From assembly GCA_017627595.1 (NCBI GenBank), contig JAGAGL010000018.1:3935-67934 (forward strand): a DNA stretch of 64,000 nucleotides. The letters run 5' to 3'. The notes beneath the pieces were generated by a model. That model saw only the letters and a program-made list of their open reading frames with translations, was not told where the DNA came from and did not search any database. Positions within the stretch are counted from its first letter, which is position 1. Each line of letters begins with the position of its first letter. Shown here piece after piece: positions 1-64,000 of this stretch. The DNA is from Oribacterium sp. (GTDB lineage: Bacteria; Bacillota; Clostridia; Lachnospirales; Lachnospiraceae). The translations under genes and the position numbers were made by a program.

Positions 1-33
1 CATCACTGACATACGGATGTCGATCTGACCGGC

Positions 34-1665
34 CTAAACATTAGCCCTTTTCTTTATTGTGAACTTCCTGAGAACAAATTCGCCCTTGTCTTCATACTCC
101 GGTTCCTGATCCATGATAATGTCATAGCCGTTCTGATCGCCATAGGCCGCTGCCGAAACTGCTGCCAGAACGTCTCTCCTGCTGCTGAGGGGAAGTTCCT
201 CACTTGTCATAGTTGTGCGCCCCTGAAGCTGCTGCTCGATGTACTGCTTCATAAGTTCTCTGGCGTAGGGATTGTAAGCTTCCTTTTCCTGCAGCATACG
301 GGCTCTTTCTCTGTCCTCTTCGGTCATTTCTTCATATTGATCAACTGTAGCTTTTCGTATTGGCTGAGCCTTTCGAGGGTATCTGAGGGACTGAAGGTCT
401 AAAAATTCCTGAGAATCCATGGCAAATAATGAGTTCATCTCTTCGGGGATTTCTTCCTTCATGCCCAGAGACTCCATCTCAGTTGCAATATATTTCAGAA
501 CCTGCTCAACTTTTCCACGGGCATCAGCTTCTTTATTCTGTATGAACCTGGCACGTCCTATGGCTATGTCAAGGTAAAGGGTTATCTTATTTTTGATGTC
601 TCTCAGGATCTCGTCATAATCCTGATTCAGAAAACGGTTTGTGTTGTCTATCAGGTCAATAACAAATTCTTCCGCTTCACCTTCATTGGACAGCTCCTCC
701 TCATCAAAGCATCCTATTACAAGCAGCTCGAACAGCTCTTTATTGCTTCTTAGCTGCCTAAGCTTCTTATTGATGCTCTGCCTGTAAAGGTGAATGTTTG
801 ACTGCTTTGTGAGGCGGGCATACTCGTGTATGAAATTTCCGGTGGAATATTCCAGGAGATTGTTTGTCAGGCTTTCCAATGTCTCCTCGTGAACCATCTG
901 CTCGATGTATTTCTTCATATAAGTAGAAAGCCGTTTTAAAGATTTCGCCAGGGCTTTGGCATTTCTGTACACCGATTTCAATGCAAAGGCATAGGGATTG
1001 TCCTGCCATTGATCTTTATTGTTGAGGGTATTATAGATATCAAAGATATAGCTTGCAAACTCGGCCTTTTCCGGACGTTTCAGGTTCATGAGGAATTCAG
1101 CAAGCAGAACGCCCTGTTCGGTCATGATTATCTGGCGTTCGTAGGTTACATCATCTATTTCTTCTTCAAGCCATCCGATATTTGAGTCCAGGAACTTATA
1201 TATGATTCGACTTGCGATGTCGTTGGGGGACTGGTCGACTGCATTTGCATCTTGCTGCTTATTTTTTCCACGACCTTTGGAAACTGCATTCACAGCATCC
1301 TTTTTAACCCTTAGACCTTCACTTTTAATCTGTCCTTTTTTCTTATCTTGTCTTGAATCTTGTTTTGAATCATATCTTGTTTCTTGTCCTGAGGATTTGT
1401 TAACTGTAGTATCTGTATCAGCTTCATCCAATGCCTTTATATGATTCTCAGCAATATAGATTGCTATGGCATCACGGATTCGGTCTCTGGGTATACGGTA
1501 GGAAACTTCCCGTTCATATTCACGGAAGATAAGTTCCAGGCAGTCAGCGTAGATTTGATTGTTACTGTTGCTGGCCAGCAGATTAAAGAAGCCGTTAGGC
1601 AATTGATTGAATAGATTATTAATTGTTGTCATCTTGCGAAACCTCATTTTTACTGCTCCTATCAT
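34..1665 (-). CDS. DUF5716 / Wadjet JetA-like protein (probable first gene of a jetABCD operon continuing past the window edge)
   Basis: 543 aa; N-terminal LFNQLPNGFFNLLASNSNNQIYADCL and winged-helix-like GWLEEE..YERQIIMTEQG, resembling Firmicute DUF5716 proteins; low-complexity insertion near aa 85-145. Confidence 0.6.
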   Translation of the reverse strand: MIGAVKMRFRKMTTINNLFNQLPNGFFNLLASNSNNQIYADCLELIFREYEREVSYRIPRDRIRDAIAIYIAENHIKALDEADTDTTVNKSSGQETRYDSKQDSRQDKKKGQIKSEGLRVKKDAVNAVSKGRGKNKQQDANAVDQSPNDIASRIIYKFLDSNIGWLEEEIDDVTYERQIIMTEQGVLLAEFLMNLKRPEKAEFASYIFDIYNTLNNKDQWQDNPYAFALKSVYRNAKALAKSLKRLSTYMKKYIEQMVHEETLESLTNNLLEYSTGNFIHEYARLTKQSNIHLYRQSINKKLRQLRSNKELFELLVIGCFDEEELSNEGEAEEFVIDLIDNTNRFLNQDYDEILRDIKNKITLYLDIAIGRARFIQNKEADARGKVEQVLKYIATEMESLGMKEEIPEEMNSLFAMDSQEFLDLQSLRYPRKAQPIRKATVDQYEEMTEEDRERARMLQEKEAYNPYARELMKQYIEQQLQGRTTMTSEELPLSSRRDVLAAVSAAAYGDQNGYDIIMDQEPEYEDKGEFVLRKFTIKKRANV

Positions 1666-1897
1666 AACAATTTTCTAACGGGTTATGAATAGTAAAGCAG
1701 ATTCGGGTTGCATTTTTTTGCACATAGATATGGGACAAGGTGAAAGGTTGGTCTGGAATTGTCCGTAGATTTGCCTGCGTAATGTGACTCTATTTAAAAT
1801 ATCAGTATCGCGGTCATAGAAACATTTCGAGATTATTGACTCATTCCGGAGATTATTGAATATGCAATCAATCTTACAAGCCTCATAGGGTGAGAAT

Positions 1898-1996
1898 ATG
1901 CTGAAAGAGGCGGAAAAAACTGAATATGTATTCGATGAAGATAATCCTATTCTTTCAAAAGAGGAGCTTTCCCAATTCAAAAGGGAGTCAGATTAA
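1898..1996 (+). pseudogene. Truncated BrnA-like antitoxin fragment
   Basis: Manual translation MLKEAEKTEYVFDEDNPILSKEELSQFKRESD*, resembling the N-terminal FDED.P.L..E.L.QF.R segment of BrnA antitoxins; no C-terminal RHH part. Confidence 0.35.
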
Positions 1997-2010
1997 TCCG
2001 ACTCCCTTTT
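1979..2010. terminator. Bidirectional intrinsic terminator
   Basis: AAAAGGGAGTC-N10-GACTCCCTTTT hairpin with A/T tails. Confidence 0.75.
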
Positions 2011-2016
2011 ATGTTT

Positions 2017-2835
2017 TCACATCAACGTATTCATCATCATAATAGCTTGTTCTTCCGGTGTGGGTTCACGGTCAGGAAGGGAGGACATCTTCTGCTTTGC
2101 TTCAGAAAGAAGTGCTTTCACCTTTTCCACTTCTCTTTCGTCGCAGGCATTTTCTTCAAGTCCTGCTTCCACCTCCTGAAGATCCTGTTCCAGCAAGGCG
2201 ATGATTGCCTGCATATCACCTCTGGTAGCAGCTGCTGCAATCTGTCTCCTTCGCTTTTGCTCGTTGACACTCACAGTTTTACTGGTAGATTCCGTTGTGA
2301 CTTCTCCATCATCGTCGATTTTTATCTTCATACTTTGGAAGCCTACTTCTCCCTGCTTTTCTTCAAGAGCTTCATCTGCTGCCTTTAAATTATCGAAAAG
2401 AGACTGGCGTTTGTCCGGATCCGTGAGGCAATCTCTCAGATATTTTGATGAGATTTCCGCCATACCCTGTTTTACAATGTTGTAGTTCTCATAAAGGTAT
2501 TTTGAAAGATCATCAACTGTCTCAAATATCAGATCTTTAGCTGTATCAGATGTCAGATCACCGACCGTGTCGAATGACGGATCTTTGTCCATATCAAATA
2601 TCGGATCGGATTTCGCATCATCTGCTTTCAGGTTTGCTTTTAAAGCTGTCCTACCCTGTTCGGAAATCTCCAGGGTATCCTTCTGGTTTAGCAATACTTC
2701 AACCACTGACTTTCCGGCTCTGTCTCCTATTTCTATATCTCGTCTGATTCCGGAGTTCTTTCCTCGTTTTATTATCTTTGGATTTACATTATTTCCGGAA
2801 TATTTTCCATATATATCATTAATCTCTACTGCCAT
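2017..2835 (-). CDS. DUF6033-like hypothetical protein, candidate flagellar-export substrate
   Basis: 272 aa, RBS AAGGAGG; no signal peptide or TM segment; FlgM-like DTLEISEQG motif; YL...ISSKYL..C..DP...IDDDGEV core. Confidence 0.6.
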   Translation of the reverse strand: MAVEINDIYGKYSGNNVNPKIIKRGKNSGIRRDIEIGDRAGKSVVEVLLNQKDTLEISEQGRTALKANLKADDAKSDPIFDMDKDPSFDTVGDLTSDTAKDLIFETVDDLSKYLYENYNIVKQGMAEISSKYLRDCLTDPDKRQSLFDNLKAADEALEEKQGEVGFQSMKIKIDDDGEVTTESTSKTVSVNEQKRRRQIAAAATRGDMQAIIALLEQDLQEVEAGLEENACDEREVEKVKALLSEAKQKMSSLPDREPTPEEQAIMMMNTLM

Positions 2836-2857
2836 TTCAAACCTCCTTCATCTAATC

Positions 2858-2923
2858 TTTACTTCGGAGGTCAGAAACCAGATATAATACAATTGCAGTG
2901 AACACCACTATTCTTGCAGTCAA
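2858..2923 (-). promoter_or_regulatory. LytTR direct repeat plus sigma-28-like -10
   Basis: Minus strand TTGACTGCA-N12-TTCACTGCA-N25-TCCGAAGTAAA upstream of 2835. Confidence 0.6.
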
Positions 2924-4593
2924 TTCCTTGTGCACTTATTATTCATCATAACTGTCAAACAAAACATCTGTCTTTCTCCTTTATTATAAATCTCAATGTC
3001 TACATCCCCCATATATTTTCTTGCGCATTTTTGAATATTCGACATCCCAATCCCATGCAAATGCTTATCCGTTTTACTCGTCACAGGAAGCCCGGTGTCC
3101 TTGTCAAAAGTTACCTGCCCGTCAAATACATTTTCAATCTCAATAAAATATAAGGTGCCTTTCATATAGGACTTAAGCGTGATTTCTCTTGCACCATCCA
3201 CCTTTCGGCAAGCTTCAAAGGCATTGTCCAAAGCATTATCCAGAATGACCGCAATATCGTAAATGTCTATACGTCCAGAGTTTGGAGCAACAAAACCTGC
3301 CTCTATTTGCCCGGAACCAGGCGTCATATAATCCGTCTTTATGTGCCCGAGGTCCGGCGCCACATGATCCGTATATTTGAGTCCAGCGTCTGGTGCTACA
3401 AAATCTACTTCGAAGGTTATTCCACTCCTCTTCGCTTCCTGCATCCTTTGGTAAATGATGATGTCCGTGATGGGATTTCCGCTTTTTGATGAAAAATCCA
3501 ATTTATTTACTGCATTCTCCAACTCGTCGAGGTAGCCATCTATCTCTGACACATCATTTCCGGTGTTCTTAACGTACAGCATGATATTGTTCAGGTGATT
3601 CCTCATATCATGCTTCAGTCCCCGCAGATCAGAATATATATTTTCAACATCTTTGATTTCCCTGTGAAGCTGCTCCACCTGTCTTTCAAGGATGGCCTGC
3701 TTCCGTCTCTCTTCATTACGCTCAATAAGATATTGAAACAGCATCATGGCGGCAATGATAGAGCCAAGAAGCAGAAAACAAATGACTATGATCCATATGA
3801 GAACCTCCGGAACCTTGTCGTAAATCAGCAGAGATAATCTTTCATTAATTTTCAGTATTATTACCCGCAAAGTCATGGACACCCCAAGTCCGGTAATGCA
3901 GGGGAGTATCAAAAATACACTCTCCCTAAGGCTTGGCTCATAGCCTTTGTGGATATATTTTCTGCTCAACACTTTCAGATATGTAAACATTAGCCCCACA
4001 TATATGGCTACGGAGACAAGGCTTTGAACGAAAAGATAGATGTTTAGAAACATATCCGCTTTCTCCATAGTCAGGTTTTCGGATTGGAGAACCATGCTCT
4101 CAAACATGCTCCAGGTGGCGTGTGAGATCAGGTAATAACCGACACTTCCGATATTTCTGATCAACTCTTTTCCGGCGGTAAAGCTTATGGCGGCAAATAT
4201 CTGCCTTTTGAAATCTTGCTCAAAGAATATGAGCTCAAGTATGCCCAGTAAAGCAAGATCCATCATAGTTCGGAGCATGACCGTTTGGGTTTCTGCCAAT
4301 TTATACAGTACAGATTCTGACGAAAGATATATGATTATCCAGAGAATAAGCATTAGCCTCCCGGGGTGTTTCGGTTTAAGGGGTCCCGAGCCCTTTAGTT
4401 CGTCATCTTCCGATGACGGAAGCTTGACGTTTTTGCTTATTATCTGTTTCATACCGGGAGAAATCCAGGGCTCTCGGTAACGGAAGTAAGTATTGTATCT
4501 CGGTTTCAGAATCGCAGCTCCGTACAGCCAGCTGAAAACTGCGTCTGCCATATATATCGGCAGTGTCAAGGTAACAGACATGATATCAAACAT
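2920..4593 (-). CDS. Membrane GHKL (AgrC/VirS-like) sensor histidine kinase
   Basis: Multi-TM N-terminus; H-box LKHDMRNHL; N-box ILDNALDNAFEA; G-box HGIGMSNI. Confidence 0.93.
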   Translation of the reverse strand: MFDIMSVTLTLPIYMADAVFSWLYGAAILKPRYNTYFRYREPWISPGMKQIISKNVKLPSSEDDELKGSGPLKPKHPGRLMLILWIIIYLSSESVLYKLAETQTVMLRTMMDLALLGILELIFFEQDFKRQIFAAISFTAGKELIRNIGSVGYYLISHATWSMFESMVLQSENLTMEKADMFLNIYLFVQSLVSVAIYVGLMFTYLKVLSRKYIHKGYEPSLRESVFLILPCITGLGVSMTLRVIILKINERLSLLIYDKVPEVLIWIIVICFLLLGSIIAAMMLFQYLIERNEERRKQAILERQVEQLHREIKDVENIYSDLRGLKHDMRNHLNNIMLYVKNTGNDVSEIDGYLDELENAVNKLDFSSKSGNPITDIIIYQRMQEAKRSGITFEVDFVAPDAGLKYTDHVAPDLGHIKTDYMTPGSGQIEAGFVAPNSGRIDIYDIAVILDNALDNAFEACRKVDGAREITLKSYMKGTLYFIEIENVFDGQVTFDKDTGLPVTSKTDKHLHGIGMSNIQKCARKYMGDVDIEIYNKGERQMFCLTVMMNNKCTRN

Positions 4594-5374
4594 TCACGAT
4601 ACCTCCATTTTTGGCGTAACGAAGATACGCTTTTACGAAATCCGTATACTTCTTCTCAGCAAGAATAATGCTTTCGCCGTTAAGCACCCGGATACTGTTA
4701 ACGGAATAGGCCGTTACCTTTTCAAAATTCACAATATAACATCTGTGACACCTAAAGAAAGTATCACCCAATTCCTTTTCAAGATCGTACATTCTGGCAT
4801 AGGTCTCTGCGAGTCCACTGTCTGTATGGAAAACCACCTTCCTGTCATTGCTTTCGATATACTGAATCTCGGAAAACAGGATTTTTTTCCTATTCTCCCC
4901 ATCCTTAATGATCACGTATTTTTTTCTCTGCTCGTCAGAAAAGCGAGCTTCTTTAAGCGCCCGTTGAAACACCTCCGCAAACTTGCTTTCCTTAATCGGC
5001 TTCACAAGATAATGAAAAGCATTTACATCAAAGGCTTCTTCCATATACTCCCGATAGGCTGTCACAAATATGATGACGCTTTGGTTTCCGGGGTCTGACT
5101 GCCTTTCGCGGATACATTTCTCTAAATCTGCCTGTCCCTCGCGTATACTGTTTCCCGGATATTCTTGCCTCTTTCGAATACGCTTCGCAAGCTCTATCCC
5201 GGATATATCTCCCATTTCAATATCAAGAAAATAAATATCGAAAGAATCTCCACAAGAAATCAGATCCTCGCTTCTATTAAAGCAGCTAATTTTTGCATCT
5301 CTATGTTGCTTCTTTATCAGATCAGATAATTGTTTACTGATGTTAATGTCATCATCGCATACAGCTATATTCAT
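4586..5374 (-). CDS. LytTR family response regulator
   Basis: REC domain (IAVCDDD, FLDIEM, FVTA, VKP) plus LytTR domain (FFRCHRCYIVN); overlaps kinase start. Confidence 0.95.
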   Translation of the reverse strand: MNIAVCDDDINISKQLSDLIKKQHRDAKISCFNRSEDLISCGDSFDIYFLDIEMGDISGIELAKRIRKRQEYPGNSIREGQADLEKCIRERQSDPGNQSVIIFVTAYREYMEEAFDVNAFHYLVKPIKESKFAEVFQRALKEARFSDEQRKKYVIIKDGENRKKILFSEIQYIESNDRKVVFHTDSGLAETYARMYDLEKELGDTFFRCHRCYIVNFEKVTAYSVNSIRVLNGESIILAEKKYTDFVKAYLRYAKNGGIVNV

Positions 5375-5407
5375 TTCCGGATTCCTTTCATCATTAAATG
5401 AACTATT

Positions 5408-5474
5408 ATTATATAGCCATAAAATGTTCTACTTTTCATTATTATGTAGTGAACTACGGGATTTTTGCGGTGAA
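5408..5474 (-). promoter_or_regulatory. LytTR direct repeat plus sigma-A -10 (autoregulated promoter)
   Basis: Minus strand TTCACCGCA-N12-TTCACTACA-N31-TATAAT. Confidence 0.6.
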
Positions 5475-5490
5475 ATATACGTTTGAACAG

Positions 5491-5533
5491 AAAAACCGCA
5501 GCTATCTGCTTGTACAGATAACTGCGGTTCTTT
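5491..5533. terminator. Intrinsic terminator
   Basis: AACCGCAGCTATCTG-cttgta-CAGATAACTGCGGTT hairpin flanked by A/T runs. Confidence 0.75.
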
Positions 5534-5674
5534 ACTCATATATTTTTCTCCCGATAATTAAATGACCCAACGTGGTCCGCATCGTTGAGAGGCGTGTTGG
5601 GTTCTGTTGATGTCAGTATATTCCATAACCGATACGTTAATCAAGTTTTTTAATACTTGATGTATGCATTCTAT

Positions 5675-5956
5675 TCACCTGAGCTTACTCTCATAATCCT
5701 TCATCAAATCCTCTATTACATCATCTGCATCTCGTCCCTGACCTGCTTTTGCCTGTGTCAGTGAATGATCGATATGATTCCATAGCTTTTCATCTGTTTT
5801 TTTCCCTAATGGGCTATGCCATTTTTCCCGTGCGGCTGTAAGCTCCACAATAACTGAGTGAATTGCCCTTAGTTGGCTCTCGTCTAATGATTTTAGCAAA
5901 TCAACGGTATCATCGTATATTGACTGTGCTTGTAAAGTCATATCGAATACCTCCAT
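5675..5956 (-). CDS. Small hypothetical protein, possibly an orphan type II antitoxin
   Basis: 93 aa acidic protein; C-terminal SLTQAKAGQGRDADDVIEDL resembles antitoxins that precede RelE/ParE toxins; no toxin ORF follows. Confidence 0.45.
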   Translation of the reverse strand: MEVFDMTLQAQSIYDDTVDLLKSLDESQLRAIHSVIVELTAAREKWHSPLGKKTDEKLWNHIDHSLTQAKAGQGRDADDVIEDLMKDYESKLR

Positions 5957-6211
5957 AACAAATAATAAGCACTATGATAAAAAGGGGATTTACCCCGGAA
6001 CACAGAACACCTCGTCTGTTACTCTATATTGTAGCACCAGAGGCCTTTCCTGCTCAAGAAACCCAGCGTTATCAATTATTAAGCTTTGCTAAACAAACGT
6101 TCACGATATCAACAAAAGGGATATGACTCTACCGAAGCATTTAACCCCTTTTTAAACCAATTCTTAGGATTGAGTGTTCACTGTCAGCCATGAATATAGG
6201 CGATCTGTTAA

Positions 6212-6394
6212 TCAGATGCCGCAGCGAATGCAGCTATCATTCACGGAATACGACAGAGCGGTATCCTTGCGCAGCCACTTATCCGCCAGCCTCTTGCGAT
6301 ACATAGCCATCTGGGCTTTCGTGAATGCCGTGATCTTTACGTCCACAGTCTTCCGGGCAGCAATGTCTCTGCACACGGTTTCCCATCTGCTTTC
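6212..6394 (-). pseudogene. Fragment of an EFR1-like flavodoxin/4Fe-4S protein
   Basis: Manual translation in frame after the marR stop ends ...YSVNDSCIRCGI*; a CxxCxxC motif cut by TGA at the third Cys; no start codon. Confidence 0.5.
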
Positions 6395-6853
6395 TTAAGC
6401 TTCCTGTCCCATCGCTGCCAGTGCGCGGGTCAGCAGATCACGAAGAAGTACCATGTCCTCTTCCGCAAGAGGAATACAGCCTTTCATGACTTCCGGGATC
6501 ATCACGGCTTTTTCTTTCATAGCTTCGCCTTCTTCGGTAAGCGTCAGGAACAGCTTGCGCTCATTATTATCCGGTCGGATACGGTTGACCAGGCCCTGTT
6601 TTTCGAGACGCTTCAGAAGAGGAGCCAGGGTTCCTGAATCCAGATGTACCCGCTTGCCGAGCTCGCCTTCCGTCATGCCTCCGTTTTCCCACAGGACCAT
6701 CATGACCACATACTGGGTATAGGTAAGGCCAATCTCATCAAGAGGTTTTCTGTACTGCCGAACAACCTCTTTTGCGCAGGCATACAGGGGGAAGCACAGC
6801 TGGTTATCCAGCCGGATGCAGTCATACTTATCTATGGCTCGTGAATTCTCCAT
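6395..6853 (-). CDS. MarR family regulator, OhrR-like
   Basis: LDNQLCFPLYA (redox Cys), LTYTQY, LDSGTLAPLLKRLE motifs. Confidence 0.88.
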   Translation of the reverse strand: MENSRAIDKYDCIRLDNQLCFPLYACAKEVVRQYRKPLDEIGLTYTQYVVMMVLWENGGMTEGELGKRVHLDSGTLAPLLKRLEKQGLVNRIRPDNNERKLFLTLTEEGEAMKEKAVMIPEVMKGCIPLAEEDMVLLRDLLTRALAAMGQEA

Positions 6854-7245
6854 TACAGATACTTCCTTGCAAAATCGGCTGCTGCCTTAAGCTGTGCATC
6901 GTTGGGCTTATTTTTTACGTAGAAAGACTCAGAGACGACGGAAATCCCTGCTTCAGACAAAGCCTTTTTGATCAGATCTATGGAATGCTTCGATATCCAG
7001 GAAGTAGCGAAGACAACTGCCTGCTTCGCATCGTCTTTCTTCAGGGTTTTCAGGTAGTCTTTCAAGTGGCTGTCAAGGCCGTAAGCATATAAAGCTCCGC
7101 CGATGAAAAGCACATCCACAGGCTCTGTGATCGCCGCATCCGAAGCATCTACCGAGATTGCGGATACACCGGCGGCTTCAGCGATTGCTTCGGCCACAGC
7201 TTTGGTATTGCCTGACCTTGAATAATATCTTACTGCTGCTCTCAT
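6853..7245 (-). CDS. Flavodoxin family protein
   Basis: FMN phosphate loop YYSRSGNTKAVAEAI. Confidence 0.85.
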   Translation of the reverse strand: MRAAVRYYSRSGNTKAVAEAIAEAAGVSAISVDASDAAITEPVDVLFIGGALYAYGLDSHLKDYLKTLKKDDAKQAVVFATSWISKHSIDLIKKALSEAGISVVSESFYVKNKPNDAQLKAAADFARKYL

Positions 7246-7323
7246 TTAAGCTTCCTCCATTTTACAAAAGGCTGACGCCGCTTCACAGAGAACGTCAGCC
7301 TTTAAGCTTGGTTTACTACGTAA

Positions 7324-7815
7324 TTAGAGTCCCAGAAGCTCAGTCCAGAGTTTTACTTCTTCTTCCGAGCCTTCTGCACCGAGTCTCTTGCCGTCGCAGA
7401 CAGTCACACTCTCACCGACAATGCCCTTGATATGCTCTACGGATTTTTCGACACCGCTCATGCCGGAAGTGCAGAACGGGATGATCTTTTTACCGCTGAA
7501 ATCATAGGCATCCAGGAAGGTGTCGATGATACTCGGCTCGCGGCCCCACCAGATCGGGAAGCCAACAAACACCGTATCATAATCGGCCATGTTCTCGACG
7601 CATCCGCTGATCGCGGGGCGGCAGGACTCGTCAGCCATTTCCACATTGCTGCGGGAGGTCTTTACCGTATAGTCCAGATCCTCTTTTGTATAAGGCTTTT
7701 CAGGCTTGATCTCATAGCAATCCGCGCACTCAGCCTTTGCAAGTTCGGCAGCAACCTTTGCGGTAACGCCGCTGGCGGAAAAATAAGCGACTAAAATCTT
7801 GCTCATAGCAGTCAT
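7324..7815 (-). CDS. Flavodoxin (Flavodoxin_4-like)
   Basis: YFSASGVT, GFPIWW, PFCTSGMS motifs. Confidence 0.88.
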   Translation of the reverse strand: MTAMSKILVAYFSASGVTAKVAAELAKAECADCYEIKPEKPYTKEDLDYTVKTSRSNVEMADESCRPAISGCVENMADYDTVFVGFPIWWGREPSIIDTFLDAYDFSGKKIIPFCTSGMSGVEKSVEHIKGIVGESVTVCDGKRLGAEGSEEEVKLWTELLGL

Positions 7816-7833
7816 TTCCTTTCTTGGACTTAA

Positions 7834-8280
7834 TTAGCCCAGTTGCTCGATCAGGTAGTTCTCGTATCCGATCTCTTCGATCAGGTTCAGATGCTGGCGA
7901 ACCCAGTTGAAGTGCTCCTGCTCGTCAACGATGAACTGCTGGATCATGTTCTTCGTTACATAATCGTCATCAAACAGGGCCAGAGACTTGCTCATCTCGG
8001 GGAGTGCCTGAGCGCTGTCCTTGCAGTCATACTCCAGCATTTCCTTGATATCCGTTATAACAGGGTACTCCTGAATAGCGACCACAGGGGTCTCGCCAAG
8101 CTCGATCAGTCTGGCATTAACCTTCTTTGCCTCTTCCCATTCTTCGTCGGACTCAGCCATGATCTTGTCGCCGAGCTTGCCGAAGCCTCTCTGCTTCAGC
8201 AGCTGTGCGTGAATGGAATGCTGCTGAGAATTACCGAACCAGCCCTTCGCAAATTCCTTTAAGAGTTCAACCTTTGTCAT
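7834..8280 (-). CDS. Bacterioferritin / ferritin-like diiron protein
   Basis: DEQEH motif, ARLIELGETP, IGYENYL; start at ATG 8280 with RBS GGAGGT. Confidence 0.8.
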   Translation of the reverse strand: MTKVELLKEFAKGWFGNSQQHSIHAQLLKQRGFGKLGDKIMAESDEEWEEAKKVNARLIELGETPVVAIQEYPVITDIKEMLEYDCKDSAQALPEMSKSLALFDDDYVTKNMIQQFIVDEQEHFNWVRQHLNLIEEIGYENYLIEQLG

Positions 8281-8306
8281 CGTAGATACCTCCGTCGTTA
8301 TTATCG

Positions 8307-8334
8307 TTATTGTGCGCTGTCTTATTGTGCGCAA
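8307..8334. promoter_or_regulatory. Candidate OhrR/MarR operator
   Basis: TTATTGTGCGC direct repeat (8307, 8322); second copy is near-palindromic TTGTGCGCAA; upstream of the ferritin-flavodoxin-marR cassette. Confidence 0.4.
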
Positions 8335-8419
8335 CTACTATTATTATTTTACACACATAGGAGGCTCTATCAATTCAGAATGTCTTTATATTTTCTCATT
8401 GTGAGAAAATATACCCTGA

Positions 8420-9031
8420 TCATCTCATTTTCAGAAGAGATATTGATGAAGGAGCTCGGGCAGCGCCTTTCCGCTCTGCTTTTTCTTTTTTCTTTTCCGC
8501 AACCTTTTCTTCTGCTTTTTTCTTTTCTACCTTTTGCTGCCGGAGTTTAGTTCCAAATTCATTCGGTGATGTTATCTTTGAACGTCTGTCATCATGCTTA
8601 CTTATTGACCAACAGCTAATGCCTCCGTCCTTATCTATGGCCCATCCCCGGGCAACAAGCGTAGCACCACTTCCCTCTATTCTTTGTCGTGCTTGTTCAT
8701 CCAGTACTTCACTAAGCTTTTCATCTGCAAAAGGTTTCACAAGAAAATGAAATGGATGCAGATCAAATGAACTAAACACCTGACTTTCTTCACCGGTTAC
8801 AAAGATCAGTATCTTTCTCCAATCTCTGTCTCTCAATGTCTTTGCCACATCCAATCCGCTCATCTCAGGCATCCAGATATCAAGTAATAGAATATCCGGG
8901 AGTTTATCGGCAGCCAATAGCTCTTCTCCGGAAGTGAATGTAATAATCTCTGCCTCCGGACAGATTTTTGCAACTTTCTCAGCAAGTATGTCACATATTC
9001 TTTTTTCATCATCACAAATAGCAATTCTCAT
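8420..9031 (-). pseudogene. Deletion chimera: LytTR-type REC domain fused to a DUF6033-like C-terminus
   Basis: aa 1-111 REC (IAICDDE, LLDIWM, LVKP); no LytTR domain; then GWAIDKDGGISCWS and a K/E-rich tail. Confidence 0.65.
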
Positions 9032-9113
9032 GTCTGTCTCCGATCAACTCCGGCCGGCACAGATCAGACATCCACCGGATATCTTACGCCCTCCCGAAAA
9101 GCATACTATTTAT

Positions 9114-9180
9114 ATATTATCTACTATAAACCGATATAGTCATCTGCCAATGTAGTAAATGGTTGATTTTCTGCAGTGAA
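9114..9180 (-). promoter_or_regulatory. LytTR direct repeat plus sigma-A -10
   Basis: Minus strand TTCACTGCA-N12-TTTACTACA-N31-TAATAT, same spacing as at 5408-5474. Confidence 0.55.
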
Positions 9181-9209
9181 CGGTAAGTTCATTGGTTTTC
9201 CCAAAGAAA

Positions 9210-9241
9210 AAACCCCGGAAACACATCAGTTTCCGGGGTTT
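9210..9241. terminator. Hairpin homologous to the terminator after rpsI
   Basis: AAACCCCGGAAAC-acatca-GTTTCCGGGGTTT; compare 21063-21096. Confidence 0.75.
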
Positions 9242-9266
9242 GTGAATTCTTTTCGATTCTTCGAAG

Positions 9267-9303
9267 ATTATCTCTTTGAGAGCGCTGATTAACGCTTTGA
9301 GAA
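9267..9303 (-). repeat. att site(s): two tandem copies of the rpsI 3' end
   Basis: ATTATCTCTTTGAGA (9267-9281) is identical to 21133-21147; TTAACGCTTTGAGAA (9289-9303) also encodes FSKR* on the minus strand. Confidence 0.85.
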
Positions 9304-9408
9304 TTTCCGGACAGCCATAAAAGCAACACTTCCATCAAGAAAAATGGCTTAAAATAAGGCTTTTTAGTGCTCTTACTACGGAAACAGAAACTGTTGTAAA
9401 TATCATTT

Positions 9409-9430
9409 TGTATCTTACCTGTGTCTTACG
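9409..9430 (+). repeat. Integrase arm-type repeats (left end)
   Basis: TGTATCTTACC-TGTGTCTTACG; the same 11-mer occurs x3 at 20967-20999. Confidence 0.6.
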
Positions 9431-9469
9431 GTGGACGTCCCAGGACTGCTAAGGACTACAGGTAAGATA

Positions 9470-9498
9470 TTGAACGACAGCCAAGAATCTGTTATAAT
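9470..9498 (+). promoter_or_regulatory. sigma-A promoter of small toxin gene
   Basis: TTGAAC-N17-TATAAT with extended -10 TG. Confidence 0.7.
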
Positions 9499-9612
9499 GC
9501 CGGACGGTGCTACCAGTACCCACGGTAGGCGGTTAGTCCTTTTCCAGAGGACTGTGACCTCTGTTTATCATAGAAATCTCGAAAGAGAAATCTCAAATGG
9601 AGGAACTTGCTT

Positions 9613-9714
9613 ATGCTGACCATAACTGATCTCATGACTGTTCTTGCACTTTGTGCGACTTTTTATAGTCTTGGATACATGCATGGTAAGCGTGATTCCA
9701 AGACACAAAAGTAA
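9613..9714 (+). CDS. Small hydrophobic peptide, putative type I toxin
   Basis: MLTITDLMTVLALCATFYSLGYMHGKRDSKTQK* (33 aa), RBS GGAGG at 9599; one hydrophobic helix plus basic tail; below the ORF-track cutoff. Confidence 0.7.
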   Translation: MLTITDLMTVLALCATFYSLGYMHGKRDSKTQK

Positions 9715-9802
9715 CCGCCCGAGCCTAGGAAACTTGTGAGCGGTTACTAATCGTTTTACAATATCCAGGGCTAACCGTCTACCGGTAGCACCTTTTTCTT
9801 AC
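9705..9802 (-). ncRNA. Putative antisense antitoxin RNA
   Basis: Convergent promoter TTGACT-N17-TAATAT (9837-9809); terminator hairpin AGTAACCGC/GCGGTTACT plus TTTT at the toxin stop; ends approximate. Confidence 0.55.
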
Positions 9803-10007
9803 ACTTAGATATTAACACCTTTCTCTCAATCAGTCAAATAACGCTTAATAGCTTCTTATTAAAATTTAAACCAACAATATCGTTCATTAAGTCTTTTGTT
9901 GCTTCTCACGAAAAAATATTCTTCTCGTGATATCATATATTTAATATCCTTTGTATTTCTCCCAAAATCCGAGGATATATTTTAAGCAATATACCTTAGT
10001 AAAACTC

Positions 10008-10520
10008 TCATATCTTAACTGCATGTCTTTTTCTGTATTCTTCATTATCCTTCCTTGAGAGTTCTGCGTCTACCTGCTTTAGCTCCTTTTCAATTTTATT
10101 TCTCCGGGATTCATCAGCAGTACGTAGTTCCTGCTCTAGGCTAGTTTTTTTAGCTTTCAGCTTTTCTATCTCCCTGTCTACCTTATCTGTACTTAAAGTT
10201 GTAGTCTCGCTGGTTTCTGTTTCTTTCGGAGCCTCTGGTGCTTTTCCCGACTTTGGTGCTCCAGATTTATGGTTTTCTGGCAAATCTGCCTTCTTATCTT
10301 CCTCATTTTCCTTATCGGGTTTCATAACATTTTTTGCATAATCCGATGGAATATACTCATCATAATTCTTAGGATATTCCGCACCTGTAACTGGTTTATC
10401 TGGCTTTTCGTCATCTTTCTGATTTTTGGGTTTCACATCGTCGGTCTTTTGTGCCCTGATATATCTCTCCTGTTCAGGTAGTGTGTTCATACCAACTGCA
10501 TTAACCTTCATAGCATTCAC
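10008..10520 (-). CDS. Hypothetical protein with FlxA-like coiled-coil C-terminus
   Basis: 170 aa; disordered N-terminus, YDEYIPS motif, TDKVDREIEKLK...ELSRKDNEEYRKRHA; no signal peptide. Confidence 0.65.
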   Translation of the reverse strand: MNAMKVNAVGMNTLPEQERYIRAQKTDDVKPKNQKDDEKPDKPVTGAEYPKNYDEYIPSDYAKNVMKPDKENEEDKKADLPENHKSGAPKSGKAPEAPKETETSETTTLSTDKVDREIEKLKAKKTSLEQELRTADESRRNKIEKELKQVDAELSRKDNEEYRKRHAVKI

Positions 10521-10621
10521 ACCTCTCTTTCAAGTTTCTGTAATATTCAAATTCAGTTCTAGCTAATCGAATATTTGCATTTTTAACTTTAATAAAATAT
10601 TAGATACTTTATTTCTCAATT

Positions 10622-10687
10622 TTTACATCGGATTAATGATCATGCTAATAACCCATATGTAACGAAAGGTCAATTCTATGTATCAGA
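10622..10687 (-). promoter_or_regulatory. LytTR direct repeat plus sigma-28-like -10
   Basis: Minus strand TCTGATACA-N12-TTCGTTACA-N25-TCCGATGTAAA. Confidence 0.55.
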
Positions 10688-12193
10688 AGGACATCTTTTT
10701 TTTAGCATAACTGTTATCTTAAATTTATTTCCATCCTCCGTTATCCTCATAATGCCACCATATCGCTTAGCTATATCAGCCACATTTTTAAGTCCTATTC
10801 CATGCCAAAAATCATCCGTGTTTCTTTCCTCATGTATTGATTTATCAAAGCCATTTTCGCAAACAATAAGGACAAAGTTTTCCTTATCCACTGCTTTGAT
10901 ACTAACGTATTTTAATTCTTCTGCTGATATTTCTGCTGCATTTATAGCATTATCCAAAATGTTGGATAACACTACGGATAAATCGTACACTGCTATTCCC
11001 CATGACTCATCAAAAGAAAAAACCGGCGAAAACAGAATTCCTTTTTCTTTTGCCTTCCGGTATTTATCATTTATGACAACATCTGTGACAGGATTTCCTG
11101 TATAATATCTCATTTCTACAGATTGAATAGTATGATCTATTTCCGAGATATATTGGTTTATATCTATCAGAAGTCCATGTTCAGCAAGTCCCTTAAGTGT
11201 GGTCAAATGATTGGCCATTTCATGGCGTACCTTCCTGACCTGTTCATAATACCGTTCAGTATCCTCCAGCCTCCTTTGTATTGACTCCTTTTCAACATTT
11301 CCGGCAAACACCATTTCGCTCTTCTGCCTGTACAGATTATATTTTTTCCATATAATTACCGCACACAATTCCCCAAGATACAAAAATAGAGCAATTGCCG
11401 GCATAAGAAAAACCAGATAAGGGTACATATCCAACAATACAATATCTCCGTCAGCAATTTTAAATACTGCAATACCGAGCATTATCCTGGTCAATATTAT
11501 TCCGGCAATGTTCATTACTGAAAGATAGCAAAGCTCGGTACAGCTCATTTTTTCATATTGCTGTACGCTTTTTACAAAAGGTAGTATTTCAATAAAAAGC
11601 ACGAGACAATACAATGCTTCTGCCACAAAGAAAAGAATTCCTACTGTTGATATAGGATTTACATCCGTATCTCTTCCTAGTTCATAACCCGTCATCACTC
11701 TTTTTATAAACTCATTCATGAATGAATTAACAAAAAACCACGAAAGATATCGTAAATTAAGATACAAAACAAGCGAAAAGATGGTCTCTTTAAGATATTC
11801 TCTTTTGCATACAACCATAAATAATAATGTTATGCCTGATAAAACAATGATTTCAAAAGGCCATCCGTCCTCATTAATAAACCAACGAACTATTTCAATG
11901 AAAGAAATCAAAACAAAAAGATTAATAGGAACACTCAGATTGGTTGTTTTCGTTGCTAATGAATTTGTATTAATGCCATAATCACTTTTATTAAACAATG
12001 CTTTTACAGGGCTCTTCCCTATAAAAGCCGGCTCCATCAACGAATCTGTACGAAATCTTTCTTTACGGAAACTACCGGAACACAATGGCACAAAAGAATT
12101 CCAAAGTATTATAAAAATGAACGCCCTCCAAATAATTCCTGTGATTTGTGACGCCGCATACAATAAATCTACTTTTACATCCGTACTCAGCAT
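10676..12193 (-). CDS. Membrane GHKL sensor histidine kinase
   Basis: Multi-TM; VRHEMANHL, LSNILDNAINAA, HGIGLKNV. Confidence 0.93.
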   Translation of the reverse strand: MLSTDVKVDLLYAASQITGIIWRAFIFIILWNSFVPLCSGSFRKERFRTDSLMEPAFIGKSPVKALFNKSDYGINTNSLATKTTNLSVPINLFVLISFIEIVRWFINEDGWPFEIIVLSGITLLFMVVCKREYLKETIFSLVLYLNLRYLSWFFVNSFMNEFIKRVMTGYELGRDTDVNPISTVGILFFVAEALYCLVLFIEILPFVKSVQQYEKMSCTELCYLSVMNIAGIILTRIMLGIAVFKIADGDIVLLDMYPYLVFLMPAIALFLYLGELCAVIIWKKYNLYRQKSEMVFAGNVEKESIQRRLEDTERYYEQVRKVRHEMANHLTTLKGLAEHGLLIDINQYISEIDHTIQSVEMRYYTGNPVTDVVINDKYRKAKEKGILFSPVFSFDESWGIAVYDLSVVLSNILDNAINAAEISAEELKYVSIKAVDKENFVLIVCENGFDKSIHEERNTDDFWHGIGLKNVADIAKRYGGIMRITEDGNKFKITVMLKKRCPSDT

Positions 12194-12927
12194 ATTTCAC
12201 TCTCCAAAAAGGCTACATACCCGTCCACAAAATATTTGTACTTATATTTGGACAATGGTATGAGGTCACCGGTGATTATTCTAATATCCTTCCTTGTATA
12301 ATCAGAAATGTATCTCATATTAACAATAAAGCTTCTATGTACCAATATAAAGTTCTTATCAAGCTTACTCTTAACATCATCCAATTTCCCATATATCTCA
12401 AAAACTGTGTTTGCTAAATGAATGATCAGCTTTCTTCCTATACTTTCTATATAGACAATGTCCGATAAGTTAATTGGTCGTGTTATCCCACATGAATTAA
12501 CAGTCAAATACCTTGGTTTACTTTTCTCTAATGTTTGCAAAACAGCTTTCCGTACCTGCTCAAACACAAACATAAAATGCTTCTCCTCTATTGGTTTAAC
12601 TATAAATTGGAATGCTCTCACTCCAAAGGCTTCCGGCATACGTTCCGGTAATCCAGTAATAAAAATAATAAACGGTGTCTCAGAAGCTCCTCTGCCTTCT
12701 TCTATGTATTTTCTCTTTAGCTTTTCCGCAACTTCCATTCCATCCATTGAGCAGTTTAAATCTATATCCAGATATAGAACATCCAAGCTTCCACCCTGCC
12801 TATAATATCCGAGAACTTCTTCTCCGTTCTTAAAATGCTTTATGGTGCTGTGCTCATCGATATTTCTAACAGACCGATCAATAGTGTCTCTTATACTCTT
12901 TTCATCATCACATATTCCAATAACCAT
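12187..12927 (-). CDS. LytTR family response regulator
   Basis: REC (IGICDDE, YLDIDL, VKP) plus LytTR (FILVHRSFIVN). Confidence 0.94.
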   Translation of the reverse strand: MVIGICDDEKSIRDTIDRSVRNIDEHSTIKHFKNGEEVLGYYRQGGSLDVLYLDIDLNCSMDGMEVAEKLKRKYIEEGRGASETPFIIFITGLPERMPEAFGVRAFQFIVKPIEEKHFMFVFEQVRKAVLQTLEKSKPRYLTVNSCGITRPINLSDIVYIESIGRKLIIHLANTVFEIYGKLDDVKSKLDKNFILVHRSFIVNMRYISDYTRKDIRIITGDLIPLSKYKYKYFVDGYVAFLESEIC

Positions 12928-12983
12928 AATTTTATACCGATATTCTTATAATCTCTTTTGAAAATAAATCATCTCCTTTTCTT

Positions 12984-13010
12984 ATATCGGCTATACAGTA
13001 AAGAAATTAA
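12984..13010 (-). promoter_or_regulatory. sigma-28 (SigD/FliA)-type promoter
   Basis: TTAA-N15-GCCGATAT versus SigD consensus TAAA-N15-GCCGATAT. Confidence 0.6.
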
Positions 13011-13136
13011 GGTACTCCATGGTCGCTTTTATATGACAGAAAGTAGACATCAGTTTTTTCCTTTCACATGATAACTGCCCCATTCTCTGTGCTTGGATAA
13101 GAGATGAGTAATCCTATCAAACTTACCAGAAACTAT

Positions 13137-14651
13137 TTATAACTCTATCATATCAACTGTACTTCTTTTGAAATTGAAATGGAGCTGTTCTTTCTTTTGG
13201 TCGTTTACTAACCTCTGCTTTTCTGCCAGCTGTTTCAGAACACTTGTCTTTTTACCTTCGGTTTGTTCTTTGTTCTCAGGAATCGTAACTCCGTCCCACT
13301 CAGCCTGTGCCCTTTTGATATCATCCAACTCTTTCTTTGCTGTTCTGTATACATTTTCGGCTTCCTGTACACTGTTATATCCGCTCAGTTTAGGAATTGC
13401 TTCCATCTGATTTCTCGTAAGCTCTATTTGTCTCTCTAATCCTTCAATGCTCTCACTCAGGGCTTTCCTGTCTTTTCTGTTAAAGAAGGACTTTTTCATT
13501 CCATCCAATGCCTTTTGTAATGTTTGTTTCTTTTTCTGAAGAGCATAGAGTTTACGATTACACTTAGTCAGTTTTTCATGAATCGGCTTAATCTTTAAGA
13601 AATTCATCTCTGCTAGGTGTGAATCCGGTCTTGGTTCCATTTTATTCTTATCAGACAGATCAAAATTTACATCTATCGATTCCTCCCCTTTAACCTGTTC
13701 AGATTCATACTCATTCATGAGCATATCAAGAAACCTTTTCAAAACTGCAATTGCTTTTATCAAAAGATCAGCAAATAGCCCCGGTGCATAGCCATTATCT
13801 TTAACAGAAGTCGCGACCTTATCTACCACTTCTTCCCTTTTAAATTCTGTTACCTCTTCATGACTTCCACCTGCAATCAACACCTGATCAACTGTTTGAT
13901 TCCACTCTTTTCTAAGTTCATTATCATGCCTTATATCTGCTTCCCGCGGATTATGCTTCCCAATTTTCTTTGTAGGAAGATACGGTCCTGCATCATCAAA
14001 CACTTCTAGCATATCTTCATTCCTGTCAACACATTGATTGATAAGATCCGTATATCTCGCCTTTATTTCCGTCAGAAAGCTTTTCTTTTTAAAAATATCC
14101 TTTCTACCGGAGAACCATTTGATCTCATATAGGTCTCCTTTTCCTATAATCCTGCATCCCGGCCTTATATTTCCATTCTCATCCAGGATTTCTTTTTTCG
14201 TCCGGACATGTCTTCTCTCTTCGTTGTAAAACATATTCCTTGTGGCATATTTCATTTCCGTTTTGTCTACTACTTCTCTATCTGCAAATACTAGATGAAT
14301 ATGATAGTTTGTCATTGCCTTATTATGATGAAGAGCCGCGCTGCAATGCACCCCATAATATGTTCTCATGGTTTCCGTAAATAGTTTGAGTAACAGTTCC
14401 GGATCTTTACTTTGAAGTTCTTCCGGCAAAGCTATGATCAGCTCCCTTCCTTCTATACACTTTCCTGTTTTTTGATTGCTCCTCCAGAAATCATATTGTG
14501 ACTGTTCTGATAGGCGCTGCCAGAATTCAGGCTTAGCAACTGTACTGTAAGTCGCATATAGATGTTCCTGTCTCTTGGGATTACTAATATAGTCGATGCG
14601 CCCCTGGATGTCGGTCAGTTTTGTCATTCTTATAAATGAATGCCTCGGCAT
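13137..14651 (-). CDS. MobA/MobL (MOBQ-like) relaxase
   Basis: Likely start MPRHSF (RBS GGAGGTG); IDYIS catalytic Tyr, GRELIIALP, ALHHN...NYHIHLVF HUH motif; coiled-coil tail. Confidence 0.85.
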   Translation of the reverse strand: MPRHSFIRMTKLTDIQGRIDYISNPKRQEHLYATYSTVAKPEFWQRLSEQSQYDFWRSNQKTGKCIEGRELIIALPEELQSKDPELLLKLFTETMRTYYGVHCSAALHHNKAMTNYHIHLVFADREVVDKTEMKYATRNMFYNEERRHVRTKKEILDENGNIRPGCRIIGKGDLYEIKWFSGRKDIFKKKSFLTEIKARYTDLINQCVDRNEDMLEVFDDAGPYLPTKKIGKHNPREADIRHDNELRKEWNQTVDQVLIAGGSHEEVTEFKREEVVDKVATSVKDNGYAPGLFADLLIKAIAVLKRFLDMLMNEYESEQVKGEESIDVNFDLSDKNKMEPRPDSHLAEMNFLKIKPIHEKLTKCNRKLYALQKKKQTLQKALDGMKKSFFNRKDRKALSESIEGLERQIELTRNQMEAIPKLSGYNSVQEAENVYRTAKKELDDIKRAQAEWDGVTIPENKEQTEGKKTSVLKQLAEKQRLVNDQKKEQLHFNFKRSTVDMIEL

Positions 14652-14685
14652 ATCACCACCTCCTCTCGCATTGCGAGCCCCCGGA

Positions 14686-14740
14686 GGGCGAAATTCCCTT
14701 TGAATAAACCGTAGGTTTGTGCAAAGGGAGTATTTCGCTC
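14686..14740. other. Candidate oriT
   Basis: Nested inverted repeats (GCGAAATTCCCTTTG / CAAAGGGAGTATTTCGC around AAACCGTAGGTTT) directly upstream of the relaxase. Confidence 0.4.
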
Positions 14741-14880
14741 TCAATCGCCGAGGGCTTAATCTGTTGTCTTTGTATCGGGTTTTTAATTATTTTTTTCTTA
14801 TTTCCAATTGCCATTTTTCTTTTTTGTCCGTTCCCGGACCCCGTTTTCTTTAGATTTTTTGTTTTTTCTTTTACCGATCG

Positions 14881-14946
14881 TCGGTGGTAATGGTGGTACA
14901 GTGGTGATCCTCAGATTTTAGGATTTACCACCATACTCCACCACCG
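14881..14946. repeat. GGTGGT/ACCACC inverted iteron-like cluster, candidate replication origin
   Basis: Several GTGGT units followed by CCACC units in an AT-rich spacer just downstream of VapE. Confidence 0.35.
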
Positions 14947-14993
14947 AGCTCAAAACTTTTTAAATTTTCCCTTGTCCTAAGCTTCTATTTATC

Positions 14994-16367
14994 TCACTGT
15001 AAGAATGGAATCTCCGATGGATTTGATACAGGTACAAACCCTTCATCAGGTTGTGCCTTACCGCTTCCAGCCTCCGGTTCCCATGCCTTTTGCGATCCGT
15101 ACTCCCCAAACTTCCTGCTTCCTATGTCTTGCCATCCCATGCTTCTGAGTATTTCAGTGATCTTCTTGGACATCCAATTTGGCATTTCCTCTGTGATGCA
15201 GTGTCCAAATACCTTACAGTAGATTTCCTTCACGCAAGTTCGTTTCAATCCCATGGTTTCTAAATAGTTCTCTACCAGGCCAAGTTCTGTATCTTCCGGC
15301 ATGAACTCCTTCTGCATCTCCTGGGCGTATTCCTCCATCTCTTTACTGAAAGTCAGTTTGAAGTTACCTTCCCTATACATAACCATTGCTTCTGCCCACA
15401 TCTGATGGAAATATTCTCTTGAAGCTTTTTCATCCGAGAGAATATGCTGCTCTGCCAGAGCCGGATTGACAGATACCGGAGCAAATCTACGATTACCTGT
15501 CCTATCGAAGGGAAGAAACTGCATATCATTTGAGGTACCGCAGAAAACCACCTGACGGTCATGATGTTCAGGGTGCTTGGCATATGGCGTTCGAAATGTT
15601 TCACACTGCCTTGTTATGAAAGACTTCATATCTTCAAGGCTTTTCGCTCTTACCAATGCTCCCATTTCCCCAAGCTCTACAATCCAATGTCCGTTCATTT
15701 TTTCAAAAACTTTTGGATCATCAATCTTATGTAAATCATCAGTGAACCACTGATCCTTAATTGCCAGGAATCTGAAAAACGTTGATTTACCACACCCTTG
15801 TGAACCTACCAGACAAAGTGCTATGTCATACTTACAGCCTGGTTCATAAACCCTGCTTATAGCTGCCAACATATGCATTGTCATAACTTCCTCCGTATAT
15901 CTATCTACCGGTGCTCCGAGAAAATGATTCAAAGCGTATTTTATTCTCGGAATCCCATCCCATACCAATGACTCCAACAGTTCCCGGATTGGATGAAATC
16001 TATGCTCATTCGCAACAATTGAGATTGCCGTTTCCACCTTTTCCTTTGAAGTGAGACCATAATTTCGTTCCAAGTAGAGTCTGATGTTCATTTCATCCGT
16101 GTCCATAATTGGATTTCCCTGTCTTTTCCAAGGCATATCCTTTGTGATTTCGATTCTGCAGTTCAACTCATTTCTGCATATTGCCCCTTTCATCACCGGA
16201 TCATGTTCAAGAACAAATACGCAGTTATCCAGTGTCTGACGGACTTTGCCATCCTCGTTTTTTTCAAGAGCTTCCTTTACAGCTTCCACGGTGAAAGCCT
16301 CCTCTTTCAGATCACGCTCCAATTCTTTCAGTTCTGTGTCGCTCATTGTCTCTAGTTCTTTGTTCAA
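14994..16367 (-). CDS. Virulence-associated E (VapE) P-loop ATPase/helicase
   Basis: FHPIRE, WDGIPR, Walker A GSQGCGKST, WIVELGEM, DRTGNRRF. Confidence 0.9.
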   Translation of the reverse strand: MNKELETMSDTELKELERDLKEEAFTVEAVKEALEKNEDGKVRQTLDNCVFVLEHDPVMKGAICRNELNCRIEITKDMPWKRQGNPIMDTDEMNIRLYLERNYGLTSKEKVETAISIVANEHRFHPIRELLESLVWDGIPRIKYALNHFLGAPVDRYTEEVMTMHMLAAISRVYEPGCKYDIALCLVGSQGCGKSTFFRFLAIKDQWFTDDLHKIDDPKVFEKMNGHWIVELGEMGALVRAKSLEDMKSFITRQCETFRTPYAKHPEHHDRQVVFCGTSNDMQFLPFDRTGNRRFAPVSVNPALAEQHILSDEKASREYFHQMWAEAMVMYREGNFKLTFSKEMEEYAQEMQKEFMPEDTELGLVENYLETMGLKRTCVKEIYCKVFGHCITEEMPNWMSKKITEILRSMGWQDIGSRKFGEYGSQKAWEPEAGSGKAQPDEGFVPVSNPSEIPFLQ

Positions 16368-16373
16368 TACGCT

Positions 16374-16961
16374 TCACCTCCTTCCTCTCAGTTTTGAAAA
16401 AAACAGTTTTTCTGCATCGCTCCCGTAGAATAGTATTTCAAGCCAGTAATCAATAATTGACTCCTGTTGTAATGCTTCCTTAAATAAATCATGCCATTCC
16501 TCATCCTGAGATTTAGGAGCATATTCGTTTTTCCACAAATTAAGCATTTTCCTATATTCAAGAATCACTTTCTTAGCGTACGATTCCCATTCATCAAACC
16601 GTTTTGTAGCACTTCGGATTAGCTCCTTTTTTCCCTGTTGTGTACTATTTCCTTTGTCTTTCCTCTGCTTACCTTTTCCCGGATTATCCCAGTGTCTATC
16701 ATCTATGGCTAATCCGAAATCCTTAGAAAGCTTAATTGCCGCTTCATATTTTCCTATCCCAAACATCTTAGCTGTAAAGTCAACCGCATCACCATCTGCC
16801 TGACATCCAAAGCAATGGTATCTTTTGTCAAGTTTCATACTTGCATGCCGGTCGGGATGAAAGGGACAGCAGGTCATACCATTTCTGCCAACTTTAATCC
16901 CATAGTATTCAGCAGTCATTTTTGCTGTTACATTATTCCTTACACATTCAAATACATTCAT
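16374..16961 (-). CDS. CHC2 zinc-finger (primase-type) protein
   Basis: CPFHPD...YHCFGCQADGDAVDF. Confidence 0.9.
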   Translation of the reverse strand: MNVFECVRNNVTAKMTAEYYGIKVGRNGMTCCPFHPDRHASMKLDKRYHCFGCQADGDAVDFTAKMFGIGKYEAAIKLSKDFGLAIDDRHWDNPGKGKQRKDKGNSTQQGKKELIRSATKRFDEWESYAKKVILEYRKMLNLWKNEYAPKSQDEEWHDLFKEALQQESIIDYWLEILFYGSDAEKLFFSKLRGRR

Positions 16962-16984
16962 TTGTCTCCTCCTATAATGTATTT

Positions 16985-17200
16985 GTGGTGGTTAGATACC
17001 TCTCCGCCAGAAAGGACTAACCGTTCCGTTGCTAAAGCTGTTAGAATAGGTGGGCATTGGTATGACGACAGTTTCCTTGGACCTATAAGCGTCCGTCAGA
17101 AAGCCCGTCAGCCAGCCCTCCATTCGCAGCCGTTCGGTTTATGCAGGTTGGACTGCCTTTTTGTATGTCCGCATGATACCCCAGGAGATTGAATCAGCAA
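16985..17200 (+). ncRNA. Putative IS110 bridge RNA
   Basis: Two internal loops, each closed by a GGAC/GTCC stem, matching the reconstituted target and donor junctions; ends approximate. Confidence 0.6.
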
Positions 17201-17248
17201 TGGAAAGCCGCTGGCCCATGCAATTCTTTATTCTTGGAGGTACAAGCA

Positions 17249-18466
17249 ATGTACAACGCAGTCGGTATTGATGTTTCTAAGGGCAAGAGCACCGTGGCGG
17301 TCCTGCAGCCGGGAGGTACTGTTGTCAGGAAACCCTTCGATGTCAAACACTCTTCCTGTGAGTTGAAAAACCTTACTGATTACATCCTGACCCTGGATGG
17401 CGAGTCGAAGGCGGTGATGGAGTGCACTGGCAGATATCATGAGCCAATCCTCCGTGCCCTATCCGACGCCGGGATCTTTGTCAGCGCGGTGAACCCTCAT
17501 CTGATCAAAAACTTCGGTAATAACACCATCCGTAAGGTCAAGTCCGATCCTGCCGATTCCAAGAAGATTGCCCGGTATACGCTTGACAACTGGGCCGAAT
17601 TACGTGAATATTCCAGTATGGATACTACACGCGCACAACTCAAAACCCTCAATGCGCAGATGGCCTTCTTCACCAAACAGAAAGTCGCTGCCAAGACCAA
17701 CCTCATTTCGCTCCTGGATATGACTTATCCAGGCGTGAATGACCTCTTTGACACCCCCTCACGAGATGATGGAAGCGAGAAATGGGTCGATTACGCGGCC
17801 TCTTTCTGGCATGTGGATTGTGTCCGCAAGATCGGCCTCAAAGCCTTTACGGAGCGCTATCAGGCTTTCTGCAAACGCCATGGCTACAACTTCCAGAAGA
17901 GTAAGCCCGAAGAGCTTTTCAATGCGTCCAAAGAACTTGTCGCCGTATTCCCGAAAGAACAGGAATACAAGGATATGATCCAGATGAGCATCAAGCAGCT
18001 CAATGTCATTTCTGCAAACGTGGAGCACACGCGTCAGGAAATGAACCGGCTTGCCTCCACCCTGCCAGAATATAGCACTGTCATGGCCATGAACGGCGTT
18101 GGGCCCACCTTTGGCCCACAGTTGATTGCTGAAATCGGGGATATTTCCCGCTTCAACCATCGGGAGGCTCTCACGGCTTTTGCGGGAGTGGATCCAGGGG
18201 TGGATGAATCCGGCAAATTCAAAAGCAAGAGTAACAACGCTTCTAAATGTGGACCCTCACGCCTCCGAAAGACCCTTTTTCTGATCATGTCATCTCTTCT
18301 CCAAACGAAGCCGATTGACGATCCCGTCTATCGCTTCCTGGATAAGAAACGTTCCGAGGGAAAACCCTATCATGTCTACATGACTGCCGGCGCTAACAAG
18401 TTTCTTCGTATCTACTACGGCAAGGTCAAAGAGTGTCTAAGAACTCAGTCGGAAACTGAAAACTGA
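17249..18466 (+). CDS. IS110 family transposase/recombinase
   Basis: DEDD RuvC domain (GIDVSK, MECTG, KSDPAD) and C-terminal GVGP...AEIGDISRF...AGVDP..DESG; start ATG 17249 with RBS GGAGG. Confidence 0.95.
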   Translation: MYNAVGIDVSKGKSTVAVLQPGGTVVRKPFDVKHSSCELKNLTDYILTLDGESKAVMECTGRYHEPILRALSDAGIFVSAVNPHLIKNFGNNTIRKVKSDPADSKKIARYTLDNWAELREYSSMDTTRAQLKTLNAQMAFFTKQKVAAKTNLISLLDMTYPGVNDLFDTPSRDDGSEKWVDYAASFWHVDCVRKIGLKAFTERYQAFCKRHGYNFQKSKPEELFNASKELVAVFPKEQEYKDMIQMSIKQLNVISANVEHTRQEMNRLASTLPEYSTVMAMNGVGPTFGPQLIAEIGDISRFNHREALTAFAGVDPGVDESGKFKSKSNNASKCGPSRLRKTLFLIMSSLLQTKPIDDPVYRFLDKKRSEGKPYHVYMTAGANKFLRIYYGKVKECLRTQSETEN

Positions 18467-18714
18467 GTATTGTGGATATCTTTTTCTGTAGGCCAGCTTT
18501 AAAGGTGGCTTATTTGTGATGCCCAAAACCAGATCCGATATTTTCTTCAATTTCCTCTTGACTTTTTATTAGCAGGCTTTCTGTGCCGATTCAAAAGCTC
18601 CGGTACATATCTAAAATCTTTGATTTTCATGGATACAAACTTTGAATGCCATGCTATACTGTTCTTGTCGAGAGATGTTTATGGCACGGCATTCGCCGTT
18701 TATATCATCTGATC

Positions 18715-18746
18715 AAGCTCTTATCTTGCCGGGTAAGAGCTTTTTT
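18715..18746 (+). terminator. Plus-strand intrinsic terminator
   Basis: AAGCTCTTATC-ttgccg-GGTAAGAGCTT plus T-run on the plus strand only. Confidence 0.7.
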
Positions 18747-18982
18747 CATGCACATTCCGGACTAAAATATCCGATTTCTTCCCAGACTTTCCTATCCGGA
18801 CAGTAATAGTTGTAGTCTCCGGAATCATCCATTTTGAAAGCATATCCAAACTTCAAGATTCCCTGCCTAATACCAATTCTCACAAACTGTGCATCCTTAT
18901 GCATAGCTTTTGCTATCTCTGCAATCGGGACATTCCTACCTGTAAACGCCGGTAGCTCCAGATAGAGTTTCGATTTGTCCAT
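18746..18982 (-). CDS. Excisionase-like small HTH protein
   Basis: 78 aa, VPIAEIAKAMHKDAQFVRIGI HTH; divergent from the repressor. Confidence 0.65.
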   Translation of the reverse strand: MDKSKLYLELPAFTGRNVPIAEIAKAMHKDAQFVRIGIRQGILKFGYAFKMDDSGDYNYYCPDRKVWEEIGYFSPECA

Positions 18983-19157
18983 TTTCTCACCTCCCTTTTA
19001 TATTTTTACGAATCAATAATTCGCATTTTGATGATATCACCCTTAAAGCGACTCGTCAATACTGTATGCGCACTATTTATTCGCATTACGTTCTTGCACT
19101 TCTCAAGGCTTCGTGTTACAATTCGTATATATGACATTTTCAGAAAGGAATTCCACA

Positions 19158-19781
19158 ATGAATCCAACAAATCCAATAGGAATGAAAATAAAAGAGATTC
19201 GAAAAGGATTAAAAATGAGCCAGTCTGATCTGGCCGAAAAATTGAATAAAACTCTAAGAACCGTTCAGAAATATGAAAGTGGCGAAATAGAAGTCTCAAT
19301 TGCGATGATAAACGAAATTGCGGATGCCCTTTCAGTAACGCCTGCTGAAATTATAGGATACCAGAAACAGGAAATCCGTTTAGATAGTCTTGCCGATGTT
19401 CTAAATGTAATCAACCAACTAAGCAATAAGGTGGGGCTGCATTTCGACATCGATGTTAAGCGTCCGCCTCAAGCCGGAGAATGGTCCTGTTCTCTTAGGT
19501 TTGACGGGAACGATTCATCTGCCCCGCTCAATCAGGATCTATGTCTCTCCCTTGAAAGATATGCGGATGAAAAAGAACGTCTTGATACCTATTGGACCGA
19601 TGCCGATTATTTCAATCACTGGTTTGAGACAGAGCTTGCATATTATGCCGATGTAAAGCTCAAAGATAAAGAAGTCGAAATTCTCACTACAGAAGAACGC
19701 TTAAAACGTAGAAATGAACTGGAGAAGGCAAAAATCGAATCAAAAAAAGCCGGGGCAGAAAGCTCCGACAACAAAAGTTGA
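19158..19781 (+). CDS. XRE/Cro-C1 HTH repressor
   Basis: IGMKIKEIRK..MSQSDLAEKL..TVQKYESG; start after RBS GAAAGGA. Confidence 0.9.
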   Translation: MNPTNPIGMKIKEIRKGLKMSQSDLAEKLNKTLRTVQKYESGEIEVSIAMINEIADALSVTPAEIIGYQKQEIRLDSLADVLNVINQLSNKVGLHFDIDVKRPPQAGEWSCSLRFDGNDSSAPLNQDLCLSLERYADEKERLDTYWTDADYFNHWFETELAYYADVKLKDKEVEILTTEERLKRRNELEKAKIESKKAGAESSDNKS

Positions 19782-19841
19782 TAAGGGATAATCCCATTAT
19801 CATATATATCCTGGGACAGAAAAAAGGAGGAATAAAATTAT

Positions 19842-20894
19842 TTGAAATCACCAAACGGATATGGAAGTGTATATAAATTATCCGGAAAAAGAAGAAAACC
19901 TTATGGAGTTCGTATAACTTCCGGGTGGGAATTCGATCCTATCACACAAAAGCAAAAGCAGAAATTCAGCATTATCGGATATGCCGCTACAAAAAAAGAA
20001 GGTTTACAAATGCTAGCCGAATATCATATGAATCCATTTGATGTTAGTGCTTCTAAAGCAACCTTCCAAGAGGTCTATGACCGATGGTCAAAACAAAAAT
20101 TCCAAACCATCTCTAAATCCAACATAAATGGATACGTGGCTTCATATAAGGTATGTGGCACGCTTTATAACAAGGTATTCAAGGATATAAAACTATCAGA
20201 TTTACAATATGTAATCGATAATTGTGAAAAGAACTATCCCACACTAAAGAAACTCAGGATCTTATTCCATCAGCTTTACGAATACAGTATGAAAAACGAA
20301 ATCTGCAATAAAGACTATTCCGAATACGTTGATATAGCAAAATTTTCAGATCGAAATCCCGACAAGCAAGATAAACATCCTTTCAGTAAAAAAGAAATAG
20401 AAAGGCTTTGGGATATGGCAGATGATCCTTACTATCAGATTATCTTAATGCTCATCCATAACGGCTGTAGAATATCGGAACTGTTGGATCTTAAGAAAGA
20501 GAATGTGCACATTGATGAACAGTACTTTGATGTAATATCAAGCAAAACCGAGAACGGTATTCGGAAAGTTCCAATCGCTGACAAGGTACTTCCATTTTAT
20601 AAGTCCTGGTACGAAAGCTCTAATTGTGACTATCTGCTGCATACACCTGATCAGAAGCATTTTACCTATCGGAACTATTACGATAGCTATTGGTTTCCAC
20701 TTATGGAGCAGATTGGTTTCGAGCATAAGCCTCATGAAACAAGACATACCTGTATTACCCTTCTGGCCGAAGCTCATGTTGACCCGACCATGATTAAGAA
20801 GATCGTTGGACACGCCGGAGCTATGAGTCTGACCGAGAGAGTTTATACCCATCCTGATATCGAAGCTTTGGTCGAAGCCATAAACCTTATATGA
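19842..20894 (+). CDS. Tyrosine recombinase/integrase
   Basis: PNGYGSV arm-binding N-terminus; catalytic GCRISE, KTENG, HETRH, VGH, VYTH. Confidence 0.95.
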   Translation: MKSPNGYGSVYKLSGKRRKPYGVRITSGWEFDPITQKQKQKFSIIGYAATKKEGLQMLAEYHMNPFDVSASKATFQEVYDRWSKQKFQTISKSNINGYVASYKVCGTLYNKVFKDIKLSDLQYVIDNCEKNYPTLKKLRILFHQLYEYSMKNEICNKDYSEYVDIAKFSDRNPDKQDKHPFSKKEIERLWDMADDPYYQIILMLIHNGCRISELLDLKKENVHIDEQYFDVISSKTENGIRKVPIADKVLPFYKSWYESSNCDYLLHTPDQKHFTYRNYYDSYWFPLMEQIGFEHKPHETRHTCITLLAEAHVDPTMIKKIVGHAGAMSLTERVYTHPDIEALVEAINLI

Positions 20895-20966
20895 TCCGCT
20901 CTTCAATATAGATGCATGAGATTCATCGATTTATATGTCACACCCGATACCTTTCGGAGAGATTTT

Positions 20967-20999
20967 TGTATATTACCTGTGTATTACTTGTATATTACC
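20967..20999 (+). repeat. Integrase arm-type repeats (right end)
   Basis: TGTATATTACC TGTGTATTACT TGTATATTACC. Confidence 0.65.
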
Positions 21000-21062
21000 G
21001 TCTGGAACAGCACACTTTTCACCACTTCTCACGGCACTTACAAATAATATCTCAGAATAAGC

Positions 21063-21096
21063 AAAAACCCCGGAAACTCGAGGTTTCCAGGGCTTT
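21063..21096 (-). terminator. rpsI terminator
   Basis: CCCCGGAAAC-tcgag-GTTTCCAGGG with a T-run on the minus strand. Confidence 0.7.
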
Positions 21097-21133
21097 GTAA
21101 GCTTTTTTTGTATTCTCTTTTTGTGAGAAATAA

Positions 21134-21526
21134 TTATCTCTTTGAGAACTGAGGAGCACGACGTGCGGACTTGAGACCGTACTTCTTTCTCTCTTTCATT
21201 CTCGGATCTCTTGTAAGAAGTCCTGCCTTCTTGAGAACTGGTCTGTACTCAGCATCCATCTCGCAAAGTGCTCTTGAGATACCGTGACGGATAGCACCAG
21301 CCTGACCTGTAGTACCACCACCACATACATTAACAAGGATGTCAAGCTTGCCTACGTTCTGTGTAAGAACGAGTGGCTGGTTAACGATAAGCTTCAGTGT
21401 ATCAAGACCGAAGTACTCGTCAAGGCTTCTCTTGTTGATTGTGATCTTTCCTGTACCAGGCATGATATAAACTCTTGCAACAGAAGACTTTCTTCTACCT
21501 GTTCCGTAATTTCTGTTTGTTGCCAT
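21134..21526 (-). CDS. rpsI: 30S ribosomal protein S9
   Basis: [12 protein letters not shown] ... [10 protein letters not shown]. Confidence 0.99.
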
Positions 21527-21540
21527 CTTGATATCCTCCC

Positions 21541-21975
21541 TTAGAATGTAAGCTCAACAGGCTTCTGTGCCTGGTGCTTGTGATCTGCGCCAGCGTATAC
21601 GAAAAGCTTCTTATACATCTGTCTGCCTAATGGTCCGTGAGGAAGCATACCCTTTACTGCATACTCGATAACCTTCTCAGGCTTCTTAGCCTTGAGATCA
21701 CGAAGAGTTGTCTCACGCATTGAACCAACATACTTTGAATGTGTGCGATAAATCTTCTGCTCAAGCTTCTTACCTGTTACGGTAATCTTGTCAGCATTAA
21801 CGATGATCACGTAATCTCCGCAATCAAGGAACGGTGTGTAAGTTGGCTTGTTCTTTCCGCGAAGAACCTTAGCAACCTCTGATGCAAGACGTCCAAGTGT
21901 CTTACCCTCTGCGTCTACTACATACCACTTTCTGTCCTGTGCAATAGTAGAAGCTGTAGCTACGTATGAATTCAT
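21541..21975 (-). CDS. rplM: 50S ribosomal protein L13
   Basis: WYVVDA..LGRLAS..LRGKNKP. Confidence 0.99.
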
Positions 21976-22220
21976 AACAACCTCCTGTTATAAGGCTACT
22001 TACTCTGGTCTCTGTCCAAAACAGAACTTCTGTCGGCCGCCGCATCGGGTTAAATGCGAGGTTTCTTCTTAATTAAGAAGAACTTCTTTCGGCGCAAGTG
22101 GTCCACTCTGAGACTGATTTCAGTATTTAATGTAGCCCGGGCCGATGCTTTCGACCCTGCTGTGAATAGTTAACTGCATATCCATAGGCGCAATACACCT
22201 GTGAACAAACAGCAATGAGT

Positions 22221-22249
22221 ATTATATTTGTAATCCCTCAGCCTGTCAA
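22221..22249 (-). promoter_or_regulatory. sigma-A promoter of rplM-rpsI (about 240 nt leader)
   Basis: TTGACA-N17-TATAAT. Confidence 0.85.
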
Positions 22250-22320
22250 TACAATTGACCTCATTTCGAATTATAAAATTACTATAAAAGGGAAACAATT
22301 CAGCCGGATCATATATAGAT

Positions 22321-22585
22321 ATTGACTCTATTTTGAAATAGTATGATCAGAGTCACATAGAATTGTTGAAATCAATGACTCACATCAGGAATGTCATGGA
22401 TGGAGTCATATAGACTAGCCGAAAACATTGACTCATAAATGAATTTGCATGATTTAAGTCATTGAGACCAGCCGAAAACATTGACTTATAAATGAAATTG
22501 TATAATTTGAGTCATTTAGACTAACCAAAACTATTGACTCATAAATAAAATTGCATGATTTAAGTCATTGAGATTCGCTGAACTG
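22321..22585. repeat. 53-bp tandem repeat x5 with internal inverted half-sites
   Basis: Units start at 22321, 22374, 22427, 22480, 22533; each is TGACTY-N21-RAGTCA. Confidence 0.9.
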
Positions 22586-22596
22586 TTACCTGTAAT

Positions 22597-23250
22597 CTAT
22601 TTCTCCATGATTTCTATGATTTCTGCCAATGTCTCCGGCTCTTCATCCAGCAAATCCCTGACATCATCAAGGTCGCTCATATCCTTGATTCCGAAAACCT
22701 TGCAGCCTGCGTCATATCCGGCATGGATACCATTAGGAGCATCTTCCACTACGATGCACTCCTCCGGCTTAAGTCCGATTCTCTCCGCGCACTGAAGATA
22801 GATGTCCGGTGCAGGTTTTCCGTGGGTTATCATTTCCCCCGAACAGATGTAATCAAACTTTTCGGTGTAACCGGTTTTATCAAGATAATGCATAACCACC
22901 GGCTTTAGTGAAGATGATCCCAATGCTATTCTGTAGCCTTTCTGCATTAGCCAGTCAAAAAGCTCGTCCAGACCGGGCTTCTTGGGGATATCATTATCGA
23001 TAAAATACTGATCGATATATTTCTTTCTGTAGCCTCTTTCCTCCCAGTAGTCAAAGTCGGGGTTAACTTCATTGAACATCTTTCCGATGTTTTCCATGGA
23101 GGCTCCGCGCATCTTGTTGATCATCTCGTCTGTCATGGTATAGCCTCGCTCCTTCGATGCCACCTTCCAGAAATGGTGATATACCTTCTCAGTATCAAAC
23201 ATGGTACCGTCCATGTCGAATATAAAACCCTTGATGTTGTTATATTTCAT
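22597..23250 (-). CDS. HAD family phosphatase
   Basis: FDMDGT, GKPAPDIY, VEDAPNG. Confidence 0.92.
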   Translation of the reverse strand: MKYNNIKGFIFDMDGTMFDTEKVYHHFWKVASKERGYTMTDEMINKMRGASMENIGKMFNEVNPDFDYWEERGYRKKYIDQYFIDNDIPKKPGLDELFDWLMQKGYRIALGSSSLKPVVMHYLDKTGYTEKFDYICSGEMITHGKPAPDIYLQCAERIGLKPEECIVVEDAPNGIHAGYDAGCKVFGIKDMSDLDDVRDLLDEEPETLAEIIEIMEK

Positions 23251-23438
23251 GACTTTTTCCTTCCTGAACAAATGTCAGCCTTTTCATGCTTTTAGTTTCA
23301 TTAAAGGCTGACCATACATCATTTCGTATATCTTTATGAATTACACTTATTAACCTAAATGCTTTCCGAATCACTCATTTAAGGTATAAAGAATATTACA
23401 GAATTATAGAGAATAATATTTATGAATATACTTTAACA

Positions 23439-24557
23439 TTAATATCTCAGTTCTTTGAGACACAATCCCTTTGCCGGCACTGTCGGGCCCGCCTTGGTTC
23501 TGTCTTTTGCCTCAAGAATGTCCCTGATGTCCTCAGGTTCTCTCTTGCCGTTTCCCACCTGAAGCAAAGTTCCGACAATTATTCGTATCATATGATACAA
23601 AAAGCCGTTTCCTCTGATCCTGAAGGTGATAAGACTCGCATCCTCTTCCCTGACCTTTCTCGAAACCTTGGATAAGTTCGCATCAATCCGAACCCGTCTC
23701 GAGACGTTGGGTAACTCTACAGCTTCACAGATCTGTTCCTGTTTGCTGACCAAATCCGAGGCCTCAAATTCCCCTGAGCTGTTGGCTGAATCTACAGCTT
23801 CGCAGATCTGTTCCTGGTTGCTGACCAAATCCGAGGCCTCAAATTCCCTTGAGCTGTTGAATGAATCCACAGCTTCCGGACTCTTTCTTCCCCTATCAGA
23901 AAAGATTTCAATGCTGTAAATCTCTCTTACCGCATCTCCCCCGTGTTCAAAGACCTGACTGTCCGGATTCACAAAGCTTGTAAAATCATGAACTCCGCAG
24001 AGATACTCCGCAGCCTGCTGCATTTTTTCAATGTCTAAGGCATAGGTGAAGCTATAGGCATAAAGCCTTCCCATCGGCGAAGGGATAGGAGAATTGTCCA
24101 CTTTATATTCGTATACCTTCTCATGGGGCTCGAATCTCGGATTAAACTCCGCCGGCACTTCCTCTGCTTTAACCACTCTTATGTCTTCCGGCAGAAAACT
24201 GTTGATAGCGGAGGGGAAGTTCTCCGTAGGGATGGTGGAGTCTGTGTCAAATACGGCAACATTACCCATAGCATGCACTCCGCTGTCCGTGCGGCTTGCG
24301 CCTATAAGCTGAATGCTGTCGTCCTCCGGTGAATTTCCTTCCCCCTGGGAAAGCATACAGGAGGCAGAAGAAGGGTCTTTACCTGAGCTCCGCCTCAGCA
24401 AATTCCCGATTCCCAATGTGAGCATCCCCTGAATAGTAGGCTTATCACCTTCGGGCTTTTCCTTCGTAGGATTCTGGATCTGCCAGCCTTTGTAACCGGT
24501 CCCGTCATATGCGATTGTTAATTTGATACGTCGTTTCATGCTAAATTGAAAACTCAC
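23439..24557 (-). CDS. truA: tRNA pseudouridine(38-40) synthase with insertions
   Basis: AYDGT..GWQ, SRTDSGVHA, GFLYHMIR; start may be 24539. Confidence 0.95.
   Translation of the reverse strand: MSFQFSMKRRIKLTIAYDGTGYKGWQIQNPTKEKPEGDKPTIQGMLTLGIGNLLRRSSGKDPSSASCMLSQGEGNSPEDDSIQLIGASRTDSGVHAMGNVAVFDTDSTIPTENFPSAINSFLPEDIRVVKAEEVPAEFNPRFEPHEKVYEYKVDNSPIPSPMGRLYAYSFTYALDIEKMQQAAEYLCGVHDFTSFVNPDSQVFEHGGDAVREIYSIEIFSDRGRKSPEAVDSFNSSREFEASDLVSNQEQICEAVDSANSSGEFEASDLVSKQEQICEAVELPNVSRRVRIDANLSKVSRKVREEDASLITFRIRGNGFLYHMIRIIVGTLLQVGNGKREPEDIRDILEAKDRTKAGPTVPAKGLCLKELRY
23716..23876 (-). repeat. 75-bp in-frame tandem repeat inside truA
   Basis: EAVDS.NSS.EFEASDLVS.QEQIC x2 plus a partial third unit. 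Confidence 0.9.
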
Positions 24558-24715
24558 TCATCCTTAAAAACCAATAACTCACTTTCTTATTCCAATCTTC
24601 TTTGATTTTTTCATCCTGAAGCCACGAAACCAAAGCTTTTTTAACTTATTCGAATACCGGTAATGATCAAACCATCTATTCCGATTACGGTTATATAATA
24701 AAAACCCGGCTCTGA

Positions 24716-25522
24716 TCAAATCAGAGTAACAAATCTCGATCCTACCGCCCCCGCGAAATACAGAAACATCAGGAAGTACGCAATTCTGTCTCTTCCCTCA
24801 TATTTCAGAGGCTTCATCTTGGTTCTGCCCTCGCCGCCACGGTAGCATCTTGCTTCCATGGCCATGGCGAGATCATTGGCTCTTCTGAAAGCACCGATGA
24901 AAAGCGGTACCAGAATAGGAACCATGGCTTTTGCACGCTGGATGATGTTTCCCGATTCGAAATCCGCACCTCTTGCCTGCTGAGCCTTCATGATCTTGTC
25001 GGTTTCTTCTATAAGAATAGGAATAAATCTGAGTGCAATGGACATCATCATTGAAATCTCATGCACAGGCACGCCTATCTTCTTGAAGCCCCGGAGGCCC
25101 TTTTCCATTCCGTCTGTAAGCTGGTTGGGCGTTGTTGTGAGGGTCATAAGTGATGAACCCATAACAAGGAGGATCAGTCTTATACCCATTTTCAGGGCGA
25201 TGGTCAGACCTTCCTTTGAAATTTTCAATATTCCAAGCTGGAACAGCGGCTCTCCCGGTGTCAGAAACAGGTTGAAGCTCACGGAAATGAGAAGCAGGAT
25301 CAGGATGTTCTTAAGTCCCTTTGTCATGAACTTGAAGGGAACATTGCTTAGTTTAATGAGTATTCCCAGCACCACAGCTGCCACCGCATACATTGTCCAG
25401 CTGTCCACCACAAAGAGAGCAATCAGGAATACCAGTGTTCCCAGCAGCTTGACTCGAGGATCAAGTCTATGGATAACAGAGTCAACAGGATAATATTGTC
25501 CCAAAGTTATTTCTCTGATCAT
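24716..25522 (-). CDS. ecfT: ECF transporter T component
   Basis: LDPRVK, IALRFIP, AQQARG, AMEARCY. Confidence 0.95.
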   Translation of the reverse strand: MIREITLGQYYPVDSVIHRLDPRVKLLGTLVFLIALFVVDSWTMYAVAAVVLGILIKLSNVPFKFMTKGLKNILILLLISVSFNLFLTPGEPLFQLGILKISKEGLTIALKMGIRLILLVMGSSLMTLTTTPNQLTDGMEKGLRGFKKIGVPVHEISMMMSIALRFIPILIEETDKIMKAQQARGADFESGNIIQRAKAMVPILVPLFIGAFRRANDLAMAMEARCYRGGEGRTKMKPLKYEGRDRIAYFLMFLYFAGAVGSRFVTLI

Positions 25523-27540
25523 CTGTCTGCCTCCTTTCCGGAAGCATCGTTTTTATTCGATTTAACCGATTCATTATATCGTTTCCATAGATCAATGATA
25601 CAGTCCGCCATTTCTGACACAGTATCCGGACGATCTTCAAAGCGAATGCCTACGTCCTTTAAATCATGAATAAGATATGTCATCTGCGGAGCGCCCAGTC
25701 CCATGCCTTCCAGTTCCTTATATCTCTTGAATATTTCCTCCGGCGTTCCCGCCATTTTAAGCTCACCATGATCCAGAACGATAACCTGGTCTGTGTATCT
25801 CGCCACGTCATCCATGGAGTGTGAAACCAGAATGATAGTCATGCCCACCTTATCATGAAGCTCCCTTATCTGCTTGAAAAGATCATCTCTTCCGGCAGGG
25901 TCGAGTCCCGCAGTAGGCTCATCCAGAATCAGAACTTCCGGATGCATAGCCAGGACTCCCGCTATGGCAACTCTTCTCTTCTGACCGCCGCTCAGTTCAA
26001 ATGGCGATTTTTTCCAGAATTTGCTGTCAAGCCCCACCATCTTAAGGGCTTCTTCCGCTCTCTTTCTGGCTTCATCCTCACTGAGCCCCTGATTTTTCGG
26101 TCCAAACATTACGTCAGTTATAACATCAACCTCAAAAAGCTGATACTCGGGGTACTGGAAAACCAGTCCAATCTTGAATCTGAGCTGCTTCATGTTGAAG
26201 TTGGTGTCATAAATATTGATAAATCCTGTACCCTGACCTGATTCATTCGAGTCATTGAGGGAGGTTCCCTTTAAGGTGTCGGCATTAGCCCCATCCTTTT
26301 TCTCTTCATTGCCGGATTTTTCGGGGTTGTTTTTCACATTGGAAACAGGCTCGGAGCCTTTATATACGTTTTTAGAATTATTGCCGGTTTTTATGAGGTC
26401 AGCATTGTCCCTGAAGTTTACCTCTATCACGCCCTCTGTGGCCTTTAACAGCCCGTTGAGATGCTGTGTTAATGTTGACTTGCCGGAACCTGTGTGGCCG
26501 ATAAAACCAACTATGGAACCCCGCTGAACATCGAAGGACACATCCTTAAGGGCATAGCTCTCCATGGCCGTCCCCTTTTGATATACATGATCCAGGTGAC
26601 GGACTCTGATTACAGGGTCTGTTATATCTATATGAAGGGGCTTACGTTTTACGAAGTTTGGCTCAAAATCCACCTGCTTCGGCAGGCACTTCTGAAGGCA
26701 GCTGACAAGCTCTTTTCCGGTAAGGACCGAATCAGGTACCGGCATTCCGGCCTTCTGTAATTTCCAGGCAAGCTCGGTGACCTCCGGCACATCCATGCGG
26801 ATAGCCTTAAGCTCTTCAACATTCTTGAACACCTCTTTTGGGGTGCCGTCCATTACGATTTTGCCCTGGTCCATGACGATGATTCTGTCTGCATCCACCG
26901 TTTCTTCCATATAGTGGGTGATCAGTATGATTGTCACTCCCTGAGTTTTGTTGAGCTCTTTTATGGTTCTGATTACTTCCGCACGTCCTGTGGGGTCCAA
27001 CATGGCTGTGGGCTCATCAAGCACTATGGTTTTCGGGATCATTGCCATAGTTCCGGCTATTGCCACTCTTTGCTTCTGCCCGCCGCTGAGTCTGTTGGGT
27101 GATTTCATTCTGTAGGCTGTCATTCCCACTGCCTCAAGGGCAGTATTTACCCTTTTCCAGATTTCCTCTGTGGGAATTCCGATGTTTTCAGGTCCGAAAC
27201 CTACGTCCTCTTCCACCACCGAGGCAATGATCTGGTTATCGGGATTCTGGAAAACCATTCCGGTCTCTTTTCTGATATCCCAAAGCTCCTGTTCATTTCT
27301 TGTATCTTTAGAGCTGACTAAAAGTGTACCCTCAGACGGCAGATTCAGTCCATTGATGAGTTTTGCCAATGTTGACTTGCCTGAACCGTTGTGGCCCAGA
27401 ACACACACAAAATCTCCTTCATCAATGGAAACATTAACCCCGTCAAGGGCTCTGGTACTTTCCACAACCTTATCATTTTCATCGGTTCGTATGTAGTTAT
27501 AAACCAGATTGATCGCTTCAATGATTTTCAATTTATTCAC
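25519..27540 (-). CDS. ecfA: Fused ECF ATPase EcfA1-EcfA2
   Basis: Two ABC domains (GHNGSGKS/FQNPDNQ/LSGGQ and GHTGSGKS/FQYPEYQ/LSGGQ). Confidence 0.92.
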   Translation of the reverse strand: MNKLKIIEAINLVYNYIRTDENDKVVESTRALDGVNVSIDEGDFVCVLGHNGSGKSTLAKLINGLNLPSEGTLLVSSKDTRNEQELWDIRKETGMVFQNPDNQIIASVVEEDVGFGPENIGIPTEEIWKRVNTALEAVGMTAYRMKSPNRLSGGQKQRVAIAGTMAMIPKTIVLDEPTAMLDPTGRAEVIRTIKELNKTQGVTIILITHYMEETVDADRIIVMDQGKIVMDGTPKEVFKNVEELKAIRMDVPEVTELAWKLQKAGMPVPDSVLTGKELVSCLQKCLPKQVDFEPNFVKRKPLHIDITDPVIRVRHLDHVYQKGTAMESYALKDVSFDVQRGSIVGFIGHTGSGKSTLTQHLNGLLKATEGVIEVNFRDNADLIKTGNNSKNVYKGSEPVSNVKNNPEKSGNEEKKDGANADTLKGTSLNDSNESGQGTGFINIYDTNFNMKQLRFKIGLVFQYPEYQLFEVDVITDVMFGPKNQGLSEDEARKRAEEALKMVGLDSKFWKKSPFELSGGQKRRVAIAGVLAMHPEVLILDEPTAGLDPAGRDDLFKQIRELHDKVGMTIILVSHSMDDVARYTDQVIVLDHGELKMAGTPEEIFKRYKELEGMGLGAPQMTYLIHDLKDVGIRFEDRPDTVSEMADCIIDLWKRYNESVKSNKNDASGKEADR

Positions 27541-27670
27541 CCAGACTTATTGACTGATAGCAGTCAACCATTTCAAAAAATATAGTTTTCAGCGTGTTTA
27601 GTATATTAAAAATAGGCATAAAATACAATGGCAGACCGTAAATGGCCTGCCATTAATACATTAATATAAA

Positions 27671-29233
27671 TTAGTGAATCCAATGTCCGTCGTCGGCTAA
27701 CTGGTAGCTTCCAAGTACAGTGGTGCCTCTTGCCATCTGGCCGTAGTCATTGTCACTTGCACTCTTCTGAGGATAGAAATAATAGTACTGCTCATTTTCA
27801 TATCCGTCCTTGATCATAACCCAGCCTGTTACCATCCTGCCTTCTGCATCAAAGAAATAGCTCTTTTCACCGATGGTTACCAGGTTGTTTCTGTACATAA
27901 GACCATAGTTCTCTCCGGTCTGAGGATTGAAGTAGTACCAGGCATTGTTTATCTTAACCCATCCGGTCTTCATGTCTCCGTTTGGTGAAAGGTAATAGGT
28001 CCTGTAGTCATCTTTGTTGTAGAAGCCTGTGACCATCCTGCCTTCAGAATCAAATCTGTAGTAGGCATTTTTCCAGATGAGCCAATCATTAGCAACCAGA
28101 GTGCCCTGAGAGGTCTTGAAATACCAGTTATTTCCTTGTTTGTACCAGGAGCCTGTGGTATAAGTACTGCCTGAAGAATTGTACGTATTTACAGCATTAT
28201 TTACCACTTCTGTGCTGTGTCCCGGTAATGTCGTCATCTGGCCTGTTGATGAGTTATAAACTGTAAATACGGCACCGGAATTGTTATAATCATAATTTCC
28301 GTTCTGGACAGAAGTTGACAGATTACCAATGTTGGTGCTGTATCCTGCCACACCGGTAGTTGCATTGACATAATTTGAACCGGTATTTGAATTTAATATA
28401 TAAGTTGAATTCGGATACTGGCCTGTTCCGTCAGATACCTGCTCCTGTGAGATGTTAAGGAATTCCGAAGCAATCTTTTCAGACTCTTTTCCGCTTGAAA
28501 GTTGAGCGTTAGTATAAGGAACCGTAGCCACTTCAAAGTAATATGCTGCAACTCTTGTCATATAAGGATACAGATTTATACTGGTCTGATCCGTTATAAT
28601 AGAGGTTACTTTTGTACTGTCCCTATATACATTAACTCTATAATATCCCGAAGATATAGAAGGAGGTGTCCAGGTTGCTTTACCCAATACATAGGAACTC
28701 CAAACCGGAGCTGTTGGTGCATCATAAGTTCCTTTTATACCGTTAAGGGAGATTATAACTCTCAAACCGTAGTTTCCTTCGAGTCTTGCCGAAACAAATG
28801 ATCCGCCGGTTATATGTACATTAGAGCTGTCATAGGTTCCACTGAAATAATAATATGTGTAATTATCATTGTTACGTTCTTTTTCGTTTGCAGTGAGATA
28901 TATTTCAACATAAGGAGTCATGGAAACACCATAGCCACTGTCCCCGTACCAGGCAACATTATCAATATCATACTCTCCATTATCCGGTACCGTAAAATCA
29001 TTCTCCGATATTGAGGGTAATCCTGAGGAAGAAGTATCATATTCACTATGTCTGAGATAATCTTCAACTTTTATTCTGACACTCGTAATTCTGACATTAC
29101 GATCCTTTGCCGATATCAAAAAAGCAAAATTCATGATAAATATGGTTGCGATCAAAACAGCACACAAACTTTTCTTTACCATACTTTTATATTTCATACC
29201 CACTCCACTCATTTCGGGAATAGTCCCCTCCAA
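27671..29233 (-). CDS. Secreted protein with C-terminal cell-wall-binding repeats
   Basis: Signal-like N-terminus; repeated GW..I...WYYF...G.M units. Confidence 0.8.
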   Translation of the reverse strand: MEGTIPEMSGVGMKYKSMVKKSLCAVLIATIFIMNFAFLISAKDRNVRITSVRIKVEDYLRHSEYDTSSSGLPSISENDFTVPDNGEYDIDNVAWYGDSGYGVSMTPYVEIYLTANEKERNNDNYTYYYFSGTYDSSNVHITGGSFVSARLEGNYGLRVIISLNGIKGTYDAPTAPVWSSYVLGKATWTPPSISSGYYRVNVYRDSTKVTSIITDQTSINLYPYMTRVAAYYFEVATVPYTNAQLSSGKESEKIASEFLNISQEQVSDGTGQYPNSTYILNSNTGSNYVNATTGVAGYSTNIGNLSTSVQNGNYDYNNSGAVFTVYNSSTGQMTTLPGHSTEVVNNAVNTYNSSGSTYTTGSWYKQGNNWYFKTSQGTLVANDWLIWKNAYYRFDSEGRMVTGFYNKDDYRTYYLSPNGDMKTGWVKINNAWYYFNPQTGENYGLMYRNNLVTIGEKSYFFDAEGRMVTGWVMIKDGYENEQYYYFYPQKSASDNDYGQMARGTTVLGSYQLADDGHWIH

Positions 29234-29328
29234 AAAAATATAGAATTCTACGCATTAAGTATACCATTTATAATTAAATATACTTATTACGTTTATATAA
29301 CAATCAAGAAGCTTATTTTCACACAATA

Positions 29329-29370
29329 CCATCAGGGACGGTTCCCGCAGGACAGAACTGTCCCCGATGG
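29329..29370. repeat. REP-like palindrome
   Basis: CCATCAGGGACGGTTC ... GAACTGTCCCCGATGG. Confidence 0.55.
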
Positions 29371-29382
29371 ACAATAAAGTAC

Positions 29383-29415
29383 AAAAAAAGAATCGTCAGA
29401 AGACGATTCTTTTTT
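29383..29415. terminator. Terminator after rplQ
   Basis: AAAAAAGAATCGTC-agaa-GACGATTCTTTTTT. Confidence 0.85.
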
Positions 29416-29442
29416 ATATCAATTATTATTTAATCTGAAAGA

Positions 29443-29979
29443 TTATACCAGCTCAATGAGAACTTCCATAGCTGCGTCACCCTTTCTGAGACCAACCTTA
29501 ACGATACGTGTATAACCACCGTTACGTGTAGCATACTTTGCACCGTACTCGTCTAAAAGCTTTGCAGCAAGATCAACCTTCTTTGTGTTCTTCTTCTGTC
29601 CTGCCTTCTCCTTAGGTACCTCAGTTACAGGGTAAAGGTATGCAAGGATCTGACGACGAGCAGCAAGTCTTGAAGGCTTATCCTTCTTGATTGTCTTCTC
29701 TACTTCGTCATAAACTGTAACCTTCTTACCGTCAACAACCTCCTTAACGCGCTTTCCGTCAGCATCCTTACGAGCAACCTTAGCCTTAACAGTAACTTCC
29801 TCGAAGTTGTCCTTCTCCTTTACTGCAAGAGCGATAAGCTTCTCAGCCTGCTTACGTACTTCCTTGGCACGTGCCTCTGTTGTAAAAATTCTTCCATTGT
29901 GGAAAAGAGATGTTGTAAGAGCACGAAGCATAGCCTGTCTCTGTCTTGACTCTCTTCCTAACTTTCTGTACTTTGCCAT
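29443..29979 (-). CDS. rplQ: 50S ribosomal protein L17
   Basis: RKLGR, TTEARAKE, RNGGYTRI, GDAA. Confidence 0.98.
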   Translation of the reverse strand: MAKYRKLGRESRQRQAMLRALTTSLFHNGRIFTTEARAKEVRKQAEKLIALAVKEKDNFEEVTVKAKVARKDADGKRVKEVVDGKKVTVYDEVEKTIKKDKPSRLAARRQILAYLYPVTEVPKEKAGQKKNTKKVDLAAKLLDEYGAKYATRNGGYTRIVKVGLRKGDAAMEVLIELV

Positions 29980-30070
29980 TTTATATTTCCTCCACCGTGC
30001 TTTTTAGTCTTACCGGTAAATTCATCTCAGCATCTGTGGCCTTTCACAGAGCTCATACAATAAGAGAAGA

Positions 30071-31024
30071 TTACTCTTCTCTTATTGTAAGGCTAAGATT
30101 TAATTCCTTAAGTTTTTGTAATACTTCCTCAAGAGACTTACGACCAAGGTTTCTAACCTTCATCATATCCTCAGGAGTCTTTGAGCAAAGCTCCTGAACA
30201 GTATTGATTCCTGCTCTCTTAAGGCAGTTATAGGAACGAACTGAAAGCTCAAGTTCGTCAATATTCATCTCGAGCACTTTTTCCTTCTCATCGTCAGGCT
30301 TCTCAACCATAACCTCAGCTGTCTGAGCATCCTGAGAAAGCTCTACGAAGAATGATAAATGCTCTGAAAGGAACTTAGCTGCATCAGATACAGCATCGTC
30401 CGGACTCATTGTTCCGTTGGTAAATACGTCAAGTGTAAGCTTGTCGTAATCGGTCATATTGCCGACACGGGTATTGTTGATTGACATATTTACACGCTCA
30501 ACAGGTGTATAGATAGCATCAACATCGATCACTCCAGTTGGAAGATCATTTGTCTTCGTTCTATCGGCACCTACATAGCCTCTGCCCGAAGTAACTGTGA
30601 TTTCCATCTCAAAATTCGCAGTACCATCTGTGGTTGCAATCTTCTGATCCGGATTGAGAATCTCGATATCTTCTGTAAGCTGTATGTCAGATGCAGTAGC
30701 TACACCTTCACCATCAAAGTTAAGATATAAGATCTTCGGGTCATCGGAGGACGATGTGTTCTTAATTTCAAGACTCTTAAGGTTCATGATAACCTCAGTC
30801 AGGGTATCCTTGACACCTGGAATAGTATCACTTTCCTTATCGGCACCAATGATTTTAACCTGAGATACCGCAGTACCAGGTAATGCAGAAAGCATAATTC
30901 GTTTCAAAGCATTGCCCAGAGTTGTTCCGTAACCTCTTTCCAAAGGTTCGCAAACAAATCTGCCGTACTTCTTATCATCTGAAATCTCAACAATCTCAAT
31001 GTTTGGTTTCTCAAAATCGAACAT
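30071..31024 (-). CDS. rpoA: RNA polymerase alpha subunit (divergent N-terminal motif)
   Basis: [35 protein letters not shown]; position between rpsD and rplQ. Confidence 0.97.
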
Positions 31025-31050
31025 GCAATGCCTCCTTTATTGCAGGCTAA

Positions 31051-31644
31051 TTATTTTGAATACAACTCGACGATAAGCATCTCGTTTACAGGAACATCGA
31101 TTTCCTCTCTTGAAGGAAGCTGCTTTACAGTAGCCTTAAGATTTTCCTGATCAGCATCAAGCCAAGCCGGTACTAAACGACCGTTTGTAACCTCAAGGAT
31201 ATCCTTGAATCTCTGAAGAGACTTCTTGTTCTCCTTAACAGCTACAACATCGCCGGCTGATACAAGGTATGAAGGTATATTTACAACCTTGCCGTTAACA
31301 GTGATAAGTCTGTGTCCAACAACCTGACGTGCCTCACGACGAGTACGTGCAAGACCCATTCTGAAGATTACGTTATCAAGACGAGACTCAAGAAGAACCA
31401 TAAGGTTTGTACCTGTCTGTCCCTTCATCTTGTTTGCCTTAGCATAGTAATTTCTGAAAGGCTTCTCAAGAACGCCGTAGATGAACTTAGCCTTCTGCTT
31501 CTCACGGAGCTGAGTGCCATACTCTGACATCTTACGACGAGCATTTCTAAGCTGTCTGTTAGACTTCTTATCAATTCCTAAAAATACAGGGTCAAGTCCA
31601 AGTGACCTGCATCTTTTAAGTACGGGAGTTTTATCAACTGCCAT
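31051..31644 (-). CDS. rpsD: 30S ribosomal protein S4
   Basis: QLREKQK, LESRLDN, IVELYSK. Confidence 0.99.
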   Translation of the reverse strand: MAVDKTPVLKRCRSLGLDPVFLGIDKKSNRQLRNARRKMSEYGTQLREKQKAKFIYGVLEKPFRNYYAKANKMKGQTGTNLMVLLESRLDNVIFRMGLARTRREARQVVGHRLITVNGKVVNIPSYLVSAGDVVAVKENKKSLQRFKDILEVTNGRLVPAWLDADQENLKATVKQLPSREEIDVPVNEMLIVELYSK

Positions 31645-31788
31645 AATTCTTTCTCCTTATTAATATCATCTAAAATCAAGTGATACGTCCTTTACATCCG
31701 TAGACTTCTTCGGACAGATCTGCCGCTATTTTATACATACTGCGGCCTATGTCTTTAAAGTTTTGCCTTAAGCTAATCCAAAAAAAGA

Positions 31789-32178
31789 TTATACTCTTCT
31801 GCGCTTTGGTGGACGGCATCCGTTGTGTGGAACCGGTGTTACATCCTTGATAGATGTTACCTCAAGACCATTAGCCTGAAGTGCACGAATAGCTGCCTCA
31901 CGTCCTGATCCTGGTCCCTTTACGCTAACATCCACATACTTTAAGCCGTGTACTAAAGCTGCCTTAACAGCAGTTTCAGCAGCCATCTGAGCTGCATATG
32001 GAGTAGATTTTCTTGAACCTTTGAATCCAAGACCACCGGCACTTGCCCATGAAAGAGCGTTACCTTCTGCATCTGTCAGTGTAACGATAGTGTTGTTGAA
32101 AGATGCCTGAATATGTGCCTGTCCGCGTTCAACGTTTTTCTTTACGCGCTTCTTTGTTACTCTCTTACCTGAAGCCAT
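31789..32178 (-). CDS. rpsK: 30S ribosomal protein S11
   Basis: [21 protein letters not shown]. Confidence 0.99.
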
Positions 32179-32313
32179 ATTAAAACTAACCTACTTTCCT
32201 TTACTAGTCTTCCTGTATTTAAAACATGAAGATCACAATAGTTACTTCTGATTTTCATCAGATTTGGATCATTTCTGATCCGGACTTGTTTTTACCTACA
32301 AGCTGAAGCAAAA

Positions 32314-32682
32314 TTACTTCTTCTTGTTAGCTACAGTCTTACGTGGTCCCTTACGTGTTCTGGCATTGGTCTTTGTCTTCTGACCTCTAACCGGAAGTCC
32401 CTTTCTGTGACGGATTCCGCGGAAGCAGCCAATCTCCTGAAGTCTCTTGATGTCAAGAGCAACTGCTCTTCTGAGATCACCTTCCACTGTCTGGTTCTCT
32501 GCAATATAGTTTGCGAGTACCTTTACTTCGTCGTCAGTGAGATCCTTAACACGTGTGTCAGGGTTAACGCCTGTTGCCTTGAGAATCTTATCAGCTGAAG
32601 ACTGTCCGATACCATAAATATATGTCAGACCAATCTCAATACGCTTCTCTCTAGGTAAATCGACACCTGCAATACGAGCCAT
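32314..32682 (-). CDS. rpsM: 30S ribosomal protein S13
   Basis: [25 protein letters not shown]. Confidence 0.99.
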
Positions 32683-32703
32683 TTTTGTTTCCTCCTGTTA
32701 AAA

Positions 32704-32817
32704 TTAACCTTGTCTCTGCTTGTGCTTAGGGTTTTCGCAGATAATTCTGATAGAGCCTTTACGCTTAATGACTTTGCATTTCTCGCAGATAGGCTTTACT
32801 GATGATCTTACCTTCAT
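32704..32817 (-). CDS. rpmJ: 50S ribosomal protein L36
   Basis: Manual translation [37 protein letters not shown]. Confidence 0.98.
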
Positions 32818-32863
32818 AGTAATTCCCCTTTCTAATAACGAATTCGAACAAAGTTGCCGTATT

Positions 32864-32892
32864 ATTCTAACAAAAGCCTCTTTAATTGTAAA
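32864..32892 (-). promoter_or_regulatory. Internal sigma-A promoter before rpmJ
   Basis: TTTACA-N17-TAGAAT with extended TG. Confidence 0.6.
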
Positions 32893-32932
32893 GTGCTTTT
32901 TTAATTTAATTGTAAGAATTACTTATACGGCT

Positions 32933-33151
32933 TTATTTGTCTCTCCAGATGATCCTGCCCTTTGAAAGGTCATATGGTGATAACTCAATTGTTACCTTGT
33001 CACCCGGAAGAATTCTAATGTAATTCATACGAAGCTTTCCGGAAATGTGTGCAAGTACCTGATGACCATTCTCAAGTTCTACCTGGAACATTGCATTCGG
33101 AAGTTTTTCAATTACTTTACCAGTAATCTCAATTACATCTGATTTTGACAT
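32933..33151 (-). CDS. infA: Translation initiation factor IF-1
   Basis: [23 protein letters not shown]. Confidence 0.99.
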
Positions 33152-33189
33152 TCAGTTCTCCTCTTCATTATTTAATAATTTTCTTCTTA

Positions 33190-33942
33190 TCAATTAACCA
33201 GACTTAGGATCTCAGGTCCATTCTCTGTAATAAGAATCGTATTTTCATAGTGGCATGAAAGGCTTCCGTCATCCGGAATAACCGACCAGCCATTCGGGCC
33301 TGTATGCACTTCCGGTGAACCCAGTGTGATCATGGGCTCTACTGCAAGTACCATACCTGCACATAACTTTGGTCCTTTTCTATGGAGATCATAGTTTGGA
33401 ACCTCGGGATCCATATGTATCTCACTTCCGATGCCGTGTCCACAATAATCTGTTATGACTCCGCACCCCTGTGATTCAACGTAATTCCCGATGGTGGAAC
33501 AGATATCATTTAAATGATTTCCTACCACCGCCTGCTCTGCACCCTTCCAGAATGCATCGTAGCAGACCTTCATAATTTTCTTCGCATCATCGGAAACATT
33601 GCCCACTGCCCAGGTTCTGGTTGCATCTGAATTGTAACCGTGAAAACTTGTGCAGGTATCAATGGAAACAATATCGCCTTCTTTGAGAATGCGGCGTCTG
33701 TCCGGAATGCCGTGAATTACTTCTTCATTTACGGAAATGCAGCAGCATCCGGGGAAATCATACAGACCCTTCATGCTTGGGAAACCTCCAAGCTTACGCA
33801 TGATCTTTTCTGCATACTCATCAAGCTCTCCGGTGCTTATACCGGGCTTAATCTTCTCTCCGACTCTGTTGTGCATTTCGCCGAGAATCTTTCCGGCTTC
33901 TCTCATCAATTCTATTTCTCGTTTTGATTTGATTTCTATCAT
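33190..33942 (-). CDS. map: Methionine aminopeptidase type I
   Basis: SVNEEVIHGIP, GHGIG, EPM, HYENT. Confidence 0.97.
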   Translation of the reverse strand: MIEIKSKREIELMREAGKILGEMHNRVGEKIKPGISTGELDEYAEKIMRKLGGFPSMKGLYDFPGCCCISVNEEVIHGIPDRRRILKEGDIVSIDTCTSFHGYNSDATRTWAVGNVSDDAKKIMKVCYDAFWKGAEQAVVGNHLNDICSTIGNYVESQGCGVITDYCGHGIGSEIHMDPEVPNYDLHRKGPKLCAGMVLAVEPMITLGSPEVHTGPNGWSVIPDDGSLSCHYENTILITENGPEILSLVN

Positions 33943-33993
33943 TTAATACTTCTTTCCGACTCAAACTTAGAAACTTATGATCTATCAAAAACA

Positions 33994-34641
33994 TTATTTG
34001 TTCTCAAGAACCTTAACTACATCGTTAAATACTTCCTGAAGCTCTTTGGTACCGTCAACCTCACAGAAAACGCCTTCATTCTTATAATAAGAAATAAGTG
34101 GCTCAGTCTGCTTGTGGTAAACATTTAAACGATCCTGAACAGTCTCAGGTTTATCATCTGAACGGATGATAAGTTCGCTTCCGCACTTATCGCAAATGTT
34201 TTCCTTCTGAGGAGCTGCATATACGATATGATAGGTTGCACCGCATTTAGGGCAGGCTCTTCTTCCTGACATACGTGTAAGAATTGCTTCATCAGGTACA
34301 TTTATATCCAGAGCAAAATCGATCTTGTCTCCCTTATCGGCAAGTGCCTTTGTAAGACTTTCTGCCTGAGGGATGGTACGTGGGAAGCCATCAAGTACAT
34401 AGCCATCCTTGCAATCATCCTCGGCAATTCTGTCTAAAAGCATACCGATAGTAACTTCGTCAGGAACCAGCTGTCCCTTGTCCATATATGACTTAGCTTT
34501 CATACCGAGTTCAGTTCCGCCTTTAATATTGGCTCTGAAAATGTCTCCGGTTGAAATATGAGGAATGCCAAACTTATCTGCGATTTTAATTGCCTGTGTG
34601 CCTTTGCCCGCACCGGGCGCTCCTAACATAACGATCTTCAT
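33994..34641 (-). CDS. adk: Adenylate kinase
   Basis: [16 protein letters not shown], Zn-type lid. Confidence 0.98.
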
Positions 34642-34820
34642 ATGAGGCCTCCATATAATGTTTTTCAATTTATACATGTTAACGTAAATGTCTTCAAATA
34701 CGTTCATTGTATAACGAGTAAACGCATTTTAGTTCAATGAGATCAACATTTAATGGCGTTTACGAGTATAAACACTTTTAGCCTCCCCGGAAAATAGTCC
34801 TGAGGAGGCTTTTGTTATGA

Positions 34821-36161
34821 TCAGTCGTTTAAAAATCCCTTGTAATTTCTTACAACCATCTGTGATTCAATAGCCTTAAGTGTCTCAAGCACAACTCCGA
34901 TTATGATGATAAGCGAAGTACCCGCAAAAGATATACGACCCACATTGAATACTCCCGAAACAAAGATCGGAACTATTGCAACGATTGCAAGGCCGGTTGC
35001 ACCGATAAAAATGATATATTTAAGAATATTATCAAGATAATCGCTGGTAGGCTTACCCGGACGAATACCCGGAATAAATCCACCCTGCTTCTTCATGTTA
35101 TTTGCCACTTCCAAAGGATTGAAAGAAATGGAAGTGTAGAAATAAGCGAAGAAATACAGAAGTGCAATATAAACTATCAAACCAATGCTGTAGATAGGCG
35201 CATCAGGATTACACCATGAACCGGAATTAAGTCCCATAAGGATCTTGCCCCATACTGTGCCGTAATCTACCTTCAGAACCTGTCCGATAACAACAGGCAT
35301 GGTCATAAGTGAACTTGCAAAGATAACCGGCATAACGCTGGCCGTATTTACCTTAAGAGGAATTGATGAAGACTGGCCTCCTACAAGACCTCTGCCCTGT
35401 ACTCTACGGCTGTACTGAACCGGAATCTTACGTTCAGCATCAGTCAAAACGACTGTAAAAGCTACAAGAGCAATGATGCATGCAGCAATAATGATAGCTG
35501 CTACAACCATTGTCGCAACATTTTTCCCCTGTATGAATCTGACATACAAAGTCTGAAAATCAGTAGGAATAGATGAAAGGATATTAAAAAGAAGAACCAG
35601 TGAAATACCGTTACCGATTCCCTTATCAGTTATCTGTTCACCAATCCACATGAGAAGTGCAGATCCTGTTGTCATTGTAATTACCGCAATAGCAACATCT
35701 GCAATCTTTCTCATCATGCTCGCATCAGCGTAACCGATGAGAAGCCCCTGTCCACCGAATCCTACGGCCATCGCAGTTGACTCAATAAGAGCAAGTCCGA
35801 TAGTCACATATCTTGTGTACTCAGTGAGCTTCTTTCTTCCCTCTTCACCATCCTTCTGTAACTCTTCAAGTGCAGGAATTGCAACTGTGAGGAGCTGGAT
35901 GATGATGGATGAAGTAATATACGGTGTGATTGACAATGCGAAGACCGACAGCTGCTCGAAAGAGCCACCGGTCATCGTATTAAACCAACCAAATGCATCA
36001 TTATCAGCCATGCTTTTGAAAAGCTCGGCAAAATATCCTGAGTTTACACCCGGAATAGGAAGATTCGATCCAAACCTAATTACTACGAGCATAAGGAAAA
36101 CGAATAAAAGTCTATCTCTTAAATCCTTTACCTTAAATGCATTTAGTATTGATTTGAACAT
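34821..36161 (-). CDS. secY: Preprotein translocase SecY
   Basis: PYITSSII, GIGNGISL, IPGIRPG. Confidence 0.99.
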   Translation of the reverse strand: MFKSILNAFKVKDLRDRLLFVFLMLVVIRFGSNLPIPGVNSGYFAELFKSMADNDAFGWFNTMTGGSFEQLSVFALSITPYITSSIIIQLLTVAIPALEELQKDGEEGRKKLTEYTRYVTIGLALIESTAMAVGFGGQGLLIGYADASMMRKIADVAIAVITMTTGSALLMWIGEQITDKGIGNGISLVLLFNILSSIPTDFQTLYVRFIQGKNVATMVVAAIIIAACIIALVAFTVVLTDAERKIPVQYSRRVQGRGLVGGQSSSIPLKVNTASVMPVIFASSLMTMPVVIGQVLKVDYGTVWGKILMGLNSGSWCNPDAPIYSIGLIVYIALLYFFAYFYTSISFNPLEVANNMKKQGGFIPGIRPGKPTSDYLDNILKYIIFIGATGLAIVAIVPIFVSGVFNVGRISFAGTSLIIIIGVVLETLKAIESQMVVRNYKGFLND

Positions 36162-36604
36162 TAGATTACCTCACAGGTTCCGCCTAAAGCTTCGATCTTT
36201 TCCTTTGCTGATGCAGAGAAAGCTGTTAACTTAACATTGAGCTTCTTTGTAAGTTCACCATTTCCAAGAACCTTAACACCATCGTTAATCTTCTTGATGA
36301 TTCCCTTGTTAAGAAGAGCCTCAATTGTAACTTCCTCACCATCGTTGAACTTTGTCTCAAGAACAGAAAGGTTGATTCCTGTGATAACCTTAGAGTTAGG
36401 ATCCTTGAATCCTCTCTTAGGAATACGTCTGAATAAAGGCATCTGACCACCTTCGAATCCTGGTCTTGGTGCTCCTGATCTTGCCTTCTGACCCTTATGG
36501 CCCTTACCGGCTGTCTTGCCATTTCCTGAACCATGGCCACGGCCACGTCTGAAGTTCTTTGACTGCTTAGCGCCGTCAGCCGGCTTTAAATTAGCTAACT
36601 CCAT
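36161..36604 (-). CDS. rplO: 50S ribosomal protein L15
   Basis: [15 protein letters not shown]. Confidence 0.99.
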
Positions 36605-36615
36605 TGTATGCCTCC

Positions 36616-36801
36616 TTAGATTTCTTCAACTTTTACAAGATGGTTAACTCTCTGAATCATACCTCTTGTAGCGCCATTGTCCTGAAGCTCTACTGTCTGA
36701 CGAATCTTACGAAGACCAAGAGCCTGAACGGTTGCTCTCTGCTTAGGGATAGCACCGATTGGAGACTTTACAAGTGTAATCTTTAACTTCTTATCTGCCA
36801 T
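36616..36801 (-). CDS. rpmD: 50S ribosomal protein L30
   Basis: [15 protein letters not shown]. Confidence 0.97.
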
Positions 36802-36818
36802 TACTTTACCCTCCCTGA

Positions 36819-37328
36819 TCAACCTGTGATCTCAGCTACAGTTTTACCGCGAAGTGCAGCAAACTCCTCAGGTGTCTTCATTGAAGTAAGACCTGTGATT
36901 GTAGCAAGAACGACATTTGTCTTATTGTTTGAACCTAAAGACTTTGTACGGATATTTCTGATACCGGCAAGCTCAAGAACTGAACGTGCAGGACCACCAG
37001 CGATGATACCGGTTCCTTCAGGTGCCTTCTTAAGAAGTACTGTCGCACTTCCAAACTTACCTACATAATCGTGTGGTACAGACTTCTCTTCTGTTACAGG
37101 AATTGTAACGATAGACTTGCAAGCAGCCTCACGTGCCTTACGGATAGCCTCAGGAACCTCAACTGCCTTACCGATACCACAACCTACATGGCCATTGCCA
37201 TCACCAACTACTACGAGAGCTGAGAATCTTACGGTACGACCACCCTTTACAGTCTTCGCAACACGCTTGATGGCAACGACGTTGTCGTTTAATTCTAACT
37301 GATTTACATCAATTCTTTCACGCTTCAT
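36819..37328 (-). CDS. rpsE: 30S ribosomal protein S5
   Basis: [15 protein letters not shown]. Confidence 0.99.
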
Positions 37329-37348
37329 CTTGCTTGTTCTCCTCTCGA

Positions 37349-37711
37349 TTAGAATTCAAGGCCGGCTTCTCTGGCAGCATCTGCAAGAGCCTGAACCTTA
37401 CCGTGATAAAGGAAACCACCTCTGTCAAATACAACAGTCTTAATTCCCTTAGCCATAGCCTTCTCAGCAATTGCCTTACCAACATACTGAGCAGCCTCAA
37501 TGTTATTTGTAATCTCTAACTTTGCATCCTTATCAAGTGTTGAAGCAGCGCAAAGAGTGTTGCCTGCAACGTCATCGATAACCTGTGCATACATGTGCTT
37601 GTCAGATCTGAATACAGAAAGACGTGGTCTCTCTGGAGTACCAGATAAACGGTTTCTAAGTCTCTGGTGCTTCTTCTGGCGAAGTTCAGCCTTATTTCTC
37701 TTACTTACCAT
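37349..37711 (-). CDS. rplR: 50S ribosomal protein L18
   Basis: [17 protein letters not shown]. Confidence 0.99.
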
Positions 37712-37727
37712 TTCACTTTCCTCCTAA

Positions 37728-38270
37728 TTATTTCTTACCAGTCTTACCAACCTTACGTCTGATAACCTCTGTAGCATACTTGATACCCTTGCCCTTATAT
37801 GGCTCCGGTCCTCTCTTGCTACGGATCTCAGCTGCGTACTGACCAACTTTCTCCTTGTCAATACCCTTTACGAAGATTGTGTTTGTACCCTCGAGAACTG
37901 TCTCAACGCCCTCAGGATCTTCCATAGTTACAGGATGAGAATAGCCAAGTGTAAGTGTAAGAGTCTTACCCTGCTTAGCTGCTCTGTAACCAACACCGTT
38001 GATCTCGAGCTTCTTCTCAAATCCGTTAGTAACACCGTCTACCATGTTCTGGAGAAGTGCTCTTGTAAGTCCGTGAAGGGACTTCTCTTTCTTATTATCA
38101 TTAGGTCTCTTAACAACAACTTCACCGTTGTTCTGCTCAAAAGTAAGCTCTGTAGCGAATGCCTTCTCAAGAGTTCCCTTAGGTCCCTTAACGGTTACGA
38201 GGTTGTTGTCCTTGATCTCAACAGTAACGCCTGCTGGGATAACTACCGGTAATTTTCCGATACGTGACAT
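37728..38270 (-). CDS. rplF: 50S ribosomal protein L6
   Basis: [15 protein letters not shown]. Confidence 0.99.
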
Positions 38271-38363
38271 ACTATGTCTCCTCTCTCTTAAATTCTCTGT
38301 TATTAAACAGTTTTCAGATGTTTACAGTTACTTGCTTTGATGCTCTTTTATCTGAATGGTCAA

Positions 38364-38765
38364 TTACCATACAAATGCAAGAACTTCTCCGCCAACGCCC
38401 TTTGCTCTTGCTTCACGATCAGTCATGATGCCCTGATTTGTAGAAACAATTGCAATACCAAGTCCGCCAAGAACAGATGGCATATTCTCCTTGCCAGCGT
38501 ATACACGAAGACCTGGCTTGGAAATTCTGCGAATGCCGCTGATGATCTTTTCGTTCTTTGTAGCGCCGTACTTAAGAGTTACCTTGATGTCCTTAAACTT
38601 ACCGCCATCAACCAGCTCATACTTCTTGATGTAACCTTCATTTACAAGGATGTCAGCGATAGCTACTTTCATCTTTGATGATGGGATGGTTACTGTGTCA
38701 TGCTTTGCAGTATTTGCGTTACGAATTCTTGTAAGCATATCTGCGATTGGATCACTCATACTCAT
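38364..38765 (-). CDS. rpsH: 30S ribosomal protein S8
   Basis: [20 protein letters not shown]. Confidence 0.99.
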
Positions 38766-38949
38766 TTTTACGGATATCCTTTCTCAAATAGTATTAAAAT
38801 AATTTTGTTATATATCCGGAATAAATCCGGACAAAGCAAATGCCACGTCTCCAGGGTGTTCTCACTCGGTCAGTCCATCCTATCATAAAGATATGATGCT
38901 TAACCAAATGGTACTGTGTGAACAGTACTTCCTGTGGCGCAACATTTAC

Positions 38950-38977
38950 ATTATAACCATTTCTTTCCGGGTTTCAA
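38950..38977 (-). promoter_or_regulatory. Internal sigma-A promoter upstream of rpsH
   Basis: TTGAAA-N16-TATAAT inside a 340-bp rpsN-rpsH spacer. Confidence 0.65.
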
Positions 38978-39104
38978 CCCGGTCTGGCGTATCTTTTAGA
39001 AATATTTTTGTATTTCTTTGAATACAATCCAGAAATTATCACCTTTGACAACATTTTGGAATCCTCCAAAACATTGCCATCGGCTCTAAATTGAAGTTAA
39101 GGAC

Positions 39105-39290
39105 TTACCAAGAAGCCTTCTTAACTCCTGGAATCTCACCCTTGTATGCTAACTCACGGAAGCAGATACGGCAGATGCCATACTTCTTGAGTACACTGTG
39201 TGGTCTTCCGCAGATCTTGCATCTTGTGTAAGCTCTTGTTGAGAACTTAGGTGCCTTCTGCTGCTTTAACTTCATTGATAACTTAGCCAT
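39105..39290 (-). CDS. rpsN: 30S ribosomal protein S14, Zn-binding type Z
   Basis: RCKICGR...ICRICFRE. Confidence 0.98.
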
Positions 39291-39302
39291 ATTTCCCTCC
39301 GA

Positions 39303-39842
39303 TTACTTTGCGAACGGCATGTTGAAAAGTCTGAGAAGTTCTCTAGCCTCTTCGTCAGTCTTAGCTGTTGTTACGAAGATAACGTCCATACCTCTAACCT
39401 TGTCAACCTTATCGAACTCGATCTCAGGGAAAATGAGCTGCTCCTTGAGTCCAAGTGCATAGTTTCCTCTGCCATCAAATGCATTAGGATTTACGCCTCT
39501 GAAGTCTCTTACTCGAGGAAGCGCAAGATTGATAAGTCTGTCAGCAAACTCATACATCTTCTCACCACGAAGAGTAACCTTGCATCCGATAGCCTGACCC
39601 TCTCTGATCTTGAAGTTTGCGACTGACTTCTTTGCTTTAGTTGTTACAGCGTGCTGTCCTGTAATGATCTCAAGATCACGAACTGCGCTGTCGAGAACCT
39701 TGGAATTTTCCTTAGCTTCTCCAACTCCCATGTTGATAACGATCTTATCAAGCTTAGGAATCTCGTTTACATTCTTGTAACCGAACTTCTTAGCCATAGC
39801 ATCCTTGATCTCGCTATTGTAAAGATCCTTTAATCTAGCCAT
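39303..39842 (-). CDS. rplE: 50S ribosomal protein L5
   Basis: [17 protein letters not shown]. Confidence 0.99.
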
Positions 39843-39862
39843 TTTGAAATTCCTCCTTTCTC

Positions 39863-40168
39863 TTAGTCGATAACCTTACCAGTTTTCTTAGCAACTCTTA
39901 CCTTCTTGCCGTCCTTGATCTCGAAGCCAACACGTGTAGGCTGTCCATCAACTACAAGCATAACGTTAGAAGCGTCGATAGCTGCTTCCTTGTGAAGGAT
40001 ACCACCCTGAGGATTTCCCTGAGATGGCTTCTGGTGCTTAGTTACCATATTGCAGCCTTCAACGACAACCTTGTTGGTTGCGGGGTCAAAAGAAAGTACC
40101 TTGCCCTGCTTGCCATTGTCCTTACCGGCAATGATCTGTACCATATCGTCTTTCTTAATTCTACGCAT
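39863..40168 (-). CDS. rplX: 50S ribosomal protein L24
   Basis: KOW motif [12 protein letters not shown]; SNVML. Confidence 0.98.
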
Positions 40169-40180
40169 CTGGTAACCTCC

Positions 40181-40549
40181 TTACAGTACTTCCGGAGCGA
40201 GTGAAACGATCTTCATGTAACCATGATCACGAAGCTCTCTAGCTACCGGTCCAAAAATACGAGTTCCCTTTGGTGTTCCATCGTCCTTGAGAATAACAGC
40301 TGCATTCTCATCAAACTTGATGTAGCTACCATCTTTACGGCGAATGTCGTCTACTGTTCTAACAACAACAGCCTTAACAACATCACCCTTCTTTACCTGT
40401 CCGCCAGGGATTGCATCCTTAACAGATGCTACGATTATATCTCCGACTGCAGCATATCTTCTGGTTGAGCCACCCATAACGCGGATGCAAAGGAGTTCTC
40501 TTGCACCTGTGTTATCAGCAACTCTAAGTCTTGTTTCCTGCTGAATCAT
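40181..40549 (-). CDS. rplN: 50S ribosomal protein L14
   Basis: [19 protein letters not shown]. Confidence 0.99.
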
Positions 40550-40573
40550 ATAATGCTCCTTCCTTGCTCCTGA

Positions 40574-40828
40574 TTACTTAGCCTTCTCGATGATCTCTGT
40601 CAGTCTCCATCTCTTGGTCTTTGACAGTGGTCTTGTAGCCATAACCTTAACTGTATCGCCTACACCAGCCTCGTTGTTCTCGTCATGAGCGTAGATCTTA
40701 ACAGTTCTCTTAACGATCTTTCCGATTACCGGGTGCTTAACGTGATCTTCGATAGCGATAACGATGGTCTTGTCCATCTTTGCACTAACGACCTTACCGG
40801 TACGTGTCTTTCTAAGATTTCTCTCCAT
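40574..40828 (-). CDS. rpsQ: 30S ribosomal protein S17
   Basis: [21 protein letters not shown]. Confidence 0.99.
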
Positions 40829-40845
40829 TGTTGTGCTCTCCTTTC

Positions 40846-41049
40846 TCACGCTTTAGCCTTCTCTGTGATAACTGTCTGAATACGCGCGATGTTCTTACGA
40901 ACCTCTGTTATTCTTGCTGTATTATCAAGCTGATTTGTAGCGTTCTGGAATCTCAGGTTAAAGAGTTCCTTCTTGGCTGAAACAAGGTCAGCATTGAGCT
41001 GCTCTGTTGACTTTGCCTTTAACTCATCTAAGTAGGTTTTCTTCTTCAT
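40846..41049 (-). CDS. rpmC: 50S ribosomal protein L29
   Basis: [15 protein letters not shown]. Confidence 0.98.
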
Positions 41050-41477
41050 TAGTTATCACCGCCTTCCAGTTCGGCCTTGGAAACGATCTTGCAATTGCAA
41101 GGAAGCTTATGTGACGCAAGTCTAAGAGCCTCTCTTGCAGTCTCCTCAGGTACGCCAGCGATTTCGAACATTACTCTACCTGGCTTAACTACTGCTACCC
41201 AATATTCTACAGCACCCTTTCCGGAACCCATTCTGACTCCGAGAGGCTTAGCTGTGATTGGCTTGTCAGGGAAGATCTTGATCCAAACCTGACCGCCACG
41301 CTTAATGTATCTTGTAAGAGCAACTCTGGCTGCCTCGATCTGGTTTGATTTGATCCAGCAAGGCTCAGTAGCGATGATACCATACTCACCATAAGCAATC
41401 TTGTTGCCTCTGGTTGCTTTGCCCTTCATGTTTCCACGAATCTGCTTACGATACTTCGTTCTCTTTGGCATTAACAT
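41049..41477 (-). CDS. rplP: 50S ribosomal protein L16
   Basis: [15 protein letters not shown]. Confidence 0.99.
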
Positions 41478-41479
41478 AA

Positions 41480-42142
41480 TTACTTATCGCTCCCTTCCTT
41501 GTTTTTCTTGGCAGGAAGAACCTCTCCCTTGTAAACCCAAACCTTAACACCGAGCTTACCATAAGTTGTGTCTGCCTCTGCAAAACCATAGTCGATGTCA
41601 GCTCTTAATGTCTGAAGAGGAATTGTTCCCTCAGAATAGAACTCACGACGAGCGATATCAGCACCGCCGAGACGTCCGCCAACAGATGCCTTGATACCAA
41701 GAACACCTGACTTCATGGTTCTCTGCATAGCCTGCTTCATAGCTCTTCTGAAAGATACACGGTTCTCAAGTGACTGAGCGATGTTCTCTGCAACAAGCTG
41801 AGCATCACGGTCAGGTCTCTTGATCTCCTTGATATCGATGTTTACATTCTTTGATGTAAGCTTCTGAACGTCTTTTCTAACCTTCTCGATCTCTGCGCCG
41901 CCCTTACCGATTACGAAACCGGGCTTTGCTGTAAAGATAACTACACGAACCTTGTCGTTTGCAGCTCTCTCGATCTCGATCTTGGAAACACCTGCAGAAT
42001 AAAGTCTCTTCTTCAGGAATTTTCTGATATTGTAGTCCTCAACAAGTGTATCGCCAAAGTTCTTCTTGTCAGCATACCACTTGGAATCCCAATCTTTAAT
42101 AACGCCGACTCTTATGCCGTGCGGATTGACTTTCTGTCCCAT
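41480..42142 (-). CDS. rpsC: 30S ribosomal protein S3
   Basis: [18 protein letters not shown]. Confidence 0.99.
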
Positions 42143-42156
42143 TTATATGCCTCCTT

Positions 42157-42546
42157 TTACTTTCTCTCGTCCAAAACTACTGTAATGTGTGAGTTTCTCT
42201 TTAAAATTCTGTAAGCTCTGCCCTGTGCTCTTGGATGAATTCTCTTCATTGTAGGAGCCGCACCTGCATAGCACTCAGCAACATAAAGATTGTCTCTATT
42301 CATGTTGTTGTTGTTCTCTGCATTAGCTGCAGCAGACTCAAGAAGCTTCTTTACTAATGTAGAAGCATATCTAGGGTTGTATGAAACAATACCGAGTGCT
42401 TCTTCAAGATTCTTGCCTCTGATGGCATCAAGAACGAAGCATGCCTTCTGAACTGATACTCTTGCATATGAAAGAGTAGCTGAAGGTCTCTTTACAGTAT
42501 TTGCATTTCTCTCTCTCTTAATCTGAGATCTATGACCTTTTGACAT
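42157..42546 (-). CDS. rplV: 50S ribosomal protein L22
   Basis: SAAANAENN, PRAQGRA, SHITV. Confidence 0.98.
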   Translation of the reverse strand: MSKGHRSQIKRERNANTVKRPSATLSYARVSVQKACFVLDAIRGKNLEEALGIVSYNPRYASTLVKKLLESAAANAENNNNMNRDNLYVAECYAGAAPTMKRIHPRAQGRAYRILKRNSHITVVLDERK

Positions 42547-42580
42547 TGTTGAAATGTCCTCCTTTCAAATATGCGTAAGT

Positions 42581-42853
42581 TTAAGCTCTCTTCTCGTTAC
42601 CGCTGTGACCGTGGAAAGTTCTTGTTACAACGAACTCACCAAGCTTGTGGCCAACCATGTCCTCTGTAACATATACAGGAACGTGCTTTCTTCCATCATG
42701 TACCGCAATCGTGTGACCAACAAAAGATGGGAAGATTGTGGAACGACGAGACCAAGTCTTGATAACTGACTTGTTTCCGGAAGCGTTCATTGCATCAACT
42801 GCCTTCTTAAGTGAAGCATCGATGAATGGTCCTTTTTTAATTGAACGTGCCAT
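42581..42853 (-). CDS. rpsS: 30S ribosomal protein S19
   Basis: [16 protein letters not shown]. Confidence 0.99.
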
Positions 42854-42872
42854 ATTTTTCTCTCCTCCTCAA

Positions 42873-43718
42873 TTATTTGATGGCTCTACCATCGCGTCTT
42901 CTGATAATAAGCTTATTAGAAGCCTTCTTCTTGTTACGTGTCTTAAGTCCAAGTGCCGGCTTGCCCCAAGGAGTGCAGGGACCCGGTCTTCCGACTGGAG
43001 CTCTTCCTTCTCCACCACCGTGAGGGTGATCGTTAGGGTTCATAACAGAACCACGAACTGTTGGACGCCATCCCATGTGTCTCTTTCTTCCGGCCTTACC
43101 GATATTGATAAGGTTGTGATCTCCGTTACCTACAACACCGATTGTTGCACGGCACTCGATAGGAACCATTCTCATCTCGCCTGAAGGAAGTCTAAGTGTT
43201 GCATACTTTCCTTCTCTTGCCATAAGCTGAGCAGCGTTTCCTGCTGAACGCACCATACGTGCGCCCTTACCCGGAAGGAGCTCGATAGCATGTACGTTTG
43301 TACCTACAGGGATCTTTGAAAGAGGAAGGCAGTTACCTACTCTCGCTTCAGCATCAGGACCGCTCATAACCTTCATGCCGTCTGTAAGACCGTTAGGAGC
43401 AAGGATATATGCCTTTGTTCCATCAGCATATGCGATAAGAGCGATGTTTGCTGTTCTGTTAGGATCATACTCGATTCCGATTACCTTTGCAGGGATACCA
43501 TCCTTGCTGTTTCTCTTGAAATCGATGATTCTGTATTTCTGTCTGTTTCCGCCACCCTGATGACGAACAGTGATCTTACCTTGATTGTTTCTGCCGGCAT
43601 TTTCCTTAACTGTTGAAAGAAGTGATCTCTCAGGAGTCTTCTTTGTGATCTCGGAAAAGTCTGAACCGGTCATGTTTCTTCTCGAAGGTGTATAAGGTTT
43701 ATATGTCTTTATACCCAT
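42873..43718 (-). CDS. rplB: 50S ribosomal protein L2
   Basis: [20 protein letters not shown]. Confidence 0.99.
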
Positions 43719-43795
43719 GACTTGTTTTCTCCTTTTTTGATGTCACGTATAATAGAGAATTTTTCACGTGACTGTGTATGAATTGTTAATCCTTA

Positions 43796-44095
43796 TCAAA
43801 GGCCCTTAAAAATCTCGATATCCTTTGAATCTTCTGTAAGTGTAACGATAGCCTTCTTTGTCTTGGCAGTTTTACCGAACTTGAGGCCTCTTCTCTTTGT
43901 CTTGCCGTCAGCGTTCATTGTGTTAACAGCCTTAACCTTTGTTCCTTCGAACATCTTCTCAACGGCTTCCTTAACCTGAGTCTTTGTTACAAGTGGATTA
44001 ACAAGGAATGTATACTTCTTGGATGCCATCTCACCCATTGACTTCTCAGTGATAACCGGGCGAAGAATAACGTCATAATACTTAATGTCTGCCAT
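43796..44095 (-). CDS. rplW: 50S ribosomal protein L23
   Basis: PVITEKS, KKAIVTL. Confidence 0.98.
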
Positions 44096-44715
44096 TATGC
44101 GTATACCTCCTGAATCTTCTCAACAGCTGCCTTTGTAGCAACTACTGTCTGGTACTTAAGAACGTCATAAACATTGAGCTCATTTACGCCTGCTGTCTTA
44201 ACGTCCTGGATATTTCTTGCTGAAAGAATAACATTCTTGTCGTTTGAATCAAGAAGAACGAATGCCTTGTTTACCTTGAAGGCATCAAGCATAGCCTGGA
44301 AGTTCTTTGTCTTGATCTCTGCAAGCTTGATATCGTCAACAATGATAAGCTTGTTCTCAGCTACTGCGTTGGAAAGTGCAGACTTAAGAGCTGCTCTCTT
44401 TTCCTTCTTGTTCATTGTTGTTGTATAGTCACGTGGTGTAGGTGCGAATACTACTCCGCCGCCCTTCCACTGCGGTGCTCTGATAGAACCCTGTCTTGCA
44501 TGTCCTGTGCCCTTCTGTCTCCAAGGCTTTCTTCCGCCTCCTGAAACTTCAGAACGAGTTAATGCTTTCTGTGTGCCCTGACGCTTGTTAGCAAGCTGAG
44601 CAACAACTGCGAGGTGAAGAAGGTGCTCGTTAACCTCAACTCCGAAAACGGAATCATTGAGATCCATCTTGCCAACTTCCTTACCCTGCATATCAAATAC
44701 TGATACGTTAGCCAT
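44095..44715 (-). CDS. rplD: 50S ribosomal protein L4
   Basis: [12 protein letters not shown]. Confidence 0.99.
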
Positions 44716-44740
44716 CTATATGTTCCTCCTTTCTTTCGTC

Positions 44741-45370
44741 TCAGGCCTTTACTGCTTCTTTAACAGTAATAAGTGCCTTCTTAGGTCCCGGTACAGCTCC
44801 CTTGATAAGAAGCAGGTTGTTCTCTGCATCAACCTTAACGATTGTAAGGTTCTGTGTTGTAACCTTTACAGCACCCATGTGTGAAGGCATTGCCTTACCA
44901 GGAAGTACTCTTGAAGGTGTTGCAGATGTACCGTTAGAACCCTGGTGACGGTGGAACTTGGAACCGTGACCCATAGGTCCTCTGTGCTGACCATACTTTC
45001 TGATAGCTGACTCGAATCCCTTACCCTTTGAAATAGCGGTAACGTCTACCTTGTCACCCTCAGCAAAGATGTCTGCCTTAATCTCATCTTTTACATTGTA
45101 GTTCTCAGCATCCTCAAATCTGAACTCTCTGAGGAATCTCTTGCAGGAAACGCCAGCCTTATCGAACTGACCCTTCTGTGGCTTGTTAACAAGCTTCTCT
45201 CTCTTGTCCTGGAAGCCTACCTGTACTGCTGCGTAACCGTCATTCTCTACTGTCTTAACCTGTGTTACAACACAAGGACCAGCCTGAAGTACAGTTACTG
45301 GAATCAACACGCCATCTTCGTTCCAGATCTGTGTCATTCCTACTTTTGTCGCTAAAATAGCTTTCTTCAT
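44741..45370 (-). CDS. rplC: 50S ribosomal protein L3
   Basis: KVGMTQ, SKGKGF, KGAVPG. Confidence 0.99.
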
Positions 45371-45422
45371 TGTTTCTCCTTTCTACAGCGGAGTCCGATA
45401 TCTCAGACTCATTCTAGAATCA

Positions 45423-45740
45423 TTACTTGTTCTTCATTTTGATATCAACGTAAACGCCTGCTGGCATCTCGAGTCTCTGAAGAGCATCCATTGTCTTCTG
45501 GTTAGGACTGATTACGTCGATAAGTCTCTTGTGAGTTCTCTGCTCGAACTGCTCACGTGAATCCTTGTACTTATGTACAGCACGAAGGATAGTAACAACT
45601 TCCTTCTTTGTAGGAAGTGGTACCGGTCCGGAAACCTGTGAACCTGTCTTCTTGCAGTTCTCCACAATCTTTGCAGCTGATTCGTCCACAAGTGTGTGGT
45701 CATAAGCCTTAAGTGTGATTCTCATTACTTGACTTGCCAT
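45423..45740 (-). CDS. rpsJ: 30S ribosomal protein S10
   Basis: GPVPLPT, SREQFE.RTHKRL. Confidence 0.99.
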
Positions 45741-46099
45741 AAAAAAAGTCGCCTCCTATCGGTTATTTGACGATAAGTCGGTGACTGTACATTAACTGCA
45801 TGCGAAACAATCGTGAGATGAAAGTTTCCCTGCATCAAAATCCATTTGCTGTGTAATGGATTAAATTGTAGTACAGTGACCTGCCGTCAGTTTCTAAACT
45901 AGACATTCGCTCCATGAAGTTCTCTTATATGCCTTATACTTGGTTGCCGTATCAGCTCTCAGGCGGAACCCGCAGGTTCACTGGATCTTTTCAGATAATA
46001 CTGTACGGATCTTGGCTTTCGTCCATATAAGCAATCTTCATTTCTTCGCTATCATGTCACAGCGAATACTAAGATAACACACGCTTTTTTATATTTCAA
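45741..46099 (-). promoter_or_regulatory. S10 operon promoter and long leader (possibly the S10-Clostridia leader RNA)
   Basis: TTGAAA-N17-TATCTT at 46099-46071; about 320 nt untranslated leader; Rfam identity not verified. Confidence 0.5.
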
Positions 46100-46275
46100 G
46101 CGGTAATTTCGAAAAAATGTATAAAATCTGATACATTTCCACCGAGCCGTGCGTATCTTTATTAATGTACCGCGCGGCAGGTTCACACCCCGCCGTGCGT
46201 GTCATATATTAACACCGGCGTTCTTTAATTGCAACAACTTTTTTCAAAAAATTCCAACGGGGACGGCATTATCGC

Positions 46276-46312
46276 AAAAAAAGAAACCCGGCATGTGCAA
46301 CCGGGTTTCTTC
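46276..46312. terminator. Intrinsic terminator
   Basis: AAGAAACCCGG-catgtgcaa-CCGGGTTTCTT. Confidence 0.8.
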
Positions 46313-46328
46313 TTATATAAACATCATA

Positions 46329-47582
46329 TTAATCTATATCATCGATATCAGGTGAAGTTGCCTCCAGTACAGCGAAGCTTCCTTCGATATTTTCCTTAAG
46401 GGTTCCGTCTCCGTTAGTTGAAACCTTGTTGCCGTCTGAATCCTTGAGGTTCTTCTTGCTCTTCTGAACAGAACCGCTGGTGGATATTACGTAATCCTTT
46501 CCTTCAACGTTGCAGACCATATACTTGCTGTCGGAATCTGCACACTGAAGCTTACCGTTGTAGTAGAGGTAACCGTCCTTTACGCCTGTATATCCTCTTC
46601 CGTTGGTCTGTGCATAGAAGGTAATACGGTCGCCATCAGCCTCTGTCATGGAGAATCTTCCGGTCTTTACAGAACAGTCAGACTTGCTTGAACCGCAATA
46701 GTAATAGTGAGTAGTGCTGTCATTTTCTGTACATCCGAGCTGCATTCCGTATACCGGATTTCCTTTTTCATTAAACAGATATCTCTTGTTGTTTACTGTA
46801 CAAACCTGATAAGCATTGCTGTTTCCTGCCGCAACATATCCTGACGGCTTGAAGTAGAAATACTCAACATCTCCTGTTGCGAGATCCTTATCGAAGGAGC
46901 CTGACCCAGATGACTCAAGAGGACCTACTGTTGTGTACCAGGTTCCGGATATCTGCTGTCCCTGCTTGAAGTTTCCGTCTGTCTTTTCAGCAAAGAACAT
47001 GTAGCCTGCGATCTCAGGTGATGTATCCTTAACCTTGGCCCAGCCAAGCTGCATAACACCATTCTCATCAAAGCCGTACTTTATACCGTTTATGGTCTTT
47101 ACGGCTACATTCTCACCATCCGCGAAATACTTCTGTGAATTACTTGTATTAAAGAAGAACCATGCATAGGAGCCTGCGGAAAAATTCGTATTATCTGAAT
47201 AGTAATATGCGAAATCATCAGGAATAGGAATATACTTCCAGCCTGTCACTGCGGCACCTGAGTTGGGATCGCAATAATACTTGTACTCATCGATCCATCC
47301 GGTCTGCATAACACCGTTTTCATCGAAATAATACTTATTGCCGTTTACTGTCTGCCAGCCACCCTTACGTAAGGTTCCGTCCTGTGTAGCGTAATACCAT
47401 ATAACAGATCCGCCGTCATTGGCCTTTATCCAAGAATTGGTAACAACATTTCCTGTATCCTGAACATATACCTGATCGCCTTTTGCGTTTGTTGTCCAGC
47501 CTGCAGCCATAACATGGATGGCAGAAATCGCAGCCAACACTCCGGTCGTCAATGCAAGTTTTGCAATTTTTCTTCTTAACAT
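46329..47582 (-). CDS. Secreted cell-wall-binding repeat protein
   Basis: Signal peptide MLRRKIAK..VMA-AGW; GWQTVNGNKYYFDENGVMQTGW repeats. Confidence 0.82.
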   Translation of the reverse strand: MLRRKIAKLALTTGVLAAISAIHVMAAGWTTNAKGDQVYVQDTGNVVTNSWIKANDGGSVIWYYATQDGTLRKGGWQTVNGNKYYFDENGVMQTGWIDEYKYYCDPNSGAAVTGWKYIPIPDDFAYYYSDNTNFSAGSYAWFFFNTSNSQKYFADGENVAVKTINGIKYGFDENGVMQLGWAKVKDTSPEIAGYMFFAEKTDGNFKQGQQISGTWYTTVGPLESSGSGSFDKDLATGDVEYFYFKPSGYVAAGNSNAYQVCTVNNKRYLFNEKGNPVYGMQLGCTENDSTTHYYYCGSSKSDCSVKTGRFSMTEADGDRITFYAQTNGRGYTGVKDGYLYYNGKLQCADSDSKYMVCNVEGKDYVISTSGSVQKSKKNLKDSDGNKVSTNGDGTLKENIEGSFAVLEATSPDIDDID

Positions 47583-47788
47583 ATAACACCCTCCTGATGA
47601 TCCTCCGAAAGCTGTCTCTTTCAGAGTCATCACTCTCAAAAACCTGTCTTCTCCACAAGTTATCTTTTCTTGATTTAATAATAGCTTTCAGGGATATTAA
47701 TTGCAATTTCTATTCCATTAATAATCGGCGTGATTTAATTACGATTATCTTACATCAACTGGTTCCGGGAAGTGCGCATTTACAATAA

Positions 47789-48802
47789 TTATTTCATATT
47801 TCTGACCCACCTGCCTGAGCACCCGCAGGGAAGCACCAGTCCGTTTTCGGTCACAGGAAGTCCTACTTCTTCAGAATGTATCTCTCCGCCGAATTTATTT
47901 TTAATGATAACTCCCAGCATATAGCTCATAACCGCAGGCTGAAGTCCGGTGGTGTATGAATTTATAAGGAAGAAAAGGCTCTTGTCGGTAAGAAGCCTGG
48001 AAGATAACTCTATAAGCTGATAAACCGCATCCTCTATCTTCCATATCTCGCCCTTAGGTCCTCTTCCGTAGGATGGGGGGTCCATAATGATGGCGTCATA
48101 TTTATTGCCGCGGCGGATTTCTCTTTCAACGAACTTTGTACAGTCATCAACAAGCCATCTGATGGGGGCCTGTGAGAGTCCCGAGGCATCGGCATTCTCC
48201 TTTGCCCACTGAACCATACCCTTTGAGGCATCCACATGGGTAACATGTGCGCCTGCTGCGGCTGCTGCCAATGTTGCTCCCCCTGTGTAGGCAAAGAGAT
48301 TTAACACCTTTACAGACTCTTCCAATCCCTGGGCCTTACGTCTGTTGACTTCACCGAGGATCTCATTGGAAAACCAGTCCCAGTTTGCCGCCTGCTCCGG
48401 GAAAAGTCCCGTATGCTTGAAGGCAAAGGGCTTTAAGTGGAAGGTTAATGTTCTGCTCTTTTCCGGCAGCTTTTCAAGATTTTCATACACCGGTGCCACC
48501 GGTCTGTAGGTTTCTTTATTCCTCTCATCAAAATTTGAAGGGCGTGCTGCGGTTCCTCCCAATACATAGGATATCTTCCACTGCTTCGGGAGATCAAAGA
48601 ACTCCCACTCTCCGCCACCTCTTTCGGAACGATGATAGTGTCCGTTCAGCTTCTTCCAATTCGGATTTTTAAAGGGGGTCTGCCAGATTACCTGTGGATC
48701 GGGTCTCCGAAGAATATATTTACCCCATCTCTCCAGCTTATCTCCGGAACTTGTATCTATAACTTCATAATCTTTCCAATGATCCGCAATAAACATTATC
48801 AT
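47789..48802 (-). CDS. Class I SAM-dependent methyltransferase (RlmI/RlmK-like)
   Basis: HTGLFPEQ, VLNLFAYTGG, DPPSY. Confidence 0.88.
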   Translation of the reverse strand: MIMFIADHWKDYEVIDTSSGDKLERWGKYILRRPDPQVIWQTPFKNPNWKKLNGHYHRSERGGGEWEFFDLPKQWKISYVLGGTAARPSNFDERNKETYRPVAPVYENLEKLPEKSRTLTFHLKPFAFKHTGLFPEQAANWDWFSNEILGEVNRRKAQGLEESVKVLNLFAYTGGATLAAAAAGAHVTHVDASKGMVQWAKENADASGLSQAPIRWLVDDCTKFVEREIRRGNKYDAIIMDPPSYGRGPKGEIWKIEDAVYQLIELSSRLLTDKSLFFLINSYTTGLQPAVMSYMLGVIIKNKFGGEIHSEEVGLPVTENGLVLPCGCSGRWVRNMK

Positions 48803-49992
48803 CTACCTCCACTGAATATCTTCCATATAAAAGGAGTTTTCCTCCTGAGCATTTTTTTCATCATGTAAGCGGCTGAAACGCAAATGACCGGTGTTACAAG
48901 ATACATAAGGAGCCTTAAAGCCTGCTCCTCTTTTCTATGGTAACCAACGTTCATGTACTCTAACATATATATACCGATTCTGGCAATCGGATAATGTATG
49001 GCATATAAAAAGAAGCTGTTCTTCATGAAATCCTTTGCCGTGGGAAGCCTGAGGGGCAGTATAAACCAGATTCCATAGCAGATAAGGAGTCTACGGATCA
49101 CATTTACCAGCACCTGTCCGCCTGAAGACAGGATAAGGACAAGCCAATGCTTAGGCCACCGGGATATCAGTACCCCCATCATCTTCGATATCCCACCACC
49201 GACATATAAATACTGAAGAATCCCCATTTTATGAAAATCCACCGGTGCTATAACAAACATCTGCATCCCTACTGTGGTGAAAACCTGGGTGAGCCATGAA
49301 GCTGTGATCAAACCCAGTCCGCAGATCTTCTTTCCTGTACTCTGGGTCTCAAAGCTTTCTTTAAACCATCTTGCGGTAAGAGCTCCGAGGAAAAAGTAGT
49401 ACAGGGCATCTTCATTTATCAATGGGAAGTTCACTCCGTTTACTACCAGAAGGGTATATAAAAGCATTGAGCCAAAGGTCAGGATTCTGTTTCTCAACAG
49501 AATATAGAACAGTGGTGCAAGTACCGTCAGCAATATAAGCTGAAAGACATACCAGAACACCGGATTGCAGCTGTATTCAGCCACAGCTCTGTGGAGCCCT
49601 GTCAGACTAAACCTTTCCTTCCCCAGAAGCACATATATTATATAGTAGAAAATATTCCATGCACCGTAGGGTATCACAAGTGACAGGAAGCGTTTTTTCC
49701 ATTTATTTCCTATATCCTTAAGGTCTTTGAGTCCCCTGAAAAACAGATAGCCGGAAACCAGGAAAAATCCCGGTACTGCTGCCTGTCCGACAGCATTGGA
49801 CAAAAAATTCTCAACATGAGCCGGGATTCCCGTCAGGCCCGAAAGATCAATGTTGTTATAATCTGCCGACTGGATCATGGTGAGGAGTATAGTGTTATCG
49901 TCAGCAAAATTCACCGAATGGATAAGCACTACAAGGATACCCATTATGAATGTATATATGTAAACTTTATTAGAAAAGTAGGTTTTTTCCAA
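48799..49992 (-). CDS. Acyltransferase-3 family membrane protein
   Basis: LVVLIHS, AVPGFFLVSGYL, KRFLSLVIPY, FWYV, LYAIH. Confidence 0.85.
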   Translation of the reverse strand: MEKTYFSNKVYIYTFIMGILVVLIHSVNFADDNTILLTMIQSADYNNIDLSGLTGIPAHVENFLSNAVGQAAVPGFFLVSGYLFFRGLKDLKDIGNKWKKRFLSLVIPYGAWNIFYYIIYVLLGKERFSLTGLHRAVAEYSCNPVFWYVFQLILLTVLAPLFYILLRNRILTFGSMLLYTLLVVNGVNFPLINEDALYYFFLGALTARWFKESFETQSTGKKICGLGLITASWLTQVFTTVGMQMFVIAPVDFHKMGILQYLYVGGGISKMMGVLISRWPKHWLVLILSSGGQVLVNVIRRLLICYGIWFILPLRLPTAKDFMKNSFFLYAIHYPIARIGIYMLEYMNVGYHRKEEQALRLLMYLVTPVICVSAAYMMKKMLRRKTPFIWKIFSGGR

Positions 49993-50243
49993 GGTTTCTC
50001 CTCTATTAACGTGCTTTTGGGAGCTTTAATATCTGCCATACAGATGCAGAACCAATCGGCTCCTTGTTATGGAAAGTATCACAGTGAATTGTTACGGACC
50101 ATTCAAATCCGCCGGGCTCCCTGGATCAAAGATCGTTGATAGTACCAAAAAGGGCCGCCCGGGAATGGGCGACCCTTCATTACTACCGTTAAAGTAAACT
50201 CACGGATCATCTGATGCAGGAAAAATCAACATTAACCATCAGA

Positions 50244-51458
50244 TCAGAGGGGGAGCTCCATCTGCTTATTCACACCTGCACGATGCTCTTTATATGCTGC
50301 AACCTTCTGATTGATTCTTGTTGAAGTGTCAAGAATCGTTGATATGGACATATCATGATTGAGGCTGTCAATGATAAGCGCGATATACTTTGCCATATCT
50401 ACGCTGTGGTACCATGGCTTTGTGAGAAGCTCAGGCTGCTGATAAATAAGGTTTGTAGTATAAACACCGTTTAAAGTGCCGCTTGCATAGGCCTGATCAA
50501 ACTTATTGAAGCCTGAGGTAAAGAGTCCGAAGGTACAGCATGCAAATACACGCTTTGCCTTTCTCTCTTTAAGCTCCTTGGCTGTATCGATCAATGATTC
50601 GCCGGAGGAGATCATATCATCTATGATGAATACGTCCTTGCCTTCAACATTGGTACCAAGGAACTCGTGGGCAACTATCGGATTACGTCCGTTAACTACC
50701 TGCGCGTAATCACGGCGCTTATAGAACATACCCATGTCGATTCCCAGAACGTTGGCATAGTAGATAGCTCTGCTCATTCCGCCTTCATCCGGGGAAATGA
50801 TCATCATATGATCCTTGTCGATATCAAGATCGTCTATACTCTGAAGTATGGACTTTATAAACTGGTAGGAGCAGGAAATATTGTCGAAGCTGTCTCTCGG
50901 GATAGCATTCATTACTCTCGGATCATGTGCATCAAAGGTCAGGAAATTCTCAACTCCCATCTCATGGAGCTCCTGAAGCATGATGGCACAATCAAGGGAC
51001 TCACGTCCGTTACGCTTATGCTGACGTGACTCATACATAAACGGCATGATAACATTGATCCTCTTTGCCTTTCCTGTGGTGGCAGCTATCACTCTCTTGA
51101 GATCTGCATAATGATCGTCCGGTGACATATGATTTACCTGACCAAAAAGACTGTAGGTCTGAGAAAAATTCATGACATCTACCATAAGGTAAAGGTCAAC
51201 ACCTCTGACAGTCTCCAAAACATTGGCTTTTCCCTCACCTGAGCCAAATCTCGAAACCTTTGACTTAACAATGTAACTATCCTTCTGATATCCGCTGAAA
51301 GCAATGGTTTCCTTATGCTCACTCTCACGCTGTCCACGCCATTTTGATAAGTAGCCATCAACAGCCTTTCCAAGTGGCATGATGGAATCAAGCGGCATAA
51401 GTGCAAGCGGACCAACAGGAATACGCTCAATAAACTCTGAAGTTCTGGAATCTGGCAT
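50244..51458 (-). CDS. prs: Ribose-phosphate pyrophosphokinase
   Basis: FGSGE, YESRQH, SPDEGG, IDDMISSGES. Confidence 0.93.
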   Translation of the reverse strand: MPDSRTSEFIERIPVGPLALMPLDSIMPLGKAVDGYLSKWRGQRESEHKETIAFSGYQKDSYIVKSKVSRFGSGEGKANVLETVRGVDLYLMVDVMNFSQTYSLFGQVNHMSPDDHYADLKRVIAATTGKAKRINVIMPFMYESRQHKRNGRESLDCAIMLQELHEMGVENFLTFDAHDPRVMNAIPRDSFDNISCSYQFIKSILQSIDDLDIDKDHMMIISPDEGGMSRAIYYANVLGIDMGMFYKRRDYAQVVNGRNPIVAHEFLGTNVEGKDVFIIDDMISSGESLIDTAKELKERKAKRVFACCTFGLFTSGFNKFDQAYASGTLNGVYTTNLIYQQPELLTKPWYHSVDMAKYIALIIDSLNHDMSISTILDTSTRINQKVAAYKEHRAGVNKQMELPL

Positions 51459-51622
51459 TTCTTTTCTCCTCCTAATGAGAACTGTCCCTTAACAAACCTT
51501 CAAAAACATGCAAACATTGTTCATATTAACACATGTCTTTAATATATGTCGGCAAATTATGGATTTTTATACATAATCTCACACATAAACATTAGATAAA
51601 TTACTTCATGTATCGAAAGCTG

Positions 51623-52591
51623 TCAATACAGTCTTTGGTCATTACCGTACAGCGGGATGATCAAATAGTCGGAAATTATGCGGGAAGATACCCTTTCCGA
51701 GTACGAATCCCTTATGGTATTGAGGCTAAGATTGGTAGAAATGATGACAGATTTACGAAAAACCATGCGATGATTTAGTACATAAAACAGTTTTGAAGAT
51801 GTATAGCTGTTATTTAGTTCTGTACCAAGATCATCTATGACCAGAAGGTCGCAATCGAGGATTGCTTCCTGCATATCCTGCTGCTCCTCATCATCACCCT
51901 TCATAGCTTTGGAAAAGCTGTCGAAAAGATCCGTGCTTGTCAGATATATCACTGAATGGAAGCTGTCCATAAGGGCTTTTGCCACACAGTTTATAAGGAA
52001 GGTCTTTCCGGTTCCGGTATTTCCCGTAAACATCAGGTTTCCATGGTTTTTATCGAAATCCTCCACCCACTGAAGAAGAAGCTTTCTGTTCTCGGCCATA
52101 TATTCCCGGTTGGTTTTTCCGTCAGCAAGGATAGGAACTCTGTCGTCATATCTGTTAAGATCGAAATAGTCAAAATTCTGGGTTTTTACTATCTGATCTA
52201 TATTGGACTGCTGATAGAGATATTTCATCTGCATCTCTATAAAACAGTGACACTTCTTACCGTTTATGAATCCTGTATCCTTACAGTCAGGACAAAAATA
52301 CTGCATTTCCAGATAGTCTGCCGGGTAACCATTCTTTACAAGCACTTCCTTTTTACGGTTTGACGCATCGCTTATGAGAGATTTCAAAACAGCGATTTTT
52401 TCTTTCTGACCGTCTCTCATAAGATGGAAGGTCTTTATAGACTCCGAACGTACAAAATCTTCCAGAGTCTTAAGCTCCGGAAGTTTTTCGTACGCTGTCT
52501 TTCGGCGGTATTCAAGCTTTCTGTTGTTTTCCATCCGCCGATCGTCATAAACCCGCATTATTTTGTTGTACTGTGCATTAGTTAGTGACAT
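51623..52591 (-). CDS. DnaC/DnaI-like helicase-loader ATPase
   Basis: CPDCKDTG..CHC Zn motif, GNTGTGKT, IDDLGTE, STNL, RVSSRI. Confidence 0.88.
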   Translation of the reverse strand: MSLTNAQYNKIMRVYDDRRMENNRKLEYRRKTAYEKLPELKTLEDFVRSESIKTFHLMRDGQKEKIAVLKSLISDASNRKKEVLVKNGYPADYLEMQYFCPDCKDTGFINGKKCHCFIEMQMKYLYQQSNIDQIVKTQNFDYFDLNRYDDRVPILADGKTNREYMAENRKLLLQWVEDFDKNHGNLMFTGNTGTGKTFLINCVAKALMDSFHSVIYLTSTDLFDSFSKAMKGDDEEQQDMQEAILDCDLLVIDDLGTELNNSYTSSKLFYVLNHRMVFRKSVIISTNLSLNTIRDSYSERVSSRIISDYLIIPLYGNDQRLY

Positions 52592-53390
52592 TCTTCATCC
52601 TGTTTAGTGTTCTTAAGTTTACTATGCTATCGTAATCAATCTCTCGCTGCTCAAGATTGATAAATTTGTTTGATTTTCCGGAAGCTTTTGATGCAGATCC
52701 GGATACCTTTTTCTTGTTCTTACCGTCCTCTATGGATTTTACAAGTTCTGTTGCCTGTGTGACCGTAACAACACCCTGCTCATGCCAGTTTATGGCAACT
52801 GCCTGCATATACTGATATGTGGTCTTTTTTGCACTTGCACAATACTCTATAAGAAATTCTATAACATCTGAAGACATCTTCAGCTCTTTGTACATAAACT
52901 TCAGAGCTCCAACCTGGCGAACGCTCGGCAGTGTAGGAAGCATCTGTCTCGCAAAATATAAGATGCTGTTGAACTCTTCATCAGTCTCTACATCATCAAC
53001 CGTGCCCTGAAGAGTCTCCATCTTTTCTTCAGCTTCCAAAAAATCTTCCTCGGTTATGGCAGCCTTTTTCGCTTTCTTTCTTCTGACAACTTTATGCTCT
53101 GCCTCGTCCTCCCGTTCCTGATCCTGAAGTGATCCTGAAGAACTTTCAAATACGCCCTGCTTTTCCCAATATCTCAACGCACGCTCAATATCCTTATCGG
53201 TGAGATTCAGAGCATCTGCAGCCTGCTCCTTTGAGAACTGCTCTCCTCTGTGTCTAAGCATGAACAAATAAACTTTTATGTAATCTCCGTTTGCAGTTCC
53301 AAGATACTTATCCAGAAAATCATCCGATATGCATGTTACATGAACTGCAAGATTATCTACTATACTCGTGCCCATCTCATTAACCCCCAA
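52578..53390 (-). CDS. DnaD domain protein
   Basis: FLDKYL..ANGDYIKVYL, ALRYWEKQG, YMQAVAINWHEQG. Confidence 0.85.
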   Translation of the reverse strand: MGVNEMGTSIVDNLAVHVTCISDDFLDKYLGTANGDYIKVYLFMLRHRGEQFSKEQAADALNLTDKDIERALRYWEKQGVFESSSGSLQDQEREDEAEHKVVRRKKAKKAAITEEDFLEAEEKMETLQGTVDDVETDEEFNSILYFARQMLPTLPSVRQVGALKFMYKELKMSSDVIEFLIEYCASAKKTTYQYMQAVAINWHEQGVVTVTQATELVKSIEDGKNKKKVSGSASKASGKSNKFINLEQREIDYDSIVNLRTLNRMKNVTN

Positions 53391-53515
53391 ATGTAAATGA
53401 AGAGTATTATGGATCTGATAATGCAGCCATCTTCCCTACTGCCCGGCTGCGATCTCACGTTTCTCCCCTTCGGTGAACTGATATTAGCATACTAAAATTA
53501 GTGCTTCAATAAGCC

Positions 53516-53739
53516 TAGTCCACAACTTTATCCACCAAAATTGTCCACATTGGTGTGGATAATGTGCACTACTGAATTGTCAAGTATCCACTTATTTTTT
53601 TATTTTGTTTATAACCTCTCTCCAATGTGCAAAATTCGAGGCTTTTCAAATGTCAATCCCCCAAAAAGATGTATTTATTAAATACAATCAGGGTTTATCC
53701 ACAATTTAGCGGTGGATTTCCGTTGATTCGTGTGGAATA
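53516..53739. promoter_or_regulatory. DnaA-box cluster
   Basis: Perfect TGTGGATAA (53554) and TTATCCACA (53695); near-matches at 53516, 53528, 53541, 53584, 53731. Confidence 0.75.
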
Positions 53740-53858
53740 AAAATTATTTTTATTTTCAAAATCGCTTATTTTGACTTCTGAACGGTCATTTTTATATTAA
53801 ATTTTAAGCATTTTTACTATTTTATAATTGATTTTGATGTAATTATAGTTGATATTGA

Positions 53859-53891
53859 AAAAGACCCGTGCCGGTACCGGCACAGGTCTTC
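53859..53891 (-). terminator. murC terminator
   Basis: AAGACCCGTGCCGG-ta-CCGGCACAGGTCTT with a T-run on the minus strand. Confidence 0.8.
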
Positions 53892-53903
53892 ATTATTATA
53901 CTA

Positions 53904-55304
53904 TCACTTTTCTATAACAGCACCGGGCAGCTTCAGGAGGTCTTCTCCAACCTCATAGATATTGCCGGCACCCATGGTTATGAGAACATCTCCCTCCTTA
54001 ACTCTTTCAAGGAGGAATTTCTCGATGTCCTGAAATTCCGGGATGTAATAAACATTGGTGTTCTGCTCAAGCATATGCTTTCTGAGATCATCAGAGCTTA
54101 TACCTATGGTATTCTTCTCTCTTGCCGCGTATATGTCAGCAAGTACTATCTCGTCCGCCTGGCTGAGAGCTCCGGCAAAATCATCAAGTAATGCCGCAGT
54201 TCTGCTGTAGGTGTGAGGCTGGAAGGCGATCCAGAGTTTTCTGTGAGGATATTTCTTGGCTGCCTCTATGGTTGCCGCTATCTCCTGAGGATGATGAGCA
54301 TAGTCATCGATTATTGTGAAACCGTTGACTGTTCCCTTTTTCTGGAAGCGGCGGTCTGTACCTGTGAAGCGCTTAAGACCTCTTAAGATCGCATCCATTT
54401 CGATACCAAGCTCCCGGCATACCGCAATGGCTGCCATTGAGTTATAGATATTGTGCTCTCCTGTAACTCCAAGCTCAACCTTTGCAATCTCTTCTCCCTT
54501 ATAGAATAAGGTATAAGTAGGATGAGCAAGCTTGTCATAGCTTATGAAGTTGGCTGTATAGTCGGAGTCTTTGTCATGTCCGTAGGTGATGCATTTACAC
54601 TTGAGTCCCTCGGTAAAATAATCAAAATGCTTAATGTCAGAGTTTATAACCAAAAGTCCGTCCTCAGGAAGCTTTTCGGCAAAGAGCCTGAAGCTGTGTC
54701 TGATGTCATCTATGTCCTTGAAGAAGTCGAGGTGGTCTGCTTCAACATTGAGAATGATCTCAATAGTCGGGAAGAAGGAAAGGAAGGAGTTTGTATACTC
54801 ACAGGCCTCCACAACGAAGGTATCCTGTCCTCCGACTCTGATGTTGCCGCCTATATCCTTGAGGATGCCGCCTACAGTTACGGTAGGATCCACGTCTGCC
54901 TCCAGAAGTATCTCGGTTATCATGGAAGTTGTTGTGGTCTTTCCATGAGTTCCGGAGATGTTGATGGCCTGCTTGTAATTACGCATGAGTTCGCCTAGAA
55001 GCTGAGCTCTTGTGAGCATGGGTATGCCTGCCTCTACAGCTGCCGCAAACTCAGGATTATCCGGATGAATGGCAGCTGTATAAACCACAACATCGATATC
55101 CTTTGTTATGTTCTCGGCTTTCTGCGGATAATTGACTACAGCGCCTTCTGATACAAGCTTCTTTGTAAGCTCTGATTCCTTGCTGTCAGATCCGGAAATA
55201 GTAAAATGTCTTGAAAGCAGAATCTCCGCAAGACCGCTCATGGAGATACCGCCTATTCCTATAAAGTGTACATGTACAGGTTTGTCAAATTTTATCTGAT
55301 ACAT
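53904..55304 (-). CDS. murC: UDP-N-acetylmuramate--L-alanine ligase
   Basis: HFIGIGGISMSG, GTHGKTTT, EACEY, DDYAHHP, FQPH. Confidence 0.97.
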   Translation of the reverse strand: MYQIKFDKPVHVHFIGIGGISMSGLAEILLSRHFTISGSDSKESELTKKLVSEGAVVNYPQKAENITKDIDVVVYTAAIHPDNPEFAAAVEAGIPMLTRAQLLGELMRNYKQAINISGTHGKTTTTSMITEILLEADVDPTVTVGGILKDIGGNIRVGGQDTFVVEACEYTNSFLSFFPTIEIILNVEADHLDFFKDIDDIRHSFRLFAEKLPEDGLLVINSDIKHFDYFTEGLKCKCITYGHDKDSDYTANFISYDKLAHPTYTLFYKGEEIAKVELGVTGEHNIYNSMAAIAVCRELGIEMDAILRGLKRFTGTDRRFQKKGTVNGFTIIDDYAHHPQEIAATIEAAKKYPHRKLWIAFQPHTYSRTAALLDDFAGALSQADEIVLADIYAAREKNTIGISSDDLRKHMLEQNTNVYYIPEFQDIEKFLLERVKEGDVLITMGAGNIYEVGEDLLKLPGAVIEK

Positions 55305-55530
55305 TTAAATACCTTCTTATCTAAGGCGTAAGAGGGCAATGCCTTTTACGCTGTCATACGTGTCCGATTTAACTCAGAGATTATATCATCGTGTCAATTA
55401 TAACGCAAGTGAGGCCGTCCGGACCGGTGAGCATCCAATTAATATTGAAAAAAAATCTGTCTTAACGTGAATCGGACGGAGCCGGATGAACTTTTTACAG
55501 CCTTGGAGCCCTACGTTCCGGGTTTAAATA

Positions 55531-58245
55531 TCACTCATTACTTTTCGGTATCTCCAGCCTTGTGCCAATGCGGCTTCCCGGGGCAGAGTCATTGAGATGC
55601 TCTTTCCGCACGGTATTTACCACTCTGTCCACCTCATCCTTAAGGTTCCGGGCGCTGAGGAGCACTGCTCCCGCTCCCCAGGTTATGACCTGAACCACCT
55701 TGTCGGAGGTTGCAACGGTAACCGAATACTGCTTCTTAAGCTCATGAGTCTCTTCTTCAATATATTCGTCGGCGGTCATGGCTTCTCTTGTGAATACCAC
55801 ATAGATATTGTGATACTTTGTCTGTTCCACCTGATGCCCCTGCACCCGGTAAGCATCGAAAACAACTATTACTTCCTTTCCGGTGTAGCCGGCATAGTTT
55901 GACAGTATATCCTGAAGCTTGCCTCTCGCGGCGTCAAGATTTGACCGGGCGAGTTCATTAAGCTCATCCCAGGCAAATATGATGTTGTAGCCGTCCACCA
56001 GAAGATATTCCTTTTTCTTTTCCGGAGCCTTCAGGTCTCTACGGTTTGCTGCCTTGTTTTCTTCCTTCTCTTTGGCTCTTATGGTGCGGGCGCTGGAGAT
56101 ATTAACCTCCTTCGCACGGTTCTTGATGGGTCCGAAGGTCCTTACGAATATATCCTCAAGCTCCTGATCCCCGATGTAGTGTCCGCCGGTTTTATATTTT
56201 TTGTCGTCCGACTTTGCTTCGGCACTTCTCTGAAGCTTCGCAACATCCGCTTCGAAATCTCTCTTCTCAACTTCACCATCAAGCTTCAAAGGTGACTCCA
56301 CATGCATGTAGCTTTCCACCTGGTCGAAGGGCACTATGAAACCGGAGCCGTGGGCGCAGAACACAGATGAGCTTGGATTCAGAATGTCTTCCTCCGGGTT
56401 ATAGCCGCTCTTCTGTATAACCTCTTCCGCATTATGGCATCTGTCATAGCCGCTGAAGCGAAGGAAAAGATGGCCTCTTCCTTTGGTATAGACCATAACC
56501 TCTTTGTGATAATCCCTCATGGCCGAAACCGGAGCAGTGCCAGTGATGGTTGAAGTATCACCGTTTATCTCCGGGGGATCAAAATGTCCGTTCATATTGG
56601 AAAGATCCGTCATGGCTCTGCCCACATATTCCTGGGGAAGCTCCAGAGTAAAGGCATAGTAGGGTTCCAGAAGGACATTGACCGCCTTCATAAGCCCCTG
56701 CCTTACTGCTCTGTAGGTAGCCTCTCTGAAATCTCCGCCCTCGGTGTGCTTAAGATGAGCCTTTCCGGCAACCAGCGTAAATCTAATGTCTGTTACCGGA
56801 CTTCCCGTGAGCACTCCCGCATGTTCTTTTTCCCGGAGATGGGTCAGCACAAGTCTCTGCCAGTTGATGGCCAGGTCATCTGTTTTGCAGTCAGACCTGA
56901 ACTTGAGACCGCTTCCCCTTGGGAGAGGCTCCATCAGTATGTGAGCTTCGGCATAATGTCTCAACGGCTCAAAGTGTCCGACTCCCTCCACCGCATCGTC
57001 TATTGTTTCAAGATAAAGTATCCTGCTTTCTCCAAACAGGAGCTCAACTCCCAGGCGCTCCTTCACAACTTTTTTAATGATCTCTATCTGCACCTCTCCC
57101 ATGAGATGAACGTGTATTTCCTTGAGATTCTTGTCCCAGCTGATATGAAGCTCGGGAAATTCGTCTGCCAGTGTGTCAAGCTTTCTGTATAATTCAAGGT
57201 CATCCACATCAGTGGATTCCACCTTATAGTCCAGCACCGGCTTTAGTGATGGATCCTTTCCCTTGGGTTCGCATCCCACAGAGTCCCCGGTCTTAAGCCC
57301 CGAGATTCCGAGAAGTGTGCATACCATGCCTGCCTCCGCGGTGTCTGCATTAACATACTTCTCCCCGCTGTAGATACGGATCTCCGAAACCTTTTCTCCG
57401 GGCAGGAGCTCGTCTCTTACTTTTATTTCTCCTCCGGTTATCTTTATATAGGTAAGTCGTCTGTCGGAATCATCCTTTGCGATCTTGAAAACCTTGCCTC
57501 CGAAGACGCTTGGGTACATTGGAATCTCCGTAAAGGTATGGATGCCTTCGAGAAATTCCTTCACTCCGAAATTCTTAAGGGCGGAACCGAAATATACCGG
57601 GAAAAGCTTTCTGTCCCAGATCAGGTTCCTTACATCCTTTGGATCCAGCTCACTCTTTTCCAGATACTTTTCCATGATCCGGTCATCGCACATGGCAATG
57701 TTTTCCTTCAGCTCCTCCGACATGGAATACTTTCCGGCCTCCGTGAAATCCACTGCGGCCGCTCCGAAATGCTTTTTCAGATCCTCAAGAAGCTTATCCT
57801 TGTCGGTTCCCGGCTGATCCATTTTGTTTACAAAGATAAAGACCGGAACGCCGTATCTTTGAAGAAGCTTCCACAAGGTCTCTGTATGTCCCTGAACTCC
57901 GTCGGCACCATTAACTACAAGAATGGCATAGTCAAGGACAGAAAGAGTCTTCTCCATTTCCGCCGAAAAATCCACATGGCCCGGAGTATCCAGAAGGGAT
58001 ACCGATATATCCTTAAGGTCGAAGGTTGCCATCTTTGAAAAGATGGTGATGCCCCTTTCCTTTTCCATATCGTCGGTATCCAGATAAGCATTGCCGTTAT
58101 CAACCCGGCCAAGGGCTCTGATCTTTCCGCACTCGTAAAGGATACTTTCGGACAATGTCGTCTTTCCGGCATCTACATGCGCCAAAATTCCTATTACCAG
58201 ATGTTTTTTTTGCTGTTTTTCCAAAAGCTGACCCTCCGTCGTCAC
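55531..58245 (-). CDS. TetM/EF-G-like translational GTPase fused to a C-terminal NYN (YacP-like) domain
   Basis: AHVDAGKTT, ERGITI, DTPGH, NKMD; C-terminal LLVDGYNII, VVFDA, TADEYIE, VATSD. Confidence 0.88.
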   Translation of the reverse strand: MTTEGQLLEKQQKKHLVIGILAHVDAGKTTLSESILYECGKIRALGRVDNGNAYLDTDDMEKERGITIFSKMATFDLKDISVSLLDTPGHVDFSAEMEKTLSVLDYAILVVNGADGVQGHTETLWKLLQRYGVPVFIFVNKMDQPGTDKDKLLEDLKKHFGAAAVDFTEAGKYSMSEELKENIAMCDDRIMEKYLEKSELDPKDVRNLIWDRKLFPVYFGSALKNFGVKEFLEGIHTFTEIPMYPSVFGGKVFKIAKDDSDRRLTYIKITGGEIKVRDELLPGEKVSEIRIYSGEKYVNADTAEAGMVCTLLGISGLKTGDSVGCEPKGKDPSLKPVLDYKVESTDVDDLELYRKLDTLADEFPELHISWDKNLKEIHVHLMGEVQIEIIKKVVKERLGVELLFGESRILYLETIDDAVEGVGHFEPLRHYAEAHILMEPLPRGSGLKFRSDCKTDDLAINWQRLVLTHLREKEHAGVLTGSPVTDIRFTLVAGKAHLKHTEGGDFREATYRAVRQGLMKAVNVLLEPYYAFTLELPQEYVGRAMTDLSNMNGHFDPPEINGDTSTITGTAPVSAMRDYHKEVMVYTKGRGHLFLRFSGYDRCHNAEEVIQKSGYNPEEDILNPSSSVFCAHGSGFIVPFDQVESYMHVESPLKLDGEVEKRDFEADVAKLQRSAEAKSDDKKYKTGGHYIGDQELEDIFVRTFGPIKNRAKEVNISSARTIRAKEKEENKAANRRDLKAPEKKKEYLLVDGYNIIFAWDELNELARSNLDAARGKLQDILSNYAGYTGKEVIVVFDAYRVQGHQVEQTKYHNIYVVFTREAMTADEYIEEETHELKKQYSVTVATSDKVVQVITWGAGAVLLSARNLKDEVDRVVNTVRKEHLNDSAPGSRIGTRLEIPKSNE

Positions 58246-58255
58246 CTGAACTTCG

Positions 58256-58765
58256 TTATATGTTCTTTTCGTTCTGTTCTGTCCAGTTCTTTATCTCCCG
58301 GACTATCTCCGCAGGGGTCTTGCCCTTCTCATCAATGATGACATCTGCATACTTTTCATAAAGCGGTGCCCTCTCATCGAATAAATCCCTGAGGGTGAAT
58401 CCCTCCGGCATGGCAACTCCGCGGTCCGTAACATCTCCGATCCTCTGCTCCATATCTTCACAGGAAATCTTGAGATACACTATCTTACTTATTTCCTTAA
58501 GATGCTTCATGGCTTCCTCTTCATAGCAGATAGAGCCCCCCGGTGCGATAATGGTGTTTTGTACATCTATGGAGGATGCGATATCACCTTCCACCTTCAG
58601 AAATCCGTCCTGACCGGCTTCCGCAATAATGTCTTTCAATTTCTTTCCGGTTTTTTCCTGGATCATAATGTCTACGTCCAGAAATCCCATGGCTGCCAGC
58701 TTTGCAAGCATGACTCCTATGGTTGATTTGCCACAGGAGGGCATTCCGATCATGGTAATATTCAT
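58256..58765 (-). CDS. aroK: Shikimate kinase
   Basis: GMPSCGKSTIG, DVD, GG, ERAPLY. Confidence 0.85.
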   Translation of the reverse strand: MNITMIGMPSCGKSTIGVMLAKLAAMGFLDVDIMIQEKTGKKLKDIIAEAGQDGFLKVEGDIASSIDVQNTIIAPGGSICYEEEAMKHLKEISKIVYLKISCEDMEQRIGDVTDRGVAMPEGFTLRDLFDERAPLYEKYADVIIDEKGKTPAEIVREIKNWTEQNEKNI

Positions 58766-58793
58766 TGCTATATTCTCCTCTTTTTGAGAATTT

Positions 58794-58890
58794 TAAAGTT
58801 CAGCGGTGGACCATTGGGACGGAGTTAGTGGTTCATTTTTTGCCAAAATGAACCACTAACTCCGTCCCAATGGTCCATCGCTGAACTTTA
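58794..58890. repeat. Long near-perfect palindrome (REP/MITE-like)
   Basis: 46-bp arms with one mismatch, 5-nt loop, containing GGGACGG/CCGTCCC. Confidence 0.9.
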
Positions 58891-58934
58891 CTGAAAAACC
58901 CTGCGCTCAGGGCACAGGGTCATAATTCATTAGA

Positions 58935-60653
58935 TCAAAGCTGTTCTGCAAATAATGTAAGTGCCGGTACCAGCTGTTTCTTTCTGGAAACAACTCCCGG
59001 AAGAACCACAGACCAGGAATCTTCTGACTTATCGTTCTTATTCTTACCCGGTCTTCTTTCCGGCGTATAACCGAAGGCATTTTCCACAAGCTGCCCCGCT
59101 CCCATGCCAACCGCAAGAAGATCTGTACTCTTGTCAAGGATATTGGTGAGCATGATGAAACTCATGTCAAGCTTTTCAGCTTTAAGGGCATTGATTGCAA
59201 ATTCCTCAAGTCCGTCCTTGAACTGATCAAGCTCTTCCTTATTAAGACTGGTAACCTGGCTTACACCAAATTCAACCTTTCCCGCTGAGAAATGCTTGAA
59301 ATCCTGATAGAAGATCTCCTGAATGGTCTTGCCCTTCAGGTTGGATCCTGCAGAGAACATAGAAAAGGCATACTTCTCAATGTCAACTCCGGCAATCTTT
59401 GCAAGCTCTCTTCCTGTCTGTTCGTCAAGGGGAGTGCAGGTAGGTGATCTGAAAAGGAGCGTATCGGAAATAATTGCCGACATAAGAAGACCTGCAGTCT
59501 GCTTGTCGATTTCAATGTTATTCTCCTTATACATCTGAGTGATGATGGTTGAACAGCATCCCAGAGGCTGGTTTCTGAAATAAACCGGTGTCATGGTCTG
59601 AACCGTTGCGATCTTGTGGTGGTCGATGATCTCCAGAATGTCTGCCGCCTCGATGCCTTCAACAGCCTGTCCCGGTTCATTGTGGTCAACAAGGATAACC
59701 TGCTTTCCGCGATTTCCGAGGAGGTTTCTGCGGGATACCATACCGAGATAATTTCCGTCCTTTGAAAGGATAGGGAAGTCACGATGTCTCTTGGAAGCCA
59801 TGATCTCTCTCAGCTCATCCACGAAATCATCTTCGGTAAAGGTTATCAGATTATCTTTTGTCATAAAGTAGCTTATGGGCATTGACTGGTTGATAAGTCT
59901 TGCCGCGGTATAGGCATCATAGCTTGTTACCATAATGATCATGCCGTTTGCTTCGGCCAGGCTCTTTATAGTGGGGGAAACATTGGCACCCTCACAGATG
60001 ATGATACAGTCTGCTCCGTTATCCATGGCTGAAAGCTGGTTCTCCGCACGGTTTCCGAGGATAACGATATCGTGCTTTTCTATATAGTAGGACATCATCT
60101 CGGGATTTGCTGCCGCAATGATAACCTTACCCTTTTCACAGCATCTGCTCACATCGCCGGTAACAGTTGTTGCCTCAAGTGTGTCTTCTATATTGGAAAA
60201 CTTTGTGTGGGCCTTTGAGATAATGTGGCTGTCATAGACATTGAAATAAGATTTCGCGATGTCTCCGATGGTTATGACACCCTCAAGGGAATTCCTGGAG
60301 GTAACAACGGGAAGTGTTACGACATTTCCCTCGTTCATCATGGTCCAGGCTTTTTTCAGGGACATATCCCTGGTCACTCCCGGGGTCTTACGGTATTCGA
60401 TATCCGTCACCTGTGTTTTAACTGTTGTTATGAGTCTCGGCTTCTCAACCTTGAAATGATCAAGGACAAACTGAGTCTCTCTCGAAGGCTCACCTGCTCT
60501 GCAGGGGACATATTTCTCTGTTTTTGTGATCTTGTTTTTTAATCTTGCATAGGCAATGGCCGCACAGATGGAATCCGTATCCGGATTTCTGTGGCCGGTA
60601 ACCAGAACTTCACGTTCTGTATTATGTGGAATATTTCTCTTTCCCTTAGTCAT
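58935..60653 (-). CDS. ppaC: Family II Mn-dependent inorganic pyrophosphatase with CBS/DRTGG insert
   Basis: GHRNPDTDS, LVDHNE, IDHH, SDTL, VVSRKKQ. Confidence 0.93.
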   Translation of the reverse strand: MTKGKRNIPHNTEREVLVTGHRNPDTDSICAAIAYARLKNKITKTEKYVPCRAGEPSRETQFVLDHFKVEKPRLITTVKTQVTDIEYRKTPGVTRDMSLKKAWTMMNEGNVVTLPVVTSRNSLEGVITIGDIAKSYFNVYDSHIISKAHTKFSNIEDTLEATTVTGDVSRCCEKGKVIIAAANPEMMSYYIEKHDIVILGNRAENQLSAMDNGADCIIICEGANVSPTIKSLAEANGMIIMVTSYDAYTAARLINQSMPISYFMTKDNLITFTEDDFVDELREIMASKRHRDFPILSKDGNYLGMVSRRNLLGNRGKQVILVDHNEPGQAVEGIEAADILEIIDHHKIATVQTMTPVYFRNQPLGCCSTIITQMYKENNIEIDKQTAGLLMSAIISDTLLFRSPTCTPLDEQTGRELAKIAGVDIEKYAFSMFSAGSNLKGKTIQEIFYQDFKHFSAGKVEFGVSQVTSLNKEELDQFKDGLEEFAINALKAEKLDMSFIMLTNILDKSTDLLAVGMGAGQLVENAFGYTPERRPGKNKNDKSEDSWSVVLPGVVSRKKQLVPALTLFAEQL

Positions 60654-61069
60654 GTACCCTCCCGATTTATTGATTCATTATGATTCAAAATGATTTTTGT
60701 TATCTTTTTCATATGTAAATCCTAAATATAATGTTGTATACAGGATTTTTTAATAATTGTTCATAAATTATTCATAATTCAATACTATATTTTTAGGCAT
60801 AAACATGAAGTTTGTTTTTATGTTTCTTTTAACATTGGTTGATTTTCCAAATTAGATTTTTCATAATTACCCCGGTTAGGCGAGAGCCTGCCGGGGTCTC
60901 CTCATTTAAGAGCTCAGCACGCTGTTTTCATCAGCATACCTTCTCATGTATAAACCCTGTATCTTAATAAGAAAGCAACGATTATACCGGCACCCTCTGA
61001 AAATGTTTTTATCAAACCATCGCCAAAAAGGCAATGGTTTGACATAAACTTATATGATTGTACTTAACA

Positions 61070-63874
61070 TTAGCCAAAGACAGGCACGGGAGCATCCGGG
61101 AAGGTTTCCGAAGCTGAGGGTTCAACATAATACGCAGTGGCGTTTGTCTCATCGAGATGCTCAAGTGACTCCTGAAGATCCTTTATCCTGGTTTTTTCCG
61201 ATTCCTCCCGGGACTCTTCTTCCTCAGCATATTCGCCATATAAAGGAAGCTTTCTTGCTCTCTTGATCGCATTCTGCAGCTCCTTTGCGTACATGGAGGC
61301 TTCTTCATAAGTATTGCAATACTGAAGTCTCATTATAGTTTCTGTTATGAGCTTTTCCGTATTTTCATCCCTGTATTCAAGCTCTTCAAGTTCTGTAAGG
61401 GCGCTTAGGAATGACTCTTTATTGATGCGCTTTTCTTCCTCTGATCTTGAGCTCTCAGCCTCACTTTCGGCTCTCTGCTGCTCTCTGCTGGATTCTTCTT
61501 CACTTTGCTGAAGTGCACGTTCTATAACCTGCTCCCAGCTTTCCTCTATCTCATCAAAATATGGCTTTTTGGTTTCCAGTCTCTTGAGAAGCTCTGCGCG
61601 TTTTTCATTATCATCGAGAGAATCAACCAAAGGCTTCACTTCTTCATAGTATTTACGGGCTGTGAGTACATCCGAAACGGTATTGGCCACAAGCCTCTCG
61701 TAATTTTCTACCAATGTCTCTGCCTCTTCATAGATCCTCAGCTGTTCCTTTTCGTGAAGGGCCTGCTGTGCTCTCACTTCCGCTGTTGTGGAAACATAAT
61801 CAGTAATTCCATTTTCATTTACTTTCAGATCTACGGTTGCGGGCTGTGTCCAGTCTGCAGGTTCAAGTCCCTCGTGAAGAACATTCATGGCATTTTGCCA
61901 GATTCGTCCCGCGTAGGTGGATCCGTATACTCCCGGCATGGCCCTCGGAGTGTCGTAACCTACCCAGACTGCCATAGTGTAGTATCTCGTGTATCCGCAG
62001 AACCAGGTATCCTTTGATTCATTGGTGGTACCGGTCTTTCCTGCAGCGATCTGACCGTTGGCAAGATTAAGTCCGTAGCCTGTTCCGAAAGGCTGTTCAA
62101 TGGTACCCTTCAGCATATCGGTCATCATCCACGCAGTATCTTCTCTGAATACCTTTGTTCCTGTTGATTTATAATCCTTTGTCAGGTCTCCTTCTTTTTC
62201 ATGGACTATCTTGAGAATACAGGTGTTGTCATTGTACTGACCCATATTTGCAAGGGTGCTGTAGCCCTTGGCCATATCCACGATTCTTACACCATAGGTG
62301 AATCCACCGATGGAAACCGCTTTTGTTGTGCCATCTATCCAGCTCATCTGCATGAAGTGCATCTTTGAAAGATAGCTTATGCCAAATTTTGTTCCGATGT
62401 CTTCAAGTATCTGCCATGCAACGGTATTTAAGGATCTGTTCAGGGCTTCCCTCAGGGTGAGCACACCTCTGTAGCTTCCGCCGGAGTTGGAAGGTCCGTT
62501 CTCTATCCTGTGATCATCTATAAGAGTAGCCGGACTGTATTCTCCGGAATCAAGGGCAGGTGCATAATCAAGAAGCGGCTTGATGGCAGATCCCGGCTGA
62601 CGGGCACTGAGATAAGCTCTGTTAAACTTATCCTCTGTTCCTCTGCCTCCCACTACAGCCACCACATAGCCGGTTCTGTTGTCAACAACTGCCGCTGCAC
62701 CCTGAAGTGCATACTTTCCGTTGTTCTGGAGTTCCGTAAAGCTTGAAAGCTTTTCATCAAGCTCAGTCTGAACCTTTCCCTGGATATCGGGATTCAGGGA
62801 AGTATAGATATCATAGCCGCCGGATCTTATGAGATTTGTGTAATACTCATAGGACTCGCCGTATTTCTTTTCGTATTCCTGCTGCTCCTCTTCGCTGTCC
62901 CACATATACTCGAAGCTGAAGTGGTTGATATCCATAAGGGTAAGAGCCGCACAATGAAGCGCATAGGAAGTGAGGTAATCCTCATCCGTCTGCTTTTGTT
63001 TATCTGCTGTAACATCCAGGTCAGATGCTACAAACGCTTTATACTCTTCAGCGGTAATGTACCCTTGCTCTCTCATGGATTTAAGCACCTGGTTTCTCTT
63101 CTCGAGACAGGCTTCGGGATGTCCTATAGGCTCATAAATTGAAGGAGCATTGGAGATTCCTGCCAATGTTGCCGCCTCCACTATATTCAGATCCTTTGCG
63201 GCTTTTCCGAAATAGTAGCGGCTTGCAGCCTCAACACCATAGCAGCTGTTTCCATAGAAGTTTGTGTTGCAGTAAAACTCCATGATATCGGCCTTGGTGT
63301 ACATCTTTTCCAGTTCCCGGGCAAGAAGTATCTCCACAAACTTTCTGGTGAAGGTTCTTTCGGAAGTGAGGTAGGTATTTTTAACCACCTGCTGGGTGAT
63401 GGTGGAACCACCCTGGGTTATGACGCCCTTATTACGAACCAGCTCTATTCCGGCTCTCAGGACAGCACTCCAGTCTACACCATGATGTATCTTGAAATTC
63501 TTATCCTCATGGGCAACGTAGGCATTCTGAAGATTTATGGAAATGTCATTGATCTCCACATATTCGAAATGGCCTGCATTAACTATACCCAGAAGCTTTC
63601 CGTTGGTGTCAAACACCTGGGTATCCGAAAGCCGGGTCATGTCTGTAACATCCACAGAGGCCAGCTTGTCATAGGCGGTGACTTTAAGTGATTCATACTC
63701 CGGCAGAATCACCAAAAAATACGCAGAAAGGCCTGCTATCGCCAAAATGGCAAGCAGACCTACAAACATGCGCTTAAATATTTTTCTTATAAGATGTCTT
63801 CTGCGAGGTTTCCTGCTCTTTACGGGAGCGGAAACCTCAGACTTTTTTTCAATATTTTGCTCGTTATTATTCAT
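61070..63874 (-). CDS. Class A penicillin-binding protein (PBP1A-like)
   Basis: EDKNF..HHG, GGSTITQQ, RKFVE; SAIK, SLN, KTG motifs; acidic C-terminal extension. Confidence 0.93.
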   Translation of the reverse strand: MNNNEQNIEKKSEVSAPVKSRKPRRRHLIRKIFKRMFVGLLAILAIAGLSAYFLVILPEYESLKVTAYDKLASVDVTDMTRLSDTQVFDTNGKLLGIVNAGHFEYVEINDISINLQNAYVAHEDKNFKIHHGVDWSAVLRAGIELVRNKGVITQGGSTITQQVVKNTYLTSERTFTRKFVEILLARELEKMYTKADIMEFYCNTNFYGNSCYGVEAASRYYFGKAAKDLNIVEAATLAGISNAPSIYEPIGHPEACLEKRNQVLKSMREQGYITAEEYKAFVASDLDVTADKQKQTDEDYLTSYALHCAALTLMDINHFSFEYMWDSEEEQQEYEKKYGESYEYYTNLIRSGGYDIYTSLNPDIQGKVQTELDEKLSSFTELQNNGKYALQGAAAVVDNRTGYVVAVVGGRGTEDKFNRAYLSARQPGSAIKPLLDYAPALDSGEYSPATLIDDHRIENGPSNSGGSYRGVLTLREALNRSLNTVAWQILEDIGTKFGISYLSKMHFMQMSWIDGTTKAVSIGGFTYGVRIVDMAKGYSTLANMGQYNDNTCILKIVHEKEGDLTKDYKSTGTKVFREDTAWMMTDMLKGTIEQPFGTGYGLNLANGQIAAGKTGTTNESKDTWFCGYTRYYTMAVWVGYDTPRAMPGVYGSTYAGRIWQNAMNVLHEGLEPADWTQPATVDLKVNENGITDYVSTTAEVRAQQALHEKEQLRIYEEAETLVENYERLVANTVSDVLTARKYYEEVKPLVDSLDDNEKRAELLKRLETKKPYFDEIEESWEQVIERALQQSEEESSREQQRAESEAESSRSEEEKRINKESFLSALTELEELEYRDENTEKLITETIMRLQYCNTYEEASMYAKELQNAIKRARKLPLYGEYAEEEESREESEKTRIKDLQESLEHLDETNATAYYVEPSASETFPDAPVPVFG

Positions 63875-63883
63875 TTGACTAAT

Positions 63884-64000
63884 TTACTTAGCGTAATCTA
63901 CAGCTCTTGACTCACGAATAATATTAACCTTGATGACACCCGGATACTGCATCTGATCCTGGATCTGCTTAGCCATATCGTGTGCCATGATAGTCATATC
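63884..64000 (-). CDS. rny: Ribonuclease Y, 3' end (partial)
   Basis: Manual translation ...[29 protein letters not shown]. Confidence 0.9.

Follow-up and report, generated by a model that had tools for sequence, protein, structure and literature searches.

LytTR-GHKL modules of flagellated Clostridia as a possible signal-gated, sigma-28-coupled output of soluble proteins

Introduction

In agr circuits, the AgrA/AgrC pair occurs with AgrB and AgrD, and the LytTR regulator and multi-membrane GHKL kinase form an autoactivating system. Integrative mobilisable elements that insert at rpsI carry a tyrosine integrase, a relaxase and att repeats derived from the rpsI 3' end, and they accrete in tandem. 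According to the available portions of the papers cited here, LytTR Regulatory Systems (HdrRM, BrsRM) have 9-bp direct repeats 12 bp apart, placed 4-11 bp upstream of the -35 element, and are autoregulated (PMC6193735); the Campylobacter jejuni Feds, FspA, FlaC and CiaI, which the flagellum secretes although they are non-flagellar, are linked both to sigma-28 and to the export apparatus of the flagellum (PMC5223770); and E. coli flxA (PF14282) is FliA-dependent (PMC4183435) and is carried by the Qin prophage (PMC11237407).

The locus analyzed here combines features of all these systems. With agr it shares a LytTR regulator with a receiver domain, a multi-membrane GHKL kinase, period-21 repeats and predicted autoactivation; however, no AgrB was found, the regulators score 37-45 bits against an NCBIfam AgrA cut-off of 400, the target promoter is mostly sigma-28-like, and the cargo-linked kinases stand apart from AgrB-linked kinases among the rows listed of a quick tree. 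The repeat geometry and the predicted autoregulation resemble those of LytTR Regulatory Systems, although HdrRM and BrsRM, as far as their description covers this, pair the regulator with a membrane inhibitor instead of a kinase and use promoters of the sigma-A type. Because the regulators here have receiver domains and a GHKL kinase as partner, assignment of the modules to that class was rejected; they also differ from it by a soluble third gene. Features expected of flagellum-exported non-flagellar proteins of the C. jejuni type (sigma-28 promoter, no Sec or membrane segment, disordered N-terminus) recur here, the first at the sequence level and the second by a hydropathy test, whereas export is predicted rather than established, the genes are carried by mobile cassettes of Clostridia and of Selenomonas-like loci, many unrelated families are involved, and a dedicated LytTR/GHKL pair would add a further gate. 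Like flxA, the third genes are sigma-28-dependent (here by prediction), borne by mobile elements and functionally uncharacterised; unlike them, flxA has no two-component partner reported in the relevant parts of PMC4183435 and PMC11237407. Finally, the integrase, relaxase, rpsI-derived att repeats and tandem accretion are common to the rpsI-integrating elements, from which this locus differs in its cargo, apparently a regulatory-secretory module.

Our literature searches returned no description of this system, and full-text searches for DUF6033, DUF3879 and DUF4885 had no match; exoproteome supplements for Roseburia, Butyrivibrio and Selenomonas could list such proteins as hypotheticals.

Results and Discussion

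Organization of the locus

The window (the whole 64,000-nucleotide stretch of Oribacterium sp. DNA that was analyzed) contains, near rpsI, two intact LytTR-GHKL-third-gene modules and one remnant of a 2.7-kb deletion (Table 1); the Lachnospiraceae host is flagellated. The initial annotation placed the order regulator-kinase-soluble gene at 5374-2017 and 12927-10008, and both the coordinates and the order are confirmed, with the domains recognized by Pfam; HK1 has an invariant His328-Asp329. It also recognized a collapsed third copy at 9031-8420, correctly: this is a receiver/DUF6033 fusion, of which three related genomes (G284, G297, G286) hold the intact version with a regulator of 234 aa, a kinase of 458-485 aa and a DUF6033 protein of 276 aa. 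Compared to G284, 2,729 bp are missing from the window, and the junction lies at a short common motif (8697-8707).

Table 1. Features of the module region, with predicted regulatory sites
Feature	Position	Strand	Details
T1 cargo, soluble	2017..2835	-	Disordered N-terminus, DUF6033-like core (about 104-185), three-helix C-terminal bundle (model)
Predicted sigma-28-like promoter of T1	2861..2887	-	TTAT-N15-TCCGAAGT
Period-21 direct repeats, predicted RR1 boxes	2893..2923 (2914-2923, 2893-2902)	-	At HK1 stop
HK1	2920..4593	-	AgrC-like multi-membrane GHKL histidine kinase, PF14501 E 8e-22; 5 hydropathy segments
RR1	4586..5374	-	Receiver + LytTR response regulator, PF00072 + PF04397
Period-21 repeats upstream of RR1, predicted autoregulation	5444..5474	-	Promoter behind repeats weakly sigma-A-like
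Collapsed module 3	8420..9031	-	RR3 receiver in in-frame fusion with mid-part of DUF6033 gene (T3); 3' end replaced too
Period-21 repeats upstream of RR3	9150..9180	-	Followed by sigma-A-like candidates
attL-like 15-bp copy of rpsI 3' end	9267..9281	.	Sequence match
T2 cargo, soluble	10008..10520	-	Low-complexity N-terminus, conserved C-terminal helical region, no Pfam family
T2 period-21 repeats (10680-10690, 10659-10669) and predicted sigma-28-like promoter (10625-10651)	10625..10690	-	TTAT-N15-TCCGATGT
HK2	10676..12193	-	AgrC-like GHKL histidine kinase, PF14501 E 3e-18; 6 hydropathy segments
RR2	12187..12927	-	Receiver + LytTR response regulator
Predicted near-consensus sigma-28 promoter upstream of RR2	12984..13010	-	TTAA-N15-GCCGATAT; kept in G284, G297 despite differing flanks
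Integrative mobilisable element backbone carrying module 2	13137..20894	.	MobA/MobL relaxase, VapE-like ATPase, CHC2 zinc finger, IS110, HTH regulator, tyrosine integrase
attR-like site at rpsI 3' end (rpsI = 21134-21526)	21133..21147	.	Sequence match

The module had been described as repeated three times. The gene order does occur thrice, but the modules are not copies of one unit: pairwise identity is 30-32% among regulators and 25-29% among kinases, which rules out recent duplication, and T2 is not significantly similar to either T1 or T3. For the same reason, the idea of a mobile, self-amplifying unit survives only in its first half. The window has an integrase, a relaxase and att repeats that derive from the 3' end of rpsI, and the sequence context suggests that the modules accumulate as cargo of rpsI-integrating elements. 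The rpsI site also gathers Wadjet, Abi and toxin-antitoxin genes.

Linkage of the third genes to kinase-regulator pairs

The proposed linkage of the third genes to two-component pairs is consistent, if incomplete. A GHKL kinase gene lies directly upstream in 40/69 assessable T2 loci, preceded in 33 of these 40 by a LytTR gene, and 24 of the 69 have no GHKL gene within 3 kb upstream; for T1, a kinase is found within 1.6 kb in 18 of the 22 assessable loci. Among the best 30 DUF6033 loci there was no GHKL gene within about 1.5 kb, and 11/40 further DUF6033 loci had one. Viewed from the kinases, cargo-like genes follow GHKL genes in 8/40 cases in flhA-positive versus 0/40 in flhA-negative genomes; it should be noted that the eight calls come from five genomes, three having been made by eye and five by profile (p = 0.055 for the profile-based calls alone).

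A mobile hot spot at rpsI that simply gathered functionally unlinked genes would account for the company of Wadjet, Abi and toxin-antitoxin genes at the same site. We regard such a coincidence as very improbable: the same gene order turns up in several families and in different genomic settings, and module-specific repeats stand at a fixed distance from a promoter.

Period-21 repeats and sigma-28-like promoters

Direct repeats with a period of about 21 lie just upstream of the -35 element, the geometry of LytTR targets. A match of at least 9/11 at lag 21 was found in 28/61 cargo junctions, compared to a mean of 0.3 at other lags; 33/61 cargo junctions fall below this level, and 8/67 control junctions reach it. 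A repeat-anchored sigma-28-like promoter, by a rule fixed only after the lag-21 result had been seen, was detected in 15/24 distinct junctions (0.9 expected) versus 0/22 controls, and a repeat-anchored sigma-A-like promoter in 5/24. Sigma-28-like promoters are found at the sequence level in all three modules, and the sigma-28 motif precedes 20/29 stand-alone DUF6033 genes (1.9 expected); a generic sigma-70 scan was non-discriminating (36 found versus 29.5 expected). The promoter variants resemble mapped FliA promoters in the available part of PMC4183435 and the Butyrivibrio consensus quoted in that of PMC3720852. Thus, the sigma-28-type promoters anticipated for the third genes are predicted at most of the repeat-bearing junctions.

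The repeats also point to control of each third gene by its own pair, as had been proposed. Cargo boxes match the upstream region of their own regulator at 16.4/22 positions and those of other regulators at 13.4/22, a value as high being reached in 0/20,000 permutations; for example, the T1 boxes find their best match, among the regulator upstream regions of 21 modules, in that of RR1. In 5/21 modules, the own region scores at or below the average of the other regions. By analogy with described LytTR regulators, we infer that the phosphorylated regulator binds these repeats. The predicted arrangement, a LytTR activator working at sigma-28 promoters, was not found in the literature searched.

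Restriction to flagellated genomes

In the samples searched, the third genes occur exclusively in flagellated genomes, as the initial annotation had expected. In a balanced sample of Lachnospiraceae, DUF6033 occurs in 56/106 flhA-positive and 0/94 flhA-negative genomes, and T2 in 14/106 and 0/94; in a second family (balanced sample, centre genome left out), T2 occurs in 7/43 and 0/157. The Fisher values for these co-occurrences overstate the association because related genomes are not independent. Among the hosts of T2 loci, 72/76 have flhA and two of the other four have flagellin, and all 24 hosts classed as sigma-A-type still have flhA. GHKL kinases, used as a control, show no such restriction (present in 13/15 flhA-negative genomes).

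Cargo families and protein features

Profile comparisons suggest that T1 and T3 are DUF6033-like and that T2 belongs to a separate coiled-coil family. The T3 fragment in the window scores 25.3 bits against DUF6033 (PF19498; cut-off 25) and its intact orthologue 78 bits. T1 has no Pfam match, but hhalign relates it remotely to the DUF6033 alignment (95.7%, E 9.6e-9), and Atlas places it with DUF6033 clusters at 0.91-0.93. T2 likewise lacks a Pfam match; its Atlas look-alike cluster (score 0.92) has 25% FlxA members, hhalign of T2 to one FlxA cargo protein gave no match, and PF14282 matches none of T1, T2 and T3. NCBIfam named no cargo protein above cut-off. Fold searches with the T1 model (best Z 8.7, rmsd 1.3, 62 aligned) and the intact-T3 model (best Z 6.5, rmsd 24.3, 126 aligned) returned only generic helical-bundle or coiled-coil matches, and Foldseek with these two models, as opposed to the DUF6033 core alone, gave no match at E 0.001 or better. 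Arrays behind the kinases also include FlxA, FliD-like, DUF3879 and DUF4885 proteins, with one true PF14282 member and one FliD_C-matching protein among the cargo. The cargo is therefore drawn from an exchangeable pool of DUF6033, T1, T2, DUF3879, DUF4885, FlxA, FliD-like and other proteins.

The absence of signal peptides and the disordered N-termini noted earlier were both recovered. A simple hydropathy test (not SignalP) finds no signal-like or transmembrane segment in T1 and T2, nor in any of the 107 cargo proteins (0/107), and AlphaFold pLDDT is below 50 for residues 1-57 of T1 and 1-59 of the intact T3 of G284. Two DUF6033 cargo proteins share the N-terminus of T1, although their cores resemble that of T1 only remotely. 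A C-terminal hydrophobic-D/N-x-x-hydrophobic motif is present in 56/107 cargo proteins versus 14/466 controls; N-terminal composition statistics are partly circular, because several cargo families were chosen by their look.

FlgM holds sigma-28 in check until flagellar export, and ExsE-type regulators do likewise for injectisomes. A comparable checkpoint, in which cargo retained in the cell inhibits the kinase, the regulator or the sigma factor and is then removed by flagellar export, would fit the DTLEISEQG reported for T1 and found there, a D-x-L-E-I-S motif which we take to be FlgM-like and which is followed by a low-confidence helix in the model. FlgM was also not detected in this genome, although its absence means little because the genome is only 88% complete. 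A co-encoded inhibitor is used by LytTR regulatory systems, in the part of PMC6193735 available. Nevertheless, the FlgM-type motif (D-x-x-x-I-S; D-x-V/L-x-I/L-S in the initial annotation) does not generalize, being present in only 3/107 cargo proteins, and unrelated families swap freely behind one kinase type, contrary to a dedicated inhibitor. Since no PF04316 match was found in T1, T2 or the other cargo scanned, an identity of the cargo as FlgM anti-sigma factors was rejected; of the family candidates suggested for profile searches, DUF6033 held for T3, and FlgM failed for T1 and T2. We consider a checkpoint improbable.

Export or cytoplasmic function

On balance, we lean towards the reading that the modules provide a sigma-28-coupled output under signal control, consisting of proteins that the flagellum likely exports. 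An AgrC/AgrA-like pair on a mobile cassette would switch on its own operon and the downstream gene for a cargo protein without a signal peptide, whose promoter would mostly require the flagellar sigma factor too. If sigma-28 reads this promoter, the cargo would depend on an external signal as well as on a completed export gate. The protein would then leave through the flagellar type III system, with the disordered N-terminus as a putative export signal; its most likely role would be that of an accessory secreted protein, acting extracellularly or on the filament. Flagellar export is suggested by the 0/107 signal or transmembrane segments, the predicted disordered N-termini, the FliD_C and FlxA members of the pool, the N-terminus that T1 shares with two DUF6033 cargo proteins, and the flhA genes in all 24 sigma-A-type hosts.

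Flagellar co-occurrence and a sigma-28 promoter suit a cytoplasmic motility protein equally well. With the same regulation and no export, the cargo could modulate flagellar assembly or motor output from the cytoplasm or while bound to the basal body, a reading to which we assign a minor, though appreciable, chance. This would account for the flhA restriction and the sigma-28 promoters; long charged coiled coils are suited to protein binding, and E. coli has FliA-dependent genes, flxA among them, with no obvious flagellar role in the account given in PMC4183435. It does not readily explain a polar disordered N-terminus together with the C-terminal motif (56/107 versus 14/466) across unrelated families, or the FliD-like protein in the pool and the freely swapped multi-family arrays.

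If export is true, motile gut and rumen Clostridia own a large, unannotated flagellar secretome of many families, mobile and released only on a signal, with consequences for how abundant commensals interact with hosts and microbes. Without export, the modules still give a first functional context for DUF6033, DUF3879, DUF4885 and FlxA-like proteins, and the exact operator and promoter sites (Table 1) make the claim directly testable.

The cargo as a proposed ligand of its kinase

The initial annotation proposed a circuit without AgrB or a peptide ABC exporter, and this description was borne out: AgrB (PF04647) was not found in the window, in this genome (88% complete) or in the intact modules of relatives, and the sole ABC transporter identified in the window is of the ECF/CbiQ type. 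Small ATG open reading frames between 5300 and 13200, examined by eye, include no recognizable AgrD-type propeptide. It further proposed that the third gene product may serve as a ligand or kin label. In such a loop, the exported cargo would act on its own kinase as a ligand, in the manner of a protein pheromone or kin label, with the flagellum taking the place of AgrB or the ABC exporter. The absence of AgrB is compatible with this, as is predicted positive autoregulation, which a quorum circuit needs; the pairing of HK1-like kinases with T1-type genes extends from Oribacterium-like loci to Selenomonas-like ones, and sensor domains diverge faster than kinase cores.

Conversely, in a quick tree of 141/149 kinases (eight without downstream sequence were left out; clades as they appear in the rows listed), T2 stands behind at least three distinct kinase lineages, and in the clade of 22 rows that includes HK1 and HK2, the first downstream genes are T1, T2, DUF6033, FlxA-type and others (at least five families). 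The closest HK1 relatives (L062, L142, L148) lack the T1 C-terminal bundle, and many cargo genes are solitary, without a kinase. Among close relatives, cargo cores are 95-98% identical versus 80-97% for sensors, the opposite of what is expected of a variable label. Selenomonas has an outer membrane, which would shield an inner-membrane sensor from a protein of 370-400 aa. The complex prediction for HK1 with T1 residues 97-272 (score 0.00) counts neither for nor against. Given the exchange of cargo between kinase clades and its higher conservation compared to the sensors, the ligand loop and kin recognition are disfavoured and appear unlikely to us, and the kinase signal is probably not the cargo. 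Equally doubtful is the broader form, a protein-pheromone version of agr in gut and rumen Clostridia, in which a flagellar-exported protein or fragment would activate the kinase and so drive further proteins secreted by the flagellum, a mobile and exchangeable set expressed from sigma-28 promoters under LytTR activation.

Distribution

In public sequencing runs, matches were found as contigs only, with small shares in the RNA runs, and so carry no information about expression or habitat. DUF6033 is rare outside Lachnospiraceae (4/300 genomes across the phylum).

Modules and their linkage to cargo genes

Modules composed of a LytTR response regulator (RR), a GHKL histidine kinase (HK) and a third, cargo gene (T) are a real, widespread feature. 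The genes of modules 1 to 3 lie where the initial annotation had placed them, as borne out by open reading frames and domain matches, and its reading of module 3 as a collapsed copy is correct: this module is whole in three genomes of the genus (RR, 234 aa; HK, 458-485 aa; DUF6033 protein, 276 aa), and 2,729 bp are missing from the window relative to one of them (G284), with the join at 8697-8707. The genome holding the window (G000) encodes flhA, fliA and a flagellin; neither AgrB nor FlgM was found in this assembly, which is 88% complete. HK1 and RR1 contain short tandem-duplication insertions that differ among close relatives.

Features of the window
Feature	Position	Strand	Remark
RR1	4586-5374		REC+LytTR
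HK1	2920-4593		GHKL kinase
T1	2017-2835		
RR2	12187-12927		REC+LytTR
HK2	10676-12193		GHKL kinase
T2	10008-10520		
Collapsed module 3	8420-9031		receiver domain fused to DUF6033 fragment
rpsI 3'-end copies, 15 bp (attL/attR-like)	9267-9281 and 21133-21147		flank module 2, relaxase, VapE-like gene and integrase
Wadjet jetA, DUF4194/MksE-type neighbour	34-1665		part of rpsI hot spot
MarR, two flavodoxins, ferritin-like gene	6395-8334	-	higher GC; insert separating modules 1 and 3
Antitoxin-like orphan gene	5675-5956	-	no intact ParE-family partner ORF in window
Hydrophobic ORF, 33 aa, basic tail	9613-9714	+	just inside attL

The linkage of third genes to LytTR/GHKL pairs, as proposed initially, held for most T2 and T1 loci and for a minority of DUF6033 loci. 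GTDB yielded at least 492 T2 relatives, and of the top 80 taken from these, 69 had enough upstream sequence; a GHKL gene was directly upstream in 40 of these, with LytTR ahead of the kinase in 33 of the 40, was within 3 kb in 45/69, and was absent in 24/69. For T1, 22 of 44 metagenome loci were assessable, and 18 of them had a GHKL gene within 1.6 kb. DUF6033 is mostly stand-alone: no GHKL gene was found within about 1.5 kb at the 30 best loci, and 11 of 40 further loci had one within 4.5 kb.

The structure model of T1 combines a three-helix bundle and an alpha/beta core with a disordered N-terminus; the core is distantly homologous to DUF6033 (hhalign 95.7%; Atlas agrees). The nearest named T1 homologues are Oribacterium proteins, and many homologues, Selenomonas proteins included, are DUF6033-T1 fusions. 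T2 is a family apart, with a conserved C-terminal helical region; its placement by Atlas near a cluster with 25% FlxA members is a lead only to kinship with FlxA. The kinases are followed by arrays of one to about five cargo-type genes. Besides DUF3879 and DUF4885 genes, these arrays contain a genuine member of FlxA (E 7e-13) and a gene matching FliD_C (E 3e-7). At Selenomonas-like loci (L273, L277, L281, L282, L283, L285, L286, L288, L289), an antisense ORF of ~190-240 aa, its N-terminus hydrophobic in most cases, lies between the kinase and the DUF6033-T1 fusion; no family was named for the two scanned.

Association with flagella

Across 200 Lachnospiraceae genomes (one per genus, at least 90% complete; 106 with and 94 without flhA, the flagellation marker), DUF6033 was present in 56/106 flhA+ versus 0/94 flhA- genomes, and T2 in 14/106 versus 0/94; in this sample, in line with the initial annotation, neither family was found without flhA. 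A second family, that of G233 (an Oscillospiraceae record), had T2 in 7/43 versus 0/157 genomes, a count that leaves out the centre genome. Hosts of T2 loci encode flhA in 72 of 76 cases, and flagellin in two more. Within the genus, flhA occurs in 9/9 genomes with clear module matches versus 29/50 overall, although these nine may be one clade. Because kin genomes are not independent, the co-occurrence is a strong pattern rather than an exact probability. Kinase matches are not tied to flagella (53 in 15 flhA- genomes, 88 in 15 flhA+ genomes). Among the 40 best kinases of each class, cargo-like genes followed none from flhA- genomes versus eight from flhA+ genomes (five by profile, three by eye; five genomes; four loci too short downstream).

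Promoters and repeats

A lag-21 repeat with at least 9 of 11 matches occurs in 28/61 kinase-cargo junctions, compared to 0.3 at other lags and 8/67 control junctions. Mapped LytTR operators have this same layout, 9 bp + 12 bp, and lie 4-11 bp ahead of the -35 element (PMC6193735). In 24 distinct junctions (repeat at least 8/11), and with a promoter rule fixed after the lag-21 result was known, a fixed-distance sigma-28-like promoter was found in 15 (0.9 expected; controls 0/22) and a sigma-A-like one in 5 (0.4 expected; controls 1/22). All three modules of the window have the repeats and a sigma-28-like promoter ahead of the third gene (T3 taken from relatives), and a near-consensus sigma-28 promoter precedes RR2. 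The variant -10 elements are similar to those of mapped FliA promoters in E. coli (PMC4183435) and to the Butyrivibrio consensus as quoted in PMC3720852. Cargo boxes match the upstream region of their own regulator at 16.4 of 22, versus 13.4 for those of other modules; the own-regulator match is above the mean in 16/21 modules and ranks first in 10/21. Stand-alone DUF6033 genes have sigma-28 motifs in 20/29 cases (1.9 expected) and repeats in 3/29. The modules would thereby place sigma-28-regulon genes under an additional LytTR gate. Stand-alone DUF6033 (L005-L034), usually single-copy, with sigma-28 promoters and a G-x-x-[FI]-D-x-x ending, probably belongs to the core of the sigma-28 regulon in Lachnospiraceae.

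Proposed export and the ligand question

No membrane or signal-like segment was seen in any of the 107 non-redundant cargo-family proteins, of which 56 carry a hydrophobic-D/N-x-x-hydrophobic C-terminal motif, versus 14/466 soluble neighbours; the set includes 51 DUF6033 proteins, many stand-alone, and several minor families picked by eye. The first 26-47 residues are common to T1, T3 and the cargo on contig C49 of G000. Hosts with sigma-A-type cargo promoters (24, classed by eye, three of which carry sigma-28-type modules too) have flhA in 24/24 and fliA in 23/24 cases; since all have flhA, this suggests that the cargo proteins themselves need the flagellum. Non-flagellar, sigma-28-dependent proteins of C. 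jejuni that exit via the flagellum are a precedent (PMC5223770), and E. coli flxA is FliA-dependent (PMC4183435) and prophage-borne (PMC11237407). On balance, export of the cargo through the flagellum is slightly favoured.

That the cargo is also the ligand of its own kinase, with which the retention of T1-type partners by HK1-like kinases in Selenomonas-like loci is consistent, appears improbable: in a quick tree built from 141 kinase domains, T2 sits behind three lineages and at least five cargo families stand behind the clade of HK1 and HK2. In close relatives, identity is 95-98% for the cores of T1 and T2 and 80-97% for the sensor regions, and the core exceeds the sensor also at distance (T1 in G293, 83% versus 55%; T2 in L036, 61% versus 50%). 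Cargo-linked kinases form at least three groups in this tree, separate from AgrB-linked kinases.

The LytTR/GHKL pair, the sigma-28 regulon and rpsI elements are known kinds. A full-text literature search, covering article texts, found no description of such modules; within the literature covered, nothing describes these known parts joined in the proposed mobile, module-specific, signal-gated cassette for a flagellum-dependent protein pool.

Mobility and genomic setting

The modules had been proposed to be mobile and self-amplifying. Mobility is supported by the rpsI copies, relaxase and integrase around module 2, and by module 1, which is carried by an integrase-bearing element in G298 and G285 and directly adjoins rpsI in G299. 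Self-amplification is not: identity is only 30-32% among the three regulators and 25-29% among the kinases. Given this low identity, the rpsI copies (three of 15 bp in G284) and the element-borne module 1, we therefore infer that modules pile up through tandem insertion of mobilisable elements.

The rpsI hot spot is a defence-island setting. Abi_2, ToxN and PIN/MazE genes also occur there in relatives (L004:3154-3813; L247, L249, L253). The 33-aa ORF, with no informative family match in searches, resembles a type I toxin-antitoxin toxin. The ParE-family partner of the antitoxin-like gene is intact in G286 and is a single ORF reading through into RR1 in G284 (loci compared, L249:6604-6924 and L247:6168-7334). 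The MarR/flavodoxin/ferritin-like insert is absent at the corresponding place in G284, G297 and G286.

Elsewhere in G000, cargo-family genes lie on C104 (335-3054) and C135 (1016-1810), contigs with no LytTR/GHKL pair. A fourth module, LytTR-GHKL-DUF6033-DUF3879 (L001, C49, 2106-8734), adjoins a serine recombinase and a MobA relaxase, has near-identical repeats and sigma-28-like promoters ahead of both regulator and cargo, and is followed, past a transposase, by a 378-aa cargo-like gene. A further LytTR-GHKL pair (L002, C40, 3153-7531) precedes a VanZ-like gene and a DUF4885 gene.
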